This document shows positions 1-64,000 of a DNA stretch of 64,000 bases, in pieces; position 1 is the stretch's first letter; every line of letters starts with the position of its first letter. The stretch is from IMG/VR virus record IMGVR_UViG_3300031576_000006, positions 52,232-116,231 of that record; one strand, written 5' to 3'. Source of the DNA: a virus. The position numbers and the translations under genes are program-made. The notes under the pieces were generated by a model, which saw nothing but the letters and a program-made list of their open reading frames with translations, was not told the DNA's origin and did not search any database.

Positions 1-294
1 TGATTCTAAATTTCCATCGATCTGCGCCTTACCGTTCTGATCTCTGAATTCACGTCGCATGAAATCAGTAAGCATTGTTGTGAATTTGTCTCTTGGGTCA
101 ACCGGAAGGTTCATGAGTGGAGATTCTTTATACTTAGGATCGTCGGCCCAACTTCTAGGAAACCCGTATTCTTCTGCTGCCAGGTCCTTCAGTGGATCTG
201 CAAACGCAGTTCTACTAGCATCATATTGTTCTATTAAATAATTAGCGATTGTATCTTTCCCAGATCCCTTCCATGCACTTATTGCGACAACCAC
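1..294 (-). CDS. Deoxynucleoside monophosphate kinase (T4 gp1-like), truncated by window edge
   Basis: Not in the ORF track. My translation from GTG at 294 (AGGAGG upstream) gives MVVAISAWKGSGKDTIANYLIEQY...TAFADPLKDLA, with a P-loop KGSGKDT and the FADPLK motif of phage dNMP kinases. Confidence 0.85.
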   Translation of the reverse strand, partial: MVVAISAWKGSGKDTIANYLIEQYDASRTAFADPLKDLAAEEYGFPRSWADDPKYKESPLMNLPVDPRDKFTTMLTDFMRREFRDQNGKAQIDGNLES

Positions 295-338
295 CTGATC
301 CTCCTAAAAATCTAATTCTATCATTTTTGGCTGTCGTG

Positions 339-566
339 TCAACTTGATTCTATATCTGATTTTATAGATGACAAAAAGGCCGCACCTGTTTCCCATATTT
401 TAAAATACGGAATGTGGTCTTCTGGGATATCAATTTCAATAATTTTACTTTGGGATGGGTCCAAGACGTATTGCCTGTGGGTCCAGCTATTCGGCTGCCC
501 CAGATCTTGGACCTGGAGCTTCATTGGCCATATTCTGTCATTCACCAGTGCGATCTTAACTTTCAC
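339..566 (-). CDS. Hypothetical protein
   Basis: 75-aa ORF coupled to the upstream gene by 4-nt overlap. Confidence 0.6.
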   Translation of the reverse strand: MKVKIALVNDRIWPMKLQVQDLGQPNSWTHRQYVLDPSQSKIIEIDIPEDHIPYFKIWETGAAFLSSIKSDIESS

Positions 567-1111
567 ACAATTCCCATATATTTCAAAAACACGATTGTAA
601 TAATGCCATCGAAGAATCCGGCAATCCAGAAGACCGATCGGTTGGACAAAATTTCAATCATTCGCGATCTGACGGACGAATAATGCACTGCTTCTGTTTC
701 CTCAGACTCATCGCCCATCTCACAGCGACATGAATTCCATGGCAGCAAACAGAATTCACATCCATCAATCATTTCACCTTCTTCGCGCTCTTCATCATCT
801 TCACGTTCCTCGGCTTCTTCCGCATCTTCATCAAGTTCAAATTCTTCGTGGAGTTCCTTCACAAATTCTTCTCCATGAAGTTCTTTAAGCTTTACGGTTA
901 CATCGGGTACCGTTTTTGAAATCTCAAGAAGAATATTTTTGAAAGCATCTGTGGTTAAAAACTTGCGTTCGTGCAGGACTTTTGCTGCCTCAATCTTCCA
1001 ATAGCCTATAGTATATGGGTCGTTGATGTAGTTGGTTAGGATTTCTTCAGAGGTGGAAGATTCGAAGACGCGGCGCATGAGATCTATTTGTTCCGGTGAA
1101 ATTCTGTACAT
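563..1111 (-). CDS. Hypothetical protein with acidic tract, CxxC..CxC motif and C-terminal TM helix
   Basis: EEDAEEAEEREDDEE tract, CEFCLLPWNSCRC, hydrophobic C-terminus; GGGG RBS. Confidence 0.7.
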   Translation of the reverse strand: MYRISPEQIDLMRRVFESSTSEEILTNYINDPYTIGYWKIEAAKVLHERKFLTTDAFKNILLEISKTVPDVTVKLKELHGEEFVKELHEEFELDEDAEEAEEREDDEEREEGEMIDGCEFCLLPWNSCRCEMGDESEETEAVHYSSVRSRMIEILSNRSVFWIAGFFDGIITIVFLKYMGIV

Positions 1112-1158
1112 ATGGACCCCCTTGTATAACTATAGTATTGCAAATTTTACAAGCCAGG

Positions 1159-1383
1159 TCAACAAATTCCTTCTTTTGCTAGCAAATGAATCCACACAAT
1201 GTCTCGTTCTGGGGCGATCAACATCTTCTCTATTGTACCAAAGACTCCATTGATTTCAAGCTGTTTACCTACGTGTAGGTTTCCAAGAACTTCACTAACC
1301 TTATCGTACCTTAATGCGAAATTTATAATAGCTCTGCCTGGAGTTGGATCTTGCCCTATTACGGTTGCGCCCGTGATTGTCAT
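1159..1383 (-). CDS. Hypothetical protein
   Basis: 74-aa ORF coupled to the CYTH gene. Confidence 0.6.
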   Translation of the reverse strand: MTITGATVIGQDPTPGRAIINFALRYDKVSEVLGNLHVGKQLEINGVFGTIEKMLIAPERDIVWIHLLAKEGIC

Positions 1384-1958
1384 TTTTTAAATTGCTCCCA
1401 GTTACTTTTCTTCATACGTTTTTGCGGCGTAATGCCAATGGCCGACATTTTTTGTTCCATGGCCTTCACTTCAGCGATAGCTTCTTCCGCAGATTTGAAT
1501 GGGTAATCCTTACGTGCTTCAATCTCGACCCTGCGACCAACTTCCTGCATGTTTTTGTCATAGATTATATAATAAACGACATCAATTTTTTCAAAGTAGT
1601 AGATGTCACAGTATTTATAAACACGAAAGTTTTCTTTGAACCCCATAAGGCTTACAAATTTCATCACAAGCCATTCGGGAACGCCTTCTAGCAACGGTAG
1701 ATCAACTTCTGTACGATGGTTATTATTTTTGTCATCAGTTTTGATTTTGATGGTCAATTCTGGACCTGGCCCGTTACGGAATCTAACGAATTCGAATGGC
1801 AATCCTGAACCGCTGTAGTAGATATCCCAGCTGGCGATTTCCAATCTTTTTTCGGGAGTAGACGCCTCTGCAAATTTTACGAAGTCAGCCAGCTTAATGT
1901 CTTCCGCCGAATACTTAAGCTCTAGCTCTTCGGTTCTAATATCGAATAATTGTTCCAT
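1380..1958 (-). CDS. CYTH (triphosphate tunnel metalloenzyme) family protein
   Basis: N-terminal ExExK (ELELK), RFR...ELTIK, RTEVD, GF, C-terminal VEIEA. Confidence 0.8.
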   Translation of the reverse strand: MEQLFDIRTEELELKYSAEDIKLADFVKFAEASTPEKRLEIASWDIYYSGSGLPFEFVRFRNGPGPELTIKIKTDDKNNNHRTEVDLPLLEGVPEWLVMKFVSLMGFKENFRVYKYCDIYYFEKIDVVYYIIYDKNMQEVGRRVEIEARKDYPFKSAEEAIAEVKAMEQKMSAIGITPQKRMKKSNWEQFKK

Positions 1959-2060
1959 ATATCAAACAGACGGTGCATACTGCGTAAAACAGTAATATCA
2001 GGACTGCCAGTCCCTTCCTTAGTCTATTTTTCAGTCTCCTTCTGTTAAGGTCAATTACTT

Positions 2061-2246
2061 TCATTTCAATGAATCAATAGTCATTTGAGTTCTGTGGATC
2101 TCCAAGTTCAACCAATCGAAGTATACTTCCTCTCGTTCCTTATATTTTGCGGGAACTGCCGCCATTAGACGATTCTGTAAGACAATCACGTATTTATCTA
2201 GACGTAAAATCCTATCTTTGATGTGTTTGTTGTCGATTATTGCCAT
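2061..2246 (-). CDS. Hypothetical protein
   Basis: 61-aa helical ORF with AGGGG RBS. Confidence 0.6.
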   Translation of the reverse strand: MAIIDNKHIKDRILRLDKYVIVLQNRLMAAVPAKYKEREEVYFDWLNLEIHRTQMTIDSLK

Positions 2247-2268
2247 GAGACCCCCTTATGAGACAATA

Positions 2269-2472
2269 TTACCTGCGTTTGGTTTTTTTGTCAACTCTTG
2301 TTTTTTCCCACTCATTTGCCCTTTCTCTAAGCCTCGAAACCTGCTCTCTAAGAAAATCGTGGGCTGTGCCGGGACGAATAACCCGCGAGGTTAATTGTAT
2401 CATGAGTTCTAGGCGTGCAATTTCATAATCCGCCTGGTTCTTGAAGGTCTTTTGCCACAGAGGCTTGCTCAC
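2269..2472 (-). CDS. Hypothetical protein
   Basis: 67-aa ORF, coupled overlap. Confidence 0.6.
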   Translation of the reverse strand: MSKPLWQKTFKNQADYEIARLELMIQLTSRVIRPGTAHDFLREQVSRLRERANEWEKTRVDKKTKRR

Positions 2473-2762
2473 GGTTTATACTCCTCATAAATATGTCCTA
2501 CAATACCGGGCGGCATTTGAAGGGTAGCAAGATATCGAAAGTTAGTATAGTTTTCAAATTCGAATTCCTGGCCTGTCATAATGACATGGAATGTGCGCGG
2601 TTCAATCACAAGAGATTGCGGTAGATGATCTTCGGTGGGTTTTTCAATCCATACTGTTGGTATCCCGTCCTGTAACTGTACGTCGAGTGCGCTGGCCCCC
2701 GCAGGAAGAGCAAAAGTATTTTTCGTTTCGTTTAGTTGATACTTATGGACTACGCTTTTCAT
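2469..2762 (-). CDS. Conserved phage hypothetical protein
   Basis: HKYQL...LP.GA..LDVQ.Q...W...TG..F...YL.T.Q...V.HIYE pattern typical of a widespread phage family; AAGGAGG RBS. Confidence 0.75.
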   Translation of the reverse strand: MKSVVHKYQLNETKNTFALPAGASALDVQLQDGIPTVWIEKPTEDHLPQSLVIEPRTFHVIMTGQEFEFENYTNFRYLATLQMPPGIVGHIYEEYKP

Positions 2763-2774
2763 AAAACCTCCTTA

Positions 2775-2950
2775 AAAAATGTCCGTCGCGAGGTTTCGAA
2801 CCGCTCCACGGACTCTGTTTCTGGTGCCGGGCCTCTGAGAAGCCTTCTTCCGTCTATCAGCCGATCATACAACTAATTAACCGATCTTCGACTACGAAAA
2901 CTAGCAGTTAATTAGGACTTAGGGCGGCGGCTTTCGCCGCCTTTCCCTAC
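2775..2950 (-). ncRNA. Candidate structured RNA or attenuator with several hairpins
   Basis: GGCGGC-GAAA-GCCGCC hairpin, CTAATTAAC/GTTAATTAG stem, and terminal GTCCGT..GGTTCGAAACC..ACGGAC hairpin followed by a T-run. Confidence 0.45.
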
Positions 2951-2960
2951 TTATTTTATA

Positions 2961-3953
2961 TCATGCCGCCCTGGACATTTCAACTGCAGTTTTCAATGCT
3001 TTCTTATTCATGGCTGCACCGGTACCAAACCACAATGAATCCAATCGAGTAGATTCATTGGTGCCGCGCTCATATTGCAAGTATTCAGTTACTGAATTAT
3101 AAGCTGCCCACATAGTGCCTTTAACACCGGGAAGATCATTGCCACGGCCTTTTTCGAAAAGCTCAGTAATCCGGCCCATAACCCGCTTCCCACTGGTCAA
3201 TTCTTCACCAGTAATAAGAGCTTCCTCTTCTTGCTTCGGAGTGGCAAATACGATTTTAACGTATTTCTCAAGATCTTTGCGATTGATTTCGCGAGAAGCA
3301 AGTATACGAAATTGTTCGGCAGTTGATTCAAAGGATTGATCTGCAATGTTTATCACTTCGCGGATTTCCTCCAAAGTTTTAACAATGTCACCTGTGTGTT
3401 TCACTTTGAGAAGCTGTGAACCGCCATTTTGGATGGCCATGGTCAAAGTGTTGTTGCAAACAACGCGAACGGGCGTATAGCCGATGCGGATCGCCAAGGT
3501 ACCGTCGTGGCTATTCGACATAAGAATGTACTTTTTAATGCGGTCGTCTGACTTTGAGACGATCACTGAATCAGGGCGATTCATGGCCGCAAGAATCCAA
3601 ACCCGGCGACCGTTCATCAAAGAACCGGCTGTTTCGAGAGAGGCTTCTTTTGCGTCCAAGAACGGTTGGAAGAACTGGAATGCTTCTCTGTTTTGAAGCA
3701 CTTTGTAGTTTTTACCTACAACGCCAAGAATTGCGCCGTCGTCTTTGCGGTAAGTCGCGACGTGCGTCTTGATCAATTCGCCGCCGAGTTCTGGAACTAC
3801 AGCAAGCTCTTTCGTACCAACTTCCCAATTGAGCTTTGCTACCATGATGCCTTCTTCAATGGTAGGAGCGATTGGGAGAACGGTTCCTAGGCGATGCCAG
3901 GGAATTTCGTTCACCGAAAACATTGTATCTTTTTCTTGGATCTCATGTGCCAT
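2961..3953 (-). CDS. DUF932 / TIGR03299-like phage-plasmid protein
   Basis: MAHE...PWHRLG, LGVVG..Y..LQN.EAF.F, ETAGSL..G.RVW, NSHDG, TPVRVVCNNTL, KHTG, GT.WAAYN.VTEY. Confidence 0.9.
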   Translation of the reverse strand: MAHEIQEKDTMFSVNEIPWHRLGTVLPIAPTIEEGIMVAKLNWEVGTKELAVVPELGGELIKTHVATYRKDDGAILGVVGKNYKVLQNREAFQFFQPFLDAKEASLETAGSLMNGRRVWILAAMNRPDSVIVSKSDDRIKKYILMSNSHDGTLAIRIGYTPVRVVCNNTLTMAIQNGGSQLLKVKHTGDIVKTLEEIREVINIADQSFESTAEQFRILASREINRKDLEKYVKIVFATPKQEEEALITGEELTSGKRVMGRITELFEKGRGNDLPGVKGTMWAAYNSVTEYLQYERGTNESTRLDSLWFGTGAAMNKKALKTAVEMSRAA

Positions 3954-3977
3954 AACGGCCTCCTTTGTTATTAATTA

Positions 3978-4006
3978 ATAATAGCAACGTTCTTATTATT
4001 TAGCAA
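3978..4006 (-). promoter_or_regulatory. Sigma70-type early promoter for the left operon
   Basis: TTGCTA-17 nt-TATTAT with extended TG, upstream of AAGGAGG RBS of the DUF932 gene. Confidence 0.65.
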
Positions 4007-4049
4007 TAATATAATGCAGAAATCTTTTATTGCTCTATTGGTTAATAAT

Positions 4050-4079
4050 ATCAATAACTTATCCTAAAAACTTAATAAT
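4050..4079 (+). promoter_or_regulatory. Putative late promoter motif, copy 1 (degenerate)
   Basis: ATCAATAACTTATCCTAAAAACTTAATAAT vs consensus ATCGCTAGCTTAGGTCAAAAACTTAATAAT. Confidence 0.6.
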
Positions 4080-4133
4080 TCATATGCTGGCACGGGTCGG
4101 TATAGTCTTCGGACTGTGGAATAGGTTAGGGAA

Positions 4134-4865
4134 ATGGCCAATGAAAGAAAATGGTTTGCAGTAACGCAGGCCTTCACAGCTAACGGTACACTTCAGGGAA
4201 AGATCACGGTAGCAGATGTTGCCGGATTATACGTCAAGTCCAAAGTCAGGATTTCCTCCAATACACAACCCCCTCAATTACTTGAAATCAAAAGAATAGA
4301 AGGCACAACAGTCCTCTTTGTTGGACTGTGCGGTGACAATATCAATGATCGCACTGATATGTCAGCCTATCTCGTTATAGATTCTGCTAAAGTAGAGCTT
4401 TTTGAACAAAAAATCCCAACAATCAAGCAAGAAGATATAGCTCAGGCTGTCTATGCCAGGGAGCCAATCTGTGCGATCCGAACTATCGGTGTTGATAAGT
4501 ATGGTCGATATTATGATGCCAACAACAGGTTTCCGGTCGATGCCACTGTTACCATTGGCGATGTTTTAGTCAATGTTGAAAATCCTACAATACCGGATAT
4601 CGCCAATGTCTCGGTCCCGCTGGCTGCCACTGAAGTTTCATTCACTTTCCCACTTAAGACCAAAAGATTCTTAATGAGAATCCGCGATGGAAGTGCAAAT
4701 ATACAGCTGGCATTCATAGCTGGGCAAAGTGGAACAAATTACACAACAATTTCTAGGGGTTGCAATTATGGATCTGGGGATATCGATCCGCCTGATCCAT
4801 TCAGTATCTATTTCCAATGTGATAAACCTGGCAAAACGGTTGAGATTTTATCCTGGAACAATTAA
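4134..4865 (+). CDS. Putative virion structural protein
   Basis: First gene after the late motif; beta-rich composition. Confidence 0.55.
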   Translation: MANERKWFAVTQAFTANGTLQGKITVADVAGLYVKSKVRISSNTQPPQLLEIKRIEGTTVLFVGLCGDNINDRTDMSAYLVIDSAKVELFEQKIPTIKQEDIAQAVYAREPICAIRTIGVDKYGRYYDANNRFPVDATVTIGDVLVNVENPTIPDIANVSVPLAATEVSFTFPLKTKRFLMRIRDGSANIQLAFIAGQSGTNYTTISRGCNYGSGDIDPPDPFSIYFQCDKPGKTVEILSWNN

Positions 4866-4873
4866 TTAGTTAA

Positions 4874-4903
4874 ATCGCTAACTTAGGCCAAAAACTTAAT
4901 AAT
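4874..4903 (+). promoter_or_regulatory. Putative late promoter motif, copy 2
   Basis: ATCGCTAACTTAGGCCAAAAACTTAATAAT, intergenic. Confidence 0.75.
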
Positions 4904-4943
4904 TGATTGTAAAATTGTTATTCGATGACCACGGAAGGTAAAA

Positions 4944-5693
4944 ATGGGCGGAATGATAGGAAAAGATAGATTGATTTTTGATCCAACGGATACCACTCAA
5001 GGTGACAATGTTGGAGCTTTCATACGTGCCAGTGACGGCACCTTGATCACTCATACGGCTGTCGGCCCTAAAAAGGCTCTTGATGTAAATATCGTCGCGG
5101 GTCCCGACGACCCAGTTTATGATGAAGATTCTGCTTCTGCAAATGGCGATAAGCTTATGTCTGTCGGCGCAGTTAGACAAGATGCTTTGGCATCAAGCGT
5201 TGACGCTGACGGCGACTATGCCTGGTTTAAATTAAACAGCCGTGGCGCACTATGGACAGCACCTGTTGGTACGGTTGCCGATGACGCAGCTGATACTGAA
5301 AACCCGGTAAAGATCGGTTCGCGGTCTGTTTCTGGCGCAGCCTTACTCGCTGTTTCATCTAACAATGACCGCGCTGATTTGATTTCAGATAAATATCGTA
5401 GGATTTATATTAATGACAGCCCAAACATTGGACTGGCATCTGTAGCTGTGCCCGTCGATACCACTGCCGGTGGGACTGCGATACCAACAACAGCTTTAGC
5501 CGGTAGACGACGAATTATGGTTCAGAACCTCGGAACAAAAGATATTTACGTAGGACCTGCAGGTGTAACAGATACATCTGGCCTTAGAGTCGCGAATGGT
5601 GCAACTCTATCTCTCGAAATTGGCGAAAACATACTCCTTAAAGCCATTGCCGCTTCTGGTTCTCAAGATGTTCGAGTGTTCGAATTAGCATAA
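4944..5693 (+). CDS. Putative virion structural/decoration protein
   Basis: A/D/G/T-rich; C-terminal beta-sandwich motif RRRIMVQNLGTKDIYVG. Confidence 0.6.
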   Translation: MGGMIGKDRLIFDPTDTTQGDNVGAFIRASDGTLITHTAVGPKKALDVNIVAGPDDPVYDEDSASANGDKLMSVGAVRQDALASSVDADGDYAWFKLNSRGALWTAPVGTVADDAADTENPVKIGSRSVSGAALLAVSSNNDRADLISDKYRRIYINDSPNIGLASVAVPVDTTAGGTAIPTTALAGRRRIMVQNLGTKDIYVGPAGVTDTSGLRVANGATLSLEIGENILLKAIAASGSQDVRVFELA

Positions 5694-5700
5694 GGTAAAA

Positions 5701-5946
5701 ATGCAAATCACCCAGAAAGATAAATCAAATGCTGAAAATTTGTTGCGTGCTTTAAACAAAGCACGCTTCAATGATATTGAAGGTGTTGAAGTTTTGGCGC
5801 TGGCTGATGTTTTCAAATGGGCTTCTGGACTCGTGAAAAGAATTGATGAAGACCTTATACTTCAACAAGCCCTATCTAAGGCCACGATTCAAACTCCAGA
5901 TGAATCTATAAAATCTGAAGAAAAATCCCAGCCTCAAACACCATAG
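5701..5946 (+). CDS. Hypothetical protein
   Basis: 81-aa ORF with AAGG RBS. Confidence 0.65.
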   Translation: MQITQKDKSNAENLLRALNKARFNDIEGVEVLALADVFKWASGLVKRIDEDLILQQALSKATIQTPDESIKSEEKSQPQTP

Positions 5947-5955
5947 AGAGGTTTC

Positions 5956-7449
5956 ATGGGCGGTCTAGAAAAAGATACAGAATACGGTAAAGCACTATCG
6001 GGATCTATCACTGGCGTCGGCCAAAGTGTAGATATTTTTGATTCCAATTCCAATACCAGGACTATTCAGCTTGCTGGCACATGGTCTGGTACCTTAGTTG
6101 TAGAAGCCAGTAATGACAATGTTACCTACACAACTCTCTCAATTTTAAAATTAAGTTCATTTACATTCATCGCTTCGTTAACGGTCAGTGGCATGTACAT
6201 AGTAAATGGAGGTGGATATAGCCATCTTCGTGTAAGATCCACCGCCTGGACGAGCGGCACTGTAGATATCTCTGCTCGTGGTACAGATGCAGCTTCCTCG
6301 ATTCACTCTCAGTCTACCGTCCGAGGATCAGACGGAACCCAAATCGGAAATGCTTTTGACGCTCTTAAAATAGGCATACAGGGTAGCGATGGAAATTATG
6401 TTGCAGATGTAGAGTTAGTTAATAGCAAGCGAAGACTTCTTACTGATGCCATTGTAACCGTTGAAGAGATCTTTGGACAAGATCCCTTCCCAGATACATT
6501 TTTTACTATTGTAAATGCTGGCGCTGCTGGAACCACAATAAGAGTACAGGTTGCGGCAACAACTGGAGATCCAACGACTCCAGATAGAGATATCGCAGCG
6601 GTTGATCTCACTTATACTCTTGTGGCGGCTGACGTTGGTGATGAGATAAAACTCAGAGACAATATTATAACCTACCTGAACGCTCAATCTTCATTCAGTG
6701 CAAGCCTTAAGGCTCAAAAAGTAAAAGATCTGGCTATTGTTCACATTACCTCCAAGTTTCGTTCGATGACTGGAGAATTTTATGAGAGGCCGGGTGTCAA
6801 CGGTTTTCAGGTCACAACTACCGGAGCTACCTCAGTTCTTGTTGCCTTTGACAATGTAAAATCTCGCGGTAAGGCAACTTCTCTCGCGAGAGATCCAGAT
6901 TCGCCGCACAGACTTGGAATTCTTGGTATTTCAGGTTCGGTAACTGTAACTCCCGGTGGAATTTCCGATCTATTCATTGACAAACTACTCAATGTTGCCT
7001 CACCTGACATGCTTGTAAACGGTTCTGTCACCCCAGTAACTTTTACGCTTCCAACATCCTCACTGAATGACAAGTATGTACAAAGACTCAGATTAGTAGC
7101 TAACGGTAATGGAATAAAATTTGGTCAATTCCTAAGTCAGAATAGCTCACTAACGACGGGCCTTTTGATAGAGATTAAAAGTGACAATATTGTGACGACC
7201 TTACCCGTAATAAAATCAACAGACGACCTGAAGCATTTATTTTCCTTTCCCCCTACAGGATTTTCTCTACACGTCCAAGCTGGTCGAGATGATCTAACTG
7301 CGGAGTTTCAATTTGAAAATCCATTTGTTATCAGACGAACTGGAACCTTTACAACTGATGATTATCTTAAGGTCACGGTTCGGGACAATTTAACGAACAA
7401 CATTTTATACCTTGAAAGCATAGCTTTCGGATTTGAAAAGGAGCCTTAA
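5956..7449 (+). CDS. Putative virion structural protein
   Basis: T/S/G-rich beta protein (IQLAGTWSGTLVVEASND...LRVRSTAWTSGT). Confidence 0.6.
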   Translation: MGGLEKDTEYGKALSGSITGVGQSVDIFDSNSNTRTIQLAGTWSGTLVVEASNDNVTYTTLSILKLSSFTFIASLTVSGMYIVNGGGYSHLRVRSTAWTSGTVDISARGTDAASSIHSQSTVRGSDGTQIGNAFDALKIGIQGSDGNYVADVELVNSKRRLLTDAIVTVEEIFGQDPFPDTFFTIVNAGAAGTTIRVQVAATTGDPTTPDRDIAAVDLTYTLVAADVGDEIKLRDNIITYLNAQSSFSASLKAQKVKDLAIVHITSKFRSMTGEFYERPGVNGFQVTTTGATSVLVAFDNVKSRGKATSLARDPDSPHRLGILGISGSVTVTPGGISDLFIDKLLNVASPDMLVNGSVTPVTFTLPTSSLNDKYVQRLRLVANGNGIKFGQFLSQNSSLTTGLLIEIKSDNIVTTLPVIKSTDDLKHLFSFPPTGFSLHVQAGRDDLTAEFQFENPFVIRRTGTFTTDDYLKVTVRDNLTNNILYLESIAFGFEKEP

Positions 7450-7451
7450 GT

Positions 7452-7916
7452 ATGTGGATTCCAGAGAAAAATTCTAATGGCATACCCATAAGTGCTCCGA
7501 CTTTCGAAGATGTTGGCAATCTCACTCCAGTATGGAAGGGTTTTTTGTACGTTGCTGCGCCTATGTCTTTGAGTATGTTTGATCAAGTTATTACTAGCCA
7601 GGAAAGGCTCAGGGAGGGATGGTTCAGGATATTGCTAGATGGACACATTGGAGATTACATAGAATGCTCTATTGTGGACAAGGATGATGTCTTAGGAATG
7701 TTCTCTGCACTGAATTTAGTGGTTGGTGTAGACGTTCTTGAAATAAAAAAATATGTCAAAACAGAATACGTAGCCCCTGAAGATAAAGGTAGACAAGAAT
7801 TCAAATCAAATTCTGTGTCTGAATTGATGCCAGGTCTTTTTTTAAGGGTCAGCTATCTAAATATAGGATCGGAGCCGGTAACCTTTACTGTTACTAAGAA
7901 ATTTTATGAAGCTTAA
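7452..7916 (+). CDS. Hypothetical (probably virion-associated) protein
   Basis: 154-aa ORF in the late operon. Confidence 0.6.
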   Translation: MWIPEKNSNGIPISAPTFEDVGNLTPVWKGFLYVAAPMSLSMFDQVITSQERLREGWFRILLDGHIGDYIECSIVDKDDVLGMFSALNLVVGVDVLEIKKYVKTEYVAPEDKGRQEFKSNSVSELMPGLFLRVSYLNIGSEPVTFTVTKKFYEA

Positions 7917-8070
7917 TATAAACGGAAAAGAAGTGGATCTAATCATAAATGGCGAAATTCCAGATTTTTTGGCTAAAAAAGTCAAACTGGCAGATGAAGG
8001 ATTGACTCCTGATGAAGTGGTACGAAAACGTCGGGAAGAATTGAAGAAATCGGAAGAAAATGAAGAATAA
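7906..8070 (+). CDS. Small hypothetical protein (54 aa, below ORF-track cutoff)
   Basis: MKLNINGKEVDLIINGEIPDFLAKK...EENEE fills the gap and overlaps both neighbours. Confidence 0.6.
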   Translation: MKLNINGKEVDLIINGEIPDFLAKKVKLADEGLTPDEVVRKRREELKKSEENEE

Positions 8071-8323
8071 TTGCAGAATTTGTCGATATTTTTGGAACAA
8101 TCTCATTGCGGTTGATCAATTGGTTAATACCATTTTTGGTGGTGACCCTGATGAAACCATTAGCTCTCGAATGGGCAAGTGGGGCATTCACTACAAAGAC
8201 GATCATAATAATTGGCGTCATAAGTTCGCTAAGGGTCTTTGCTGGCTTCTAAATCTCATCGACAAAGATCACTGCAATAAATCCATCGAGTCAGATGAAG
8301 GCAATAAAGAGGTAATAGAGTAA
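8060..8323 (+). CDS. Conserved phage protein (DQL.N...G.PDETISSR.G...DHC family)
   Basis: Recognisable motif often seen near tail-fibre/lysis genes. Confidence 0.75.
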   Translation: MKNNCRICRYFWNNLIAVDQLVNTIFGGDPDETISSRMGKWGIHYKDDHNNWRHKFAKGLCWLLNLIDKDHCNKSIESDEGNKEVIE

Positions 8324-8676
8324 TGAATCTTAAGCTTTTTGCCGAAAAATGGAAAGATCTAATAGATAAGGCTAACTCTCGTGGTATTCCACTGCCTATG
8401 GTTAGAGATAAAGGCAAGGCTTCGATTACGGCTACACTTGTTGTAATTTCTTCAGGCCTGTGTGGTATTTCCATACTCATGATGTTGGCAGTATTTATAT
8501 CCAAAATGACCGCCTTCTTTATGCTCAATGATGCCACTTTCAATATCATGAAAGAAGCATTTAGCTCCTCATTCCAATTCTTTATTGCATCTCTTGGCGG
8601 CTATCTTGGCCGTAAAATGCAGAAAAATGGTAATGATGTTACGCTCGACGAGAAAAAAGATCCCCCTAAAGAATAA
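8323..8676 (+). CDS. Membrane protein, holin candidate
   Basis: Two hydrophobic segments and a charged C-terminal tail. Confidence 0.4.
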   Translation: MNLKLFAEKWKDLIDKANSRGIPLPMVRDKGKASITATLVVISSGLCGISILMMLAVFISKMTAFFMLNDATFNIMKEAFSSSFQFFIASLGGYLGRKMQKNGNDVTLDEKKDPPKE

Positions 8677-8682
8677 AAATTC

Positions 8683-8711
8683 TTGTATCTATTAATCAAT
8701 TGGGTTAGTAT
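8683..8711 (+). promoter_or_regulatory. Sigma70-type promoter, probably leaderless transcript
   Basis: TTGTAT-17 nt-TAGTAT, ATG 6 nt after the -10 box, no SD sequence. Confidence 0.5.
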
Positions 8712-8717
8712 TGATAC

Positions 8718-8972
8718 ATGATTGATCGTACTAAAAAATACAAAGTCGTAGGATATAATACGCCATGGTCCCCACCATTACCATCGGTCAACGAATACGA
8801 CTTAAAATGGGCTCAAGAACTAAAAGACGTATATGGACTCAATCTAGATGTGCAAGTAATTGCATTAAACTGGCGAACTTTCTCAAGCGATCTGTATTGT
8901 GCCGGATGGGTAGCAGACTCTAAAGAAAGCATCGAACGTTGTTTCGGTGTAGTCCTGGAGGAAATCCAGTGA
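8718..8972 (+). CDS. Hypothetical protein
   Basis: 84 aa, W..FS.D.YCAGW motif. Confidence 0.65.
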   Translation: MIDRTKKYKVVGYNTPWSPPLPSVNEYDLKWAQELKDVYGLNLDVQVIALNWRTFSSDLYCAGWVADSKESIERCFGVVLEEIQ

Positions 8973-9166
8973 GGTTTGATCCAAGATCCACCAAACACCC
9001 CGACGAACCTTACGTCTCAAGCCCAGACTGGGCGATTCAAAAGAATAATTTTTTAATCAATAAACAAGAAGTTAAGGCGTGTAACGCTAAAATGAATGGT
9101 AGGTTTCATTGGCCCAAGCGCGAAATACCGCCTGATATGGAGATTACAGATGGTTCTATCCGATAA
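8969..9166 (+). CDS. Hypothetical protein
   Basis: Track ORF 8939-9166; GTG at 8969 with GGAGG upstream is the more likely start. Confidence 0.5.
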   Translation: MRFDPRSTKHPDEPYVSSPDWAIQKNNFLINKQEVKACNAKMNGRFHWPKREIPPDMEITDGSIR

Positions 9167-9410
9167 AGAAGCCAAGTTCATAGCAATTCTTTTGGACATG
9201 GCCAAAGATGAGTTCGCAAATCACGGCTGCAATGATCTATCAGACGAACTTAGAAACTTTTTCACAAAAGAAGAACAGGATAAGCTCAACAGAGATATGC
9301 ACAATTGGAACGGTGACCCTGAAGAGTACCGTAGGGGTGAACCGCTTATGAATTATGACTGGCTTTGGATGTCATTCTTTGCTGGTAAACTAAGAGGAGA
9401 AATAAGATGA
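9150..9410 (+). CDS. Conserved phage hypothetical protein
   Basis: EF.NHGCND...WNGDPEE motif; GGAG-preceded ATG at 9150 within track ORF 9096-9410. Confidence 0.65.
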   Translation: MVLSDKEAKFIAILLDMAKDEFANHGCNDLSDELRNFFTKEEQDKLNRDMHNWNGDPEEYRRGEPLMNYDWLWMSFFAGKLRGEIR

Positions 9411-10441
9411 ACTTTAATCGCAGGCCCAGACTAGATATGGGCTATGGCAACCCCGGATTCCTTCAGTCATACTGGCAGGAAGTTGGCCTGAGATTTCTTT
9501 CCAATCCACTAATAAGTCAAATGAGTTATCCACATAGTAAAGCTACTCTTCCGGAATTAGCTAACTACATCCGACTTATCCACAAGAAACATAAGAATGT
9601 AAAAATTACTGATAAGTCTCATATTGTAGTGACCAACGGAGCCGTTCAAGCTCTCTCTGCTGCAATGTTCTATTACCATAGAAAAAAGTACGTAGACTAT
9701 ATGTACGCCCCCATTCCTTATTGGGGTAGGTTCGATGACTTAGCCTCCAATCTACATATCACATTAGTCAATCAATGGTTAATGGATGACACTAAAACTG
9801 ATTACCAACAGGCTACTGCAGTTAAGAAAGATAGTGGGGTAATTTCACTTATCACTTCACCCAACAATCCGGACGGACAGGATACTTCAAAGCTTCCAGC
9901 TACAATCAGAGATGCCTGTTATAATTGGTCACATTATACCGATAAGGTCGTCAAGTTCAAAGATGAGGTTGTAATCTTTTCACTATCTAAATTCTCTGGC
10001 CATTCTTCCTCACGTATAGGCTGGGCTATTACTGAAAATCCTGAGATTGCCGAAACTATGCAAAAGTATATAGACACCTTTACTAGTGGAGTCAGTATAG
10101 ATGCTCAAGTGAAGGCATCCAGAATTTTGTCTTATATGAATTCAAACAATGATTTCGTGTTTGATAGTTTGGCTGGAATCATAAAGAAAAGAAATTTCAT
10201 ATTAAGAAAGCTTGTAAAACATACACAGCTTCCAATTAAGATCCTATCAAGACAAGGCATGTTTTTATATGTCGAATGCGATCCAGACTTAGTTAAAAAG
10301 CTTAATGTAGAATGTACAAACGGTAAGTACTTCGGAGACAACGAAGATCGACACAGATTTAATATTGGCGTCACTGAAGAAGTGTTTGTAGAGTTTGTTT
10401 CGAGACTTACACAAGTAAGTAAAGATTACATTAAAACGTAA
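9407..10441 (+). CDS. PLP-dependent aminotransferase, alliinase/TAA1-like (fold type I)
   Basis: LDMGYGNP..LQSYW, HIVVTNGAVQAL, TSPNNPDG, DACYNWSHYT, FSLSKFSGHSSSRIGWA (PLP lysine). Confidence 0.85.
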   Translation: MNFNRRPRLDMGYGNPGFLQSYWQEVGLRFLSNPLISQMSYPHSKATLPELANYIRLIHKKHKNVKITDKSHIVVTNGAVQALSAAMFYYHRKKYVDYMYAPIPYWGRFDDLASNLHITLVNQWLMDDTKTDYQQATAVKKDSGVISLITSPNNPDGQDTSKLPATIRDACYNWSHYTDKVVKFKDEVVIFSLSKFSGHSSSRIGWAITENPEIAETMQKYIDTFTSGVSIDAQVKASRILSYMNSNNDFVFDSLAGIIKKRNFILRKLVKHTQLPIKILSRQGMFLYVECDPDLVKKLNVECTNGKYFGDNEDRHRFNIGVTEEVFVEFVSRLTQVSKDYIKT

Positions 10442-10718
10442 AGCCAAACATCAATCGACCTTCTTTATTATTCCCTTCAATTGATATGTATTTGTTAATC
10501 ACAGCCCTAGCATTATGACCAGTACTAAAGATGATCAATGGCATAGTGTAAGGAACAAGTACCTCGCTGACAAAAGGACCGGCCACTTTCTTAGCCTGCA
10601 TCTCACCACGCTGTACCATTTCCCTAAACTCCTTATTCTGTGCGTAGTAAGCCTCTGGAGTCTTATTACACTCGTATCCACTGACACACATAGCAATAAC
10701 GAACGCTTCTAACCACAT
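10431..10718 (-). CDS. Putative exported/outer-membrane protein
   Basis: Likely start MWLEAFVIAMC at 10718; C-terminus RLMFGFTF. Confidence 0.6.
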   Translation of the reverse strand: MWLEAFVIAMCVSGYECNKTPEAYYAQNKEFREMVQRGEMQAKKVAGPFVSEVLVPYTMPLIIFSTGHNARAVINKYISIEGNNKEGRLMFGFTF

Positions 10719-10724
10719 ACTGAC

Positions 10725-10753
10725 AATATACCACATGTCAGCACTTTGTGCAA
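10725..10753 (-). promoter_or_regulatory. Sigma70-type promoter, probably leaderless transcript
   Basis: TTGCAC-17 nt-TATATT with extended TG, ATG 6 nt downstream; CTGACA..TGTCAG inverted repeat at 10720-10741. Confidence 0.6.
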
Positions 10754-10774
10754 TTAACACCAATATCCAATGAT

Positions 10775-10804
10775 ATCGCTAGCTTAGCTCAAAAACTTAA
10801 TAAT
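10775..10804 (+). promoter_or_regulatory. Putative late promoter motif, copy 3
   Basis: ATCGCTAGCTTAGCTCAAAAACTTAATAAT. Confidence 0.75.
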
Positions 10805-10851
10805 AAACCGTCCCACTTCCCCGCCTTTCTATCCTTCAATTAGGAAAACCT

Positions 10852-11244
10852 ATGAAAAAGCTGCCGGACATAATTAAATTTGTGTCTCTTGAATCCGTTG
10901 GTGAGAACACTGGTCACCGATATGTTGGGTCTTTTCGACTCAAAGTTTTAATAACTCATGATCAACGTTTTGCCATTGAGCGTACATATAAAGAGATGTT
11001 GCCTGATGATGTTGGCGTCATTCAAGAGATTAAAATCAGATGTGGCGCTATAGCCGAGCTTGAGCATCGTGTCGTTGAAGCTCCATTATGGTGGAGAGAT
11101 TCACGCAATGGTAGAGACCTTATCGATTCACAGCCCCTATATGACATGATGATCCATATCTCTGAAAAGTACGAAGAATGGAAATCTGAACTTCAAAAGG
11201 AAGTAGCTGAGCCGAATGTACCTACCGAACAATCAAGTTCTTAA
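10852..11244 (+). CDS. Putative tail assembly chaperone 1
   Basis: Position two genes upstream of the tape measure; VVEAP.WW motif. Confidence 0.55.
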   Translation: MKKLPDIIKFVSLESVGENTGHRYVGSFRLKVLITHDQRFAIERTYKEMLPDDVGVIQEIKIRCGAIAELEHRVVEAPLWWRDSRNGRDLIDSQPLYDMMIHISEKYEEWKSELQKEVAEPNVPTEQSSS

Positions 11245-11722
11245 ATATATTAGGCTTTTGTCTATTTATAATGTCAATAGTAATTCCATTGAGTGGTATG
11301 TAGAACAGGCCTATCGATACTATTCCAAGACCTACCATACCCCATTACACGTTGCTCGTAAGAATATGATCCCAGCTGAAGTCGTCCAGATCTTTATGGA
11401 AGATGAGATGGCCGATATGAATCCTGAAGATGTCACGGCCCTTAAGGATAGACTTGTAAAAGTTCCAAAACCTATGCTTAATGTCGAAGACTATCAACCT
11501 GAAGAAGACACTGAGCTTTCCGATGAAGAATGGGTTATGCAACAAATGGCTGAAGCTGCTAAGAATGAAAAGAATACAAAACCAAAGCCTAAGGCCAATC
11601 CTGGCCCAAGTATGGGAGATGCCATGTCGGCAGCCCAGAAGGCCGTTCAAAACCTATATTCTCAATTAAACAAACCTACGCCTGATAAAGATGAAGGCGA
11701 AATCAAGTTCAATAAAGAGTAA
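11216..11722 (+). CDS. Putative tail assembly chaperone 2
   Basis: Immediately upstream of the tape measure; RYYSKTYHTPL motif, acidic. Confidence 0.5.
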   Translation: MYLPNNQVLKYIRLLSIYNVNSNSIEWYVEQAYRYYSKTYHTPLHVARKNMIPAEVVQIFMEDEMADMNPEDVTALKDRLVKVPKPMLNVEDYQPEEDTELSDEEWVMQQMAEAAKNEKNTKPKPKANPGPSMGDAMSAAQKAVQNLYSQLNKPTPDKDEGEIKFNKE

Positions 11723-11725
11723 TAA

Positions 11726-14059
11726 ATGCAAAGCGACTTAATCAAGCAGATTATCCTCAAATTTAAGACAGAAGGCGCTGATCAGGTCAAGCGGGTCGCT
11801 GACTCGATGACTAAATCATTTAATCCTCGCGAGACCGAAAGGTTCATGCGTAACCTTGAGCAAGTCCAACAGAAGTTTGGTAAGGCTGGCACTGGTATGA
11901 GCGCTGAGCTTAAAAAGGTTACAGAATATTTCAAAGAACTTAATAATCAGCACTTCCAGCGAGCCGAGCGTAACCTCGATCGTATGGGTAGACTTATTAA
12001 GAATCAGATCGAAAATATTGAACGCCTTAAAAGAGAGGGTGCTTCTGCTGAAGAGATCGGTAAACGTCAGACCACACTTAAGTCGGCCACTCAAAGCATG
12101 GAACTGTTAGCAAATCAAACTCCATATAAAAGAGATCAATTGCGCGACTATATGGAAGGTCAAATTCCAGGACTAACCCAAGTAAGACGTATTGGCGGTA
12201 TGCTGTCTCCAGGCATGAAAATGGCCGGTGGAGCGGTAGTGGGTGCAGCTGGAGTAGCAAGTTTAGTAGCAAGTGCCACTAGCACCGTGAATGAGATTAA
12301 AAAAGAGAGCATGCAAAACCGCATCGCAGTTGCTGATATAATCAAATCACAAGCCTTGGATGTGTTTGGCGGTAATATGTCTCGTGCTGCACTTTATTCA
12401 AATAAGCAGCGCAGAGAAGGTATAGCTTCAGACCTTGGCACCCTACAAACTACACAAGATATTGCGACTGGCGCTAGAGGAATTGGCGGTACGCTGATGA
12501 CTGTAGGCGGCGGTATTCTTGGCAGTGCATTTGGTCCTCTCGGAACGGTTGCTGGTGCGTGGGCTGGAAGTAAACTTGGCGGTATGTTAGGTTTAGGCGG
12601 TGCAGGAGATACCATTAATGCCGGTAAATACTTTTTAGCCGGTGGACGAGAAGCTGCAATTCAAAAGAATAGACAGCTGGCGGAAGATAAAGCCGAGTCT
12701 CAAACAATGGATCTCGAATACTACAAAGAATTTGGTCGCAATGCTGAAATGCGATTCAATTATCAAAGACAGTTAGGATTAGGAGATCAGACTGCCCTAG
12801 ACGTTAGAGAACGATTCCGTGCAGCTGGAGTGTTAGATGAGGGTCAAATAGCTCAGTCAATGCTCAGCTTTCGCAGATTTGGAGCGCGTACAGCACCGAC
12901 TGTTGGTGCTCAAACTGCCGAGATGGCTAAACAAATGGGCATGTCACAAGAGTCCGCACAGATGTTAATGCAGAACGTTGCAGGAGTTAATCGTGGTGGT
13001 ATTGGTACAGCAAAGAAGGATTTGGAAGAACTCTTTAGACGTGCAGTAGCTTCAGGGGTTACTGATTCAGGTCTAATCGAAGAATATCAGAAATCAGCTA
13101 CCGGCTTAATGCAAGTATTGGGATCTCGTATGAATGCCGGTCAGATTGCCGGAGCGATGAATAGCTTTATGTTAGAAGGTGCTGGTCAGCGTGAGATTGC
13201 AGCTATACAACCAGCCATACAAGCTTTCGGCCAAACAATGAAAGGCGCTAGCCCATTAATGCAGGCCAAGAGCACTGCTGGTATATTAAATCTATCTCGT
13301 GATGCTAAAGGTAATGTCAATATGTTGGCATTACAATATCTCAGCAACCTTAATCCCACAGAATTGGCAACACTGAATGAGAACGATCCGGTTTTACAGC
13401 AACTGAATGAGAACGATCCGGTTTTACAGCAGATGGGTATTACTGCTGACAAGATCAAAACTTTCAGAAGAGATCAATCTCTCGGAACTCTGCGATCTAA
13501 CCTCGGTGCAGAGCCTGGCCTTAAACTGTTAAATAAAGCTCAGACAAAAGGTGCAAATCTTACAGAAGGTGACCAGCGAATGCTTGCTATTGGCTTCGGA
13601 CATACCGGTACTGGCGATATTCGAACAATTCAATCATTCCTTAAAGCCAATCTCGAATCAGCTGGCGGTGCAGGCGAAGGATTAACCTTTCAAGGTCCTG
13701 GTGGAGCACAGATAGGTTTGAAAGCTGTGCAAACTATGACAGCCGAACAAGTTATGGCTGATCAAGCTGGAACTCCAATATCGGCAGGCGTTGGGGTAAG
13801 AGCTAAGGCCGAAGGTCAAACCGAATTAGACCGACAGGTATATGAAAAAGTTTCTAAGAATATAGACAGCGTTTATGCGGTTTTTAAAGAACAGACCACA
13901 CAAGTAATGCAGGATCTTGATAAGAACGTTTTGGCAGGTCCTATCGGTGAAATCGGTGATGCTGCACAACGCATTGCTAATGCACTTTCCAGTGCCGCTG
14001 ATCGTATTGAGGGTAATTCTTCCCATAGACAATCCTCTTCAAAACAGCCGGGTGAATAA
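11726..14059 (+). CDS. Tail tape measure protein
   Basis: 777 aa, helical A/G/Q-rich, Gly-rich hydrophobic segments (GPLGTVAGAWAGSKLGG), canonical position. Confidence 0.8.
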   Translation: MQSDLIKQIILKFKTEGADQVKRVADSMTKSFNPRETERFMRNLEQVQQKFGKAGTGMSAELKKVTEYFKELNNQHFQRAERNLDRMGRLIKNQIENIERLKREGASAEEIGKRQTTLKSATQSMELLANQTPYKRDQLRDYMEGQIPGLTQVRRIGGMLSPGMKMAGGAVVGAAGVASLVASATSTVNEIKKESMQNRIAVADIIKSQALDVFGGNMSRAALYSNKQRREGIASDLGTLQTTQDIATGARGIGGTLMTVGGGILGSAFGPLGTVAGAWAGSKLGGMLGLGGAGDTINAGKYFLAGGREAAIQKNRQLAEDKAESQTMDLEYYKEFGRNAEMRFNYQRQLGLGDQTALDVRERFRAAGVLDEGQIAQSMLSFRRFGARTAPTVGAQTAEMAKQMGMSQESAQMLMQNVAGVNRGGIGTAKKDLEELFRRAVASGVTDSGLIEEYQKSATGLMQVLGSRMNAGQIAGAMNSFMLEGAGQREIAAIQPAIQAFGQTMKGASPLMQAKSTAGILNLSRDAKGNVNMLALQYLSNLNPTELATLNENDPVLQQLNENDPVLQQMGITADKIKTFRRDQSLGTLRSNLGAEPGLKLLNKAQTKGANLTEGDQRMLAIGFGHTGTGDIRTIQSFLKANLESAGGAGEGLTFQGPGGAQIGLKAVQTMTAEQVMADQAGTPISAGVGVRAKAEGQTELDRQVYEKVSKNIDSVYAVFKEQTTQVMQDLDKNVLAGPIGEIGDAAQRIANALSSAADRIEGNSSHRQSSSKQPGE
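13372..13431 (+). repeat. Perfect 30-bp tandem duplication in the tape measure gene
   Basis: ACTGAATGAGAACGATCCGGTTTTACAGCA x2 (LNENDPVLQQ x2). Confidence 0.95.
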
Positions 14060-15951
14060 TGGCGGCAATTAAATTGATAAAGCCAAGTCATCCAGATAGT
14101 CATCAACAGGCTCCAAGTCCTATTGTATGTTTCTTACCTTTTACCTATCGAGATACTTATAATAATAAAAAAACATTCCCTGATGTAAGTATTACAGAGA
14201 AATCTCTTAGTATAGAAGAGCCAATTGTGGTAGTGAATGATGCCGTAAAAATTACAATAATGAACTCTAAGGCAAATGCCATAGATACTGCAGAAATTTT
14301 GCTCATGTCGGGCGATATTAATTATTCAGCAGCAATAGCCCCCGGAGATCATGCATTGATTTGGTTGGTCAACAATCAGGAAGATTATGAAAAAGTTTCA
14401 AACGACGTAAAAAACAATCGCGTATCTTTGAATGGCGAAAAGAGCGGCCTTAAATTTATCGGTAAGGTTAATTCAGTACGTCAAATCCTTCAAACTCAAG
14501 GGACAGACGGGAAAAAGTTTTATAAATTTAACGTTACTCTGTCTGGATTTTCAGAATTTCAAACACAGGTTTATTATAACGAGCTACTGAGTTCCGTTAT
14601 AAATTCTGTTGATAAGAATGCCTCTAATGTCCAATTTTTTGCACAGATTAGTGAACAGTATCAGGATCTTTTTAAGTCTATTGAAAATGACGCTAGGTTA
14701 CCTACGGAGGAATTAATTAAATTTTTTGTTGATGTGTTTATGGGTCCAGGGCCTAAAAACAATGCTTCGGTTATTGACAGTAAGCTAGTTCAAACTCCGA
14801 ATGCAGCATTTCTTATTCCAACTGAACTTGCTAGATACTTGGGACTCGCCCTTGGAGAAAAGGCAGACAAAAGCCTCGGCTTTCAATATAGCGATATTTT
14901 ACAACGAATTTTCGGATTACAAAGTTACAGCAGTAATAATATGTTTCCCGACCTGTTCCCTTCAGATCATAACAATTATTTTAAATGTAGTCCGCTCAAG
15001 GGTGGAACTCTTATTCCTCCTGCAAACTTTAACAACATAAGTCTTTGGTCTATTTTACAGCAATTTGGCAACCCCGCACTAAATGAAATTTATACAACTT
15101 TGAAGTTTATTCCAAATAGGGGAATTATGCCTACGCTGGTTCTTAGACAGCTTCCATTTTCAACTCGATTTCTTGCTAACCAATTTGGTCCTGACGAAAT
15201 GACTCAGATAGCAAACCTGCCCAGATGGAAGTTAGATGATAATTACCCAGTGAGTCAATACAATCTTGGGACCTCCGACGCTGAGCGATTCAACTTCTTC
15301 CAGGTATATACTAATTCAATCTCAGATAATGATTCCCAGAGGGCCATACAACTTCAACTTATTCTTGGTAATGTGCGCACAGATCTTGCTGATATTATTA
15401 GATCCGGTCCCCGCATTCATTCTAGTACAAGCGATACGGAAGCTGCAGTAAAAGGTAAAACAATTGATTCAGCTGCCATTAATGAATGGGCAGATCTTAT
15501 TGCTGATTTCTTTGCCAACGGACACCTCAAAATGAATGGTACAATTACTGTCGCCGGTATTCAAGATCCAATCGCCGTTGGTGATAATTTTCAATTTGAT
15601 GGTAAGGTATTTCACATCGAAGGCATTCAGCACGTTTATGAAATAGAGCCCACTAAGGGCAATAAAGTTTTTCAAACAACCCTAATGTTGTCGCATGGTT
15701 ATTATATTAATCCATCAACTGGAGAATTAAATTATATGACCGAACAAGTCAGGGAACGTGCGTTCCAGGCCGATAAGCATCTGCCTGGGTTTACAGATGA
15801 GGAAAGATATATAAATGATGTGCCAATATCATCAACTAATGATTCAGCCAATAAACCAACGCAATTACGGAAAAAGATTGAAACCTTCACAAATGATACT
15901 GTGACGAGCGCATCAAGTCGATTGAAGGGTAAATATGAAAATAAAGCATAA
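14059..15951 (+). CDS. Baseplate hub protein (gp27-like)
   Basis: Position after the TMP; C-terminal NGTITV.G....I.VGD......FHIEGI.H hub-type motif. Confidence 0.6.
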   Translation: MAAIKLIKPSHPDSHQQAPSPIVCFLPFTYRDTYNNKKTFPDVSITEKSLSIEEPIVVVNDAVKITIMNSKANAIDTAEILLMSGDINYSAAIAPGDHALIWLVNNQEDYEKVSNDVKNNRVSLNGEKSGLKFIGKVNSVRQILQTQGTDGKKFYKFNVTLSGFSEFQTQVYYNELLSSVINSVDKNASNVQFFAQISEQYQDLFKSIENDARLPTEELIKFFVDVFMGPGPKNNASVIDSKLVQTPNAAFLIPTELARYLGLALGEKADKSLGFQYSDILQRIFGLQSYSSNNMFPDLFPSDHNNYFKCSPLKGGTLIPPANFNNISLWSILQQFGNPALNEIYTTLKFIPNRGIMPTLVLRQLPFSTRFLANQFGPDEMTQIANLPRWKLDDNYPVSQYNLGTSDAERFNFFQVYTNSISDNDSQRAIQLQLILGNVRTDLADIIRSGPRIHSSTSDTEAAVKGKTIDSAAINEWADLIADFFANGHLKMNGTITVAGIQDPIAVGDNFQFDGKVFHIEGIQHVYEIEPTKGNKVFQTTLMLSHGYYINPSTGELNYMTEQVRERAFQADKHLPGFTDEERYINDVPISSTNDSANKPTQLRKKIETFTNDTVTSASSRLKGKYENKA

Positions 15952-15960
15952 GGAATTAAA

Positions 15961-17058
15961 ATGGGAATGATACTAAGCGACGGATCGATATTACAGTCGG
16001 CATTAAGTTCAGCGCCAAAGACTAAAGCTAGCGACGTTTATAGAATGGACTTCGGCCTTAAGCGTGGCGTTGTAAAGGCTATATATTATCCTGATCAAAA
16101 AGAAAACGTAACTAAGCAATTCGTAGAATATGATGTAATTGTTATCGAAGAGCGTGCTGATGGTGCAGCTGCCACTGTAATTTATTCACGTTGCCAAACT
16201 ATGGATAAATTCTGTACACCAAATGACTTCGAAACATTTGTTCTTCAGTCTAACTCAGAAAAAGATAAGGGCCGATATAAGCAAGGCGCTCAGGTTCTAT
16301 TGTTGGCAATTAATGGTAATGCGGCTGCCGCTAAAGGTATCATTGTTGGTGGAGTATCTTATCCGTTCGCTACTAAGCCCCAACAGTCTGATGGTAAATA
16401 TTACGAATCACAATTCAATGGCCTCAATGTAAAAATCGATAAAGACGGTCAATACTCTCTGACATTCAATTCTCCTATCGATGTGAACCGCAAGAAGACT
16501 AACGCTAAGGCTGCTGGTACTAAGATGGAGATCTTCAAAGACGGTCGTATGAAGATGAGCGATAACGAAGGTCAGTATTGGGAGATTGACAGAGCCAATC
16601 AAAAATCCATATGGGCTAACGGTGCAGAGTCAATTATCATCGACAAAAAGAACAAGAAAATCGATCTCGTCACTAGTGGTACAATGAGCGAAACTATTAA
16701 AGACTCTAAGACCACAATGGTTACCAACAAAGATCATTCGATTGAAACTGCCAGCGGATCTATCATAGAGAAATCTGGCAAAGATATCAATCGCGAAGCT
16801 AAAGCTAATATCATAGAGAAGGCTGGAGCCAATTGGATGTTCGAAGCTGGTGCCAATGTGATCATTAAGTCCGGTGGTAACGTCCAAATCCAGGCAAGCG
16901 GTAATGCTCAACTTAAAGGTGTATTGAATCTTATTGGTGACGGATCAGTTCTTGCGGCTGGTGTCGGTATCAGTCAGTGTTTTGGAATCGGTAATCTTGG
17001 CGGACCTGTCATGAGCAATATTATAACTGGATCTTCTACGGTCCTCATAGGTGCATAA
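15961..17058 (+). CDS. Baseplate central spike (gp5/gpV-like)
   Basis: N-terminal OB-like region, beta-helix repeats (IIEKSGKD/IIEKAGAN/IIKSGGN), PAAR-like end IITGSSTVLIG. Confidence 0.7.
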   Translation: MGMILSDGSILQSALSSAPKTKASDVYRMDFGLKRGVVKAIYYPDQKENVTKQFVEYDVIVIEERADGAAATVIYSRCQTMDKFCTPNDFETFVLQSNSEKDKGRYKQGAQVLLLAINGNAAAAKGIIVGGVSYPFATKPQQSDGKYYESQFNGLNVKIDKDGQYSLTFNSPIDVNRKKTNAKAAGTKMEIFKDGRMKMSDNEGQYWEIDRANQKSIWANGAESIIIDKKNKKIDLVTSGTMSETIKDSKTTMVTNKDHSIETASGSIIEKSGKDINREAKANIIEKAGANWMFEAGANVIIKSGGNVQIQASGNAQLKGVLNLIGDGSVLAAGVGISQCFGIGNLGGPVMSNIITGSSTVLIGA

Positions 17059-17285
17059 TGATTTTCAATATAAAAAATACACAGGGTAAGAAAGTCAAAG
17101 TCTTCGATCCCCTCGGAAACATAATCAAGAGTGCTGTATATTATTGCGCCATTACACGGGAGGTAAGATTTTTAGCAAACTCCCTAAAGTACCCCACTAA
17201 AATCGCCATTCGCGATGGGAAGCCTATAATCATCACGGCGATTTGGGAAAACTCTTGGATTGAAGTCGATGGAGTCAGATATTAA
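17058..17285 (+). CDS. Hypothetical protein
   Basis: 75 aa, TAATG-coupled on both sides. Confidence 0.65.
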   Translation: MIFNIKNTQGKKVKVFDPLGNIIKSAVYYCAITREVRFLANSLKYPTKIAIRDGKPIIITAIWENSWIEVDGVRY

Positions 17286-18796
17286 TGCCAATTAGTTTTA
17301 CAGCTGCAGAGAGAAAAGCTATAACTCGACGCCAAATCAGAATTGCTTTGGAGAATTCGGGCTTTGCTTTGTCTATCGCCGCGTTCGCCGGTCAGAGCAT
17401 AGCCTTATTGCAGGTAGATGTGGCCAACACTGTGTTCTATGATTTCTATAATGGTATCGTCGAAGCATATGAAGGTGAAGGCCGGAAGATGAATGGATTA
17501 ATTCCTTCACTCTATACTGGTGCCGATATTATTTCGAACGCACAAACACCAAACTTAGATCCCTTTTTTCCAATGACTCCTGCTCCTTCATATATTCGGA
17601 ACCTTCCACTAATTCAAGATGGTACACATACGAACAATAAAGTGAAGGGTTTCTTCCATCCCACGGGAACTGATGCTAGGTACGAGCAAAATATCCTGAG
17701 CAATGGAACTGTCTATGATGGACTCACAGAAATGATCTTCCGGCTTAATAACGGTATATCTGGCGGTGGAGCTACAACTACAACAACTACGGCAATTTCT
17801 GCCGGTGTTCAAACTGGCGTAGTTTTAACTGTAGCTGTTACAACCGGCTTTTCAAATGGTGAACTTGTATATATAAACAATGGTGCCGCCTCTGGAATTT
17901 ATCTCATAACTGGGATAGTACCTGCAACGAGTATTACCGTTAGTAGTGTAGTTCATACGCAGACTGGAATAGCATCAGGAGCAACTATAAAAAATACAGT
18001 TGCAGCTTTTACAAACACCGAACGAGAGAACTTAACGTCCAGTCTGTATCAGGAAATACTTACAAATATCACAAATAGAATCCTTTCACTCATTTCTGAA
18101 TGGGAGACTAATCTTAACTTCCAGGTTACGTTCATTACCGGTAATGATGACGATAGGGCTACTCAGGTTACTCAGAATACTGCAGCTTTGGCTGATGTAA
18201 ATAATGCAAAGTCGATCATCGATATTTGGCAGGCATTGGCCAGTACCGGCGTTGGTGCCAAATATACATCAGTCGGAATCGCTCCAATCTCCGCAGAAAT
18301 TACAGCTAGAGCAACTTTTATCTCCGCACGTCTTGCGGAGATTGCAACCGCATTAGGTGGAACATCAGGTGATACTTTGTTTCAATCAGGCGATACATTT
18401 GGAACAAACAGCGCAGGTAATCCATATTTCAATCGATATAAGTGGTTGAACTTCAGAATCAATAGGGCTTCAGGATCTCTTCGAAGGTACTATGCCGCAA
18501 CTCAATCTCAAGGGGCCGTACAGGAATTGTATGCGACGAATGTTTCCCTTCAGAGTGAATACGATTCATATTTCTTAACGAAATCGGTCGTATTTAACGA
18601 TGGCAGTGCAATTCTTCACATTAAGGATTTGGCTGGATTAGCGCCAAGTGACTCTTTGACTGTTGTTTCAGAAACACAGCCTGAGATTTCAAGGACTATA
18701 GTTTCTTTAATGGGAACCACACAAATACAACTTAACGCGCCAGTTCCCAAAACATACAAAACAGATGATATTGCGAGAATATTCAAGACTTTATAA
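17285..18796 (+). CDS. Putative baseplate/virion protein
   Basis: 503 aa in the baseplate operon, helical with a T/G-rich beta insert. Confidence 0.55.
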   Translation: MPISFTAAERKAITRRQIRIALENSGFALSIAAFAGQSIALLQVDVANTVFYDFYNGIVEAYEGEGRKMNGLIPSLYTGADIISNAQTPNLDPFFPMTPAPSYIRNLPLIQDGTHTNNKVKGFFHPTGTDARYEQNILSNGTVYDGLTEMIFRLNNGISGGGATTTTTTAISAGVQTGVVLTVAVTTGFSNGELVYINNGAASGIYLITGIVPATSITVSSVVHTQTGIASGATIKNTVAAFTNTERENLTSSLYQEILTNITNRILSLISEWETNLNFQVTFITGNDDDRATQVTQNTAALADVNNAKSIIDIWQALASTGVGAKYTSVGIAPISAEITARATFISARLAEIATALGGTSGDTLFQSGDTFGTNSAGNPYFNRYKWLNFRINRASGSLRRYYAATQSQGAVQELYATNVSLQSEYDSYFLTKSVVFNDGSAILHIKDLAGLAPSDSLTVVSETQPEISRTIVSLMGTTQIQLNAPVPKTYKTDDIARIFKTL

Positions 18797-18804
18797 GGTG
18801 AATT

Positions 18805-21273
18805 ATGGGTATAACAGACGATTTTGGTAATCAAGTTAGAAAACAGGCTAATCAGAAATTTGGAATTGATAAGGGTTTTATACGCGGAATCAATGAAATT
18901 GCAGCAGGTAACGGAGTTTCTTCGACAGATTTAGGATCTGTTATTGGTCAAATGCAAATTCTGGCTGGATTAAATTATAGCCAGTCGATCATGATGCGCG
19001 GACTCGATCTTGCTCGCATCGATGCATCTGATTGGAATCGCTTATTTCCATATAAATTTGTAATATTAAGTGCTTCAGAAGATGGCGGATATAAACTTCA
19101 TCGTGGTTTGGAAGTTACCCTTCCACTTACACCACAAGATTTACAAATTACATCACAGTTCGCTTCTGTACTAGAAGTAGCCAGTCGTGGTATTAACGAG
19201 ACGCACAATGGATTACGAGTTAAGAATATAAATTTTACGGCCTCCACCGGCATCCTTATAACTCGTCCAACATTTACGCTCGAAGATAAGGTAGACAGTA
19301 ATATTCAAGCTATTTTTGGTGGAACAGTACAGGCGGTCAATGGATTTCTTAATGCCGTTTCTTCTGTATTTCCTAGCTCACAGGCCCAGTTATCGGATGT
19401 TGGTAGTAATGAATTAATATTTAATGGATATTATCAATATCATGCAATCAAAGCATTTCTTGAGTTGTACGCAGATTTAAAAAGTAAACCGAAAGGGCAA
19501 GGGTATCGTCTTGGATTAGAACTTGGCAAAGATCGAGTAGTTTATTTAATTACCCCACAATCATTCGTAACTAAAAAAAATGCTGCTTCTCCGATGGAAC
19601 ATATTTACACCTTCTCAGGTGTTGCGTGGGGAACTGTAACCGACATTGGATTATCACAGGGTAAAGATGCTGAAAAGTTCCTTGGAAGCTCAACTTCTGA
19701 CATCCAGGATATCCTCAACGGGCTCCGCAATGTTCGCAGGGTATTTCAAAGTGCAAAGGATATTATATCTGCCGCAAAGACAGATGTTGAAACGAATATT
19801 TTTGGTCCTATTAATAATATCATACTGTCTCTCAAGGAGGCAGCTTCGATCCCTCAGACCATTGCTGACTTTCCAGGCGAGCTTCAAAAATCATTTCAAT
19901 CAACTATTGTAAAACAATCCGACACATTATCATCATTACTTCCAGGATCACTACAGGCTTCGTTCAAGGCTGCCGTTGCACCATCTCTTGCTGAGTCTAG
20001 CAATACTGGATCTGTGTCAGGTGTTGTAGTCACCAAAGCATCAATTCTTCAAGATATAGATTTTACAGATGCAATTCCGGTTAACGGAATAACACTTACA
20101 CCCGAACAGCAACAAGCGGTTCAGACTGCAATAGATAATGCTGTAAATACTTCAAATAGCGATCTTAAGTCATTAATCGAGAATATCCAAACCATGTCAG
20201 ATACATTGGAAGATTCAGCGTTAACTCAAGGTATCGACAGTCCATCATGGGATATTTTATATTCCGCTGCCGAAAGTACCACTCACCTTTATGCATTACT
20301 GTCAGATAACTTCTTTGGCGTTGCGACGGTTGGTCAACAGGCCGCTGGCGTTAATCCGCTTATCGATTTTTATCAGGGCTATGCAGCTACCGGTGGAATT
20401 GAGTTTACTAAGAGCCAATCTAAATTTGCAATACCATTTCCATTCAAAGTTACACTCGAATGGCTATCTCAGAAATATCTTGGAGATGCAACTAGATGGC
20501 TTGAGATTGTTGCTGCGAATAATTTACAACCTCCATACATAGATGAGGATGGATTTACCAGAAGCTTTTTAACTAACGGCCAGGACAGACAGTTCAATAT
20601 AAGCGATGGCAGTAACCTATTCGCTAATCAGTCGGTCTGGATTTTTTCAGATACCAAACCTATGCAAAAGCGAAGGATCAAGGCCATTCAGAAGGTGACA
20701 GATACAAATTTTATCATTACTGTAGACGGGGAAAGCGATTTAGGAACTTTCACTCTGGCCGACAAAGCCAAGATGAAGAGTTACTTGCCAAATACCGTCA
20801 ACAGTCAAAAGCTGATATATATCCCGATCGATCAACCTTCAAACTTTTCTGGCGTCCAAAACACTCCGATTACGTTCATCGATGAATCTCCTGAAATGTT
20901 AGCAATGGCCAAAGTTGATCTATTACTTGATCAAAACGGAGATTTAGCCGTATCGCAGGATGGATTTCAGAACTTGGCCTTTGGCAAGAACAACCTGATC
21001 CAAGCAGCTAAAATCAAAATGAAGGCTGTCGCCGGTCAGCTATTGCTACATCCTGAATTTGGAGCCGGAGTTGAAGTAGGTACATCAGAGGCGGATTTTT
21101 CACTAGAGGTACTGGTTTCTAAGATTAAAGACTCTTTCGCTGATGACCCGCGATTTCAGTCTGTGGACAGGGTAGAGATACAGCAAGAGCCCGGAGTTGT
21201 AAGGATGACTGTAATTGTTACAGTTGCCGATAATCAAGGTATAGTGCCGATCAGCTACGAGTTTTCAAAATAA
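18805..21273 (+). CDS. Baseplate protein: tube-initiator-like + LysM-like + gp25-like domains
   Basis: TLEWLSQKYLGDATRWLEIVAANNL.PP (LysM/gp53-like); NLIQA...G.LLLHPEFG...DDPRF..V (gp25/gpW-like). Confidence 0.7.
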   Translation: MGITDDFGNQVRKQANQKFGIDKGFIRGINEIAAGNGVSSTDLGSVIGQMQILAGLNYSQSIMMRGLDLARIDASDWNRLFPYKFVILSASEDGGYKLHRGLEVTLPLTPQDLQITSQFASVLEVASRGINETHNGLRVKNINFTASTGILITRPTFTLEDKVDSNIQAIFGGTVQAVNGFLNAVSSVFPSSQAQLSDVGSNELIFNGYYQYHAIKAFLELYADLKSKPKGQGYRLGLELGKDRVVYLITPQSFVTKKNAASPMEHIYTFSGVAWGTVTDIGLSQGKDAEKFLGSSTSDIQDILNGLRNVRRVFQSAKDIISAAKTDVETNIFGPINNIILSLKEAASIPQTIADFPGELQKSFQSTIVKQSDTLSSLLPGSLQASFKAAVAPSLAESSNTGSVSGVVVTKASILQDIDFTDAIPVNGITLTPEQQQAVQTAIDNAVNTSNSDLKSLIENIQTMSDTLEDSALTQGIDSPSWDILYSAAESTTHLYALLSDNFFGVATVGQQAAGVNPLIDFYQGYAATGGIEFTKSQSKFAIPFPFKVTLEWLSQKYLGDATRWLEIVAANNLQPPYIDEDGFTRSFLTNGQDRQFNISDGSNLFANQSVWIFSDTKPMQKRRIKAIQKVTDTNFIITVDGESDLGTFTLADKAKMKSYLPNTVNSQKLIYIPIDQPSNFSGVQNTPITFIDESPEMLAMAKVDLLLDQNGDLAVSQDGFQNLAFGKNNLIQAAKIKMKAVAGQLLLHPEFGAGVEVGTSEADFSLEVLVSKIKDSFADDPRFQSVDRVEIQQEPGVVRMTVIVTVADNQGIVPISYEFSK

Positions 21274-21320
21274 AGTTAGGTAAGAATGTCTATATCTAAC
21301 CTTGGTATTTTATGAATATA

Positions 21321-21350
21321 ATCGCTAGCTTAGGTCAAAAACTTAATAAT
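21321..21350 (+). promoter_or_regulatory. Putative late promoter motif, copy 4
   Basis: ATCGCTAGCTTAGGTCAAAAACTTAATAAT. Confidence 0.8.
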
Positions 21351-21401
21351 AAACTACCCTCCCCACTTCTATCTTCAAATAAATTACATTATAGGAATTA
21401 A

Positions 21402-24400
21402 ATGGCAACGCCAGTAACTCGTAGTTTTCGACAAATCTTCAAGGATATGGTTCGCCAGTACGTATTCACATCCGGCGTAACCGACCTTAATAAGGGTTCG
21501 GCCAATAGATCTACCCTAGAAGCAGCTGCTTTATCTGACTTTAAGACTCAGGGCGATATTATGGCTGCTCTGGCATCAGTTGATATCGATCGTGCAGAAG
21601 ATTCCGATCTGGATAAGATTGGGTTCGCAGCTAAGGTTCCGCGCCCACAGGCCAGAGAATCCAATGGTATTGTTACTATATATCAAAAGAATTTCACCAA
21701 AATATCTACAAAGGTCTATCAAGGTACTGCCGCACCTCCAGCCGGTTCTGCTACTTTAAATATAGCCGATTCTGCCGGGCTTCCTGCCTCAGGATCTGTT
21801 TATATCGGTCGAGGAACAAATAACCTCGAAGGTCCTATAGCCTATAGCTCTATTCTATCTCTTGGATCTTTTTTCCAACTAGTTCTAGTAACCCCGACCA
21901 CTAAGAATCATAACGTAGGCGAATCTGTAATTCTTGCACAAGGCGGCAATCGCGCAGTCGGTGCTGGTGCTATTGTCCAAACAAAATCCACACTTACTTC
22001 ACAATCGGTCACATTTAGGACAATTAATTCAGTAACACTTCTCGATGGCGAGATGGAATTGAAAGATGTTCCTGTAATTTGCACACAGGTTGGAAAGATT
22101 GGAAATGTTACAGCTAACGCAATTGTAGAATTTGCGAGTGAGCCATTTCCTAATGCGGCCTCAGTAAATCCACTTGGGTTTGTATCTGGCCGTGATGTAA
22201 TGTCTAATATCGATTATCGAGAACTCATAAAGAAATCAGAGCAATCTCGTGTAAAGGGTACGGATGAAGCCATTAAATTAGCCGCTAACGGCGTCCAATC
22301 GACAGATGATAATCAAACTGTTACTTCGGCTGAAATCCGTAAGCCTGCTAATCGTGGAGAACCTTCCATTCTCTTCTTAGATAACTCCACCGGCTATCAA
22401 CCTATCTTCAAGGGTCAGGGTTTTGAACAGATTATCGATAGCGCAAACGGCGGCGAGAAATATTTACAACTTCAACGTGAAGATGTTGTTCGCGCAACCG
22501 TTGTATCGTCTATTGAAACACCATTCGCTATTACTGGTGGAATGACTCTATCTGTTAAGGTCGGCGGCGTTTTAAGTGAGCACATATTTAATGCTTCAGA
22601 TTTTTTAACAGAAGGTGCAGCTGACACATTTGAGGTTATCAATTCAATAAACAATAATCCAACCCTATTATTCAATGCTCGTGGATTCAGCAACAGCAGG
22701 AAGATTGTAATATTTTCTAGATCATTCAAAAATGAGGATATGCAGGTAGCCGTTCCTAGCGCAGGAGTTGACGCAAATGAATTCCTTGGCTTTCCTAAGA
22801 CACTAACATATTCGCTACGCTTATATAAAAACGATGACCTGCTGATTAAAGACGGAATTATTCCTACAATATACTCGAACGCTCAAAATACTTGGAACAG
22901 TTCTATTACCAACGGTGCAACTCTAAAAGTCAAGGTTGATCAAACAAGTTTTCAGGCCATTACATTACTTGACGCCGATTTCGTACCGTTTGGTTATGCT
23001 ACCGTCAACAAAGATAATGCACTTTCAGCCTGGGCTTCTGTTTTGACAACTAAACTCGCAGGTGTAACCGTGTCCGTCGAGGGCAATAAACTAAAAATGG
23101 TATCCAACCTTGGCGCAAACGATAGCGCACGACTAGAAGTTAGTGACAGTCTTGTTGCTAACAGCTTAGCTCAGGGCGACAATATGTTTGAACCTGAGGT
23201 ATCTCAGGGCGTAACATCAGACTATTCCTTCAACAGATCTACCGGTCAAGAAGAACTCGCCGCTGTAGCAGCAACTAATGATGTATTTACAGCTGGATCT
23301 AGATTTACTCGCGGATTTATCGACTCTGGAATTTTTACATCAGGCTCTTTGACACTTACAGCTTCGCCCGTTCCTAAACTTTATTTCATTGTGGATCAAG
23401 AAGCTGCTCGCATAAGCGTAAGCCTTTCAAATACTATCACAGTTTCAGTTACTAATCCTTCTTCCAATGTTTGGCGTTACACATTTTCAGTAGCCGGTGT
23501 AATTACTGGAGTACTTAGAGATGATATTGTTATTATTACAGATAACACAACTTTATCGGCCAACAATGAAGGTCACTGGAGAGTGAACGCAGTGGACGGC
23601 GCTGGAACTTGGTTCGAGGTAGTAAAAACTACAGGAACGATTGAAGGTCCAATTACACTCACGGGTGGAAGTGATTTTATTTTCGTTAGATCCCCCTTCG
23701 GAGAAGTTCAAAGTGTTGATCTTCCGAGCGGATTACAAACCCTTACTGCTTTGTCTAATACAATCAGGACTCTTCAAGGATTAACTGCTGAAGTTATTGG
23801 TGGAAGAAAGATCAGAGTATCTACGTTGTCGTTTGATCCAGACGTAGGTCACATCTTCCTGGCCGGTGAGAACACTAATGCTACTACTCTTGGCTTCGTC
23901 ATAGGTGATTCCGATACATCCGAGATTAGCCACACAGCCTTTAATACAAGTCAAAAGGACCTTACCTTCATAGAATTCTTTCATGACTCTTTCGCAACTG
24001 GTGATTCATCTACTCCATATACATCTGTCACAACTACTGTCAATCTTGACACTGCCGGGTATGAACCAAATAATAAAATTGGATTTCTAAACCCATATGG
24101 TACAAAAATATCCTCTAATCGCAAAATGAACACAGATATTGACAATATCAATGGTGTAACCCTTTCATTGCGTGACTCTGCTAAGCTCCGTGAAATTATT
24201 GCAAGCGATCGTTATTATACTGGCATACCATTCAACTTTAATGCGTTGGATAATATGGTCGTAGTGCTTGACAGCGACACGATAAACAAAACTTTCAATA
24301 TAAAGATGGGTCGTCTTGCTAAGATTTACAGTTCTCCCAATGCATCTACATTTAAGGCATACGACTTAGACTTCGGACCCACAGCTAATTTCCCATCTGG

Positions 24401-26966
24401 TTTCGGTAATAATTTCAATTTCGCCGATTTCAAAATGCATTTGAAGGCTCGAAGGGTTTTCGATCCATCTGGTGCAAACAATAAGATCATGGTTAGATCC
24501 GCACTGTTTGGTCCAAGCGGAAATAGAACTCGTGTGGGATTCTTTTACCCTCAGTCTGACGCGGCTGCAGTTAGTTATTCGGCTGCCACTGGCAGTTTCA
24601 CCGATATCCATATTATACTTGCCTCCGGCGCGTTGCGCACGGGCGGTACGTGGGATTCCACTACAGAGTTTGACGTAACAAATCCAGGTGGAAGCACTTG
24701 GCGGTATACTTGGAATACAGTTGGCACCGCACCTAACTTCTCATCTGCAAGTATCCTAGTTGGAGACATTGTAAATATTTCTTCCGGCTCTACATTCAAT
24801 TCTGCAAATGTCGGAACGTTTAAGGTTACTGGCATCACGAACACCTATTTTGAGATCACCAATTATTCACCAGGATTTGCTGAAACAGGACGCACACTTA
24901 GCTCAGCTGCATCACTAAAATTCTTCCCACTAGATGCCTCTGCCAATACAGCAACATTAATTGGAACATTTATCAATACTACGACAACCTCGGTTGAATA
25001 TATTACAATTGCCCAGCTTGAAACTGGTGCAGGAGTAATCAGTACTTCCACAAAAGATGAGACTGTCGGAGTTAATGAGGTTCTTGAGCTTCAAGACGGT
25101 GAGAACTGGATCAGTTCTAGCAGTATCGGCACCACCATCACACCAACAAATGATTTCACATTAAAACGCTCTTTAAATGTTTTTGGAGCGGACTTCCTTA
25201 GTGAAGAGTTTTATCTAGTACCTACAAGATCTGAACACTTAAATAGATTTCTCAATCGATTCGCCGTTACGGGCCTTTCTTCGCTAGGTAATATATCTCA
25301 AGCTACTGACGCTAAAGCAGTTGAGATCTACAGCACTCTATTCGGTTCCGATGGCACTGTATTTGTTACAGGTGGATCTGGCAATGAAGTAAGTGCTGCG
25401 GTCACTGAATCTGCGGCTGTTGTTGACAGCAGTTTCGTTAAGTTTGGAATTGCAAAATCTGCATCATCCGGCTTCCATCGTGGACAGTGGTTAAAAATTG
25501 AAAATACAGACACCCTTGCAAAAGATACAAAATTCAGGTCGGCTACTCAGATCACTTGGAATGCACAATTTCCAGTCGTCGGCCAAACAACTATCAGTAT
25601 TCCTAATAGTACTGCTGGTAACGTATATCAAAACGGCTTCTTCTGGACTAATCGATATCACGATAGCGATGTTACAACTCAGTTTAGGGTTGAGAAACAG
25701 GGTCCGTTCGTAGCCCTTAGCTGGACTGGAACAGGCACTGCACCTTTATTCACAAAAACTTTTACATTAACTAACCGGGCACGCACGTCTGGAGTGTCTA
25801 CTGTCACAACATCCGCCGCTCACGGCGTTGCAACTGGGAGTTCAATTGAATTGGTTATTTCAGGGGTCAACGATAGCTCCTTTGATGGTACGTTTAGGGC
25901 TACTGCCGCCTCACCTACAACATTTGATTACAGACAGGATACTCTTACTAACGTTGTTTCTGCTGCTACTGCTGGTAGTGCTGTACGAAAGGTAAAAAAG
26001 ACCGATCGTATTAATTTCAGTGGAGCCTTCAGTACTGCAAACCAAGGCGAATTCGATGTCGTCGGTATTTACGGCGCATCTACGATTTATTTCATGAACA
26101 ATAACGTTATTGAAGAAGATGTAATTCTTTCAGCCAATTCAAATATCAAAATTTACGATTACGATTCGGTCAGGCCGGGCGACTCTTTCTCTGTAGGATC
26201 TACAATTCTTGATTCTATATCTCCATTCGAATCACATCAGGGATCTTTTACAGTAGCTTCGATTACCTCAAGCGAGACCGAGATTGTCATCACAAGTTCT
26301 GCCGCTCAGGATGTCACGGCTGTTACCTTAGGATCTGATTTTAATACAGTAAGATCTATTGAACAATTTCCTTTCTTGATGTATGGTAAGATTCAGAACA
26401 CTTCTGCATCACCACCTAACTCAAACAATACGGATATTATTATCGAAGGACTTGAGCTTCCTACAAAAATTACACCTTCAGCAGGAACCGGTATTTCATC
26501 TGTGTCAAAACTGAATTTTGACACTTCAGTCAATTCCGGTGAAGATTCATATAAATATTACGGTGGATTAATTAGCGCAGTCGGCCAAAAGATCCGTGGT
26601 AAAGCCTCGGACCCTATCACTTATCCTGGTGTGGCTGCTACCGGCTCGTTCATTGAGATCGATGCTGCATTAGAAAAGCGCATTCAGCTTTCTATTGTAA
26701 TTAGAAATAGAACCGGTACACCGTTTTCTATAGTTAAGTCTCGTGTTCAGTCTGCAGTGGCAGCCTATGTAGATTCCGTTGGAGTAGGCCAACCGGTCGT
26801 ATTCTCTGAAATCGTCGTTGCCGCTCAGTCTATTGATGGAGTTCAAGCAGTGGCTATTTCAAGTCCAACATATAATTCAAGTAATGACCAGATTATTTCA
26901 CAACCAGACCAGAAGCCCTTGATTCGCAATATAGATCAAGACATTATCGTAAGTCAGGCCGCATAA
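21402..26966 (+). CDS. Giant baseplate wedge protein (baseplate J/gp6-like) with large internal insertion
   Basis: N-term TDLNKGS..R..LEA, DLDKIG...R, V.C...G..GNV, GRD.....YR; C-term V.SAV.AY...GVGQ.V..SEIV......GV..V. Confidence 0.8.
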   Translation: MATPVTRSFRQIFKDMVRQYVFTSGVTDLNKGSANRSTLEAAALSDFKTQGDIMAALASVDIDRAEDSDLDKIGFAAKVPRPQARESNGIVTIYQKNFTKISTKVYQGTAAPPAGSATLNIADSAGLPASGSVYIGRGTNNLEGPIAYSSILSLGSFFQLVLVTPTTKNHNVGESVILAQGGNRAVGAGAIVQTKSTLTSQSVTFRTINSVTLLDGEMELKDVPVICTQVGKIGNVTANAIVEFASEPFPNAASVNPLGFVSGRDVMSNIDYRELIKKSEQSRVKGTDEAIKLAANGVQSTDDNQTVTSAEIRKPANRGEPSILFLDNSTGYQPIFKGQGFEQIIDSANGGEKYLQLQREDVVRATVVSSIETPFAITGGMTLSVKVGGVLSEHIFNASDFLTEGAADTFEVINSINNNPTLLFNARGFSNSRKIVIFSRSFKNEDMQVAVPSAGVDANEFLGFPKTLTYSLRLYKNDDLLIKDGIIPTIYSNAQNTWNSSITNGATLKVKVDQTSFQAITLLDADFVPFGYATVNKDNALSAWASVLTTKLAGVTVSVEGNKLKMVSNLGANDSARLEVSDSLVANSLAQGDNMFEPEVSQGVTSDYSFNRSTGQEELAAVAATNDVFTAGSRFTRGFIDSGIFTSGSLTLTASPVPKLYFIVDQEAARISVSLSNTITVSVTNPSSNVWRYTFSVAGVITGVLRDDIVIITDNTTLSANNEGHWRVNAVDGAGTWFEVVKTTGTIEGPITLTGGSDFIFVRSPFGEVQSVDLPSGLQTLTALSNTIRTLQGLTAEVIGGRKIRVSTLSFDPDVGHIFLAGENTNATTLGFVIGDSDTSEISHTAFNTSQKDLTFIEFFHDSFATGDSSTPYTSVTTTVNLDTAGYEPNNKIGFLNPYGTKISSNRKMNTDIDNINGVTLSLRDSAKLREIIASDRYYTGIPFNFNALDNMVVVLDSDTINKTFNIKMGRLAKIYSSPNASTFKAYDLDFGPTANFPSGFGNNFNFADFKMHLKARRVFDPSGANNKIMVRSALFGPSGNRTRVGFFYPQSDAAAVSYSAATGSFTDIHIILASGALRTGGTWDSTTEFDVTNPGGSTWRYTWNTVGTAPNFSSASILVGDIVNISSGSTFNSANVGTFKVTGITNTYFEITNYSPGFAETGRTLSSAASLKFFPLDASANTATLIGTFINTTTTSVEYITIAQLETGAGVISTSTKDETVGVNEVLELQDGENWISSSSIGTTITPTNDFTLKRSLNVFGADFLSEEFYLVPTRSEHLNRFLNRFAVTGLSSLGNISQATDAKAVEIYSTLFGSDGTVFVTGGSGNEVSAAVTESAAVVDSSFVKFGIAKSASSGFHRGQWLKIENTDTLAKDTKFRSATQITWNAQFPVVGQTTISIPNSTAGNVYQNGFFWTNRYHDSDVTTQFRVEKQGPFVALSWTGTGTAPLFTKTFTLTNRARTSGVSTVTTSAAHGVATGSSIELVISGVNDSSFDGTFRATAASPTTFDYRQDTLTNVVSAATAGSAVRKVKKTDRINFSGAFSTANQGEFDVVGIYGASTIYFMNNNVIEEDVILSANSNIKIYDYDSVRPGDSFSVGSTILDSISPFESHQGSFTVASITSSETEIVITSSAAQDVTAVTLGSDFNTVRSIEQFPFLMYGKIQNTSASPPNSNNTDIIIEGLELPTKITPSAGTGISSVSKLNFDTSVNSGEDSYKYYGGLISAVGQKIRGKASDPITYPGVAATGSFIEIDAALEKRIQLSIVIRNRTGTPFSIVKSRVQSAVAAYVDSVGVGQPVVFSEIVVAAQSIDGVQAVAISSPTYNSSNDQIISQPDQKPLIRNIDQDIIVSQAA

Positions 26967-27178
26967 TGAATATAATTAATACTGCAGAACAATGGAACAC
27001 GCGATTTGGCGATCGTATCACTCCTTTGATGGGTGAACGTGGTGAGCGAAATCTATTACAGCGCAAATTCTACAGAGTAAATGAGCAACAATTCTGGTTG
27101 AAGCTACATGATAGTAGATATCATATTAATAGGTATGGACAAAAACTAAACTTATACTCGTGGAACAAAGACGAATGA
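26966..27178 (+). CDS. Mini-protein A of tandem cassette
   Basis: 70 aa, TAATG-coupled to the baseplate gene; ends QKLNLYSWNKDE. Confidence 0.7.
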   Translation: MNIINTAEQWNTRFGDRITPLMGERGERNLLQRKFYRVNEQQFWLKLHDSRYHINRYGQKLNLYSWNKDE

Positions 27179-27387
27179 TCATTATAGGCCGTCCATATTG
27201 TTTTACTGATTCTGAGAGATCAATTACACCTATTGCTAGTTTTGGATGTATGGATGTAATTAGCAAAATTCATGCACACAGACAAGGGATCTCTCTTCAT
27301 GAAGATATGGTATTTCGAAGTAATCATGAAGTTGATATCTACGACAGTTGGCAGAAATTAAATAAGATGGTTTACGCAAAAGTATGA
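27175..27387 (+). CDS. Mini-protein B of tandem cassette
   Basis: 70 aa from ATG 27175 (ATGA overlap); ends WQKLNKMVYAKV. Confidence 0.7.
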   Translation: MIIIGRPYCFTDSERSITPIASFGCMDVISKIHAHRQGISLHEDMVFRSNHEVDIYDSWQKLNKMVYAKV

Positions 27388-27581
27388 ATTTTATTGGACA
27401 GCCGTGGCAAACAACCAATGCAGATCGAATCATTCATCCTGGCAATCTTGAATCCAATGCAGAATATTTAATGAATAATGATCGAGAAGTTTTAAATACT
27501 TATGACCACTACGCCATGCGTGCAGCAGACCAAGTTAATAGAAGGTCGTGGCGTCTCAACACAGTGATACTCGATGATTAA
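27384..27581 (+). CDS. Mini-protein C of tandem cassette
   Basis: 65 aa, ATGA overlap; ends WRLNTVILDD. Confidence 0.7.
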   Translation: MNFIGQPWQTTNADRIIHPGNLESNAEYLMNNDREVLNTYDHYAMRAADQVNRRSWRLNTVILDD

Positions 27582-27795
27582 AATAATAGCCGGAGTAACC
27601 TCCCAACATTTGTCCAATAATTCCATACGGGATTTTACTGGTAAAGGGTTCGTCAATGATGATCATATTAATGCATACGAACGACACGGACTGAATAGCC
27701 TTAGAAGAATCGTTATGTATTTGAATTTTAAGGCCACTGGTGTTTCACCTGCACACAAATATTTAAAGTTAAATCAAGTTGATATAGATGAATAG
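27574..27795 (+). CDS. Mini-protein D of tandem cassette
   Basis: 73 aa, 8-nt overlap; ends LKLNQVDIDE. Confidence 0.7.
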   Translation: MIKIIAGVTSQHLSNNSIRDFTGKGFVNDDHINAYERHGLNSLRRIVMYLNFKATGVSPAHKYLKLNQVDIDE

Positions 27796-28078
27796 TCACC
27801 CCAAACAAATCAAATTACATTACGTAAACTGGTTAGAAAACGACTGGCAGAACCTAAACGAGGCTTTCGGTAAAGAATGGTCTGATGTGCGCCATCAGGA
27901 TTCGGCTTATCATACTGGTACTACCGATGAAAGGGTAAACGCGTATGGAGATTTTATTAATCGCTGTTCCGTTATGGTTCATCAACCTGGACCATACTGC
28001 GCATTCCGGCCTGAAGATAGATCGGTTTCAACTTCAAAAGACATGTTAGAAGTAATAAGAGAGTTTTTCGATGAGTGA
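27788..28078 (+). CDS. Mini-protein E of tandem cassette
   Basis: 96 aa, 8-nt overlaps at both ends; DERVNAY motif. Confidence 0.7.
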   Translation: MNSHPKQIKLHYVNWLENDWQNLNEAFGKEWSDVRHQDSAYHTGTTDERVNAYGDFINRCSVMVHQPGPYCAFRPEDRSVSTSKDMLEVIREFFDE

Positions 28079-29669
28079 TAATCCCACAATTTCACAACGA
28101 ATTAGAGCCTTACTAAATAAGGTTATCAAGGGCAAATTTACAAATGCTATGATAGAGGCGCTTGCCGTTGGTGATGGATATAATGACCAAAATATTATCG
28201 CCCTCAAAGATAATTTATTCATTGCTACAGCCGAGAAACGCTTTCTCGATAAACTCCTAGCTGCTAAGGGCATCATCCGTCCGCCTGGCGTTGGTATCGA
28301 TGACGATAGTTTTCGCGACCTGGCTGTCTCTATTACGACAAATCAATTAGTAGCAAATATTTTCTTCGAAGTCCTTGAATTGTTTTATGGTGAAGATGCC
28401 GTTAAGTCTAATGTGTTGGCCGTTATTGAAGAACCTTATCCCCTCGAAGACGGTATGGATATTTTCATTAAGCAGGACGGTAATGATACGCCTCTCAGAG
28501 TTGAGTTTAAGGCTGCAGATTTCCAAAACATCGCTACGGCTACTTCGATCGAAATTGGTTCAATAATTTCTCGTGAAGCTATCAAGGCTAACTACACACT
28601 TTACGCCACTGATTTCTTAGATGCTGCTGCTGGTAAAACTTACGTACAACTATTCTCAGGTACACGCGGACCAAAGTCTGCAATCACGGTTACTGGTGGA
28701 TCTGCACAGAATATTTTCCGTTTTCCAACATTGAAGCCGACTACACAGATGGCTACCACTCAGTTTACGGTCACTGTAGAGGGTGGATCTTTAAGATATA
28801 CGTGGACTGCAGGTAGTGATCCGGGATTACAAAACGTTGAGGTGGGTGATTATGTAAATATTAAATCCCCTCCGTTCCCCGTGAACCAAGAAGGTAGTTT
28901 TACGATTACCGCTATTGTTCCAGATACTGTTGGTCTTGGATATTTTGAAGTAAGGAATCCAATAGTTCAAACCGGAGGCGTCGTAAATCTTGCAGACCCG
29001 GATGACTTAAGATTTTTCGCACCTAAACGAAATACACTCAATGATCTCACTCGCTTTGCTACTATGTATGAAGTTAATCCATATGAAACGGTTGTATTTT
29101 TGCCAGCCACAACTAAAATTGTAAAACGTATCTTGAAGGGCGGGTGGCACATTCACGAGGATGCTACTGATCAGGGTTATTTAGGTGCTTATTTATTTAA
29201 CCCCAAGTCTGGATTCCCAATCAGCAAAACATCTGTACCGCTCAATCAAGTAATTAATGCTGGTCAAGTATATAGCGTAATTTCTACAAACGGTTCGTCA
29301 ACTGAATTTCCAGATCAAATTGGATTTTTGGTATTCGACTTTGGAACTTCCAATCAAGAAGGTCCGATCAGATACCTTGGACGGCCATCGAACAACACTT
29401 TGCTGCTTGACGCATCATACACTTTTAAGAAGACACATGCAGTAAATGCTGATATAACATTGGTGACGAGCACAAAACCATTTCAACCGAGGGTTGATGG
29501 CAGAGACTATGCCACTTACTTAACCGGTACGACTAAAGGCCGCATTGAAGCTGAAAATCTTTCGAATAGGCTGGTCGCAGCTGGTATTTTTCTCAATATT
29601 TTGATAGTATATCCAGGGGGACCTGGACTAAATGACATTACTCAGGTGTATGCAGGAGATCAGACATAA
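28071..29669 (+). CDS. Baseplate wedge protein (gp7/P2 gpI-like)
   Basis: FIATA...FLD.L....GI.RP..VG.DDD.FR; C-term L.AAGI...I; follows the baseplate J-like gene. Confidence 0.65.
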   Translation: MSDNPTISQRIRALLNKVIKGKFTNAMIEALAVGDGYNDQNIIALKDNLFIATAEKRFLDKLLAAKGIIRPPGVGIDDDSFRDLAVSITTNQLVANIFFEVLELFYGEDAVKSNVLAVIEEPYPLEDGMDIFIKQDGNDTPLRVEFKAADFQNIATATSIEIGSIISREAIKANYTLYATDFLDAAAGKTYVQLFSGTRGPKSAITVTGGSAQNIFRFPTLKPTTQMATTQFTVTVEGGSLRYTWTAGSDPGLQNVEVGDYVNIKSPPFPVNQEGSFTITAIVPDTVGLGYFEVRNPIVQTGGVVNLADPDDLRFFAPKRNTLNDLTRFATMYEVNPYETVVFLPATTKIVKRILKGGWHIHEDATDQGYLGAYLFNPKSGFPISKTSVPLNQVINAGQVYSVISTNGSSTEFPDQIGFLVFDFGTSNQEGPIRYLGRPSNNTLLLDASYTFKKTHAVNADITLVTSTKPFQPRVDGRDYATYLTGTTKGRIEAENLSNRLVAAGIFLNILIVYPGGPGLNDITQVYAGDQT

Positions 29670-29672
29670 CCC

Positions 29673-29701
29673 TTGACATAAATGAAAGGATAATGGATAC
29701 T
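29673..29701 (+). promoter_or_regulatory. Sigma70 promoter
   Basis: TTGACA-17 nt-GATACT upstream of ORF 29725. Confidence 0.7.
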
Positions 29702-29724
29702 GCAGCACTCAATTAACCATATAT

Positions 29725-30297
29725 TTGGAGACTACAGTGATCTATTTTATACAAACTGAAGATGGTCCGATAAAAATCGGATACACTACTTCTGTAAAAA
29801 AACGAATGAATACTTTACAAACATCATCACCTAAAAAACTTACATTGCTTGCGGAAATGCAAGGCAGTAGAACCTTTGAACGAGAAATTCACAATAAATT
29901 CCATCATATCAAAATGACCGGAGAATGGTTTCGACCAGAGCAAGAATTAATGAATTTTATTCAAGACCTTAAGGGGACCGCAACCGCTACTGGCGAACGC
30001 AAAATAGTGCTACTTCCTAATTTAGCCCGACAAATGGTGAACATGGGAGAAAACATTAAACTTGCAAGACTTAGACGAAATCTTTCCGCTGCAATGATTG
30101 CCGAACGCGCCGATATAACTCGAACAACCCTGAGATCTATAGAGCGAGGTGATGCCAGTGTTTCTATTGGTAACATTGCCAAAGTATTATTCACCCTTGG
30201 ACTTTCAGAAGATTTGGAAAAATTAGGGTCTGACGATATACTTGGTAGAAAACTTCAAGATATCGGATTAAGTAGAAAAAGAATCTCTAGTAAGTAA
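29725..30297 (+). CDS. T5orf172/GIY-YIG-like domain fused to XRE (HipB-like) HTH
   Basis: IYFIQ...IKIGYT...R...LQT.SP..L...E..IH..F.....GEWF; then MGENIKLARLRR.LSA..IAERA.I.R.TL..IE.G...DD.LGRKLQD. Confidence 0.8.
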   Translation: METTVIYFIQTEDGPIKIGYTTSVKKRMNTLQTSSPKKLTLLAEMQGSRTFEREIHNKFHHIKMTGEWFRPEQELMNFIQDLKGTATATGERKIVLLPNLARQMVNMGENIKLARLRRNLSAAMIAERADITRTTLRSIERGDASVSIGNIAKVLFTLGLSEDLEKLGSDDILGRKLQDIGLSRKRISSK

Positions 30298-30306
30298 GGG
30301 GATTTT

Positions 30307-30377
30307 TGGTAAAAAGAGTGACTGAATGGGTAGTTTGTGGTAAAAAGAGTGACTGAATGGGTAGTTTGTGGTAAAAA
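30307..30377 (+). repeat. Perfect 31-bp tandem repeat (2.3 copies)
   Basis: TGGTAAAAAGAGTGACTGAATGGGTAGTTTG x2 plus TGGTAAAAA, directly before the tRNA. Confidence 0.95.
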
Positions 30378-30382
30378 ATCAA

Positions 30383-30459
30383 TGCGGGGAAGAGCACCGG
30401 GCGCTCGTTGGCCTCATAAGCCAAAGAGAAGGTTGGTTCGATTCCACCCTCCACAACCA
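30383..30459 (+). tRNA. tRNA with CAT anticodon (fMet-like, atypical)
   Basis: TGCGGGG/CTCCACA acceptor stem, GAGC/GCTC D stem, TTGGC-CTCATAA-GCCAA, GTTGG-TTCGATT-CCACC, encoded CCA; mismatches in acceptor and T stems. Confidence 0.8.
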
Positions 30460-30507
30460 ATTTTACACAAAATCCCAACATCTAACATAAAAGGTGACAC
30501 AAGGTTT

Positions 30508-30678
30508 ATGAAACCATATGGATACAAAAAACTCAAAAATCCTCCAGGTGATGGATGCTTCCTCTGCACACGGGCACGTAAGACTACCAAAACTGCTGCT
30601 CGACAAAAAGCTCGAACAGAGGCTCGTCGTCACATGGCTCTTTCAAAGGTCTTGGACGATGATGAGGACCGGAATTAA
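30508..30678 (+). CDS. Small basic protein with CxxC
   Basis: MKPYGYKK...CFLC...ARQKARTEARR; ATG 30508 after AAGG; the longer track ORF overlaps the tRNA. Confidence 0.6.
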   Translation: MKPYGYKKLKNPPGDGCFLCTRARKTTKTAARQKARTEARRHMALSKVLDDDEDRN

Positions 30679-30688
30679 GATCGGCAAA

Positions 30689-30835
30689 ATGAAAGATTAC
30701 AGAGTTAAATTCCAAGCTGAATACAGGAGTTTGGATGTCAAACCAAAGAAGCGAAATCGCAAGTATATTGAAGGCTCAAATCGCGTAAAAGCCAAGAAAC
30801 AAATTAAGAAAGAGTTAGACAGGGAAGATAAATGA
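30689..30835 (+). CDS. Small basic protein
   Basis: MKDYRVK...NRVKAKKQIKKEL; start may instead be 30659. Confidence 0.55.
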   Translation: MKDYRVKFQAEYRSLDVKPKKRNRKYIEGSNRVKAKKQIKKELDREDK

Positions 30836-31275
30836 GTCAAGTAGACATAATTGTAGGTGCAGCGGTAAGGTTGCTCGTCAACGGCAAGGTCATTGGCGTA
30901 GGTACCTCTGTATCTATTCAACGAGATCAGGGCGTTAAGCCGATCTTTGGTATTGATACCCCTGTCGCACAAGAAATTGCAATTACTGGCCCCTACACAG
31001 TTCGCGGTCAGATAACCGGGCTTCGCACGAGAACTACAGCTGGTTTTGATGGCTTGCAGGTTATAAACGCATCAACCTTATCAGATTACTTTAATCAAAA
31101 ATATTGCACACTTGAGCTTGTAGACCGTAAGACTAATATAGTGTTTGCCAAGGTAAGTAAGGTCATATTCAATTCAGATACTATGCAGGTGAATGCCCGT
31201 ACTGTTGTAACAATTACGGCCAGCTTTATAGGCACCTATCTAACAAACGAACTAAGTCAAAAGAGTGGTAAGTAA
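30832..31275 (+). CDS. Tail tube-like protein (tube or tube initiator)
   Basis: GA.V.L.VNGKVIG..TSVS.......PI.GID.....EI...Y.V.G, 147 aa. Confidence 0.65.
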   Translation: MSQVDIIVGAAVRLLVNGKVIGVGTSVSIQRDQGVKPIFGIDTPVAQEIAITGPYTVRGQITGLRTRTTAGFDGLQVINASTLSDYFNQKYCTLELVDRKTNIVFAKVSKVIFNSDTMQVNARTVVTITASFIGTYLTNELSQKSGK

Positions 31276-31309
31276 GGTTCAGACGGTGATCAGAGGATTC
31301 TTTAATCAA

Positions 31310-31339
31310 ATCGCTAGCTTAGGTCAAAAACTTAATAAT
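31310..31339 (+). promoter_or_regulatory. Putative late promoter motif, copy 5
   Basis: ATCGCTAGCTTAGGTCAAAAACTTAATAAT, identical to copy 4. Confidence 0.8.
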
Positions 31340-31393
31340 CTACTATCCCCTCCTTTCAAATCACTCTTTGAATCCCAATAATTAAAGGTACCC

Positions 31394-33496
31394 ATGTCCG
31401 TCAAGCAAAGATTTAACTGGCTCGATAATATGCGCGTAGACAAGCCGCATTTAAAATCGGTAGACGACTCCGTTCTATTTGATTTTAAGTCCTTGTTACA
31501 GGGCTTTATCTCCGATACTCCATATATTCTTAGAGGCTTTGATATCAACAATCCAGGTGCTGCCATTAACGGCAATGCCTCGAATCTTCAGGTTATTGTC
31601 GATACCGCAAATATTTGGATGCCATCCGAAGCTGATGGGGCATTTCTCAGGGTTGTAACTGGTCAAGCTAATGAGACCTTAAGTTCTGCAAATGTTAACG
31701 TAAGCGGATCTTTCACGGCCTCCGCAATCAATTATGTTTCTGTAAAGTTTACCAGGGCTACCGATCCAACCACTAATGATCTCGTTGCCTTCTGGGATGT
31801 GGATGCAGAAGTAGAATTTACAAAAACAGTTCCGCTCGGTCTTGTACTTAATTATCAATTTGTAATTAATACGGCTGGATTCAGCACAAATTCTCCGATC
31901 GCTATTATAAGCACTGATGCCTCAAATAATGTCACTTCGATATCCAATGCAAAAAATTCAATGTTCCGTTTGGGCAAAGGCGGATCTTCTCCAAGTTCTT
32001 CATATAACTGGGCTTACCCGGTAGCTACTGAGAACCCTCTCACTTTAACTGCCTCTGGCGGCCCTAATCCATATTCTGGCGGCGACTGGGAAATCAAAGA
32101 CTTCAAGTCCTGGATGGACGCAGTAATGACCGAAATTAAAGCCATGAAAGGTTCTGCCTTTTGGTACTCGGCTGGATCATCTGCCCTACCAGGAGTTAAT
32201 CTCCCCGACTCATGGTTTGATGCGAACGGCTCAAATCTTACTGGTGTTGGTGAATATCAACATGACGATGCAATTGCCGGTAAGCTTACCTGGACATCAA
32301 ACGTATACCTTAGATCAGTTATCGGACCTTTAACTTACACAATTCCCGCAAATAACGTCACGCTTAGTGATACTCAGGTTGCATATATCCAACTTATTCG
32401 TAATCAAGATTTCCAACCGGCCAATACATTCACATTCACCAACGGATCTGCAATTGTTTCAGCTACTGCAAATGTTACTGGTATCGTTGCTGGCGATTGG
32501 ATTAAATTCGACGCACACGACCTTGGTAAGTGGGCAAAAGTTTTAACTGTTGTAACAAATACAGTTACACTCACCGCAGTTTATACTGGAGCTAATGCTA
32601 TTGGCAAAGCCCTGAGAGCACAAGGTTCTTATACGATGTCCTTTGCAAGTCCGACCTCTGTCCCTGCAGACGCAAACGTTTATTGGATTGCAAGGCGAGA
32701 CGATAACGCAGTTACCTCCTCTACTATTGAAACAATTGCAAACTCAGGTGCTACTCGCACGAGCAATATTGCCACTATTAAGACTACCGCTGCACATAAC
32801 TTAGTTGAAGGACAAACGGTCAGTGTTTCTGGAGTTTCAGACACCTCATTCAATGGAATATTTGATATATTATCAACCCCAACCGCAACTACATTCACAT
32901 ATACCAATCCAGGTTCAGATGTAGGATTAACTACAGCTGGCGGTGGATCTGTTAGTGTTCGAGCAAAAATTTATCTACGCGCACTTGGAGAGTTGATCCA
33001 AGGCGAACAGCGTCAAATCGATGATAGTATTAGTGAAGATCTTTTAGAGGCAATAGGTCTATCTAGCGAAACATCAATGCCAAACTATGCTTCATTTTCT
33101 TCTGGATCACTTAATCTTCCAAACTATAATACTGTAGCGAACGAATCAATTGTAGTTAGGGTTGCAAAACTTACAGCGATGCTTGCGGATATTCAACAAA
33201 ACTACAATGTCTCTATTGATCCAGGATTATTTACTTGGAGTGGAACGGATATCACCATCACATCAGCAAAACTTAGTATCCCAGGTACAACTATTGGCGC
33301 GGCTGCAGTTACAATTAACAATCTTGCCTCTACGGCTCTGGCCGATGGCGAATGTCTATATGTTGACATCAGCCGAACGGTTGGTGCGGCTTTGACACTT
33401 TCATCTCCAACCGCATTAACCCTATTAACTCCATGGCAACAAAGACTTGTTGTTGCACGCAGAATTGGTTCTGACATCTTAGCGAGGGCTTCGTAA
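31394..33496 (+). CDS. Baseplate/fibre attachment protein
   Basis: 700 aa, beta-rich, contains a TTAAH module. Confidence 0.6.
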   Translation: MSVKQRFNWLDNMRVDKPHLKSVDDSVLFDFKSLLQGFISDTPYILRGFDINNPGAAINGNASNLQVIVDTANIWMPSEADGAFLRVVTGQANETLSSANVNVSGSFTASAINYVSVKFTRATDPTTNDLVAFWDVDAEVEFTKTVPLGLVLNYQFVINTAGFSTNSPIAIISTDASNNVTSISNAKNSMFRLGKGGSSPSSSYNWAYPVATENPLTLTASGGPNPYSGGDWEIKDFKSWMDAVMTEIKAMKGSAFWYSAGSSALPGVNLPDSWFDANGSNLTGVGEYQHDDAIAGKLTWTSNVYLRSVIGPLTYTIPANNVTLSDTQVAYIQLIRNQDFQPANTFTFTNGSAIVSATANVTGIVAGDWIKFDAHDLGKWAKVLTVVTNTVTLTAVYTGANAIGKALRAQGSYTMSFASPTSVPADANVYWIARRDDNAVTSSTIETIANSGATRTSNIATIKTTAAHNLVEGQTVSVSGVSDTSFNGIFDILSTPTATTFTYTNPGSDVGLTTAGGGSVSVRAKIYLRALGELIQGEQRQIDDSISEDLLEAIGLSSETSMPNYASFSSGSLNLPNYNTVANESIVVRVAKLTAMLADIQQNYNVSIDPGLFTWSGTDITITSAKLSIPGTTIGAAAVTINNLASTALADGECLYVDISRTVGAALTLSSPTALTLLTPWQQRLVVARRIGSDILARAS

Positions 33497-36400
33497 TGAG
33501 TAAGATCTTATCGGGTTCTAAAGTACAGAATCCTACAGACCTTTTGCAGGGTTCCGCAGTTGATCAGTTAATTGATCGCGGCGCACAAATGTATTCAGAC
33601 CAGCAAGCTACCTTCACTGGTACTGGCATTCTGTTTACCCGTCCAATGTCTGTTAGATTCCAAGATGAAGCTGGTAAATACCACTCAAACACAATCAGAT
33701 TCGATGTTGTTGATCTATTCCAGGCAATACCGGGCACAATTCCATTAGCTGACAAACAGTCAATCGTTTGTAGACTAGACAGAACGACTACAAACACAAA
33801 ATCAATCCTCACTGCCGTCCGTGTATCGAACATCACAACCTTCACAACTACTGTTGTGCATGGATTACAGCTTGGTGACATACTTACGGTCAGTGGCATG
33901 ACCAGCTCGACCTTCAATGGTACGTTCAAAGTCCTGACCATGCCCACCACTTCTTCATTCACAGTTATAAATGTTGGTGCGAACGATACATCAACAATCA
34001 ATGGCTCTTTACTTTCACGTAACGTAATATTGACCGCTGCAGCATATTCACCTACCGAGCCAAACTTAGCCGCTGGTACATATTCAGTCGTCAACACCGA
34101 AGATCTCAAAGATATCTTCTTACAAGAAAAAGACATCGTAATTCTCTTCCGAAGAGAAGATACAACTGATCTATTGCCGGTTGTTATGTTGCCACTTCAC
34201 AAGCAATTATTGGAAGCTGGTCAAACAGTATTCCTTGGTGCTTCTGGATCAGGCGGTGGTGCAGGCGATAGCCTCCAAGCTGACATGAAACGTCGATTGG
34301 GTCTTAGCACCTACGAATCTCTTCACGTTAATGACATTGAAATCCGTAAAGACGTTCGAATTGATCTTCCAAATTCTACCGGCGCGTATTCTCCTGCAGA
34401 TAAAGCATTCAAATTCACATCTATTGGCCAAACAATGCGCTCGTATGAGATGCTTGATCCTGAATTTCTCTCAAAAGGTATCGATCTTCAAAAGGTTGAG
34501 TTCACTCATCGTTGGAAGCCAATATATCTTATAGTTGATTCAATTGCCAACTCTGGTGCTGTTCGTACTACAAATATTGCCACTATCAAAACTACCACTG
34601 CCCATGGATATATTCCCGGCCAATCAGTTGTCGTTGCCAATGTAAGCGATGCTTCATTCGATGGAACATGGGTAATTGCCACAACTCCGACAGGAACTTC
34701 ATTCACATACGCAAATACTGGTGTTGATGTCGCTGCAGCTACTGCTGGAAGCGGGACAGTCAATGCAGTACAAGCCGCAACGTATCAAGCAACTCGCGAT
34801 GGCGTTGAATTCCAAACAGTTTCTTTGACTCAGATCGGCAAAACCGATACTCACGTTGGAACACACACATTCACTGAAGAAGTTACACCTCAAACACTCC
34901 AAACATATGATGTAAGTAATGCAAATATCAACAATATACTCAATGATTCAGCCGCGATATCTCGTGCCCAAAAATTTGCCGTTACACACACAGAGACAGC
35001 ACGGTTTTTAACGCTTTATTTGAACAAATTGGAATCAGCCGGTAACTTAACCGGACATTTCTATGTTCGCGTCGTTCGAGATGATGCAGGACTCCCATCT
35101 ACAGATCCAAATGACATCGTAAAAGAATCAATCAGCTACGACATCGACACTCTCGCTACCGGCAACATCTCAGTTGTTGTAGACGTAAGTCTCTGCACAT
35201 TGGTTGCTGGCACTTACTGGTGGGAAATCATACCAGACGCTGAATATCAATCATCCTACCTTGGTGGAACTCGCGAACTTCGCGTTCGTGGCGATACCAC
35301 TCCTAGTACGTATGATGGTGCTCAACAAAACCTTGCTGGAGTCTGGTCTTTAACTGCCAGTAATGCAAATACATATCTATTGACTGGCCGTTTATTGACC
35401 ATGAAATTCCAAGTTACGGCTTCGGCTGCGAACTTGTTGTCAATTGGATACGGAGCTTTGTTCGAACCGCTTGTCGGAACTACACAGACTCTCTATCCAA
35501 AAGAAGTTCAACGCTTCACATTTAGTGGAGATGAGAATCGAGTATTGTTTACGCTTGGATTCTTACCTGACCCTGATCTTTTAGTGGTTTATGACCCCAA
35601 GAGAGGTCAATCTTACGTTGTCGATGATGATGTATTTAGAATCGTAGGCTTTAACGTAACATTTGAGCCTAATACTTTTGATTTCCCAGGTGAAGAAATC
35701 AAGCTGGTCTTTAGTCAGATTGTTGGACAAGGTTTCGATAACTCAGATCAAAATGCAAACGCAATCGCAGAGATCAACAGTAATTTGATTGATCTTGGCG
35801 AAGAGTTAGCGGCGTTGTCTAATTCAATGATTTTGCCGAAGATCCCAGCTCCGTTCACATCTATCCAGAATCGTGTTTTGATGGTGGATCTTACACAGGA
35901 TCTTAAATCGAAACTTGCACCTCAGAGATTCCACGCTCAGCAACTGGTACTTATGCCTAACGAGCTTGGTCCTAACGGTGAAGCCGTATGGGGATTAGCT
36001 AACGATAAATTTGGTCAAGTTCGATTCGTCGGTACTTGGACTATGATTGCGAGCACAGAAGGATGCCATCCTCTCGGTGCTACGGCTGGTGATTACGTAG
36101 AAATTTCATTTGCTGGAACTGGAATGAACTGTTTGGCGATTGGACAATCTCCTCGTGACGTTCGAGCATCCGTTGATGGAGGAGCGCCTGGCGTAAATAT
36201 ATTCAGCTTATCAAGCTCTGTTCTCCTTAGTCGAAACTATTCATCAAACGAAGTAAATCCAGTCACAACAGGCCTCACATATGGAATGCACACAGTAAAA
36301 TTGACAGTCACAACAGCAAACTTCCACTTCATGGGATTTGAATCGTTCACATCAGAATCAACAGGCCTTATCCGAATCAATCCAGGATCTCAATATAATA

Positions 36401-38046
36401 AGGGAAAGAAAAGAACTTTAGCTTCACAATTCACTACGGCATACAACGCAAGCTTCGACTCTGGAGTCTTAGCTGCTCGCGGTGGTAGGGTTGCAATCTT
36501 TCAAAAATTAGATGGTTCGTTTGGTAAATATGTTCAGCCGACCGATGAAACGTCTCAATTTATCAATGATGCAACTAATCCAACAGATCACGCTAATGAA
36601 GAAGTTGCAAGAATTTACAATTTCAGAGAGTTTGGGTATGGACTTTCTACTGACTTTCAAACCTTAACAGGAACTATAGCCGACAAATCCATGATCCTTG
36701 ACGATGGCGTCACTAGTTTAGTGTGCAATGATTGTAATACAGACCAAGTCGGTGTTAAGGACGCATTGGTAAATGCTCAAGCAGCCGGTTCATTCTGGAC
36801 ATTCACATGGGTTGGAACAGGAATCGATATATTTAATGCTCACACGCTTGTACCTTCAGTAAACTTTCCAGTTTTAACTCTTGATGGAACACAAATCGTA
36901 TCTGGAGGCACAAACAGATTCACTGCTAATAGCTGGCAAAGAATTGCATCTGGTCTTCCATACGGAACACACACATTAAAAATGGCTCAGGCTGTTGGTG
37001 GTACAGGATTCAGAGTTTCTGACTTTAAAGTTTATAGACCAATGACTCCGGCTGCTCCAGCTAATGCAATTATCACTGATATATATGACATTCCAGCTAC
37101 ATACGTAGGAACTGGGATAACTGGAACAACAAACGCCGCTAACATTCAAGTCGCGACAGGCGTCATCTCTAAAGCCGCAACTCGCGAACATGTTTTTGTT
37201 GGGGCTTGGCTGATAGATTCACCACCAGACCCAACACTGTTTTCTCAATCTATTGGTGGTGGTACTGATTATCGAACTAATTTCTGGGGAATAGGTTTCG
37301 TGATTCACCTTTCAGACTCAAGTGCTGGAACATATGACTACACCGTATCTATCGATGGAGTTCTTAATGCAACAGGCGTTGCTAGATCTAACTCATCAAA
37401 CCTTGGTGGTGGATCTTACCGCGTAACTTCAGTGGTGGGCGCACAACCAGCTCGTGTTGAGTTTACCGGACTGTCGATGAATAAACATACAATAATCGTT
37501 ACTAAAACTGCAGGTGCGGGTACATTTAGACTTCAAGCTATGCACTTGATCATGCCGATCTATTCTCATCAAAACTCTGGACCAAATGTTTACCAAAACA
37601 TGTTGACAGTTGGGTCTAGTGGTATGACTGACATGAGAAAATTTACTCCTGCAGATGATCCAGACAAAGCGGAATTCTCAAAAGCTAGCGGTATCACTTC
37701 TGCCCCTACGACAACATCAACATCATATGTGCCCTTATTCGAATGTTCAAATGCTATCTACACCACAAAAAGAAAATTAAGAGTAAAGTTCCAAAGCCCG
37801 TTTACTACCAACGCAGGCAACCAAGACGTATCAGCGGCCATATATTTAGACGGCATAAGGGTTGCCGAAGTGAACGCTACAACCCCATCGGCAACCTATA
37901 ACTTTGAGCTGTCTATGAATCAGACCTTCCCAATAGCTCCTGGATTCCATCAAGTTTTTATATTTTGGAAGACTAATGCCGGTACAGCAACGGCATCTGG
38001 AAACACTGCAGCTACAAGACTCATTGAGCTTGAGGGGGTTGACTAA
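33496..38046 (+). CDS. Large tail fibre/receptor-binding protein
   Basis: 1516 aa, T/G/S-rich, repeated GTG..DG..GL.YG.HT beta-sandwich modules. Confidence 0.7.
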   Translation: MSKILSGSKVQNPTDLLQGSAVDQLIDRGAQMYSDQQATFTGTGILFTRPMSVRFQDEAGKYHSNTIRFDVVDLFQAIPGTIPLADKQSIVCRLDRTTTNTKSILTAVRVSNITTFTTTVVHGLQLGDILTVSGMTSSTFNGTFKVLTMPTTSSFTVINVGANDTSTINGSLLSRNVILTAAAYSPTEPNLAAGTYSVVNTEDLKDIFLQEKDIVILFRREDTTDLLPVVMLPLHKQLLEAGQTVFLGASGSGGGAGDSLQADMKRRLGLSTYESLHVNDIEIRKDVRIDLPNSTGAYSPADKAFKFTSIGQTMRSYEMLDPEFLSKGIDLQKVEFTHRWKPIYLIVDSIANSGAVRTTNIATIKTTTAHGYIPGQSVVVANVSDASFDGTWVIATTPTGTSFTYANTGVDVAAATAGSGTVNAVQAATYQATRDGVEFQTVSLTQIGKTDTHVGTHTFTEEVTPQTLQTYDVSNANINNILNDSAAISRAQKFAVTHTETARFLTLYLNKLESAGNLTGHFYVRVVRDDAGLPSTDPNDIVKESISYDIDTLATGNISVVVDVSLCTLVAGTYWWEIIPDAEYQSSYLGGTRELRVRGDTTPSTYDGAQQNLAGVWSLTASNANTYLLTGRLLTMKFQVTASAANLLSIGYGALFEPLVGTTQTLYPKEVQRFTFSGDENRVLFTLGFLPDPDLLVVYDPKRGQSYVVDDDVFRIVGFNVTFEPNTFDFPGEEIKLVFSQIVGQGFDNSDQNANAIAEINSNLIDLGEELAALSNSMILPKIPAPFTSIQNRVLMVDLTQDLKSKLAPQRFHAQQLVLMPNELGPNGEAVWGLANDKFGQVRFVGTWTMIASTEGCHPLGATAGDYVEISFAGTGMNCLAIGQSPRDVRASVDGGAPGVNIFSLSSSVLLSRNYSSNEVNPVTTGLTYGMHTVKLTVTTANFHFMGFESFTSESTGLIRINPGSQYNKGKKRTLASQFTTAYNASFDSGVLAARGGRVAIFQKLDGSFGKYVQPTDETSQFINDATNPTDHANEEVARIYNFREFGYGLSTDFQTLTGTIADKSMILDDGVTSLVCNDCNTDQVGVKDALVNAQAAGSFWTFTWVGTGIDIFNAHTLVPSVNFPVLTLDGTQIVSGGTNRFTANSWQRIASGLPYGTHTLKMAQAVGGTGFRVSDFKVYRPMTPAAPANAIITDIYDIPATYVGTGITGTTNAANIQVATGVISKAATREHVFVGAWLIDSPPDPTLFSQSIGGGTDYRTNFWGIGFVIHLSDSSAGTYDYTVSIDGVLNATGVARSNSSNLGGGSYRVTSVVGAQPARVEFTGLSMNKHTIIVTKTAGAGTFRLQAMHLIMPIYSHQNSGPNVYQNMLTVGSSGMTDMRKFTPADDPDKAEFSKASGITSAPTTTSTSYVPLFECSNAIYTTKRKLRVKFQSPFTTNAGNQDVSAAIYLDGIRVAEVNATTPSATYNFELSMNQTFPIAPGFHQVFIFWKTNAGTATASGNTAATRLIELEGVD

Positions 38047-38831
38047 TGGCAACACAAATCACCTCACAAAATAGAGATCAAAGGCTTGGACAGCTTACTC
38101 ATTCGGCTGGCAATATAGTTCTTGCCGCTTCAACAATTCATATTGGAGCACTGCAATATACAACAGATACGAGCAAATCGGTTGCGCTTCCATCTTTGAT
38201 CGCTAATACAAGATATCAAGTGTACGCAGTAGACAACGGTGCAAGCGACGTTGCTTTGGTGATCTCAACAAACGAAAACTCAGTTGGTCCTGCTAGCTAC
38301 AACAAATGGAAGCTGGTTGGTTCACTTTATGCCGGAGCGACAGCATTTGGTAGTTTTGCTAATATTAAAGGATCGCCACGAACAGAGAGCATAGCATATA
38401 CTCCACCATTGACAGGATTGACTGGACCAACTGGAATTGTATTTTTTTGGCGAAGGGATGGTAAAAGAATATATGTATGGGGAACCGTTGATAGCGTAGG
38501 TACAGTGACCGCCACTGATGCTAGAGTTGACCTTCCTACAAATTTAATTGTCGATACTATAAATTTGGATACCGGAAAAACTCCAATTGGCCATGTGACA
38601 AGAACTAGCAACGCTGCGGCTACAGCCATATTGAATGATGGTCTTATATTTTGGAATACCACCTATACCAATGCTATGTCTCTCGGAAGGTTAAACCAAG
38701 GCGCTGGGAATACTAACATAATTCAAGCCGGATGGGATACCTTTACCTCTTCTAGTTTTGGATTAATTGTAACAGCGTCAGCGGGACTACCAATTACAGG
38801 CTGGTCCAACACTCCAATAGAGGATTTATAA
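38046..38831 (+). CDS. Tail fibre-associated protein
   Basis: WRRDG..I.V.G...LP....PITGW fibre-tip-like pattern. Confidence 0.55.
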   Translation: MATQITSQNRDQRLGQLTHSAGNIVLAASTIHIGALQYTTDTSKSVALPSLIANTRYQVYAVDNGASDVALVISTNENSVGPASYNKWKLVGSLYAGATAFGSFANIKGSPRTESIAYTPPLTGLTGPTGIVFFWRRDGKRIYVWGTVDSVGTVTATDARVDLPTNLIVDTINLDTGKTPIGHVTRTSNAAATAILNDGLIFWNTTYTNAMSLGRLNQGAGNTNIIQAGWDTFTSSSFGLIVTASAGLPITGWSNTPIEDL

Positions 38832-38832
38832 T

Positions 38833-40149
38833 ATGTCAGCAGGAATGACAGGCAACAGAAACGACAATATTAAGAGAAGCGATCTATTCGCTGACTCTCT
38901 TATTCCATCTGTTGGATTCAAAAACATTGAATGGAAACACCAGGCGACTGATGGTCAAACTGTCATTGATACCACTTCTTTGACTGCTCCTCCAATTGCT
39001 ACGGCGAATGGATTCTTACAGCCAACGCTTTCTGATCTCGCTTCTGTAAATATGAAGCAGTTTCGAAAGAATCTTACACTCATAAGCTCTACTGGTAAAA
39101 CACTTACCGACTATGTTGACTACAGGGTAACGGATTCCCACACACTTGTTCTTTCTTCACCTGCAATCGAAGGTGAGATCTTCACTGGTCGCATCGAAGC
39201 CAATCCACGGAATGGAACGGCAATGCTCGATGCAAGGCCTTTGGTTTTCACTGGAACATTGGCCGCTGGCAATACAGATTTCAACATTGGACCTTACCAA
39301 ATCGGAGCTTATCTTAACTTCCAACACGGTACAGTAATGATTTTCATTGAGAATCAATTGGCTTATCGTAACGATAACAACCAAGCACCCGGCGCTGGCA
39401 TTAATGGGGATTATCAAGAAATAGCAAATATCATCAGATTCAATACTGCAGATCTTTCAAAGGATCGCAGCGTGTCAGTGATCTCTATTGGTGCATTGGT
39501 TGAATCTCCAGATGGGAGTCAACTCGCAATGCTGGATAGTCTAGCTGGACAGATGGATAAAATCATCGAAGTCTTGGCGGCTGTCAGTGGTCAACCGGAA
39601 TCTTATTTCCAAGCTGCACCAAATCAAGCGGATCTGAAAGCTTTTGGCGATAGAGTTCTGACTCTTGAGAGAATTTATGACGTTAGCGTTCCAACTCTTA
39701 CAAATTGGGCTTCAGTGACAATGACACACAATTGGGGAGCTAATGCAACCTTGACTGCTCTTCGTAGACAAGTTGGGGACTCATATGAATATGAGTGTAA
39801 AATTTTACTTAGTGGGGCACCAACTGCAGTACAGTTGTCTGTTATATTACCTTCTGGTGATGTAATTGATACGTCAAAAATTACAGAATTAACTGGCACT
39901 GGTTCGGTATTAGGTATTGCTAATTGTCGAGATGCTGGAACTGAAATTTATGGACCTGCAATAGTAAACTATGAATCGACAACTACGGTATATCTCCAAA
40001 CTGGAGAAGCTACGGCTGGGCAGTTAGATAACGTAAGCAGCTCGGTTCCTTTTGCCTGGAATACATCAGACACGTTAAATTTTACTTTCAGAGCCCCAAT
40101 TATTGGATTGACTGCAACTCAAACTATTAGACAGATTTTAGGATTATAA
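38833..40149 (+). CDS. Tail fibre-associated protein
   Basis: ATDGQT, DY beta modules; C-term RQVGDS.E...LP.G..ID..K...PI.G. Confidence 0.55.
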   Translation: MSAGMTGNRNDNIKRSDLFADSLIPSVGFKNIEWKHQATDGQTVIDTTSLTAPPIATANGFLQPTLSDLASVNMKQFRKNLTLISSTGKTLTDYVDYRVTDSHTLVLSSPAIEGEIFTGRIEANPRNGTAMLDARPLVFTGTLAAGNTDFNIGPYQIGAYLNFQHGTVMIFIENQLAYRNDNNQAPGAGINGDYQEIANIIRFNTADLSKDRSVSVISIGALVESPDGSQLAMLDSLAGQMDKIIEVLAAVSGQPESYFQAAPNQADLKAFGDRVLTLERIYDVSVPTLTNWASVTMTHNWGANATLTALRRQVGDSYEYECKILLSGAPTAVQLSVILPSGDVIDTSKITELTGTGSVLGIANCRDAGTEIYGPAIVNYESTTTVYLQTGEATAGQLDNVSSSVPFAWNTSDTLNFTFRAPIIGLTATQTIRQILGL

Positions 40150-40150
40150 G

Positions 40151-40576
40151 ATGGCAGGCGCACGAAGACAATCAAATGATGAAATAGAAACAAGGTTGAA
40201 TGATCTTGAGTCTATCTCTGGAGAGAATTTATCAGCCTTAAGACAATATTCTATAACCGTTACCGGAGGTTCGAGCTGGGCCACAACTAGGGCTGTGGCA
40301 GTTCCCTACAAAACTATAGATGGGACTTGGAGAATTAGAATCAATGTTGCGGGAGTTACCACTACCACAACAACGCTCACTTTGACAATTACTGGAATAG
40401 TATTTAAAACGGGGTTCTCTCAAGCTCTGGCTGGTTCTTCAGATAATTTTCAAGGTATGAGATGTATTGGCAATGGTGGAACCAATACCATAACCATAGC
40501 TTCCGCAACTTCAGATACCCTTTGGTATGTTTCTGGAGATGTTGAACTAAATGCTCAACCAGCGTTTGTTATTTAA
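40151..40576 (+). CDS. Tail fibre-associated small beta protein
   Basis: T-rich, within the fibre cluster. Confidence 0.5.
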   Translation: MAGARRQSNDEIETRLNDLESISGENLSALRQYSITVTGGSSWATTRAVAVPYKTIDGTWRIRINVAGVTTTTTTLTLTITGIVFKTGFSQALAGSSDNFQGMRCIGNGGTNTITIASATSDTLWYVSGDVELNAQPAFVI

Positions 40577-40585
40577 GGAATCAAT

Positions 40586-41677
40586 ATGGCAAGTAATCAA
40601 CAACTAACACCAAGACTGAATAGACTGGAACCAAACATCGTTATTGACGGCGGTATGGAGATCTGGCCTGAAGGAACTTCTAGATCCGTAGCCAGTGGCT
40701 CCGATCTTTATGGTGCAGTTCTATTTAGAAACGCTAACGACTCATCTTCTGTAACTTTGACAAACTCTCAACAAGACTCTATCCCTGCTGGAACAAACGT
40801 ACCGTTCTCTAATCAGGTCTCTAAAACCGCTTCAGGAACTCTAGTGCCTGGAACAAGAACCATGCTCAGATATTTTGTTGAAGGATATGACCTGAACAAA
40901 TTATTGAACCAAGAATTCTCGGTTATTTTCTGGGTTAAGTCTACCGTTGCAGCGAATAGAAGTTTAGTTCTAACAAACGGAACGGCAACACATTCTTTTG
41001 TTCAACAGTATAATATTGCATCAGCTAATACTTGGCAGTTACAGGTATTAAAATTTTCTGCATTAAGTTCATGTCCAGGCACCCTTGATAGAGTCAGTGG
41101 TTCAGGACTTCAAGTTAGATTTGGCATCGTTAGTGGATCTACTTTCCAAACAAGCACTCTAAATTCTTGGGTTGCTGGGAATTTTAGCTCTGGAACTGGT
41201 GAAGACACTACTTGGCTCACGGGCACAACTCACGATTTTAGCATTGCCGGTGTGATGATACTTCCTGGCGACTGGACATCGTTGACGTCTAACGTCTCTT
41301 CATATAACTTTCTAAGAGCTGGAAGAAACTTCCAAGATGAACAGTCAATGACACAGAGATATTACGAAAAGAGCTATGATTCAAACTTATCTCCAGGAGC
41401 CATAGCAGGAGGTGGATCAACTTATATACTTATAGCCCAACAAGAAACTGCAAATGAGTATAGAATAAGTACGAGATTTAGCGTTAGAAAAAGAGCTGAT
41501 CCTGTTGTCGTTACCTATGCTCCATCATCTGCCACAGCAAATAGAGTTGAAGGTGCGGTTGTAGAGGTATCGATAGTACAAAGTAAAGGCGAAACTGGCT
41601 TCACTGCAGGAAAAGGTCCAGGAACTACACTGGGCAATCAAATAAATTATCAATGGACAGCGGACGCGAGATTTTAA
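40586..41677 (+). CDS. Tail fibre/carbohydrate-binding-like protein
   Basis: N..IDG.M.IW..GTS start, QRYYEKSY and WTADA.F end typical of phage fibre proteins. Confidence 0.65.
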   Translation: MASNQQLTPRLNRLEPNIVIDGGMEIWPEGTSRSVASGSDLYGAVLFRNANDSSSVTLTNSQQDSIPAGTNVPFSNQVSKTASGTLVPGTRTMLRYFVEGYDLNKLLNQEFSVIFWVKSTVAANRSLVLTNGTATHSFVQQYNIASANTWQLQVLKFSALSSCPGTLDRVSGSGLQVRFGIVSGSTFQTSTLNSWVAGNFSSGTGEDTTWLTGTTHDFSIAGVMILPGDWTSLTSNVSSYNFLRAGRNFQDEQSMTQRYYEKSYDSNLSPGAIAGGGSTYILIAQQETANEYRISTRFSVRKRADPVVVTYAPSSATANRVEGAVVEVSIVQSKGETGFTAGKGPGTTLGNQINYQWTADARF

Positions 41678-41689
41678 TGGAGAATCATA

Positions 41690-43897
41690 ATGGCCAACAC
41701 TAAATCAAGCATAGCAAATATTGGAGAAATTCTCGGGACTCTTCCGGCGAAGTTCACGTTCCAGAATCCTCCATTAATTGCGGCTCCCAATACAGCCATT
41801 ACTGACCTATCTGGAAATGCCAGACAATTGCCGGACCCTGCTCAGGCTTTAAGACCTAGTGGCGGTATCGAACGAGTTCTTACTAAACAGCTTCGATTGA
41901 TTGTTAATGAAAAAGGTCCTAACGGTGAAGCCGTATGGGGAATCAATGGGGATGACAGAATTAGATTCGTCGGTAACTGGAGCGTAACTTCCAGCACTTC
42001 CGGTGCATTCATCCATTCTACAACTTCAGGAGATTTCTTCGAAGTAACTTGGTTTGGTACTGGCTTCAATATTCTCACTGCCTATGCAACTATTTCTGCT
42101 GCAACAACATATCAGCTAGACGGCGGCTCAGCCGTGGCTCTTTCTGGTCTGTCTGGAACATCAAGTTTCCTTGAAGCTAGAAACTATGCTGTGAATGGAG
42201 TTTATCCCACTACTAACTTGGCAACTGTTGGTAGACACACTATTCGTGTCAATTGTCTTGGTGTTCTTAAAATTTATGGAGTAGAACTCCTTGATGAATC
42301 AAGCCAAATCAAGATCCCAGCCGGTGAAGCATTTGCTAATGGTAAAAAATATACAAACTCGGCCTTGGCTTCTATCGATTACCTAAGTGGCTTTGATGGA
42401 AACCCAGTCTTGAACGGTCGCGGTGGACATGCGGTTATTTATAAACGTCTTAATGGCGTGACTGGCAAAGTTCTTCAGCAAACTGGCTCTCAAGGCAACT
42501 TTGGATCTGCGAGTCATTTAGACGAATCCGTACTTCACAGGCCAAACTTTCGAGAATTTGGTGCAAGTAGATCAGATGACTTTTCCACAATCGCCGGTTC
42601 ATCCACAACAAGAGCTTATGTGCTTGACGACGGGTTAACCACTCTCATCGGTAGTGCGGTATTTGCTAATACTAACTTAGCCACAGAAGGTCTCAGCTTC
42701 AACGCTGCGGCGAGCTACTTCACACTTACTTTCGAAGGTACCGGGCTCGACATATTCGTAGCTCTACAGGCCGCTGGCACATTTACGACGAACGTATTAA
42801 TTGATGGAACGAGCATTGGAAACTTCACTAATACTGATTTAGTCGCTGGGTCATTCAGATATTTGAAGATAGTATCTGGTCTTCCATATGGAACCCACAC
42901 AGCAAAATTTGTCTCTACCGCTCAGACCCAAAACAATATTATTAATCACTTCGTGATCTATGGACCTAAAAAGCCAACGATTCCTGCTGATGCAATTGAA
43001 TTGAAAAGCTATTATCTCACTTCTACTTTTGTAGCCAACACTGTAGGCTCACCGTCAACCACAAGCTTGGATACAATTTCCCAAGGCATAATGAGAAAAC
43101 AGGGCCAACGAGAGATCGTTTACAACGGCACATGGTCTATCGGTTCTGTTGACGCAACCTTCCCTAATGGATATTCTATTTCATCTACGACCGTAGGAAA
43201 CTATGTAGAGTACACATTTTGGGGAATCGGATTTGATCTTAGAATGTTCATGTCTACTGCTGGAACTGGTAACGTACAACTCCTACTTGATGGAGTCGCT
43301 ACTAACTTTTCAGGATTCACTACGACTTTTGCTGGTCCCGCTGGTACAAGTTTTACAAATACCACGGGTCTTATCGATGGATCGGCTTCGGCTGGTTCTG
43401 GATTCGCGTCTACAACGGTCAATGGACTTACACTTGGTAAACACACTCTTAGGGCTACAATTTTGACAACGGGTATGAATATGGTTGCTTTTGATGTAAT
43501 ATCTCCTATTCATTTTCCAAATACTAAAATCGGCTCTTTAGCAATGAGTCCTGGAATCCAATTAGCCTCTGATTCAGGGGCCGTGGCGGATGTAGACTTA
43601 AGTAAAGCAAAGGCGTGGATTGTTTTTGATGGTACGAATGGCGTTATTTTCGCTTCAATGAATGTAAGCGCCATGCTAAGAACGACTACTGGTACTTATC
43701 GGGTTTACTTCCAAAAACCATTTAAGAATAAGGATTACGTTGCTGTAGGTGCGGCTCAAGCAGGTACTGATAAGTTGGTGCATTTTGGAACTCCATTCGC
43801 CGATTCTATTACGGTATTAAATATAGCTGGTGGACCAACTGAGGATAATACTCGTATATCCGCTGCATTTTTTGGTGAGCTTGAGGGTGAGGAATAA
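41690..43897 (+). CDS. Tail fibre/receptor-binding protein, paralogue of the C-terminal half of 33496
   Basis: Shared GPNGEAVWG, RFVG.W, NFREFG, LDDG.T.L, SGLPYGTHT; ends AKAW..FDG..NVS...TG.Y.V.F. Confidence 0.7.
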   Translation: MANTKSSIANIGEILGTLPAKFTFQNPPLIAAPNTAITDLSGNARQLPDPAQALRPSGGIERVLTKQLRLIVNEKGPNGEAVWGINGDDRIRFVGNWSVTSSTSGAFIHSTTSGDFFEVTWFGTGFNILTAYATISAATTYQLDGGSAVALSGLSGTSSFLEARNYAVNGVYPTTNLATVGRHTIRVNCLGVLKIYGVELLDESSQIKIPAGEAFANGKKYTNSALASIDYLSGFDGNPVLNGRGGHAVIYKRLNGVTGKVLQQTGSQGNFGSASHLDESVLHRPNFREFGASRSDDFSTIAGSSTTRAYVLDDGLTTLIGSAVFANTNLATEGLSFNAAASYFTLTFEGTGLDIFVALQAAGTFTTNVLIDGTSIGNFTNTDLVAGSFRYLKIVSGLPYGTHTAKFVSTAQTQNNIINHFVIYGPKKPTIPADAIELKSYYLTSTFVANTVGSPSTTSLDTISQGIMRKQGQREIVYNGTWSIGSVDATFPNGYSISSTTVGNYVEYTFWGIGFDLRMFMSTAGTGNVQLLLDGVATNFSGFTTTFAGPAGTSFTNTTGLIDGSASAGSGFASTTVNGLTLGKHTLRATILTTGMNMVAFDVISPIHFPNTKIGSLAMSPGIQLASDSGAVADVDLSKAKAWIVFDGTNGVIFASMNVSAMLRTTTGTYRVYFQKPFKNKDYVAVGAAQAGTDKLVHFGTPFADSITVLNIAGGPTEDNTRISAAFFGELEGEE

Positions 43898-44319
43898 TGA
43901 AACAACATAAGCTTAAAAGACCTGATGGGTCTATCTCAATTTTGAACTGTGACAATGATCCTTCTATGTTTATTCCAGAAGGTTGGGAATTACTCCCTGA
44001 TCAAGATCTTCCTGCCGGTCACATCGACGCTATGGAGGCCGATGAAAATGGCTCTATTTCTTTATCATTGTCGAAACTACGAACCCTTAAAGTAAATGAG
44101 ATTCGTGCAAGGCGCGATCAATGGCTTAAAAAGTCCGATGAGGCTTGGGTTGAATTGAAATCAAAAGGCCAATCTACTGCCGATATCGAAGAAGATAAGG
44201 ATGAGCTTCGCGCACTTCCACAACTGGCATCTGACGAACTTGCTGATCTCGATACTAAAGAAGAAATTGAAGCGTATGATGCATTTGAGATGCTCGCTAT
44301 GTCTAGGAGTTACGAATGA
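43897..44319 (+). CDS. Tail fibre assembly chaperone-like
   Basis: IR..RD..L..SD...LR.LP motif after fibre genes. Confidence 0.6.
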   Translation: MKQHKLKRPDGSISILNCDNDPSMFIPEGWELLPDQDLPAGHIDAMEADENGSISLSLSKLRTLKVNEIRARRDQWLKKSDEAWVELKSKGQSTADIEEDKDELRALPQLASDELADLDTKEEIEAYDAFEMLAMSRSYE

Positions 44320-44768
44320 AACGCTGGCTAACAATTAACATGAACACTTCTGAAATCGCTCACAGTCATAACTCTGAAGACAAGCCTACATGGGTTGGAA
44401 ACTTCTCTGAGTCATATTATAAAGTCGTAGAAGCTCCTTCAGATATCCTTGAGTCAGAGCTTTCTGTCGCCGTTGAAGATGGAGAGATTTCTTTTAGCAC
44501 TAATAGCCCACTCAAAGCAATAAGGGTTCAATCGGAGCGCGATGCTAAGCTTGACCAAATCAGAGCATTAAGGGATCAGAAACTTTCAGAAGCTGACGTT
44601 ATGGTCAATGAGCTAGTCCTTGAGATTCGCGCTGATAAAGTAGCTGTTAAAGATTACAGACAAGCATTGCTCGATTACACGAATATTTACAAGAAATTGG
44701 ACGGACATGCCCGTGCTTCTATCGATAATGTCGATTTAGAAGATCTTGAGTGGCCCACAGAGCCATAA
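44316..44768 (+). CDS. Tail fibre assembly chaperone-like
   Basis: IR..RD..L.EAD...YRQAL.D...WPT.P motif. Confidence 0.7.
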   Translation: MKRWLTINMNTSEIAHSHNSEDKPTWVGNFSESYYKVVEAPSDILESELSVAVEDGEISFSTNSPLKAIRVQSERDAKLDQIRALRDQKLSEADVMVNELVLEIRADKVAVKDYRQALLDYTNIYKKLDGHARASIDNVDLEDLEWPTEP

Positions 44769-44774
44769 TCCAAA

Positions 44775-44900
44775 ATGATAAAAAAAGAATGTTCAAAACA
44801 TTTTAGCGATATGAGTAAGCACAACAGGAATTTCGTATTTCCAGTTTGTACCCTTTCTCTTATTGCATTCCTGGCTTTTTTAGCCATCGTCTTAATGTAA
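44775..44900 (+). CDS. Small single-TM protein (41 aa)
   Basis: MIKKECSK...FVFPVCTLSLIAFLAFLAIVLM, below ORF-track cutoff, near the endolysin. Confidence 0.45.
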   Translation: MIKKECSKHFSDMSKHNRNFVFPVCTLSLIAFLAFLAIVLM

Positions 44901-44906
44901 GTATAT

Positions 44907-45116
44907 ATGCAGAGATCTTGTCCGATATGTATTTCTTACATGCTGTCTCATCCGGCCTTAAAGGGATGGACCAAATGTGTGACCTGCGGCTATTGCATGG
45001 ACAAAGATGGAAAAAATAAACAGTACTCTAACGGATACGACAAAGGAGAACAAAATGAAAGAACAAAAGAATGCACCGAAGCTGACGATAAAAAACCGTC
45101 CAGGAATGGAAGATAG
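44907..45116 (+). CDS. Small zinc-ribbon protein
   Basis: CPIC...CVTCG. Confidence 0.55.
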   Translation: MQRSCPICISYMLSHPALKGWTKCVTCGYCMDKDGKNKQYSNGYDKGEQNERTKECTEADDKKPSRNGR

Positions 45117-45146
45117 AATTACTACCGGCGCTAATACTAAGGTATC

Positions 45147-45566
45147 TTGATGATAACCATCAATGAGTTACTTAAGGGGAAAAAATTAGAGGATCAATCT
45201 ACTGCAATTCAAACAAATTTGAAGGATCTTTTGATCAAAATTAATAAAGTTCGAACCAAGAGGGACCTACCAATGACAATCACGTCTGGACTCCGTACTG
45301 TGGATGACCATTTAAGAATCTACGAGGATCTTGCGAAACAAAGAAAGGTGCCATTTGATAAATCTAAAGTGCCCATGCAGTCAAAACATCTTTATGGTCA
45401 AGCTGTGGATATTTCCGATCCAGACGGCTCCTTATTCCAGTGGACTAAAGATAATGAAAAATTTTTAACTGAGGTGGGGCTTTGGATGGAAGAAAAGGAC
45501 GATCAACCTCGTGTTCATTTTCAAATCGTTCCTCCTAAATCAGGAAAGCGTTGGTTTTATCCTTGA
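45147..45566 (+). CDS. Endolysin, peptidase M15 family
   Basis: ITSGLR, SKHLYGQAVDI (SxHxxGxAxD), VHFQ zinc ligands. Confidence 0.85.
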   Translation: MMITINELLKGKKLEDQSTAIQTNLKDLLIKINKVRTKRDLPMTITSGLRTVDDHLRIYEDLAKQRKVPFDKSKVPMQSKHLYGQAVDISDPDGSLFQWTKDNEKFLTEVGLWMEEKDDQPRVHFQIVPPKSGKRWFYP

Positions 45567-46090
45567 ACGAATTTTATGTTTATGGACATTATAGGAATGA
45601 TACCAATCAATTATTTTATGTTGGTAAGGGGAAAGATCGCCGGGCTTACGCGAAAAAAAACCGCAATAAGCACTGGACCCTTATAGCCGATAAATATGGC
45701 TATACCGTGTATTTTTTCTACAAGGATCTTTCCGAGAAGGAAGCTTATGATTTAGAGAAAGCTGTTATTGCAGATACCGCGCCAGAAGCCAATTATGCTC
45801 CTGGCGGACCTATTTGTGGTACTTGTATAAAGGGATTCCTCGGCAAAAAACACACTGAAGAGCATAAGCTTTATATGTCAAATCTTTACAAGGGTAGACA
45901 AATGCGTAAAATGGATGAATCTTATAAAAAACAACTAAAGGCTGCCGGTATGAAACGGGCTAAAAAAGTTTTGGATTCTAATTCACAAACAGTCTATGAA
46001 AGTATTCGTGAATGCTCTAGGGGGGTTGGCATAAGCAAAAGTGGTATAATTTCTATGATTAAGCGCGATTTTCGCTTTAAAGTTGTATGA
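45551..46090 (+). mobile_element. Free-standing GIY-YIG homing endonuclease with NUMOD3/NUMOD1-like motifs
   Basis: YVY.H......FYVGKG...RA, GKKHTEEHK, YESIREC. Confidence 0.75.
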
Positions 46091-46272
46091 TACCGTCGCC
46101 TGAGTTTTGGTTGGCAGTATCGCCACTTATTTTTGCAATAATCGTTGGACTATTTCTGACCAATCACAATCTTAAAGTGGCACACAGAGAAAGAGAAGAA
46201 AGAATCGCTAGACGCAAGGCCAAGAAAAAGATCATTTTAGCAATTCCTCCGAAGAAGCTTCTGGATACCTAG
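46087..46272 (+). CDS. Small membrane protein
   Basis: N-terminal TM helix and basic tail; last plus-strand gene. Confidence 0.55.
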   Translation: MIPSPEFWLAVSPLIFAIIVGLFLTNHNLKVAHREREERIARRKAKKKIILAIPPKKLLDT

Positions 46273-49200
46273 GAACTCCGTCAGGTTTAATATACCTGAT
46301 TCCAGTAAAAACAGCTAATTGAACTACAGTTTGTTGTGGTTGATCTTCTGCAAATGGAGGTTCTTGAATATAACAATCTCTTCTCCATTCAAGATCGATT
46401 TTGGTATTTTCTTCAAAAAGCGGATGTTCAAAATTCAGCACATATACACGAGCAAGGCCTATTGCGCCGACTTCAAACGTACTAATATATTTCGCACCCT
46501 CTGGCATAATTTTTAGTATCAAGTTAGTGACACGATAGTTCATCTCTTCATTGCTGGCATCTTTTCCTCTGATCGCCATCCATTGATAACTAATTCTATG
46601 TTCGAAATAGACTCTTCCCATAAAATCTCCAAAGTCTAATCACGTTTAGTTTTGTCATTTGCCTCTAATTTCAGTGATATATCTAAACTTACCTCAATGT
46701 TCCAGTCGGTATTGCAGTATTTTTTTGGACCCTCATATTCATTTTCACAATAAAAATATATTTTAGTTGGGGTACTTATTCTCGGATATGATAAATATTC
46801 TTTACCCATATCTTTTTTATGTAGTATGCCGCATCTTGGACAGTTAGATTCAAGAACTATACCTGGCAAATAAAACCGCTTTACGTCAACAATACCTTCA
46901 CATTTACCATTAAGTTTTGTCATTATTCTTCTCTGTAACTTCAGGCGATTGAGCAATATCTTCGACCAGATCTGCTGGTAGGGGCCGCGTAATCGATTCG
47001 ATCACAAAATTGGTCAGTTCTTCCAGTGCCTCTTTATTGGGTATTTTTGGGTATACAATTGGGCCATTACCCTCGTTCTTGATGTACGAAACAGTTCTGT
47101 TAGGATTTGGAGGAATGACCTGAACTGCAGTTGTGAAGGGCGGCGGCACATAAGCCGGTTGCTGGCCTGTATGACATTTCTCTGCCTGGATAAGCGTATC
47201 GTAAACCGTTAGGCATTCAGGGTTGGAACACTTGTATTTCATTAATCCACCACCACAATCTCACGCCATAGAATGTCTACATTCTCACCATCTGGGTTAG
47301 GCGCAAACTCACCCATCAACCACTTATCTGAAAAAATCCATTTCGTTTCATCTTGTTTGGGAAGGTTCCGTTTCCAGCGTTTCCCTATAAATGTTCCAGT
47401 TGGTAATGTTGTTGAATAGTTTAATAGCGCATCAAAATCCACCTTTGTCATTAAGGCTGTTTTCTCATCCACAATAATTTTGCTTTTGGCTGTGGCAGTC
47501 AAATATTCAATATCAAATTTGCCCATCATTTCTTCCCTAATCCATCCCATGGGTCGAGCTTGTCGAGCCGGTTTAGTCTCCAGTCTGGAATTTCCTTGTA
47601 GATCTTACTCTTGTCTACTTTACTATTTTTAATGCCCCACATCCACCACGGATTGGGGATGCCCGGAATCTTCAAGTAGACTCGCTTTTCGTTTAAGCGT
47701 GCAGCTGCCATGGCACTGCAAAGTGATTTGTGTTTTGTGAACGGCCTGCAACCCTTTCTTATCTCATTGTATAAGACGTAATAAAGTGCCATTTTAAAAC
47801 CCATCATTCATATGTTCGTCTGTGGCTTCTTGGCAGTAAAAAGCATGGGTTGTTTTACATACCTGACACATCACGTCTTCACTTAACATCCATCCGACCT
47901 TGATGCCCGTGCTGCAAGCGTACCCACTATGAACCATTTTATTAAGCGGATGTTGACAGGTTTTTTTCAATTGCTTCTTTTTCTGTTTAAGTTTTTTAGT
48001 CAAGGTTTTTATTTCAATTGCAGCTAACAATATGTCGTTTTTCAAGTCCCTAACGGCTTTTCTGTTTGAATCGCTGGCCCTTGTAGGAAACTTGCTTTTA
48101 AGATATTCAACGGTGTTTTTGTACATCAATACCCTGTAATTATCGCTTTTGACTTCAGCTGACTTGATCAGATAGGGAACAGTGTATCCAAACATACTCA
48201 CACCTTAATCAGACACTATGGAGGCCATAAGTATAGTCCATAGTGTAAATGTTAAAAACCATATAAAAAAGGTTAATCCGCCGCCAAATAGTAGCATAAT
48301 GCCGCCTAGGGCGATCCGGCCCATTTCGGTTTCTGGATTAATCCAGTTCCAAAACCCGTAGCCAGCTAGAACCGGCAATGAAGCAATGCTTACAGCTATG
48401 AGCGTGACAATCACCGCGAACAATGATTTAATCAAAAACATAAATCCCCTATCGTTCATTTTTTTCATCTACTGTCTCCCGGTCGGTCACCCGGCCACTT
48501 TAATCGATCTGGACTTACCTGAATATGAATGCAACTTGTCATTAAGCACAAGAATAGTATAACAAAGATCGCGACACTAAACCAGTCAAAAATAGCATTT
48601 TCTGTGAATTTCATTCATCCTTTTTCTTATAGTCACTAAACCACTCAGACATCAAATACGTACATGCTGCCACCTTATGTTCGTGCTTCGGACCCCATGA
48701 GCCCATAATAGATTTTAAAGCCCGAATAGCTTTGCCTTTATCCACACCTTCTTTCGATGTGAACTGCTCTGCTCTAATTCCAGTGAAAAACCAATCATTG
48801 AACGCCTCATGCCAAATTGTTCCATTCGTCTTCCAAAACTCTTTCGGAATGTCTTCTTTCTTTGGAATATGTTGAGCGGTTGGAAAAGCAATATCGGCAT
48901 CACTAACTTCAAATATTGGAATCATATTATCCCCTCAATCCTTCAAATAACGGATGGACATAATCATGAAGAAAATTCACTCCGGTCCAGGCTGATACCA
49001 GCATAACGAATGCAAGACTTAATGCCAGTATAACAATTGTAGCAACCAACAGATCAAACCCTTTGGAAAGCAATCTTTGGATTCTATCTTTCAGTGGTTC
49101 CTTTTTCATAATTTCTCCGCATGCACCCGTAAGCTAACGGCAATATCCTGCAATTCTTCCAAGCTCAGTTCGACAAGTTTTTTGTCTTTTATTTGCTCCA

Positions 49201-49306
49201 CTAAAGCATCAATTCTCCAGCTGCACTTCGTTACTTCTCCTCGCACCATATCTGCAATCTTGTTATTAACAATATATCTGTAAGCATATTCTTTACTCAT
49301 CTCCAC
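46232..49306 (-). other. Cluster of about ten small coupled hypothetical genes
   Basis: ORFs 46232, 46636, 46910, 47242, 47526, 47794, 48205 (2 TM), 48611, 48927 (TM), 49106 are co-oriented and overlapping or abutting. Confidence 0.7.
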
Positions 49307-49950
49307 ACCCCATTATCCCAACGTTCGTTCCAGATTCTTACTCTTTCTTTAATATAGTCCCTGGTAATTATTTCAGATTCGTATTCTATTGAAGAAAGCA
49401 GGCAGGCAGACGAGTCATTATCAAGTTCGTATGGCTCATCCAAAAAAGATAGAAATTCACCAGGCATTACACCTTCTGCCATTGCCCACAAAACAACATA
49501 ATACATGGCGACGAGTCGCTTACTGTATTCACCTGCCCTTAGTTCGTTGTTTGTGAGAAACTTATAAGTTTCAAGAGATCTATTTGTTAACCTTAATTGT
49601 GCGGCCAGCATATGTTGTGGAAGCTCCAGATGTTCTGTTAAGAAATCAATTAGGTCCCTGCCGCTATACCATCCTCTGTCCATATATTCCATAGCTTTGT
49701 CTTGAATAAGAAGCCTATTGGCCAGTTCCCGTTCTTTATCGGTAAGCGGTGTGGACTTTAGCGGTCGCGGGAATATATAAGATTTGAGATTAGCGACTTG
49801 ACGTGTTGCGTCTTTCAGCCAAAATTTGAACCGGAACCATTTTGTTGATTTTATATTAAATACTTTGCCCATAGCATCAAAATCCTCCACGTCTTTTTCT
49901 TCTTCAGCGACCTTTTTATACCATTTTGGAGATGCCGAGAATTTAATCAT
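49297..49950 (-). CDS. HTH-containing protein, possibly Xre/MbcA antitoxin-like
   Basis: LELPQHMLAAQLRLTNRSLETY HTH followed by RL..MY.V...FL.EP. Confidence 0.4.
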   Translation of the reverse strand: MIKFSASPKWYKKVAEEEKDVEDFDAMGKVFNIKSTKWFRFKFWLKDATRQVANLKSYIFPRPLKSTPLTDKERELANRLLIQDKAMEYMDRGWYSGRDLIDFLTEHLELPQHMLAAQLRLTNRSLETYKFLTNNELRAGEYSKRLVAMYYVVLWAMAEGVMPGEFLSFLDEPYELDNDSSACLLSSIEYESEIITRDYIKERVRIWNERWDNGVWR

Positions 49951-50099
49951 ACACTGGAACTTTCCATTCGTTACTATTTGCGATGGCCGACTTAAACTGT
50001 ATACGTATTTCTACACAAGCCCATCGTTGCTCGGCAGTTTCCCTGGCCGTTCTTCGTTGAACTAGCCATCCAATTTCAGCAAATTTGAGAATTACAATA

Positions 50100-50354
50100 T
50101 CATACTTGCCCATTGTCGCCCTTCATCATCAACCCTTTGACTCTTATTTTTAATTCTATATCTGTTTCGCCGCGAAGTCTAGTGATTGCTGTTAATGAGG
50201 CAAGCCTATCTAAATCCTTACCCCTTACTCGCATCTTTCTTAACGCCCACCAGAGTATAAGCCAATGTATTGGATTTGCCTTTATATAAGGCCAGGCCTC
50301 TTTTAAAACTTCCCATCTCAATCTGAGATTTAGTCTCATGAATAATAACCCCAA
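50100..50354 (-). CDS. Small protein with baseplate-wedge-like motif
   Basis: GKDLDRLA.L..I.R..GETD.ELK.RV. Confidence 0.55.
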   Translation of the reverse strand: MGLLFMRLNLRLRWEVLKEAWPYIKANPIHWLILWWALRKMRVRGKDLDRLASLTAITRLRGETDIELKIRVKGLMMKGDNGQV

Positions 50355-52059
50355 CTTTTGTTGATGCAGATAACCGGACCTTCAATTATAATTTTTAGGT
50401 AATAGGTTCGCGGTATGTGCTTGATTTCGCTTGATAATCCAAAATATTTTTTGATACTGACAGTATCAGGCTCCAGCCTTTTCCTAAAGATCACTCTTTC
50501 GCCATCAAACCTATAATCACCATTTGATAGTTCGGTTCCATTTAAAAGTACCTTAATTGATTGATTACCCTTTGTGGAAAGTATTTTAGCTAAACCCTTT
50601 ACTCTGGCGCGGCAACAAAATTTCCAAACGTGAATATATCTATGAGAAATCGTCCTTTGGCTTTCTATTTCAACTGAAGCACCAATCATTTGAAATTCCC
50701 ATTCTTGTCAAACCATTTCGGGTGCTTTTTTAAGAGCTTTTTCTTACCCCTGGCGAACCGCTTATGAATCTCTTCATCTGACATATATTTGAACATGCGA
50801 GGTTCATTCAGTGGGTGAACCCAGATCTTGAATTCATATTTATGATCGCGAGAATTCCATTCAGCCCGGCCATGCTTTCTGGCAGTACTGCGATTAGTGT
50901 AGACTCCTTCGATGTAACTATGGAGATCTTCATCGCCCCAACGGTACATTTGCACGACATATAGCTTGAGCTTTTTGGGCATATTAAAACTCCCCTGTAA
51001 ACCAATCGTCTACAGGAGTACTTCCACCTTCATTGACGGTAACAAATCCAGACCATTCAAATACCCTATCGTTAATGATTACTCGGTTATTGGAAATTTC
51101 TTCGGCATCATATTCTCTAACATCATAGTTTCCCTTCTTGGAATACTGAGATGCTACCGGATTGTTTCCAACACCGGCAAGCAAAAAGAAAGCGATGCGG
51201 CGATCGGCATCTTCCTTAGATTCAAAGGGGCCACGGTAATGATTTTCATAGGAACAATATGAGCATCCAGTTCGACATTCAATTAGAAATATTTTCATAA
51301 CCACTCCATATATTCATTGTATGCTATTGCTGCCTCTTCCAGGGTACTGAACGGCCCATGTAGCTGTTCAACTTCATCGCAATGGTACCAGCCGGGTGGG
51401 TATTCTTCAGTTCCTTTGTCCAATAAAACTATTGGTGGAATATGATTCGGCTTATCCCATGGTTTACCGTCTGTATCATAATGTTTAGCACTCATGGTGA
51501 CCACACTCCACAGATTTTGCAACTACTATCAGATCTGTCATAACTCCTGAAAGTTTCAAACTCATGATCACACATTTTTCGTAGTTTGTCCAATTTTCTC
51601 AGGTAAGCATTCACGGCTTTATCGTGTATGACTTTTGCCTTTTCTATTTCCAACTTAATATTAATCACTTTAGCCATTAGATTTCTCCCCGAAAAGGATC
51701 GGATGCCACTTATCTACGAACTTTACGAATTTTGATTTGTACTTGTACTCATTATAGTGTTTGGTTTTGGAAGTTATTTGAGATCCATATCCGCCCCAAG
51801 CCTTACCGGTTTGGATATATGATTGTTGTTTGTCTTTTTGAATCGAAATTATCTTCAATGGGTCATCCTGGTAAGAAGGTTCTATACCAATTCTAATCGA
51901 ATCATCATCAATATGAAAGTCAAATCCATCCCAATGCTTGAAATAAAGTTCAATGGCTTCATCGGCAAATTTTTTGGTTGGCAGTTTCGGTCCATTATTG
52001 TCTAATAACTCTGGATCTGGGTTACCTAGACCAAAACCAGAAGCAATACGGTGTCTCAT
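50336..52059 (-). other. Cluster of six small coupled hypothetical genes
   Basis: ORFs 50336, 50686, 50984, 51295, 51492, 51670, co-oriented. Confidence 0.7.
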
Positions 52060-52205
52060 TTGATTCGCTCCGGCAAAAGCCAAAGACTGCAAAGTACGAG
52101 TGCTACGACAGATCCATTGATTACATCCATAAGGCCTGGCATCGTATGGGCATAATACCAGCCCTGAAAGAAGAGTCCAACAGTGGCTAAGATTTTTATA
52201 AACAT
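52056..52205 (-). CDS. Small two-TM protein (49 aa, below ORF-track cutoff)
   Basis: MFIKILATVGLFFQGWYY...VVALVLCSLWLLPERIK; ATGA overlap with the next gene. Confidence 0.55.
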   Translation of the reverse strand: MFIKILATVGLFFQGWYYAHTMPGLMDVINGSVVALVLCSLWLLPERIK

Positions 52206-52213
52206 ATTAAACG

Positions 52214-52552
52214 TCATAAAAGCTTCAATTCTCCAGTAATTTTGTCAACTTCTTCATCTTCAGCCGGGCCAATACCAACGGCTGTAAGCGTTTCTACCCC
52301 GTGGAATTCTGTAAGACCGGCATCTTTTATTAGAACGCAAGGTAGTCCGGCAGTTTTGGCTTGATTATATATTTCTACCAGTTCAGCTTCAGAGTTAACT
52401 CCGACACAGATTTTTGTTTGACGGCCAATCCAGGCATCTCTCACTTCCTGAGAGGCTTGCAGGTAAGCGTATAGGCATGCATGACTACCCTGAGCAACAC
52501 ATTTGCCCTTTCTCATGTTTAAATCCTTGCGCAACACAATTACTTGTTTCAT
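52214..52552 (-). CDS. pth2: Peptidyl-tRNA hydrolase, Pth2 family
   Basis: KQVIV.RKDL.M.KGK..AQ.SHA, TKICV, DAG.TE, T.VGIGP, ITG.LKLL. Confidence 0.95.
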   Translation of the reverse strand: MKQVIVLRKDLNMRKGKCVAQGSHACLYAYLQASQEVRDAWIGRQTKICVGVNSEAELVEIYNQAKTAGLPCVLIKDAGLTEFHGVETLTAVGIGPAEDEEVDKITGELKLL

Positions 52553-52767
52553 TCCACTACCTGTCGCACATAGCTATCACACCAGTTGATAGCCTTTTGT
52601 TGAGCATCTCTGCCATCCCGTTCACTAAACACTTTTTTTACAGATGGCATAGTTTTATGCATTACTATAAATTCTGAACTACATCCATACGGTTTGCGTT
52701 CTGTTTCAAGCTCCCGAACTTGAGCAACTTCATTTTCATAAACAATACCTAGATCATGTGTAGACAT
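52549..52767 (-). CDS. Hypothetical protein
   Basis: 72 aa between Pth2 and the RF-like gene. Confidence 0.6.
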   Translation of the reverse strand: MSTHDLGIVYENEVAQVRELETERKPYGCSSEFIVMHKTMPSVKKVFSERDGRDAQQKAINWCDSYVRQVVE

Positions 52768-52770
52768 ATT

Positions 52771-53226
52771 TCAATTCTCCCCATCATCACAAAAACACTG
52801 TTCGCAGTGAACACATTCTCCACAGTCTTCACAAAATTCGCATTCGAAACCTTCTTCTTCGCAATCTCTTTTGTTCATCGAAATCCATTTACCATCTTCA
52901 CTCTTAACTTCAGTCTTGATGTTGGATTCCTTCATAGCATCCTTCACCTTATCTTCGATAGCAGCAGCCTGCCCAGTTCTTCTGGCTACTTCGGCTCGAT
53001 GCCAAGCCTTAAACTCTTTAGTGCCAGCCATGCGCTCAAATGCCTTTTTGCGATTCTGATCCTTAGAACGACCCTCTTCGGATTTTCCTACGGCACCGCT
53101 AGCAGTATGGGTACACCTAGCACAGTTATCGGTCTTATTCTTCTTTTGACCGCCACTACCGGAACCTCTAAAATAGTCCCACCTGCAGTCTTTAGCCGTA
53201 ACCGAGAATAGTAATTTCTTACTCAT
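52771..53226 (-). CDS. Class I release factor GGQ-domain protein (ArfB-like)
   Basis: RGSGSGGQ..NKT...R..H..SG.....E.RS..QN...A..R; likely start 53226. Confidence 0.9.
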   Translation of the reverse strand: MSKKLLFSVTAKDCRWDYFRGSGSGGQKKNKTDNCARCTHTASGAVGKSEEGRSKDQNRKKAFERMAGTKEFKAWHRAEVARRTGQAAAIEDKVKDAMKESNIKTEVKSEDGKWISMNKRDCEEEGFECEFCEDCGECVHCEQCFCDDGEN

Positions 53227-53578
53227 GAAATTCACACCTGTCTTTTTCAAAATGGAACACTATTGAGTCAATCTTGATTTCTTGTATTAGACCAAACCGT
53301 TCAGCATTTCTGAAATTGATAGAATATTTCCTGGCCATTGCGACTTGACGGTGTATGGTTTCTCGAAAAGTCTCTAGGCCGTGTGTACATTTATAATTAT
53401 TACACTGAAAACATACAGGCATTAAATTCAACTCTTCATTGGTACCGCCAAATTCAACTGGAACGACATGGTCTATTTGGAGTCTATCCGGCTTAACCCC
53501 ACAATAGCCACAGTTGCCGCCGTACTTAGCCTTGATTTTTTCTCTAAGACGCTTTGGAAGGCTAATTCTTTTACTCAT
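53219..53578 (-). CDS. HNH endonuclease
   Basis: CGYCG, IDHVVP...GG.....NL...C..CN..K. Confidence 0.9.
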   Translation of the reverse strand: MSKRISLPKRLREKIKAKYGGNCGYCGVKPDRLQIDHVVPVEFGGTNEELNLMPVCFQCNNYKCTHGLETFRETIHRQVAMARKYSINFRNAERFGLIQEIKIDSIVFHFEKDRCEFHE

Positions 53579-56500
53579 AACTTGCTTTCAATAATTTCAA
53601 ATCTAGATTAATCAAAGCGAAATCTACCGGCATGTTTGGTTTTAAATTAATTTTCAGCGTCTTCCCATCATATGAATGTTCGCCAACCTCACCTAATGAT
53701 TCGTCAGAGTCCGGTCGTCTTAATTTGTTGTCATCGCCAAGAGTCAGTCCGTGATGAAACATAAAGTACGCTTTTACGAGGGATCTCGAATGCTCTTCTG
53801 GAGTTTGAATTATAAATCTATCCTCTAGAGCCTTTTTAAAGGATTCGGAAATTATTCGGGCTGCATCTTTTACATCCATTACATTGCCGTCCTTTGTAAT
53901 TTGCGTGGCCAACCAAAAATAACAACCACTTGTTTAAGGTAAAAATAGAAGCTGAGGTAGTATCTTTTGTGCATATCACTGATCGTTTGCTCTGGCATTG
54001 CCATCATACCAATAGTTCTATAATCATTACCATTCAATTGGAATTCAACAAAATAACGTCTTCCGAATTTCATCAGTTTGGCTTTTTGTAGGGATCTGTT
54101 TGCATTTTGGCCGGACATTTTATTTTCGTCATCATACTATCCATGATGTGTTCTTTTTCTTTAGACGGAATGATCCAATGGCCTTTGATCATTCCGAGCA
54201 TCACATATTCACCATGGTCGATATCGACAAGTTTTTCAATGTAAAGCCCGTTACTGAAGCACTGGCCGACTTCATACTTGAAAGATTTCTTTGATACAGA
54301 GTATCCTGTAAGTAGGCCAATCAAAAGAGCCAGTGTGGCTATAATAAATATCTTTATTTCTGCTTTCATCTATTAGGACCTTCTTTGAGTTTTCTTGTCT
54401 TAATCCACTCGGCATATTTGAGAAGCCATTTACCAAGTCTTTCAGCCTCTATAGCCTGTCGCTTGTAGGAAACGTCTCCATCAAACAAATATAGATCTTC
54501 AAGGATAACCACATCTCTTCTTACAAGCCCATCGCCAGACTCGGCAAACTGTTCAGAGTAAAAATCTTCATGAACTCTTGCTAAGGTGTATTTTCCGTAT
54601 GTTTCAATACCAAAGCTATCTGGAATAGGTTTAGGTTTTCTTATTGTTTTTGACACTTTAACCCTTTCAGTTTGATTATAGATCCCGTTTCCCTTTATGG
54701 TGAATTTACTAAGATCGTCTCTAGTGTAGGTACCTTCATAGTTTGGGGATATCCATCTAACTTTCCAGTATCGTCCATCCACCCGAATGATCTTACCCAC
54801 CAACATTAGAAATCCTTCCATTTATACTTACAATCCTGACACCAGATCTTGTAGTTCTGCCAGCCGAGCTTACCATCTTTGGTTTCCCAGTATTCACCAG
54901 TACGGTGCCAATGGATTAGACAGTGTAGCATCACCTTGATCCAATCAATCATAAAAACCTACTATGTGAACTCACCAATCTTGGACTTACTTTAATTTCG
55001 ATAGTTTCTTTTTTGAATGTTAATTTGACTTGTTCAACAATTAAATCGGTTCTTAAAACCGAACCGTTTGGGTCAACGACAGAAACGGTTTTACCAATAG
55101 AATCCATTAATTGCTTGGTTTGCCCTTCTCCTAGTTTTTTTACATCGGCAGTGAAGTAATTGAACCAGTTAGCCTCAAATAGGCCAAAATGTTGACATTC
55201 ATTCACAACAAGCATATATCTATTTTTTACTTCTTTACACTTTTTCTTACCCATAATGTAGCTTTTACATCCTCATTTATAAAAAGGCCTACCCATTCTT
55301 TTTTCGAAAATCCTCTTGGGTAGAAACTTAAACGATACCCGTCTTGCTTGGCAAAGTCAATGTCTTTCAGGAGCCCAACCTTTTGTTCACCCGGAAGCAG
55401 CAGGACCATTCCATTACCTAGCATAATTATACCTTCATAGCTTTTATAATATTTGAAATTGGATTTGCTTTCTGGTTGCGTGGGATCAAATTTAGGATTA
55501 AGGCTACCCTTAGGTACATCATCACGATAAAACACCAAGCCCATACACTCCATACCGGTTTCATAGTAAGTTTGTAGAATGCCGGTATATTTGTCATAGT
55601 TCTCGCTAAGGGTTTCAAATGTAATAATGGGTCGCGGCTGCCTGCTTTTAGGATAAAGATGTACAAGTTGATGCCAGTAAAGTTTTCCCTCATTGGCCTT
55701 GATCCATTCCTTGGCAGGCTTTTTCTTCATAAAAAGCTGTTGGTGATAGCCAGTAAAAACTTCTTCTTTCAGGGTATAATTGACAGCGTATTTATCTAGA
55801 CGTTTCAAGCCTGCCTCTCATTACCAGTATGAATTTCCTCAAGAACTTTATCCCATGCCTTTTTTTCTTGTTTGTGTTTAAAATACAAAGTCTTATTCAG
55901 GAGCCCGGCAAGAAATTTTAAAACCGGATACGAAACGTAAACATCAAACCAAGTTGGAATTATGAAACAGTTGGGTTCTCCTAAGAACACGGCATGTCTC
56001 ACGTATTGATTTTCATCATCAATGTTAGCCGTAAGTCGGGTAAGTCCATTGAATTGCCAAATCAGAGATTTGTTTGGGTTTAGATCGATGGCCCTTTTAA
56101 GTTTTTCAGCATATGGCGTAGCTAGCAATGACTCTAAAGATCCTGGAATTACTTCTTTCGGTTCTTTTAGGGACGGATCGGTGAAAGTTCTGAACTTCAT
56201 AAACATGTCATCGGTTACATAAAAAAATCCACCGTTCACTTCCCACGAAGAATACAGCCAATGGCTCATGTCATTATAGCCTGGAGAAAAATAAAGTCTT
56301 GGTTTTAATCCTAATCTGATCATATTTTCTTCCTATCGCAATGTTTGCAGTATTCGTAAGTTTCCTTAAGGCCGTGATAGGTCACATCTTCGTGATTACA
56401 AGTTTGCAAATTATCTAATATGGGACCAAAAGTCACATTGTTAAATGTCCCTATTACCTTGCCCGTGGTTTTATCGACAACAGTCGCAGTAAACATATTG

Positions 56501-57162
56501 TTTTGTGGAATCTTATCCCAAACTTTATCTACATTAAAGGCCTCATAGTCAAAATGAAAACGCGCCCCTAGATGATCCCATTCGACCGTATATCTATCTT
56601 GAGTGTAATCTACTAGATGTATATTTACATTAACAATCCTACCGGTTTTACCAGTATCCTGGGCCTGAAATCTATCGCCGATAATGAACTTCATCATTTA
56701 TCCCTTGTAAGAATCCGATCAAGCGCATCAAGCAGATTACCTTCACCTTCATCTCTGAAGTCTACTGCGATATCTGGACCTGCACCACGCAAAGTTAATC
56801 GAAAGATCTTCATATCGCGAGTATCAAGGGCGAAATTAATGTATTTGCCTCTGAGGCGTCCGGGTTTACCAATTCCATGACTACCCCAAGATTCAAGGCT
56901 CCAAGTAACATGTTTGTTCTTCTTGATCCATTTAGTCAATTGGGTAAGACTAATTTCTTTTAGGGTCTTTGGTTTACTCATTTCCCACCTCTAATTTATG
57001 GTCGTTAAGGTCATATGTAGGAAGCTCGCCTTCACCACACTTAGGACATTGAAAATTATCCCAACATCCTGTCCAGGATACATTACAGACGTAACAAGCC
57101 ATATGCCTAGAGTATACTGGATCAACTGCGGAAAAGTTACCTAAATATTCTGGTTCATTCAT
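53571..57162 (-). other. Cluster of about eleven small coupled hypothetical genes
   Basis: ORFs 53571, 53879, 54073 (N-terminal TM), 54366, 54806-54952 (48-aa Cys/His protein not in the track), 54949, 55227, 55805, 56320, 56694, 56974. Confidence 0.7.
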
Positions 57163-57629
57163 TCGAATACCTCCAATTTAGTATTACTAGATAAAAAGAG
57201 TGGATGTTTTGGCATACCGTCTTTATTTTTACCAAGGCAAAAAACTTTATAGTCTCTAGGGAAAATTCTTGAGTGGAGCCTTGCCATCTTATGAGAGCCC
57301 CATGCCGCAACAATTAAGCCGTAACGGTGTTTGTCGAATTGCTCGACCCAGTGTTTTTGATTCTCTTCACCAACTGGAAAGTCTATGATTAACAGGTCTT
57401 TAGGTTTCGTTGCTCGATAAGCGTATAGATTTATTACTGTCAAAGAAGTACATAGCTCTCGCTCAGCAAATCCAATACAGCGACGAATTGTTGGGTCATT
57501 TTCGGTTGCATCGGCAGTACTGGGGTTGAGCATAATAAAAAGGCAAGGCTTAATGTGGCGAACAAGCTGCGGAAGGTTGCGAGTTAGAACGTAACGGTAT
57601 TTTCCACACTTGCTGATTATGGCACTCAT
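57159..57629 (-). CDS. DUF1643 family protein
   Basis: S.CGKYRY.L.R, FIMLNPSTADA..NDPTIRRC, NLYAYRAT.P, AAWG, P.HPL. Confidence 0.9.
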   Translation of the reverse strand: MSAIISKCGKYRYVLTRNLPQLVRHIKPCLFIMLNPSTADATENDPTIRRCIGFAERELCTSLTVINLYAYRATKPKDLLIIDFPVGEENQKHWVEQFDKHRYGLIVAAWGSHKMARLHSRIFPRDYKVFCLGKNKDGMPKHPLFLSSNTKLEVFE

Positions 57630-58567
57630 CAGCCCTTCCTTAATTCCATACCCATATTACTTATAGGCATAGGTTTTTCTTCAGGTTCAAAGTTTTCACC
57701 AACTGGATAATTATCTTCATGATAGTTCGGTTCGACCTCAACGGTTTCTTTAAAGTCTCGGCTATTCTTCAATCGTGTAAGGATTACATTAAGTTCTTGT
57801 TTCAAGATAATGTGGCCCTGTATTACTTCTTTCATTTCATCGATCGACAAACCTTTTGATTGTACTGCCAAGTCTTTTGCCATCGCCCTGTTTTTGAGCT
57901 TAGCCATATAATAGGCCATACGTGCGGCAGCGATTGGATACTTTACTTCAACTACTGAAGCGAAGCGTCCGGGGCGTCGTAGGCGCAAAGGAACTTTATC
58001 TATGTAGTTCGTGGTTGCCATATAGATAACGTTTTCTTTTTGAATTTCACCATCCAACAAAGAAAGGAGGGTCGCTTCATATCGTGCGGCCATACGGTCA
58101 AATTCTTCGAATACTACCATCGTTAAAACATTTGGAGAAATATCGTCGATCACCTTGTATGCGACTCCCAAAAGGCGCGGATCATCAACATAAATCACTA
58201 TGCCGCCTAAGGCTACTACATCTCTCATGACGCGCTGTACGATTATGGTTTTTCCAGTACCCGGACTTCCATGCAGAAGGGCACTGCGTTTGTATAAGTA
58301 TCCGTATTTTTTAAATAATTCTCTAATTTCATTTTGTAAAAACAATTGTAGTTCTTGAGTGACCTGTTCATACTCAGGCGAAGGAAGGTCTAAGATCTCA
58401 TCTGACAAAGCTTTGGCTTCTTCAAACCAAAAAACAACACGATTAATGTCAATATGTGGAGTATATATTCCAGGAGGTAGTCGTGTAAGAATTTCACCAA
58501 AATCTCTATTGGCAGTCAACTTGTTATTTTGACGACTAAAACTGTGGTAGGTTTTTGCTTCGCTCAT
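57629..58567 (-). CDS. AAA+ ATPase
   Basis: Walker A GSPGTGKT, Walker B VVFEE, TTN....P....RPGRF. Confidence 0.9.
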   Translation of the reverse strand: MSEAKTYHSFSRQNNKLTANRDFGEILTRLPPGIYTPHIDINRVVFWFEEAKALSDEILDLPSPEYEQVTQELQLFLQNEIRELFKKYGYLYKRSALLHGSPGTGKTIIVQRVMRDVVALGGIVIYVDDPRLLGVAYKVIDDISPNVLTMVVFEEFDRMAARYEATLLSLLDGEIQKENVIYMATTNYIDKVPLRLRRPGRFASVVEVKYPIAAARMAYYMAKLKNRAMAKDLAVQSKGLSIDEMKEVIQGHIILKQELNVILTRLKNSRDFKETVEVEPNYHEDNYPVGENFEPEEKPMPISNMGMELRKG

Positions 58568-58815
58568 TTTGCCTCCACCGTGTCGAGTTCTTTGATATCT
58601 GACTCCATAATCCTAAATGCGTCTCGATATTTAAACGTGGATAGGTCTGGATAAGGATTTGATCTATCTACAATTTCTGCGTCCAATTCACCGCGCTTCT
58701 TGAAGCCTTCAAGGAAGGCCCATTTTGCAATTAATTCTTCGCGTGTGTTTTGAATATCGGTCTTTTCATATCTATCATAAATATATTCTTCGACCAGTTG
58801 TTTTTTTGATTTCAT
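58564..58815 (-). CDS. Hypothetical protein
   Basis: 83 aa, coupled. Confidence 0.6.
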   Translation of the reverse strand: MKSKKQLVEEYIYDRYEKTDIQNTREELIAKWAFLEGFKKRGELDAEIVDRSNPYPDLSTFKYRDAFRIMESDIKELDTVEAK

Positions 58816-59570
58816 TCTTTCTCCTTAGTTGGCTCCATATCAATATTTTCTTGTTGAAATATTGTAAGTTCTGGGAATTGTAAGGCGGTCAGCTTGCCAA
58901 GTCCATCTTTTTTGTAATTTATATAACAACATCCAGTATCGATATTTGCATAACAATCCTTAATTCTTGGATTATCACCATGCGGTGTGTGTCCAAATAC
59001 GTTATAAACACCCGGAATTGCTTTGATATTAGGAACTCTGTTCCATATCATAGAATTCTTGAATGTAAAATCATTCCATCCATCTGCCATACTATCTTTG
59101 CGATGCCATACGGGGTGGGCTGATGAATGCGTCACCAATAAGTAACGATCTTTTGCATCTTTCACATCTGGATATTCCAAATAGTAGGGAAGTTCGTCCA
59201 TCCAAAGCAGATCCGATTGAAGCTGTTCATTGTTTTTAATGGCTTCCAGATTATTAATAGAATCAATGCCGTAGCTTTCAAGCGTAACCTGTCCGCCATT
59301 ACGAACAAAATCACCGATATTGTCATTATAGAGCAAGGCACTAACCATCATAAATTCGTGGTTGCCCATAACGCAATCATAGCCACGTTCCCTGACGAGT
59401 TTAACGATCTGCGCCGAACGTGGACCGCGATCGACAAGATCCCCGCCCAATGCGATCTTTTGATCTTTGGGCAATTTATCAATCAAAGCAACGAATGTAT
59501 TATAACATCCGTGCGGGTCTGTAATGACGATGATACTATTAGGTAAATCGTTTGATGGTGAGGAATCCAT
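58812..59570 (-). CDS. Metallophosphoesterase (Ser/Thr phosphatase-like)
   Basis: D.HG, GDLVDRG, GNHE, FGHTP, IDTGC; likely start MDSSP at 59570 with AAGGA RBS. Confidence 0.9.
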   Translation of the reverse strand: MDSSPSNDLPNSIIVITDPHGCYNTFVALIDKLPKDQKIALGGDLVDRGPRSAQIVKLVRERGYDCVMGNHEFMMVSALLYNDNIGDFVRNGGQVTLESYGIDSINNLEAIKNNEQLQSDLLWMDELPYYLEYPDVKDAKDRYLLVTHSSAHPVWHRKDSMADGWNDFTFKNSMIWNRVPNIKAIPGVYNVFGHTPHGDNPRIKDCYANIDTGCCYINYKKDGLGKLTALQFPELTIFQQENIDMEPTKEKE

Positions 59571-59733
59571 GTCTTTTATCCTTATATTCACGTCTAATTG
59601 ATGGATCTTTAGATTGTTTTTTGAATGCAAAACAAAAATGTTCATTTTGTCTAATATGTAAAGGGCGAATACTTTGGCCTATATATCTCTTTCCGTTAAA
59701 AACATTCAATGCACAGTAGATTATCCCTGTCAT
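59539..59733 (-). pseudogene. Truncated GIY-YIG endonuclease remnant
   Basis: GIIY...N..NGKRYIGQS...L..R..EH, then similarity is lost; only 64 aa. Confidence 0.65.
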
Positions 59734-60359
59734 CTGTTTCTCTTCTCTTCCAAAAGCTGCTTGGCTTTGATAACGGCCTGTGCTGACAGTGGGTGCCCAT
59801 GGGGAAAGTCAACGGCAAATGGATATTCATCCATATTGATACCCAAGTCTTCACCCATTTTAACCCATTTGCGTTCCATCATGTCATAGTCGTAATCGCT
59901 GATAAGGGTATCGGCCATCTCATAATAGAGATACTTGTGGACCAAAAGATCAAGCATAAGACTGCGCATCTCTGGGCTCATCTTGGCTTCGATTTCATGA
60001 TATTTTCTGTATGTTTCAGTCATTCTAATATCTTCCATTTTCCCCAAAGCCTCTTTTATTTTGGCAATGGTATCTTTGATTATAGAGTAATTGTCCATAA
60101 CTTTCAACTGATCAATTGCAACTTCCAAAACTTCTGTTGCGATTTTATATTGTGATTGGAATATGTCGCGTTCTTTTTGTACGAAATTTTTAGTAGACCT
60201 CAGGTCTTCTGCAAATTTCTGTTCTTCATTAAGTTCCTTCTCGGAAGCTTCTAACATATTAATAATCCAAACAAAATCATCACATTCTGGTCGAGGATCT
60301 GTGATCAATGGATTGGTCTTTTTTATGTTTTCTAGCTTCAGTTTATTTTCTGGTGTCAT
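59730..60359 (-). CDS. Coiled-coil protein with C-terminal NAD-ligase domain Ia-like module
   Basis: LVHKYLYY......ISD..YD motif; likely start 60359 (TAATG overlap). Confidence 0.65.
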   Translation of the reverse strand: MTPENKLKLENIKKTNPLITDPRPECDDFVWIINMLEASEKELNEEQKFAEDLRSTKNFVQKERDIFQSQYKIATEVLEVAIDQLKVMDNYSIIKDTIAKIKEALGKMEDIRMTETYRKYHEIEAKMSPEMRSLMLDLLVHKYLYYEMADTLISDYDYDMMERKWVKMGEDLGINMDEYPFAVDFPHGHPLSAQAVIKAKQLLEEKRNR

Positions 60360-60604
60360 TACTGATACCTGAGCGTTGCACTCTTGAATAATATGCCGGA
60401 GCAAACCACACCATAGATCGTATGGCCGTTTTTAGTACCCCTGAATCCTGTGTGATACCAATCGTCCTTACTACAAGAGAAAAACTGATATCCGGTCATT
60501 TCAACATTTGTAATTCCTTCATATTCCGCAACGCGCCTAGCTTCAGGTTCATTAGTGCAGGCGGCCATGGCCAAAAATAAAAGTACCAAAAGTTTTTTCA
60601 TCAT
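60359..60604 (-). CDS. Putative lipoprotein
   Basis: MKKLLVLLFLAMAAC lipobox-like; GY.FF.CS.DD...TGF...GVVC.G. Confidence 0.7.
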   Translation of the reverse strand: MMKKLLVLLFLAMAACTNEPEARRVAEYEGITNVEMTGYQFFSCSKDDWYHTGFRGTKNGHTIYGVVCSGILFKSATLRYQ

Positions 60605-60957
60605 TCTTCTCCTAATTTTTTGATTCGTTTATCGGCGTTACTAGAAATAGAGAGACCAATTTCGGTAATCCTTGATCTGCGGATAATGTTTCCTTCTCGT
60701 TCAATAATTTGACCACCAATTGCGGGTGTCAACAACTTGGCAAGATCTCTTGTTAAAAGATTATCTGGGGTATCAATCTCATACTTTAACAGATTATCCT
60801 CTTTAATAATTTTTCCAATACCTAGGGGCTTCTTTTTGTCAAACTCATAATAACAATGAACCGTTTCGGGAAGTTCAATTTGAGTATTCGGCGGGAAAGA
60901 ATCTCCAGCAGAATCCAGCTGACCATCTAAATTAAGAATTATACCCGTGAACTTCAT
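60601..60957 (-). CDS. HK97-type prohead-protease-like protein, catalytic residues apparently lost
   Basis: F.G......DS.GD.F, F(for H)D...PLG, ED..L, A(for S)IGG, I.EI.L...A...I. Confidence 0.55.
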   Translation of the reverse strand: MKFTGIILNLDGQLDSAGDSFPPNTQIELPETVHCYYEFDKKKPLGIGKIIKEDNLLKYEIDTPDNLLTRDLAKLLTPAIGGQIIEREGNIIRRSRITEIGLSISSNADKRIKKLGEE

Positions 60958-61223
60958 TTCAAGCCTCCGGTTGCCGGGAACGTGGCCGCACTAAGATTAT
61001 GTATTTTTTTCTGAAGTTGAAGTATTTTTTTAGTTCTCAGTATATCGGCCCGTTCAAGGGCTAATTCGTAAGTTTCATGCCAGTCTCTGCCTTTACCATG
61101 AAAATATTCTACGTATGAATTGTGAGATCCTGAGAGAGTTTTAACCATGCCATCCCCGCACTCTTCGACGATTACACTTCGGATACCTTGAGTTAATGCA
61201 TATTTAGTGACAAATACTTTCAT
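60954..61223 (-). CDS. Conserved phage hypothetical protein
   Basis: TKYALT.GI...DWH.T.E.A...A...R.KKI. Confidence 0.7.
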   Translation of the reverse strand: MKVFVTKYALTQGIRSVIVEECGDGMVKTLSGSHNSYVEYFHGKGRDWHETYELALERADILRTKKILQLQKKIHNLSAATFPATGGLK

Positions 61224-61233
61224 ATGATCTCCT

Positions 61234-61758
61234 TCAATAACAGACCTTACCGCGAGTAATTACGATATCAAATACTATCTTGCCACGTTTTATTTTCAAT
61301 GTCAACGAGGTACCTGGAGTTCCTATAATTTCAGGCTGGTTGATTGAAACAATGATATCACCGACCATCAGACCGGCCAAATCAGCAGGGTAACCCTCAA
61401 AGACATCTACAATGCCGTAATCATTTATGGCACGAATATAGCCTTCTCGTATGCCAATACCTCCATACCACTTGTCAGGGCACTCTTTGTCCACATTGTG
61501 CTTACGACGTTTCTTTTGTTTAGTAATAATCTCAGATTGGTGCAGTGGGGTCTCGATTAATGCAACTTCAACGATTTTGATTTTGGGGATGATATTAGCT
61601 ACATCGACGCCCTTATACCTCGCTCCACCCTCACCGCCGTCTTTGTCGCCCTTACCCTTGCCATTTCCACCGGAACCCATGGCTACCGATATAAGGAAAA
61701 TAGCATGCAATAATATACTGCTGACGAGACTTATTTTTTCATGTTTTGAGAGAGCCAT
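61234..61758 (-). CDS. Membrane-anchored PDZ-domain protein
   Basis: S.LLH TM anchor, Gly linker, YGGIGI...V.EGYPA..AGL..GD.I.....G.PGT...L.I.R. Confidence 0.8.
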   Translation of the reverse strand: MALSKHEKISLVSSILLHAIFLISVAMGSGGNGKGKGDKDGGEGGARYKGVDVANIIPKIKIVEVALIETPLHQSEIITKQKKRRKHNVDKECPDKWYGGIGIREGYIRAINDYGIVDVFEGYPADLAGLMVGDIIVSINQPEIIGTPGTSLTLKIKRGKIVFDIVITRGKVCY

Positions 61759-61952
61759 TCCGTGCGCCTTTCGCTACATATGGCATTGTAAATATTATCA
61801 GGCTTCTTAATGAACTTCTTGAGGCAGGGAGAATCAGGGTAAAGCTGCTGACAACGTATTTTTGCCCTATCTAGGGTAGTTTGATCTACCTTATTCCAAG
61901 TGCTTGTAAGATTTACAACAATAACAACAAGGCAAACGCCCTGCGAGATCAT
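61731..61952 (-). CDS. Small Cys-containing, probably exported protein
   Basis: Hydrophobic N-terminus; C...YPDSPCL...Y.AIC. Confidence 0.6.
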   Translation of the reverse strand: MISQGVCLVVIVVNLTSTWNKVDQTTLDRAKIRCQQLYPDSPCLKKFIKKPDNIYNAICSERRTEWLSQNMKK

Positions 61953-62326
61953 TTCATTCTTTCCTGAATTTGAGATTCAAGGTCTTCTTGACTGTTTGGA
62001 ACTCCTACGATCGGAATAACGTTTTGACCGTTAGTTTTTACAACGATGATGGTCGGAAGGGCATCTACCTGACGAGCCAAAGCATTATTGGTATCCACAT
62101 CGACCGCAAAAAACTCAGCCTTGCCACTCAGTTTCTTTTCAGCTTCTTCGTACATAGGGGCAATCCTTTTACAGGCACCGCACCATTTGGCGTAGAACTT
62201 AACTACAACGACTTTTCCAGAATTGACAGCTGCAAACAACTTTTCACTGGCGTCTTGTGGACCTAATTCAGTAACCGCAAACGATGGACTGGACAATAAC
62301 ATAAGCATTAAAAGTAATTTTTTCAT
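61949..62326 (-). CDS. Thioredoxin with signal peptide
   Basis: MKKLLLMLMLLSSPSFA signal; FYAKWCGACK, VDVD, LPT. Confidence 0.9.
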   Translation of the reverse strand: MKKLLLMLMLLSSPSFAVTELGPQDASEKLFAAVNSGKVVVVKFYAKWCGACKRIAPMYEEAEKKLSGKAEFFAVDVDTNNALARQVDALPTIIVVKTNGQNVIPIVGVPNSQEDLESQIQERMK

Positions 62327-63840
62327 GTTTCATTTCCTTCTTTTTTTTCGAAACGTTCTTTTTTGCCACAATCACATCCAGCACAGTATGGGGCTGGGAT
62401 GGCTTCATTTTTTATAACAGACAATTTAACGTCATGATCTTCTGGCATCGCCAGAAGGACTACTTCAACTTGATTGTTTTTGAATTTTTTCCGGAAAGAA
62501 TCTCTCAAATCTCCCATAATTTTTTCATCTAAAAATTCTTCGCCTTTCACAGTTACGACCAGGGTGTCTCCAGGCTGAAGGCTAAGTTTTTGAACATCAA
62601 CTTCATTTAGTGTAATTTCCATATTTACTACCCCCGTTTTCCATAATATACCTCTTCTGAATAAGGAACCCAATCTTTAGCTTCAAAAAATTTCTTGAAA
62701 CTAGTCTGTCTTCTTTTAAGATCGGGCTCCAAAACAAACCAAAATTCTATTGAAGATAGGTTTTGATTTTCAGCCTTGGCTTGCACCGAAGAAATGCTAC
62801 GCCGCCCATCTTTCATCAAATATATAAGTGCTTCAGGAAATGACATATTTTTCATAAGAGAGGTCCTCCATGCATACACGATGCAAAACAATAAAAAATT
62901 CCAAGAATAACGACAGATTGAACAATGCGCATAATAGCTTCGGGCCAGCCTATAGGCTCTTTCATTTATTCCTCTTCTTTTGGCATTTGACTTCCACTGT
63001 GCATTACACAAAATGTTTTGTTTGTTCCGTTTGCAACAAGACGACTATATGGCTTACCGGTCAACTCTTCTCCGCAGACGGAGCATGGCTCTATTTTTTG
63101 AACGTATTTATGAGTGGCAACACTCCACGTAATAATTTCTTCATCCGGCTTCATCATCCATTCTCGATGATTTTGATCGGCTTCGGTAAGCCTTTCTCGA
63201 ATCCACTTATTGTGACTATTTTCCTGATATACTCTGGTTTTCATGGCCGACCATAGCCTTTTAAAATAAGATTTCCAGGACATTTTATGGCCGACAGAAA
63301 TGTCTTTGGCGTACCAAGAGTATAGCTGATAAACGGATTGTTTTTCGCAATGTACGAGTCTTTTAATGATCGCTTGCACACGAAACAGATAATCCGGCGA
63401 AGCTTTATCTAATTTTTCAATTTCACGAGATGCACTATGGACTGTCATTTATTCCTCCTTTTTAAATTAAGAAGTGCCTTAAGTTTTTTCGTGGATTTTC
63501 CAATTCGAGCAAGACTTTCTCGAAGTCCAAAAACTTCTAACTGTAATTTTTTCTTATCATTAACACAATCAACACACCCTGCTTTTAATTTTTCACCAGC
63601 CTCACCCTTGCGATAAAGTTTCCTTTTCAACTCTTCAACTTCAGCCAGTGCGGCGTCCCGTTCCTTTTCTGTGCCGTAACGCTTCCTAGCTTCTTTAAAC
63701 CCATATTGCTCGGTTTTATAAAAGCTCGCAATATCAATGAACTCTTCTGCACCCTGTGGATCATATGGGTCTACATTATCAACCACCTCAGGAGTTTCTC
63801 CGTCCGGCCAGCCGATCCAAACTTTTTTAGGTTCGCTCAT
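62323..63840 (-). other. Cluster of four hypothetical genes
   Basis: ORFs 62323, 62628, 62966, 63445, co-oriented and overlapping. Confidence 0.7.
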
Positions 63841-64000
63841 TTGGAAACTCCAAACAACTGCGGCGCCCCTACACTAGAAACCAGTTTGTACTCCGGTAAA
63901 GGCATTTCATTGATTAACGCCCACTCCAACATCCACTCTTCAGTAATTTTTGCGACTTGATTTGATTGAGGTGTATCGCCCTCTAAAATTGCTAGAAACC

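Follow-up and report, generated by a model that had tools for sequence, protein, structure and literature searches.

A putative prohead pseudo-protease in a small-gene array of an uncultured Mx1-like myophage

The described systems closest to the locus reported here are the prohead proteases of the T4 gp21 type (MEROPS S77, PDB 5JBL) and the HK97 gp4 type (S78, PF04586), together with the herpesvirus assemblins. HK97-type proteases carry tails that target them to proheads. Some phage inhibitors compete with a structural trigger for its sensor, for example DSAD1 with DSR2 and the tail tube, and in eukaryotes dead enzyme paralogues such as the pseudo-caspase cFLIP and the iRhoms regulate or block their active relatives; a literature search found no phage precedent for a regulatory dead-enzyme paralogue. 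The activity of prohead proteases was described in a 2026 preprint as a major trigger of CBASS, in which these enzymes cleave the activation loops of CD-NTases and switch on the system (PMC12991175).

The DNA analysed here is a stretch of 64,000 nucleotides (the window), which forms the final 64 kb of a 116-kb record from an uncultured relative of the Myxococcus phage Mx1. The sequence-only reading had proposed that six small non-structural proteins encoded between 46910 and 60957 imitate parts of virion or assembly proteins and may act as a set of decoys. All six ORFs, named below by their first coordinate, were found at the positions and strand listed in Table 1, and the flagged stretch sits inside a longer minus-strand array that extends past the end of the record. 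The content of the array includes an AAA ATPase, a metallophosphatase, DUF1643, HNH, an RF-1 domain, PTH2, thioredoxin, PDZ and Nlig-Ia. Judged only by gene content and strand, the block would be expressed early. No close DNA-level relative was detected when phage records were searched with the block by megablast, the motif recurring upstream of the virion genes had no strict copy within the block, a sigma-70 scan gave promoter-like sites that were not in excess, and a direct-repeat search gave no signal. When the six ORFs were compared by blastp with the 185 ORFs of the genome, no match to any large protein was obtained at E < 1, and the sole real match was between the zinc-ribbon of ORF 56320 and ORF 39261-39734.

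Table 1. Coordinates of the features considered in the window
Feature	Position	Strand	Basis or remark
Small-gene array	46232..64000	-	>50 non-structural genes in one direction, most of them small and many overlapping
Pseudo-protease of 118 aa: minimal prohead-protease fold, catalytic residues lost	60601..60957	-	AF2 model, Foldseek BFVD, VIA-align, family alignment
79-aa orphan, tentatively with a helical motif like that at the N-terminus of Baseplate J proteins in its last ~45 residues	50100..50339	-	Atlas neighbours, P2 gpJ motifs
113-aa ORF, TTG start; Atlas record begins at residue 12	53571..53912	-	Sheath-C-terminus resemblance unsupported
125-aa protein, small N-terminal domain and C-terminal zinc-ribbon	56320..56697	-	Tube-like strands unsupported
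110-aa ORF, Cys/His-rich N-terminus, then Pro-rich	46910..47242	-	Virion beta-module unsupported
117-aa ORF	50336..50689	-	Virion beta-module unsupported
1854-aa virion protein with the phage's real Baseplate_J domain; reference for the ORF 50100 comparison	21402..26966	+	PF04865 E 3.7e-9

ORF 60601 had been read as a prohead-protease-like protein lacking catalytic residues, and this claim was borne out. The AF2 model of the protein, built from a 5-sequence alignment, had a pLDDT of 82 and a pTM of 0.70. Foldseek search of BFVD with this model returned 52 matches at E ≤ 1e-3 (TMq 0.6–0.79), mostly prohead proteases or protease-capsid fusions, and the best PDB matches were herpesvirus proteases. 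Using VIA-align, the model was superposed on T4 gp21 (5jbl) with Z 8.9 and an rmsd of 2.5 Å over 103 of its 118 residues, and on the VZV protease with Z 8.2. For the predicted structure, the prohead-protease/assemblin beta-barrel core is confirmed. Profile searches did not recognise the protein itself in Pfam (E ≤ 1) or PHROGs, and the PF04586 and PF03420 profiles gave no match at E ≤ 10 in the genome. The C-terminal tail, NADxRIKKLGE, is conserved in the family and was modelled with low confidence.

A sequence link was found to the N-terminal domain of the Mx1 protease, by blastp at E 3e-4 and by hhalign at E 0.004 with a probability of just 8.5%. The two are colinear, with DSxG[DE], YE[H>F] and [S>A]IxG..EREGN occurring in the same order. 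Mx1 YEH is replaced by YEF (NYEH aligns with YYEF), which puts Phe39 at the position of the catalytic His, and Mx1 YSIEG..EREGN is replaced by PAIGG..EREGN, with Ala79 opposite Mx1 Ser138. Among 102 aligned family members, the His-equivalent column contains Phe in 78 and Tyr in 9 and no column exceeds 30% His, while the Ser-equivalent column contains Ala (56), Cys (24), Ser (9) and Val (6); the alignment has no conserved His or Ser column. As judged by these alignments, the catalytic His and Ser are lost in ORF 60601 and family-wide, and the protein is referred to here as a pseudo-protease.

The pseudo-protease family is large, conserved and unannotated, and it moves between unrelated phages. 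At least 451 clusters were obtained at E ≤ 1e-3, nearly all of 112–145 aa and representing stand-alone proteins of ~120 aa. None of 102 members matched Pfam, and one matched phrog_3270 (head maturation protease). The family profile gave chance matches only against PDB sequences, and P0007, a 3038-aa EGF-like repeat protein with 25 profile matches, was rejected as spurious. In contigs L006 and L007 the gene lies within same-strand arrays of small genes. In L014 (50.6% GC, gpA-type terminase), which is an otherwise unrelated phage, it is the only shared gene, and neither the S78 nor the S49 protease family was matched in that record. No pseudo-protease was found in the Mx1 genome, and tblastn with three family members detected none in 50,697 cultured phage records. 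IMG/VR searches with the queries A1, A2 and A3 and with the back-translated NADxRIKKLGE pattern gave no match, nor did a scan of genome contigs for further context. In genome coordinates the capsid gene lies at 30043-31425 and the pseudo-protease gene at 112832-113188 on the opposite strand, more than 60 kb away in the small-gene array and not in the head module beside portal, scaffold and capsid. The family HMM (A2) found nothing significant among the phage's own proteins, and hhalign gave no match to two proteins, of 157 aa and 311 aa, encoded upstream of the capsid gene. The record does not extend to the protease domain of this phage. Together, the family is a conserved set of dead proteases that has neither a Pfam family nor a functional annotation and is absent from the cultured records searched.

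ORF 50100, for which a baseplate-wedge motif had been claimed, gave a divided result. Its gene probably starts with the ATG at 50339, which overlaps the upstream stop as ATGA, and encodes 79 aa. Among its ESM Atlas neighbours, 6 of 10 rows are Baseplate_J_N/M/C or Phage_Wedge1 clusters and 6 of 10 are virus-dominated, with TMq 0.48–0.54 over residues 31–79 and a pLDDT of only 0.58 for the Atlas model. In P2 gpJ, GNDLDVIGANYNTTRL...ESDTDYRLRI parallels GKDLDRLASLTAITRL.GETDIELKIRV of ORF 50100. From these low-confidence models, the 79-aa protein may contain the helical hairpin found at the N-terminus of Baseplate J.

The alternative is that ORF 50100 and the four remaining candidates are ordinary orphans with chance matches of 10–15 residues, ORF 50100 being at most a decaying J-like fragment without function. 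We hold this to be quite possible, at somewhat less than even chances. No homologue of ORF 50100 was found among 5.8 billion proteins, Pfam and PHROGs gave nothing at E ≤ 1 (PF04865 included; PF26776 was not in the Pfam set searched), and PF04865 matched only the 1854-aa protein in the genome. Further, tblastn at E ≤ 10 detected no baseplate gene, and the single-sequence AF2 model was poor (pLDDT 60) and had no Foldseek match. A search for P2 gpJ homologues returned only proteins with at least 79% identity, which is too shallow for a useful profile. The shuffle tests, with p 0.06 for P2 gpJ and p 0.001 for J of the phage itself, are not robust to multiple testing. However, the Atlas neighbours speak against pure chance, the ATGA start/stop coupling suggests translation, and among 46 small ORFs compared with the phage's own J N-terminus, ORF 50100 was the lone outlier (z 4.3, next best 2.4). 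The chain-alignment shuffle z of ~4 between ORF 50100 and J was rejected as evidence, since z values of 3.9 and 5.8 arose for pairs for which nothing had been claimed, built from many tiny segments, and comparable scores were also obtained from unrelated tiles.

For the other four ORFs the claimed resemblances found no support and are best read as chance. At E ≤ 1, neither Pfam nor PHROGs gave a structural family for ORFs 53571, 56320, 46910 and 50336, and at E ≤ 10 tblastn returned nothing structural from the 50,697 phage records. A sheath C-terminus had been seen in ORF 53571; PF17482 was absent in the genome scan, tblastn returned hypothetical proteins only (E ≥ 3), and the Atlas neighbours were lipocalin-like or DUF clusters (TM < 0.5) with no sheath proteins. 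ORF 56320, read as containing a tube-like strand pair, had no Pfam match and only PHROG matches of unknown function (E ≥ 0.019), the tail-tube profile PF06841 was absent and tblastn found no match; contig L006 encodes a homologue. For the virion beta-modules claimed in ORFs 46910 and 50336 there was likewise no structural match, nor any blastp match at E < 1 to the large proteins of the phage.

As to its role, the pseudo-protease would act as a non-catalytic binder that occupies something the true prohead protease would bind. A host factor would be a likelier target than the prohead of the phage itself, because the family travels independently of any single head module and its genes are found amid small accessory ones. 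One candidate would be a protease-sensing immune bait such as a CD-NTase activation loop. What triggers CBASS is the activity of the protease, so that shielding of the bait loop would be a more plausible task for a dead copy than occupation of the sensor. An early decoy function of the pseudo-protease may draw indirect support from its location in small-gene arrays of unrelated phages, from the lack of a copy in Mx1, from the missing strict copy of the virion-gene upstream motif in the block, and from the triggering of CBASS by prohead proteases (PMC12991175).

A head-assembly role is equally compatible with the predicted fold. The pseudo-protease could act on the phage's own head maturation by docking to the prohead or pairing with the true protease, and so time or limit cleavage as a dominant-negative or regulator, comparable to the pseudo-caspase cFLIP. 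Fold and local sequence in common with the Mx1-type protease agree with this, and the conserved NADxRIKKLGE tail could be a docking peptide by analogy with the tails of HK97-type proteases. Nevertheless, we consider such a role unlikely, given the distance from the capsid gene and the location on the opposite strand amid small accessory genes, the lack of a pseudo-protease in Mx1 despite a common capsid type, and its presence in L014, which carries a gpA-type terminase and is otherwise unrelated. Returning to the non-catalytic binder with a host target, its fullest form is that the ~120-aa dead-protease family would be a widespread counter-defence that keeps the substrate groove of the prohead protease and shields CD-NTase loops from the real protease late in infection, with the 79-aa Baseplate-J-like protein as a second, independent case; as a whole this is quite improbable. 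Given the CBASS trigger (PMC12991175), the pseudo-protease is an obvious candidate modulator of host protease sensors or of phage protease timing.

That all six proteins are early-expressed non-functional mimics pre-occupying host sensors of virion or assembly proteins is very improbable: two of the six resemblances (60601 and 50100) have some support, and immunity is known to be triggered by structural and assembly proteins, prohead proteases among them (PMC12991175), but the other four are unsupported by profile, BLAST or Atlas searches, no enrichment test passed against control, chain-alignment z of ~4–6 also occurs in unclaimed pairs, and the protease activity that triggers CBASS is not mimicked by a dead copy. 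Since four of the six resemblances fail, no set or enrichment of mimics is demonstrated; of the idea that small non-structural proteins copy virion or assembly pieces, and of the two resemblances that had been called strong, what stands is ORF 60601 firmly and ORF 50100 tentatively.

In conclusion, we think it fairly probable that the stretch belongs to a long run of small, non-structural accessory genes carried by an Mx1-like myophage, with one dead-protease derivative and no coherent set of virion-fragment mimics.

Compared with the Baseplate J / gp47 / P2 gpJ proteins (PF04865; newer PF26776, PF26078, PF26079), ORF 50100 has J/wedge clusters as its Atlas structural neighbours and has the motifs G-x-D-L-D-x-[IL]-[GA]...T-R-L and E-[ST]-D-x-x-[LY]-[RK]-x-R-[IV] in common with P2 gpJ. 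Unlike the J wedge proteins (300–1850 aa), it is a 79-aa orphan without the beta-barrel or C-terminal domains and without a profile match, and all of its models are of low confidence. The logic proposed for the pseudo-protease would be analogous to that of DSAD1-type inhibitors, a small accessory protein disturbing immune recognition of a virion or assembly protein; however, CBASS senses cleavage (PMC12991175), so the candidate would need to shield the bait and not mimic the signal. With T4 gp21, the HK97 gp4-type proteases and the herpesvirus assemblins the modelled pseudo-protease has the same beta-barrel core, and it keeps the motif order of the Mx1 protease N-domain. It differs from prohead proteases in being stand-alone and of ~60% of their size, in having no Pfam match, and in lying far from portal and capsid genes amid small accessory genes, and in its family the catalytic His has given way to Phe, with Ala, Cys or Ser at the nucleophile position. 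Its likeness to cFLIP and the iRhoms lies in a kept enzyme fold, missing catalytic residues and a conserved family, a combination which implies a binding function.

The AF2 model of the pseudo-protease, a 118-aa protein (pLDDT 82, pTM 0.70), was searched against BFVD using Foldseek and gave 52 matches at E ≤ 1e-3. Among named matches, prohead proteases and protease-capsid fusions predominated (TMq 0.6–0.79), and a few uncharacterised proteins of ~120–140 aa from Vibrio and Microbacterium phages were also included. The top Foldseek matches in PDB were herpesvirus proteases, while VIA-align ranked T4 gp21 first (Z 8.9, rmsd 2.5 Å, 103 residues), followed by VZV protease (Z 8.2) and HCMV protease (Z 6.6), with MCE domains scoring far lower (Z about 5). 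A phage 'PI3K/PI4K catalytic domain' protein is also present among the BFVD protease-fold matches, and the record itself encodes a 976-aa protein with a weak PI3/PI4-kinase match (E 4e-5).

The catalytic positions were located by comparison with Myxococcus phage Mx1, whose 1239-aa protein, annotated 'putative prohead protease', aligns locally with the pseudo-protease through its N-domain. The alignment was detected by blastp with E 3e-4 (YSIEGATLEREGN against PAIGGQIIEREGN) and by hhalign with E 0.004 and low probability. The Mx1 and pseudo-protease motifs IDSSGE/LDSAGD and NYEH/YYEF are colinear, so that the catalytic His position corresponds to Phe39 and the Ser position to Ala79. Across 102 members of the family of stand-alone relatives, the His-equivalent column is F78/Y9 and the Ser-equivalent column is A56/C24/S9/V6, no column contains His above 30%, and D15, G18, G46, P78, G82 and D109 are near-invariant. 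The sequence-only reading had described a prohead-protease-like ORF lacking catalytic residues, and this description is upheld by the gp21-type fold and the replacement of both residues.

The S78 and S77 profiles gave no match in the record. Its first ORF matches residues 239–324 of the Mx1 protease polyprotein, the sole matching part, so the record starts within the true protease gene or directly behind it; taken with the absence of S78/S77 matches, the true protease domain therefore lies just past the 5' end of the record. The window covers bases 52,232–116,231 of the 116,231-bp record, whose completeness was estimated at 76% (IMG/VR), and a 162,719-bp contig carries the same proteins. The major capsid protein shares 52% identity with that of Mx1, which has a 169.6-kb genome.

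Four same-length homologues of the pseudo-protease with 46–52% identity were aligned with it (A1), and an exhaustive profile search (E ≤ 1e-3) extended the family to 451 representative clusters, almost all of which are stand-alone proteins of 112–145 aa. Pfam matches were found in 0/102 members, and 1/102 matched phrog_3270 'head maturation protease' (E 2e-4). We found no paper describing a dead prohead-protease-fold family. In groundwater contigs L006 and L007 (35.5% GC), the family member (37% identity) is located in a same-strand array of 50–250-aa genes in which ORFs 56320 and 54073 also have homologues, and in contig L008 the member (52% identity) precedes relatives of the Nlig-Ia-like gene and of 47794. 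The 61-kb IMG/VR contig L014 (50.6% GC) carries the member next to a CHAP protein, with a gpA-type terminase 3 kb downstream, and the member is the only gene common to this 16-kb locus and the window phage. No family copy was detected in Mx1, and searching cultured phage records with three different members gave no match. From the contexts in these four contigs and the absence from Mx1, the gene behaves as a mobile accessory gene and not as part of a head module. One family member, P0102, has 236 aa and is found on metagenomic contigs of up to 177 kb; in it an N-terminal YspA/SLOG-like domain (PF10686, E 9e-5, under the curated cut-off) precedes the pseudo-protease domain. The 25 matches of P0007, a 3038-aa EGF-like repeat protein, to profile positions 57–110 (E 1e-59) were rejected, since they appear to be a compositional or repeat artefact.

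The pseudo-protease lies in a minus-strand array of more than 50 mostly small genes, among which overlapping start/stop codons are frequent. This block has no DNA-level match to cultured phages. A 25-bp motif of virion-gene upstream regions, TA[AG]NTT[AG]N4[AC]A[AG]AACTTAAT, was found 10 times, every copy on the plus strand, and zero strict copies were present within the block. A sigma-70 scan of the block found 48 promoter-like sites against 51.8 expected, so its 'early' status is one that we infer. An 81-aa protein encoded directly downstream of the pseudo-protease bears the lipoprotein-type signal MMKKLLVLLFLAMAAC, and the thioredoxin 1.3 kb upstream has a signal peptide; thus the array encodes several exported proteins. 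Two genes apart, with a 72-aa ORF between them, are the genes for a 112-aa PTH2 peptidyl-tRNA hydrolase and a 159-aa RF-1/GGQ-domain protein with a Cys-rich tail, and as a phage-encoded ribosome-rescue or peptidyl-tRNA release pair they could oppose translation-targeting defences.

Coordinates of the features discussed
Feature	Window	Genome	Strand	Remark
Protease-polyprotein-like ORF		92-361		first ORF of record
PI3/PI4-kinase-like protein		1813-4743		outside window
Major capsid protein		30043-31425		
Zinc-ribbon ORF		39261-39734	-	ribbon shared with 56320
25-bp motif copy	21326	73557	+	just 5' of 1854-aa J-like gene
1854-aa protein	21402-26966			Baseplate_J match
25-bp motif copy	31315	83546	+	just 5' of 700-aa gene
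Array, non-structural genes	46232-record's end		-	AAA ATPase, metallophosphatase, DUF1643, HNH, RF-1-domain protein, PTH2, thioredoxin, PDZ protein, Nlig-Ia-like protein
50100 ATG	50339		-	
PTH2 and RF-1/GGQ genes	52214-53250		-	
ORF 56320	56320-56697		-	
81-aa protein	60359-60604		-	
Pseudo-protease	60601-60957		-	
Thioredoxin	61949-62326		-	

The sequence-only reading had grouped the pseudo-protease with five other minus-strand ORFs (50100, 53571, 56320, 46910 and 50336) as candidate non-functional virion mimics that may be expressed early to occupy host defence sensors. None of the six matched a structural family in Pfam or PHROGs (E ≤ 1), blastp against all 185 genome ORFs gave zero matches at E < 1 to large plus-strand proteins, and tblastn of the other five against 50,697 phage records (E ≤ 10) returned nothing structural. 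The Pfam models of sheath C-terminus, T4-type tube and wedge DUF2612 had zero matches in the genome, and the Baseplate_J model matched solely the 1854-aa protein. Accordingly, Pfam, PHROGs and tblastn lend nothing to the sheath-C-terminus likeness proposed for 53571 (its Atlas neighbours belong to lipocalin-like and DUF clusters, with TM < 0.5), to the tube-like strands proposed for 56320, or to the virion beta-modules proposed for 46910 and 50336, which have no detectable relatives. ORF 56320 consists of a small N-terminal domain and a zinc-ribbon; the 24-residue C-terminal ribbon recurs in a second ORF (58% identity, E 2e-5), and a 148-aa homologue is present in L006.

The likely product of 50100 is 79 aa, its ATG overlapping the upstream stop (ATGA), and a search of 5.8 billion proteins found it to be an orphan. 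With its ESM Atlas model (pLDDT 0.58), 6/10 neighbour rows were Baseplate_J_N/M/C or Phage_Wedge1 families and 6/10 were virus-dominated, with TM by query of 0.48–0.54 over residues 31–79. In P2 gpJ, GNDLDVIGANYNTTRL is followed by ESDTDYRLRI, and in 50100 the parallel GKDLDRLASLTAITRL is followed directly by GETDIELKIRV. The AF2 single-sequence model was poor (pLDDT 60) and gave no Foldseek match. Shuffle tests, which were not robust, yielded p 0.06 for P2 gpJ and p 0.001 for the phage's own J, and in the latter comparison 50100 stood alone as an outlier in a set of 46 small ORFs; unclaimed pairs of many tiny segments reach similar or higher z-scores. The proposed baseplate-wedge motif is thus favoured by Atlas neighbours and gpJ parallels but not by Pfam, tblastn or AF2/Foldseek, and real homology to Baseplate J is about an even chance.

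Of about 52 small genes, one gives a strong case and one a tentative case, which is no enrichment, and a set of virion-fragment decoys is therefore unsupported. For the pseudo-protease itself, loss of the catalytic dyad, together with the fold retained in the model and strong sequence conservation, argues for a putative binding function. Because it is independent of any particular head module and has accessory genes as neighbours, a putative host-directed role is favoured over one in maturation of the phage itself. Hobbs and Kranzusch reported that prohead proteases switch on CBASS via cleavage of a CD-NTase loop (PMC12991175). Since activation proceeds by loop cleavage, a dead bait-binding protease offers a concrete, testable mechanism, in which it would bind the protease bait, the CD-NTase loop, without cutting it.
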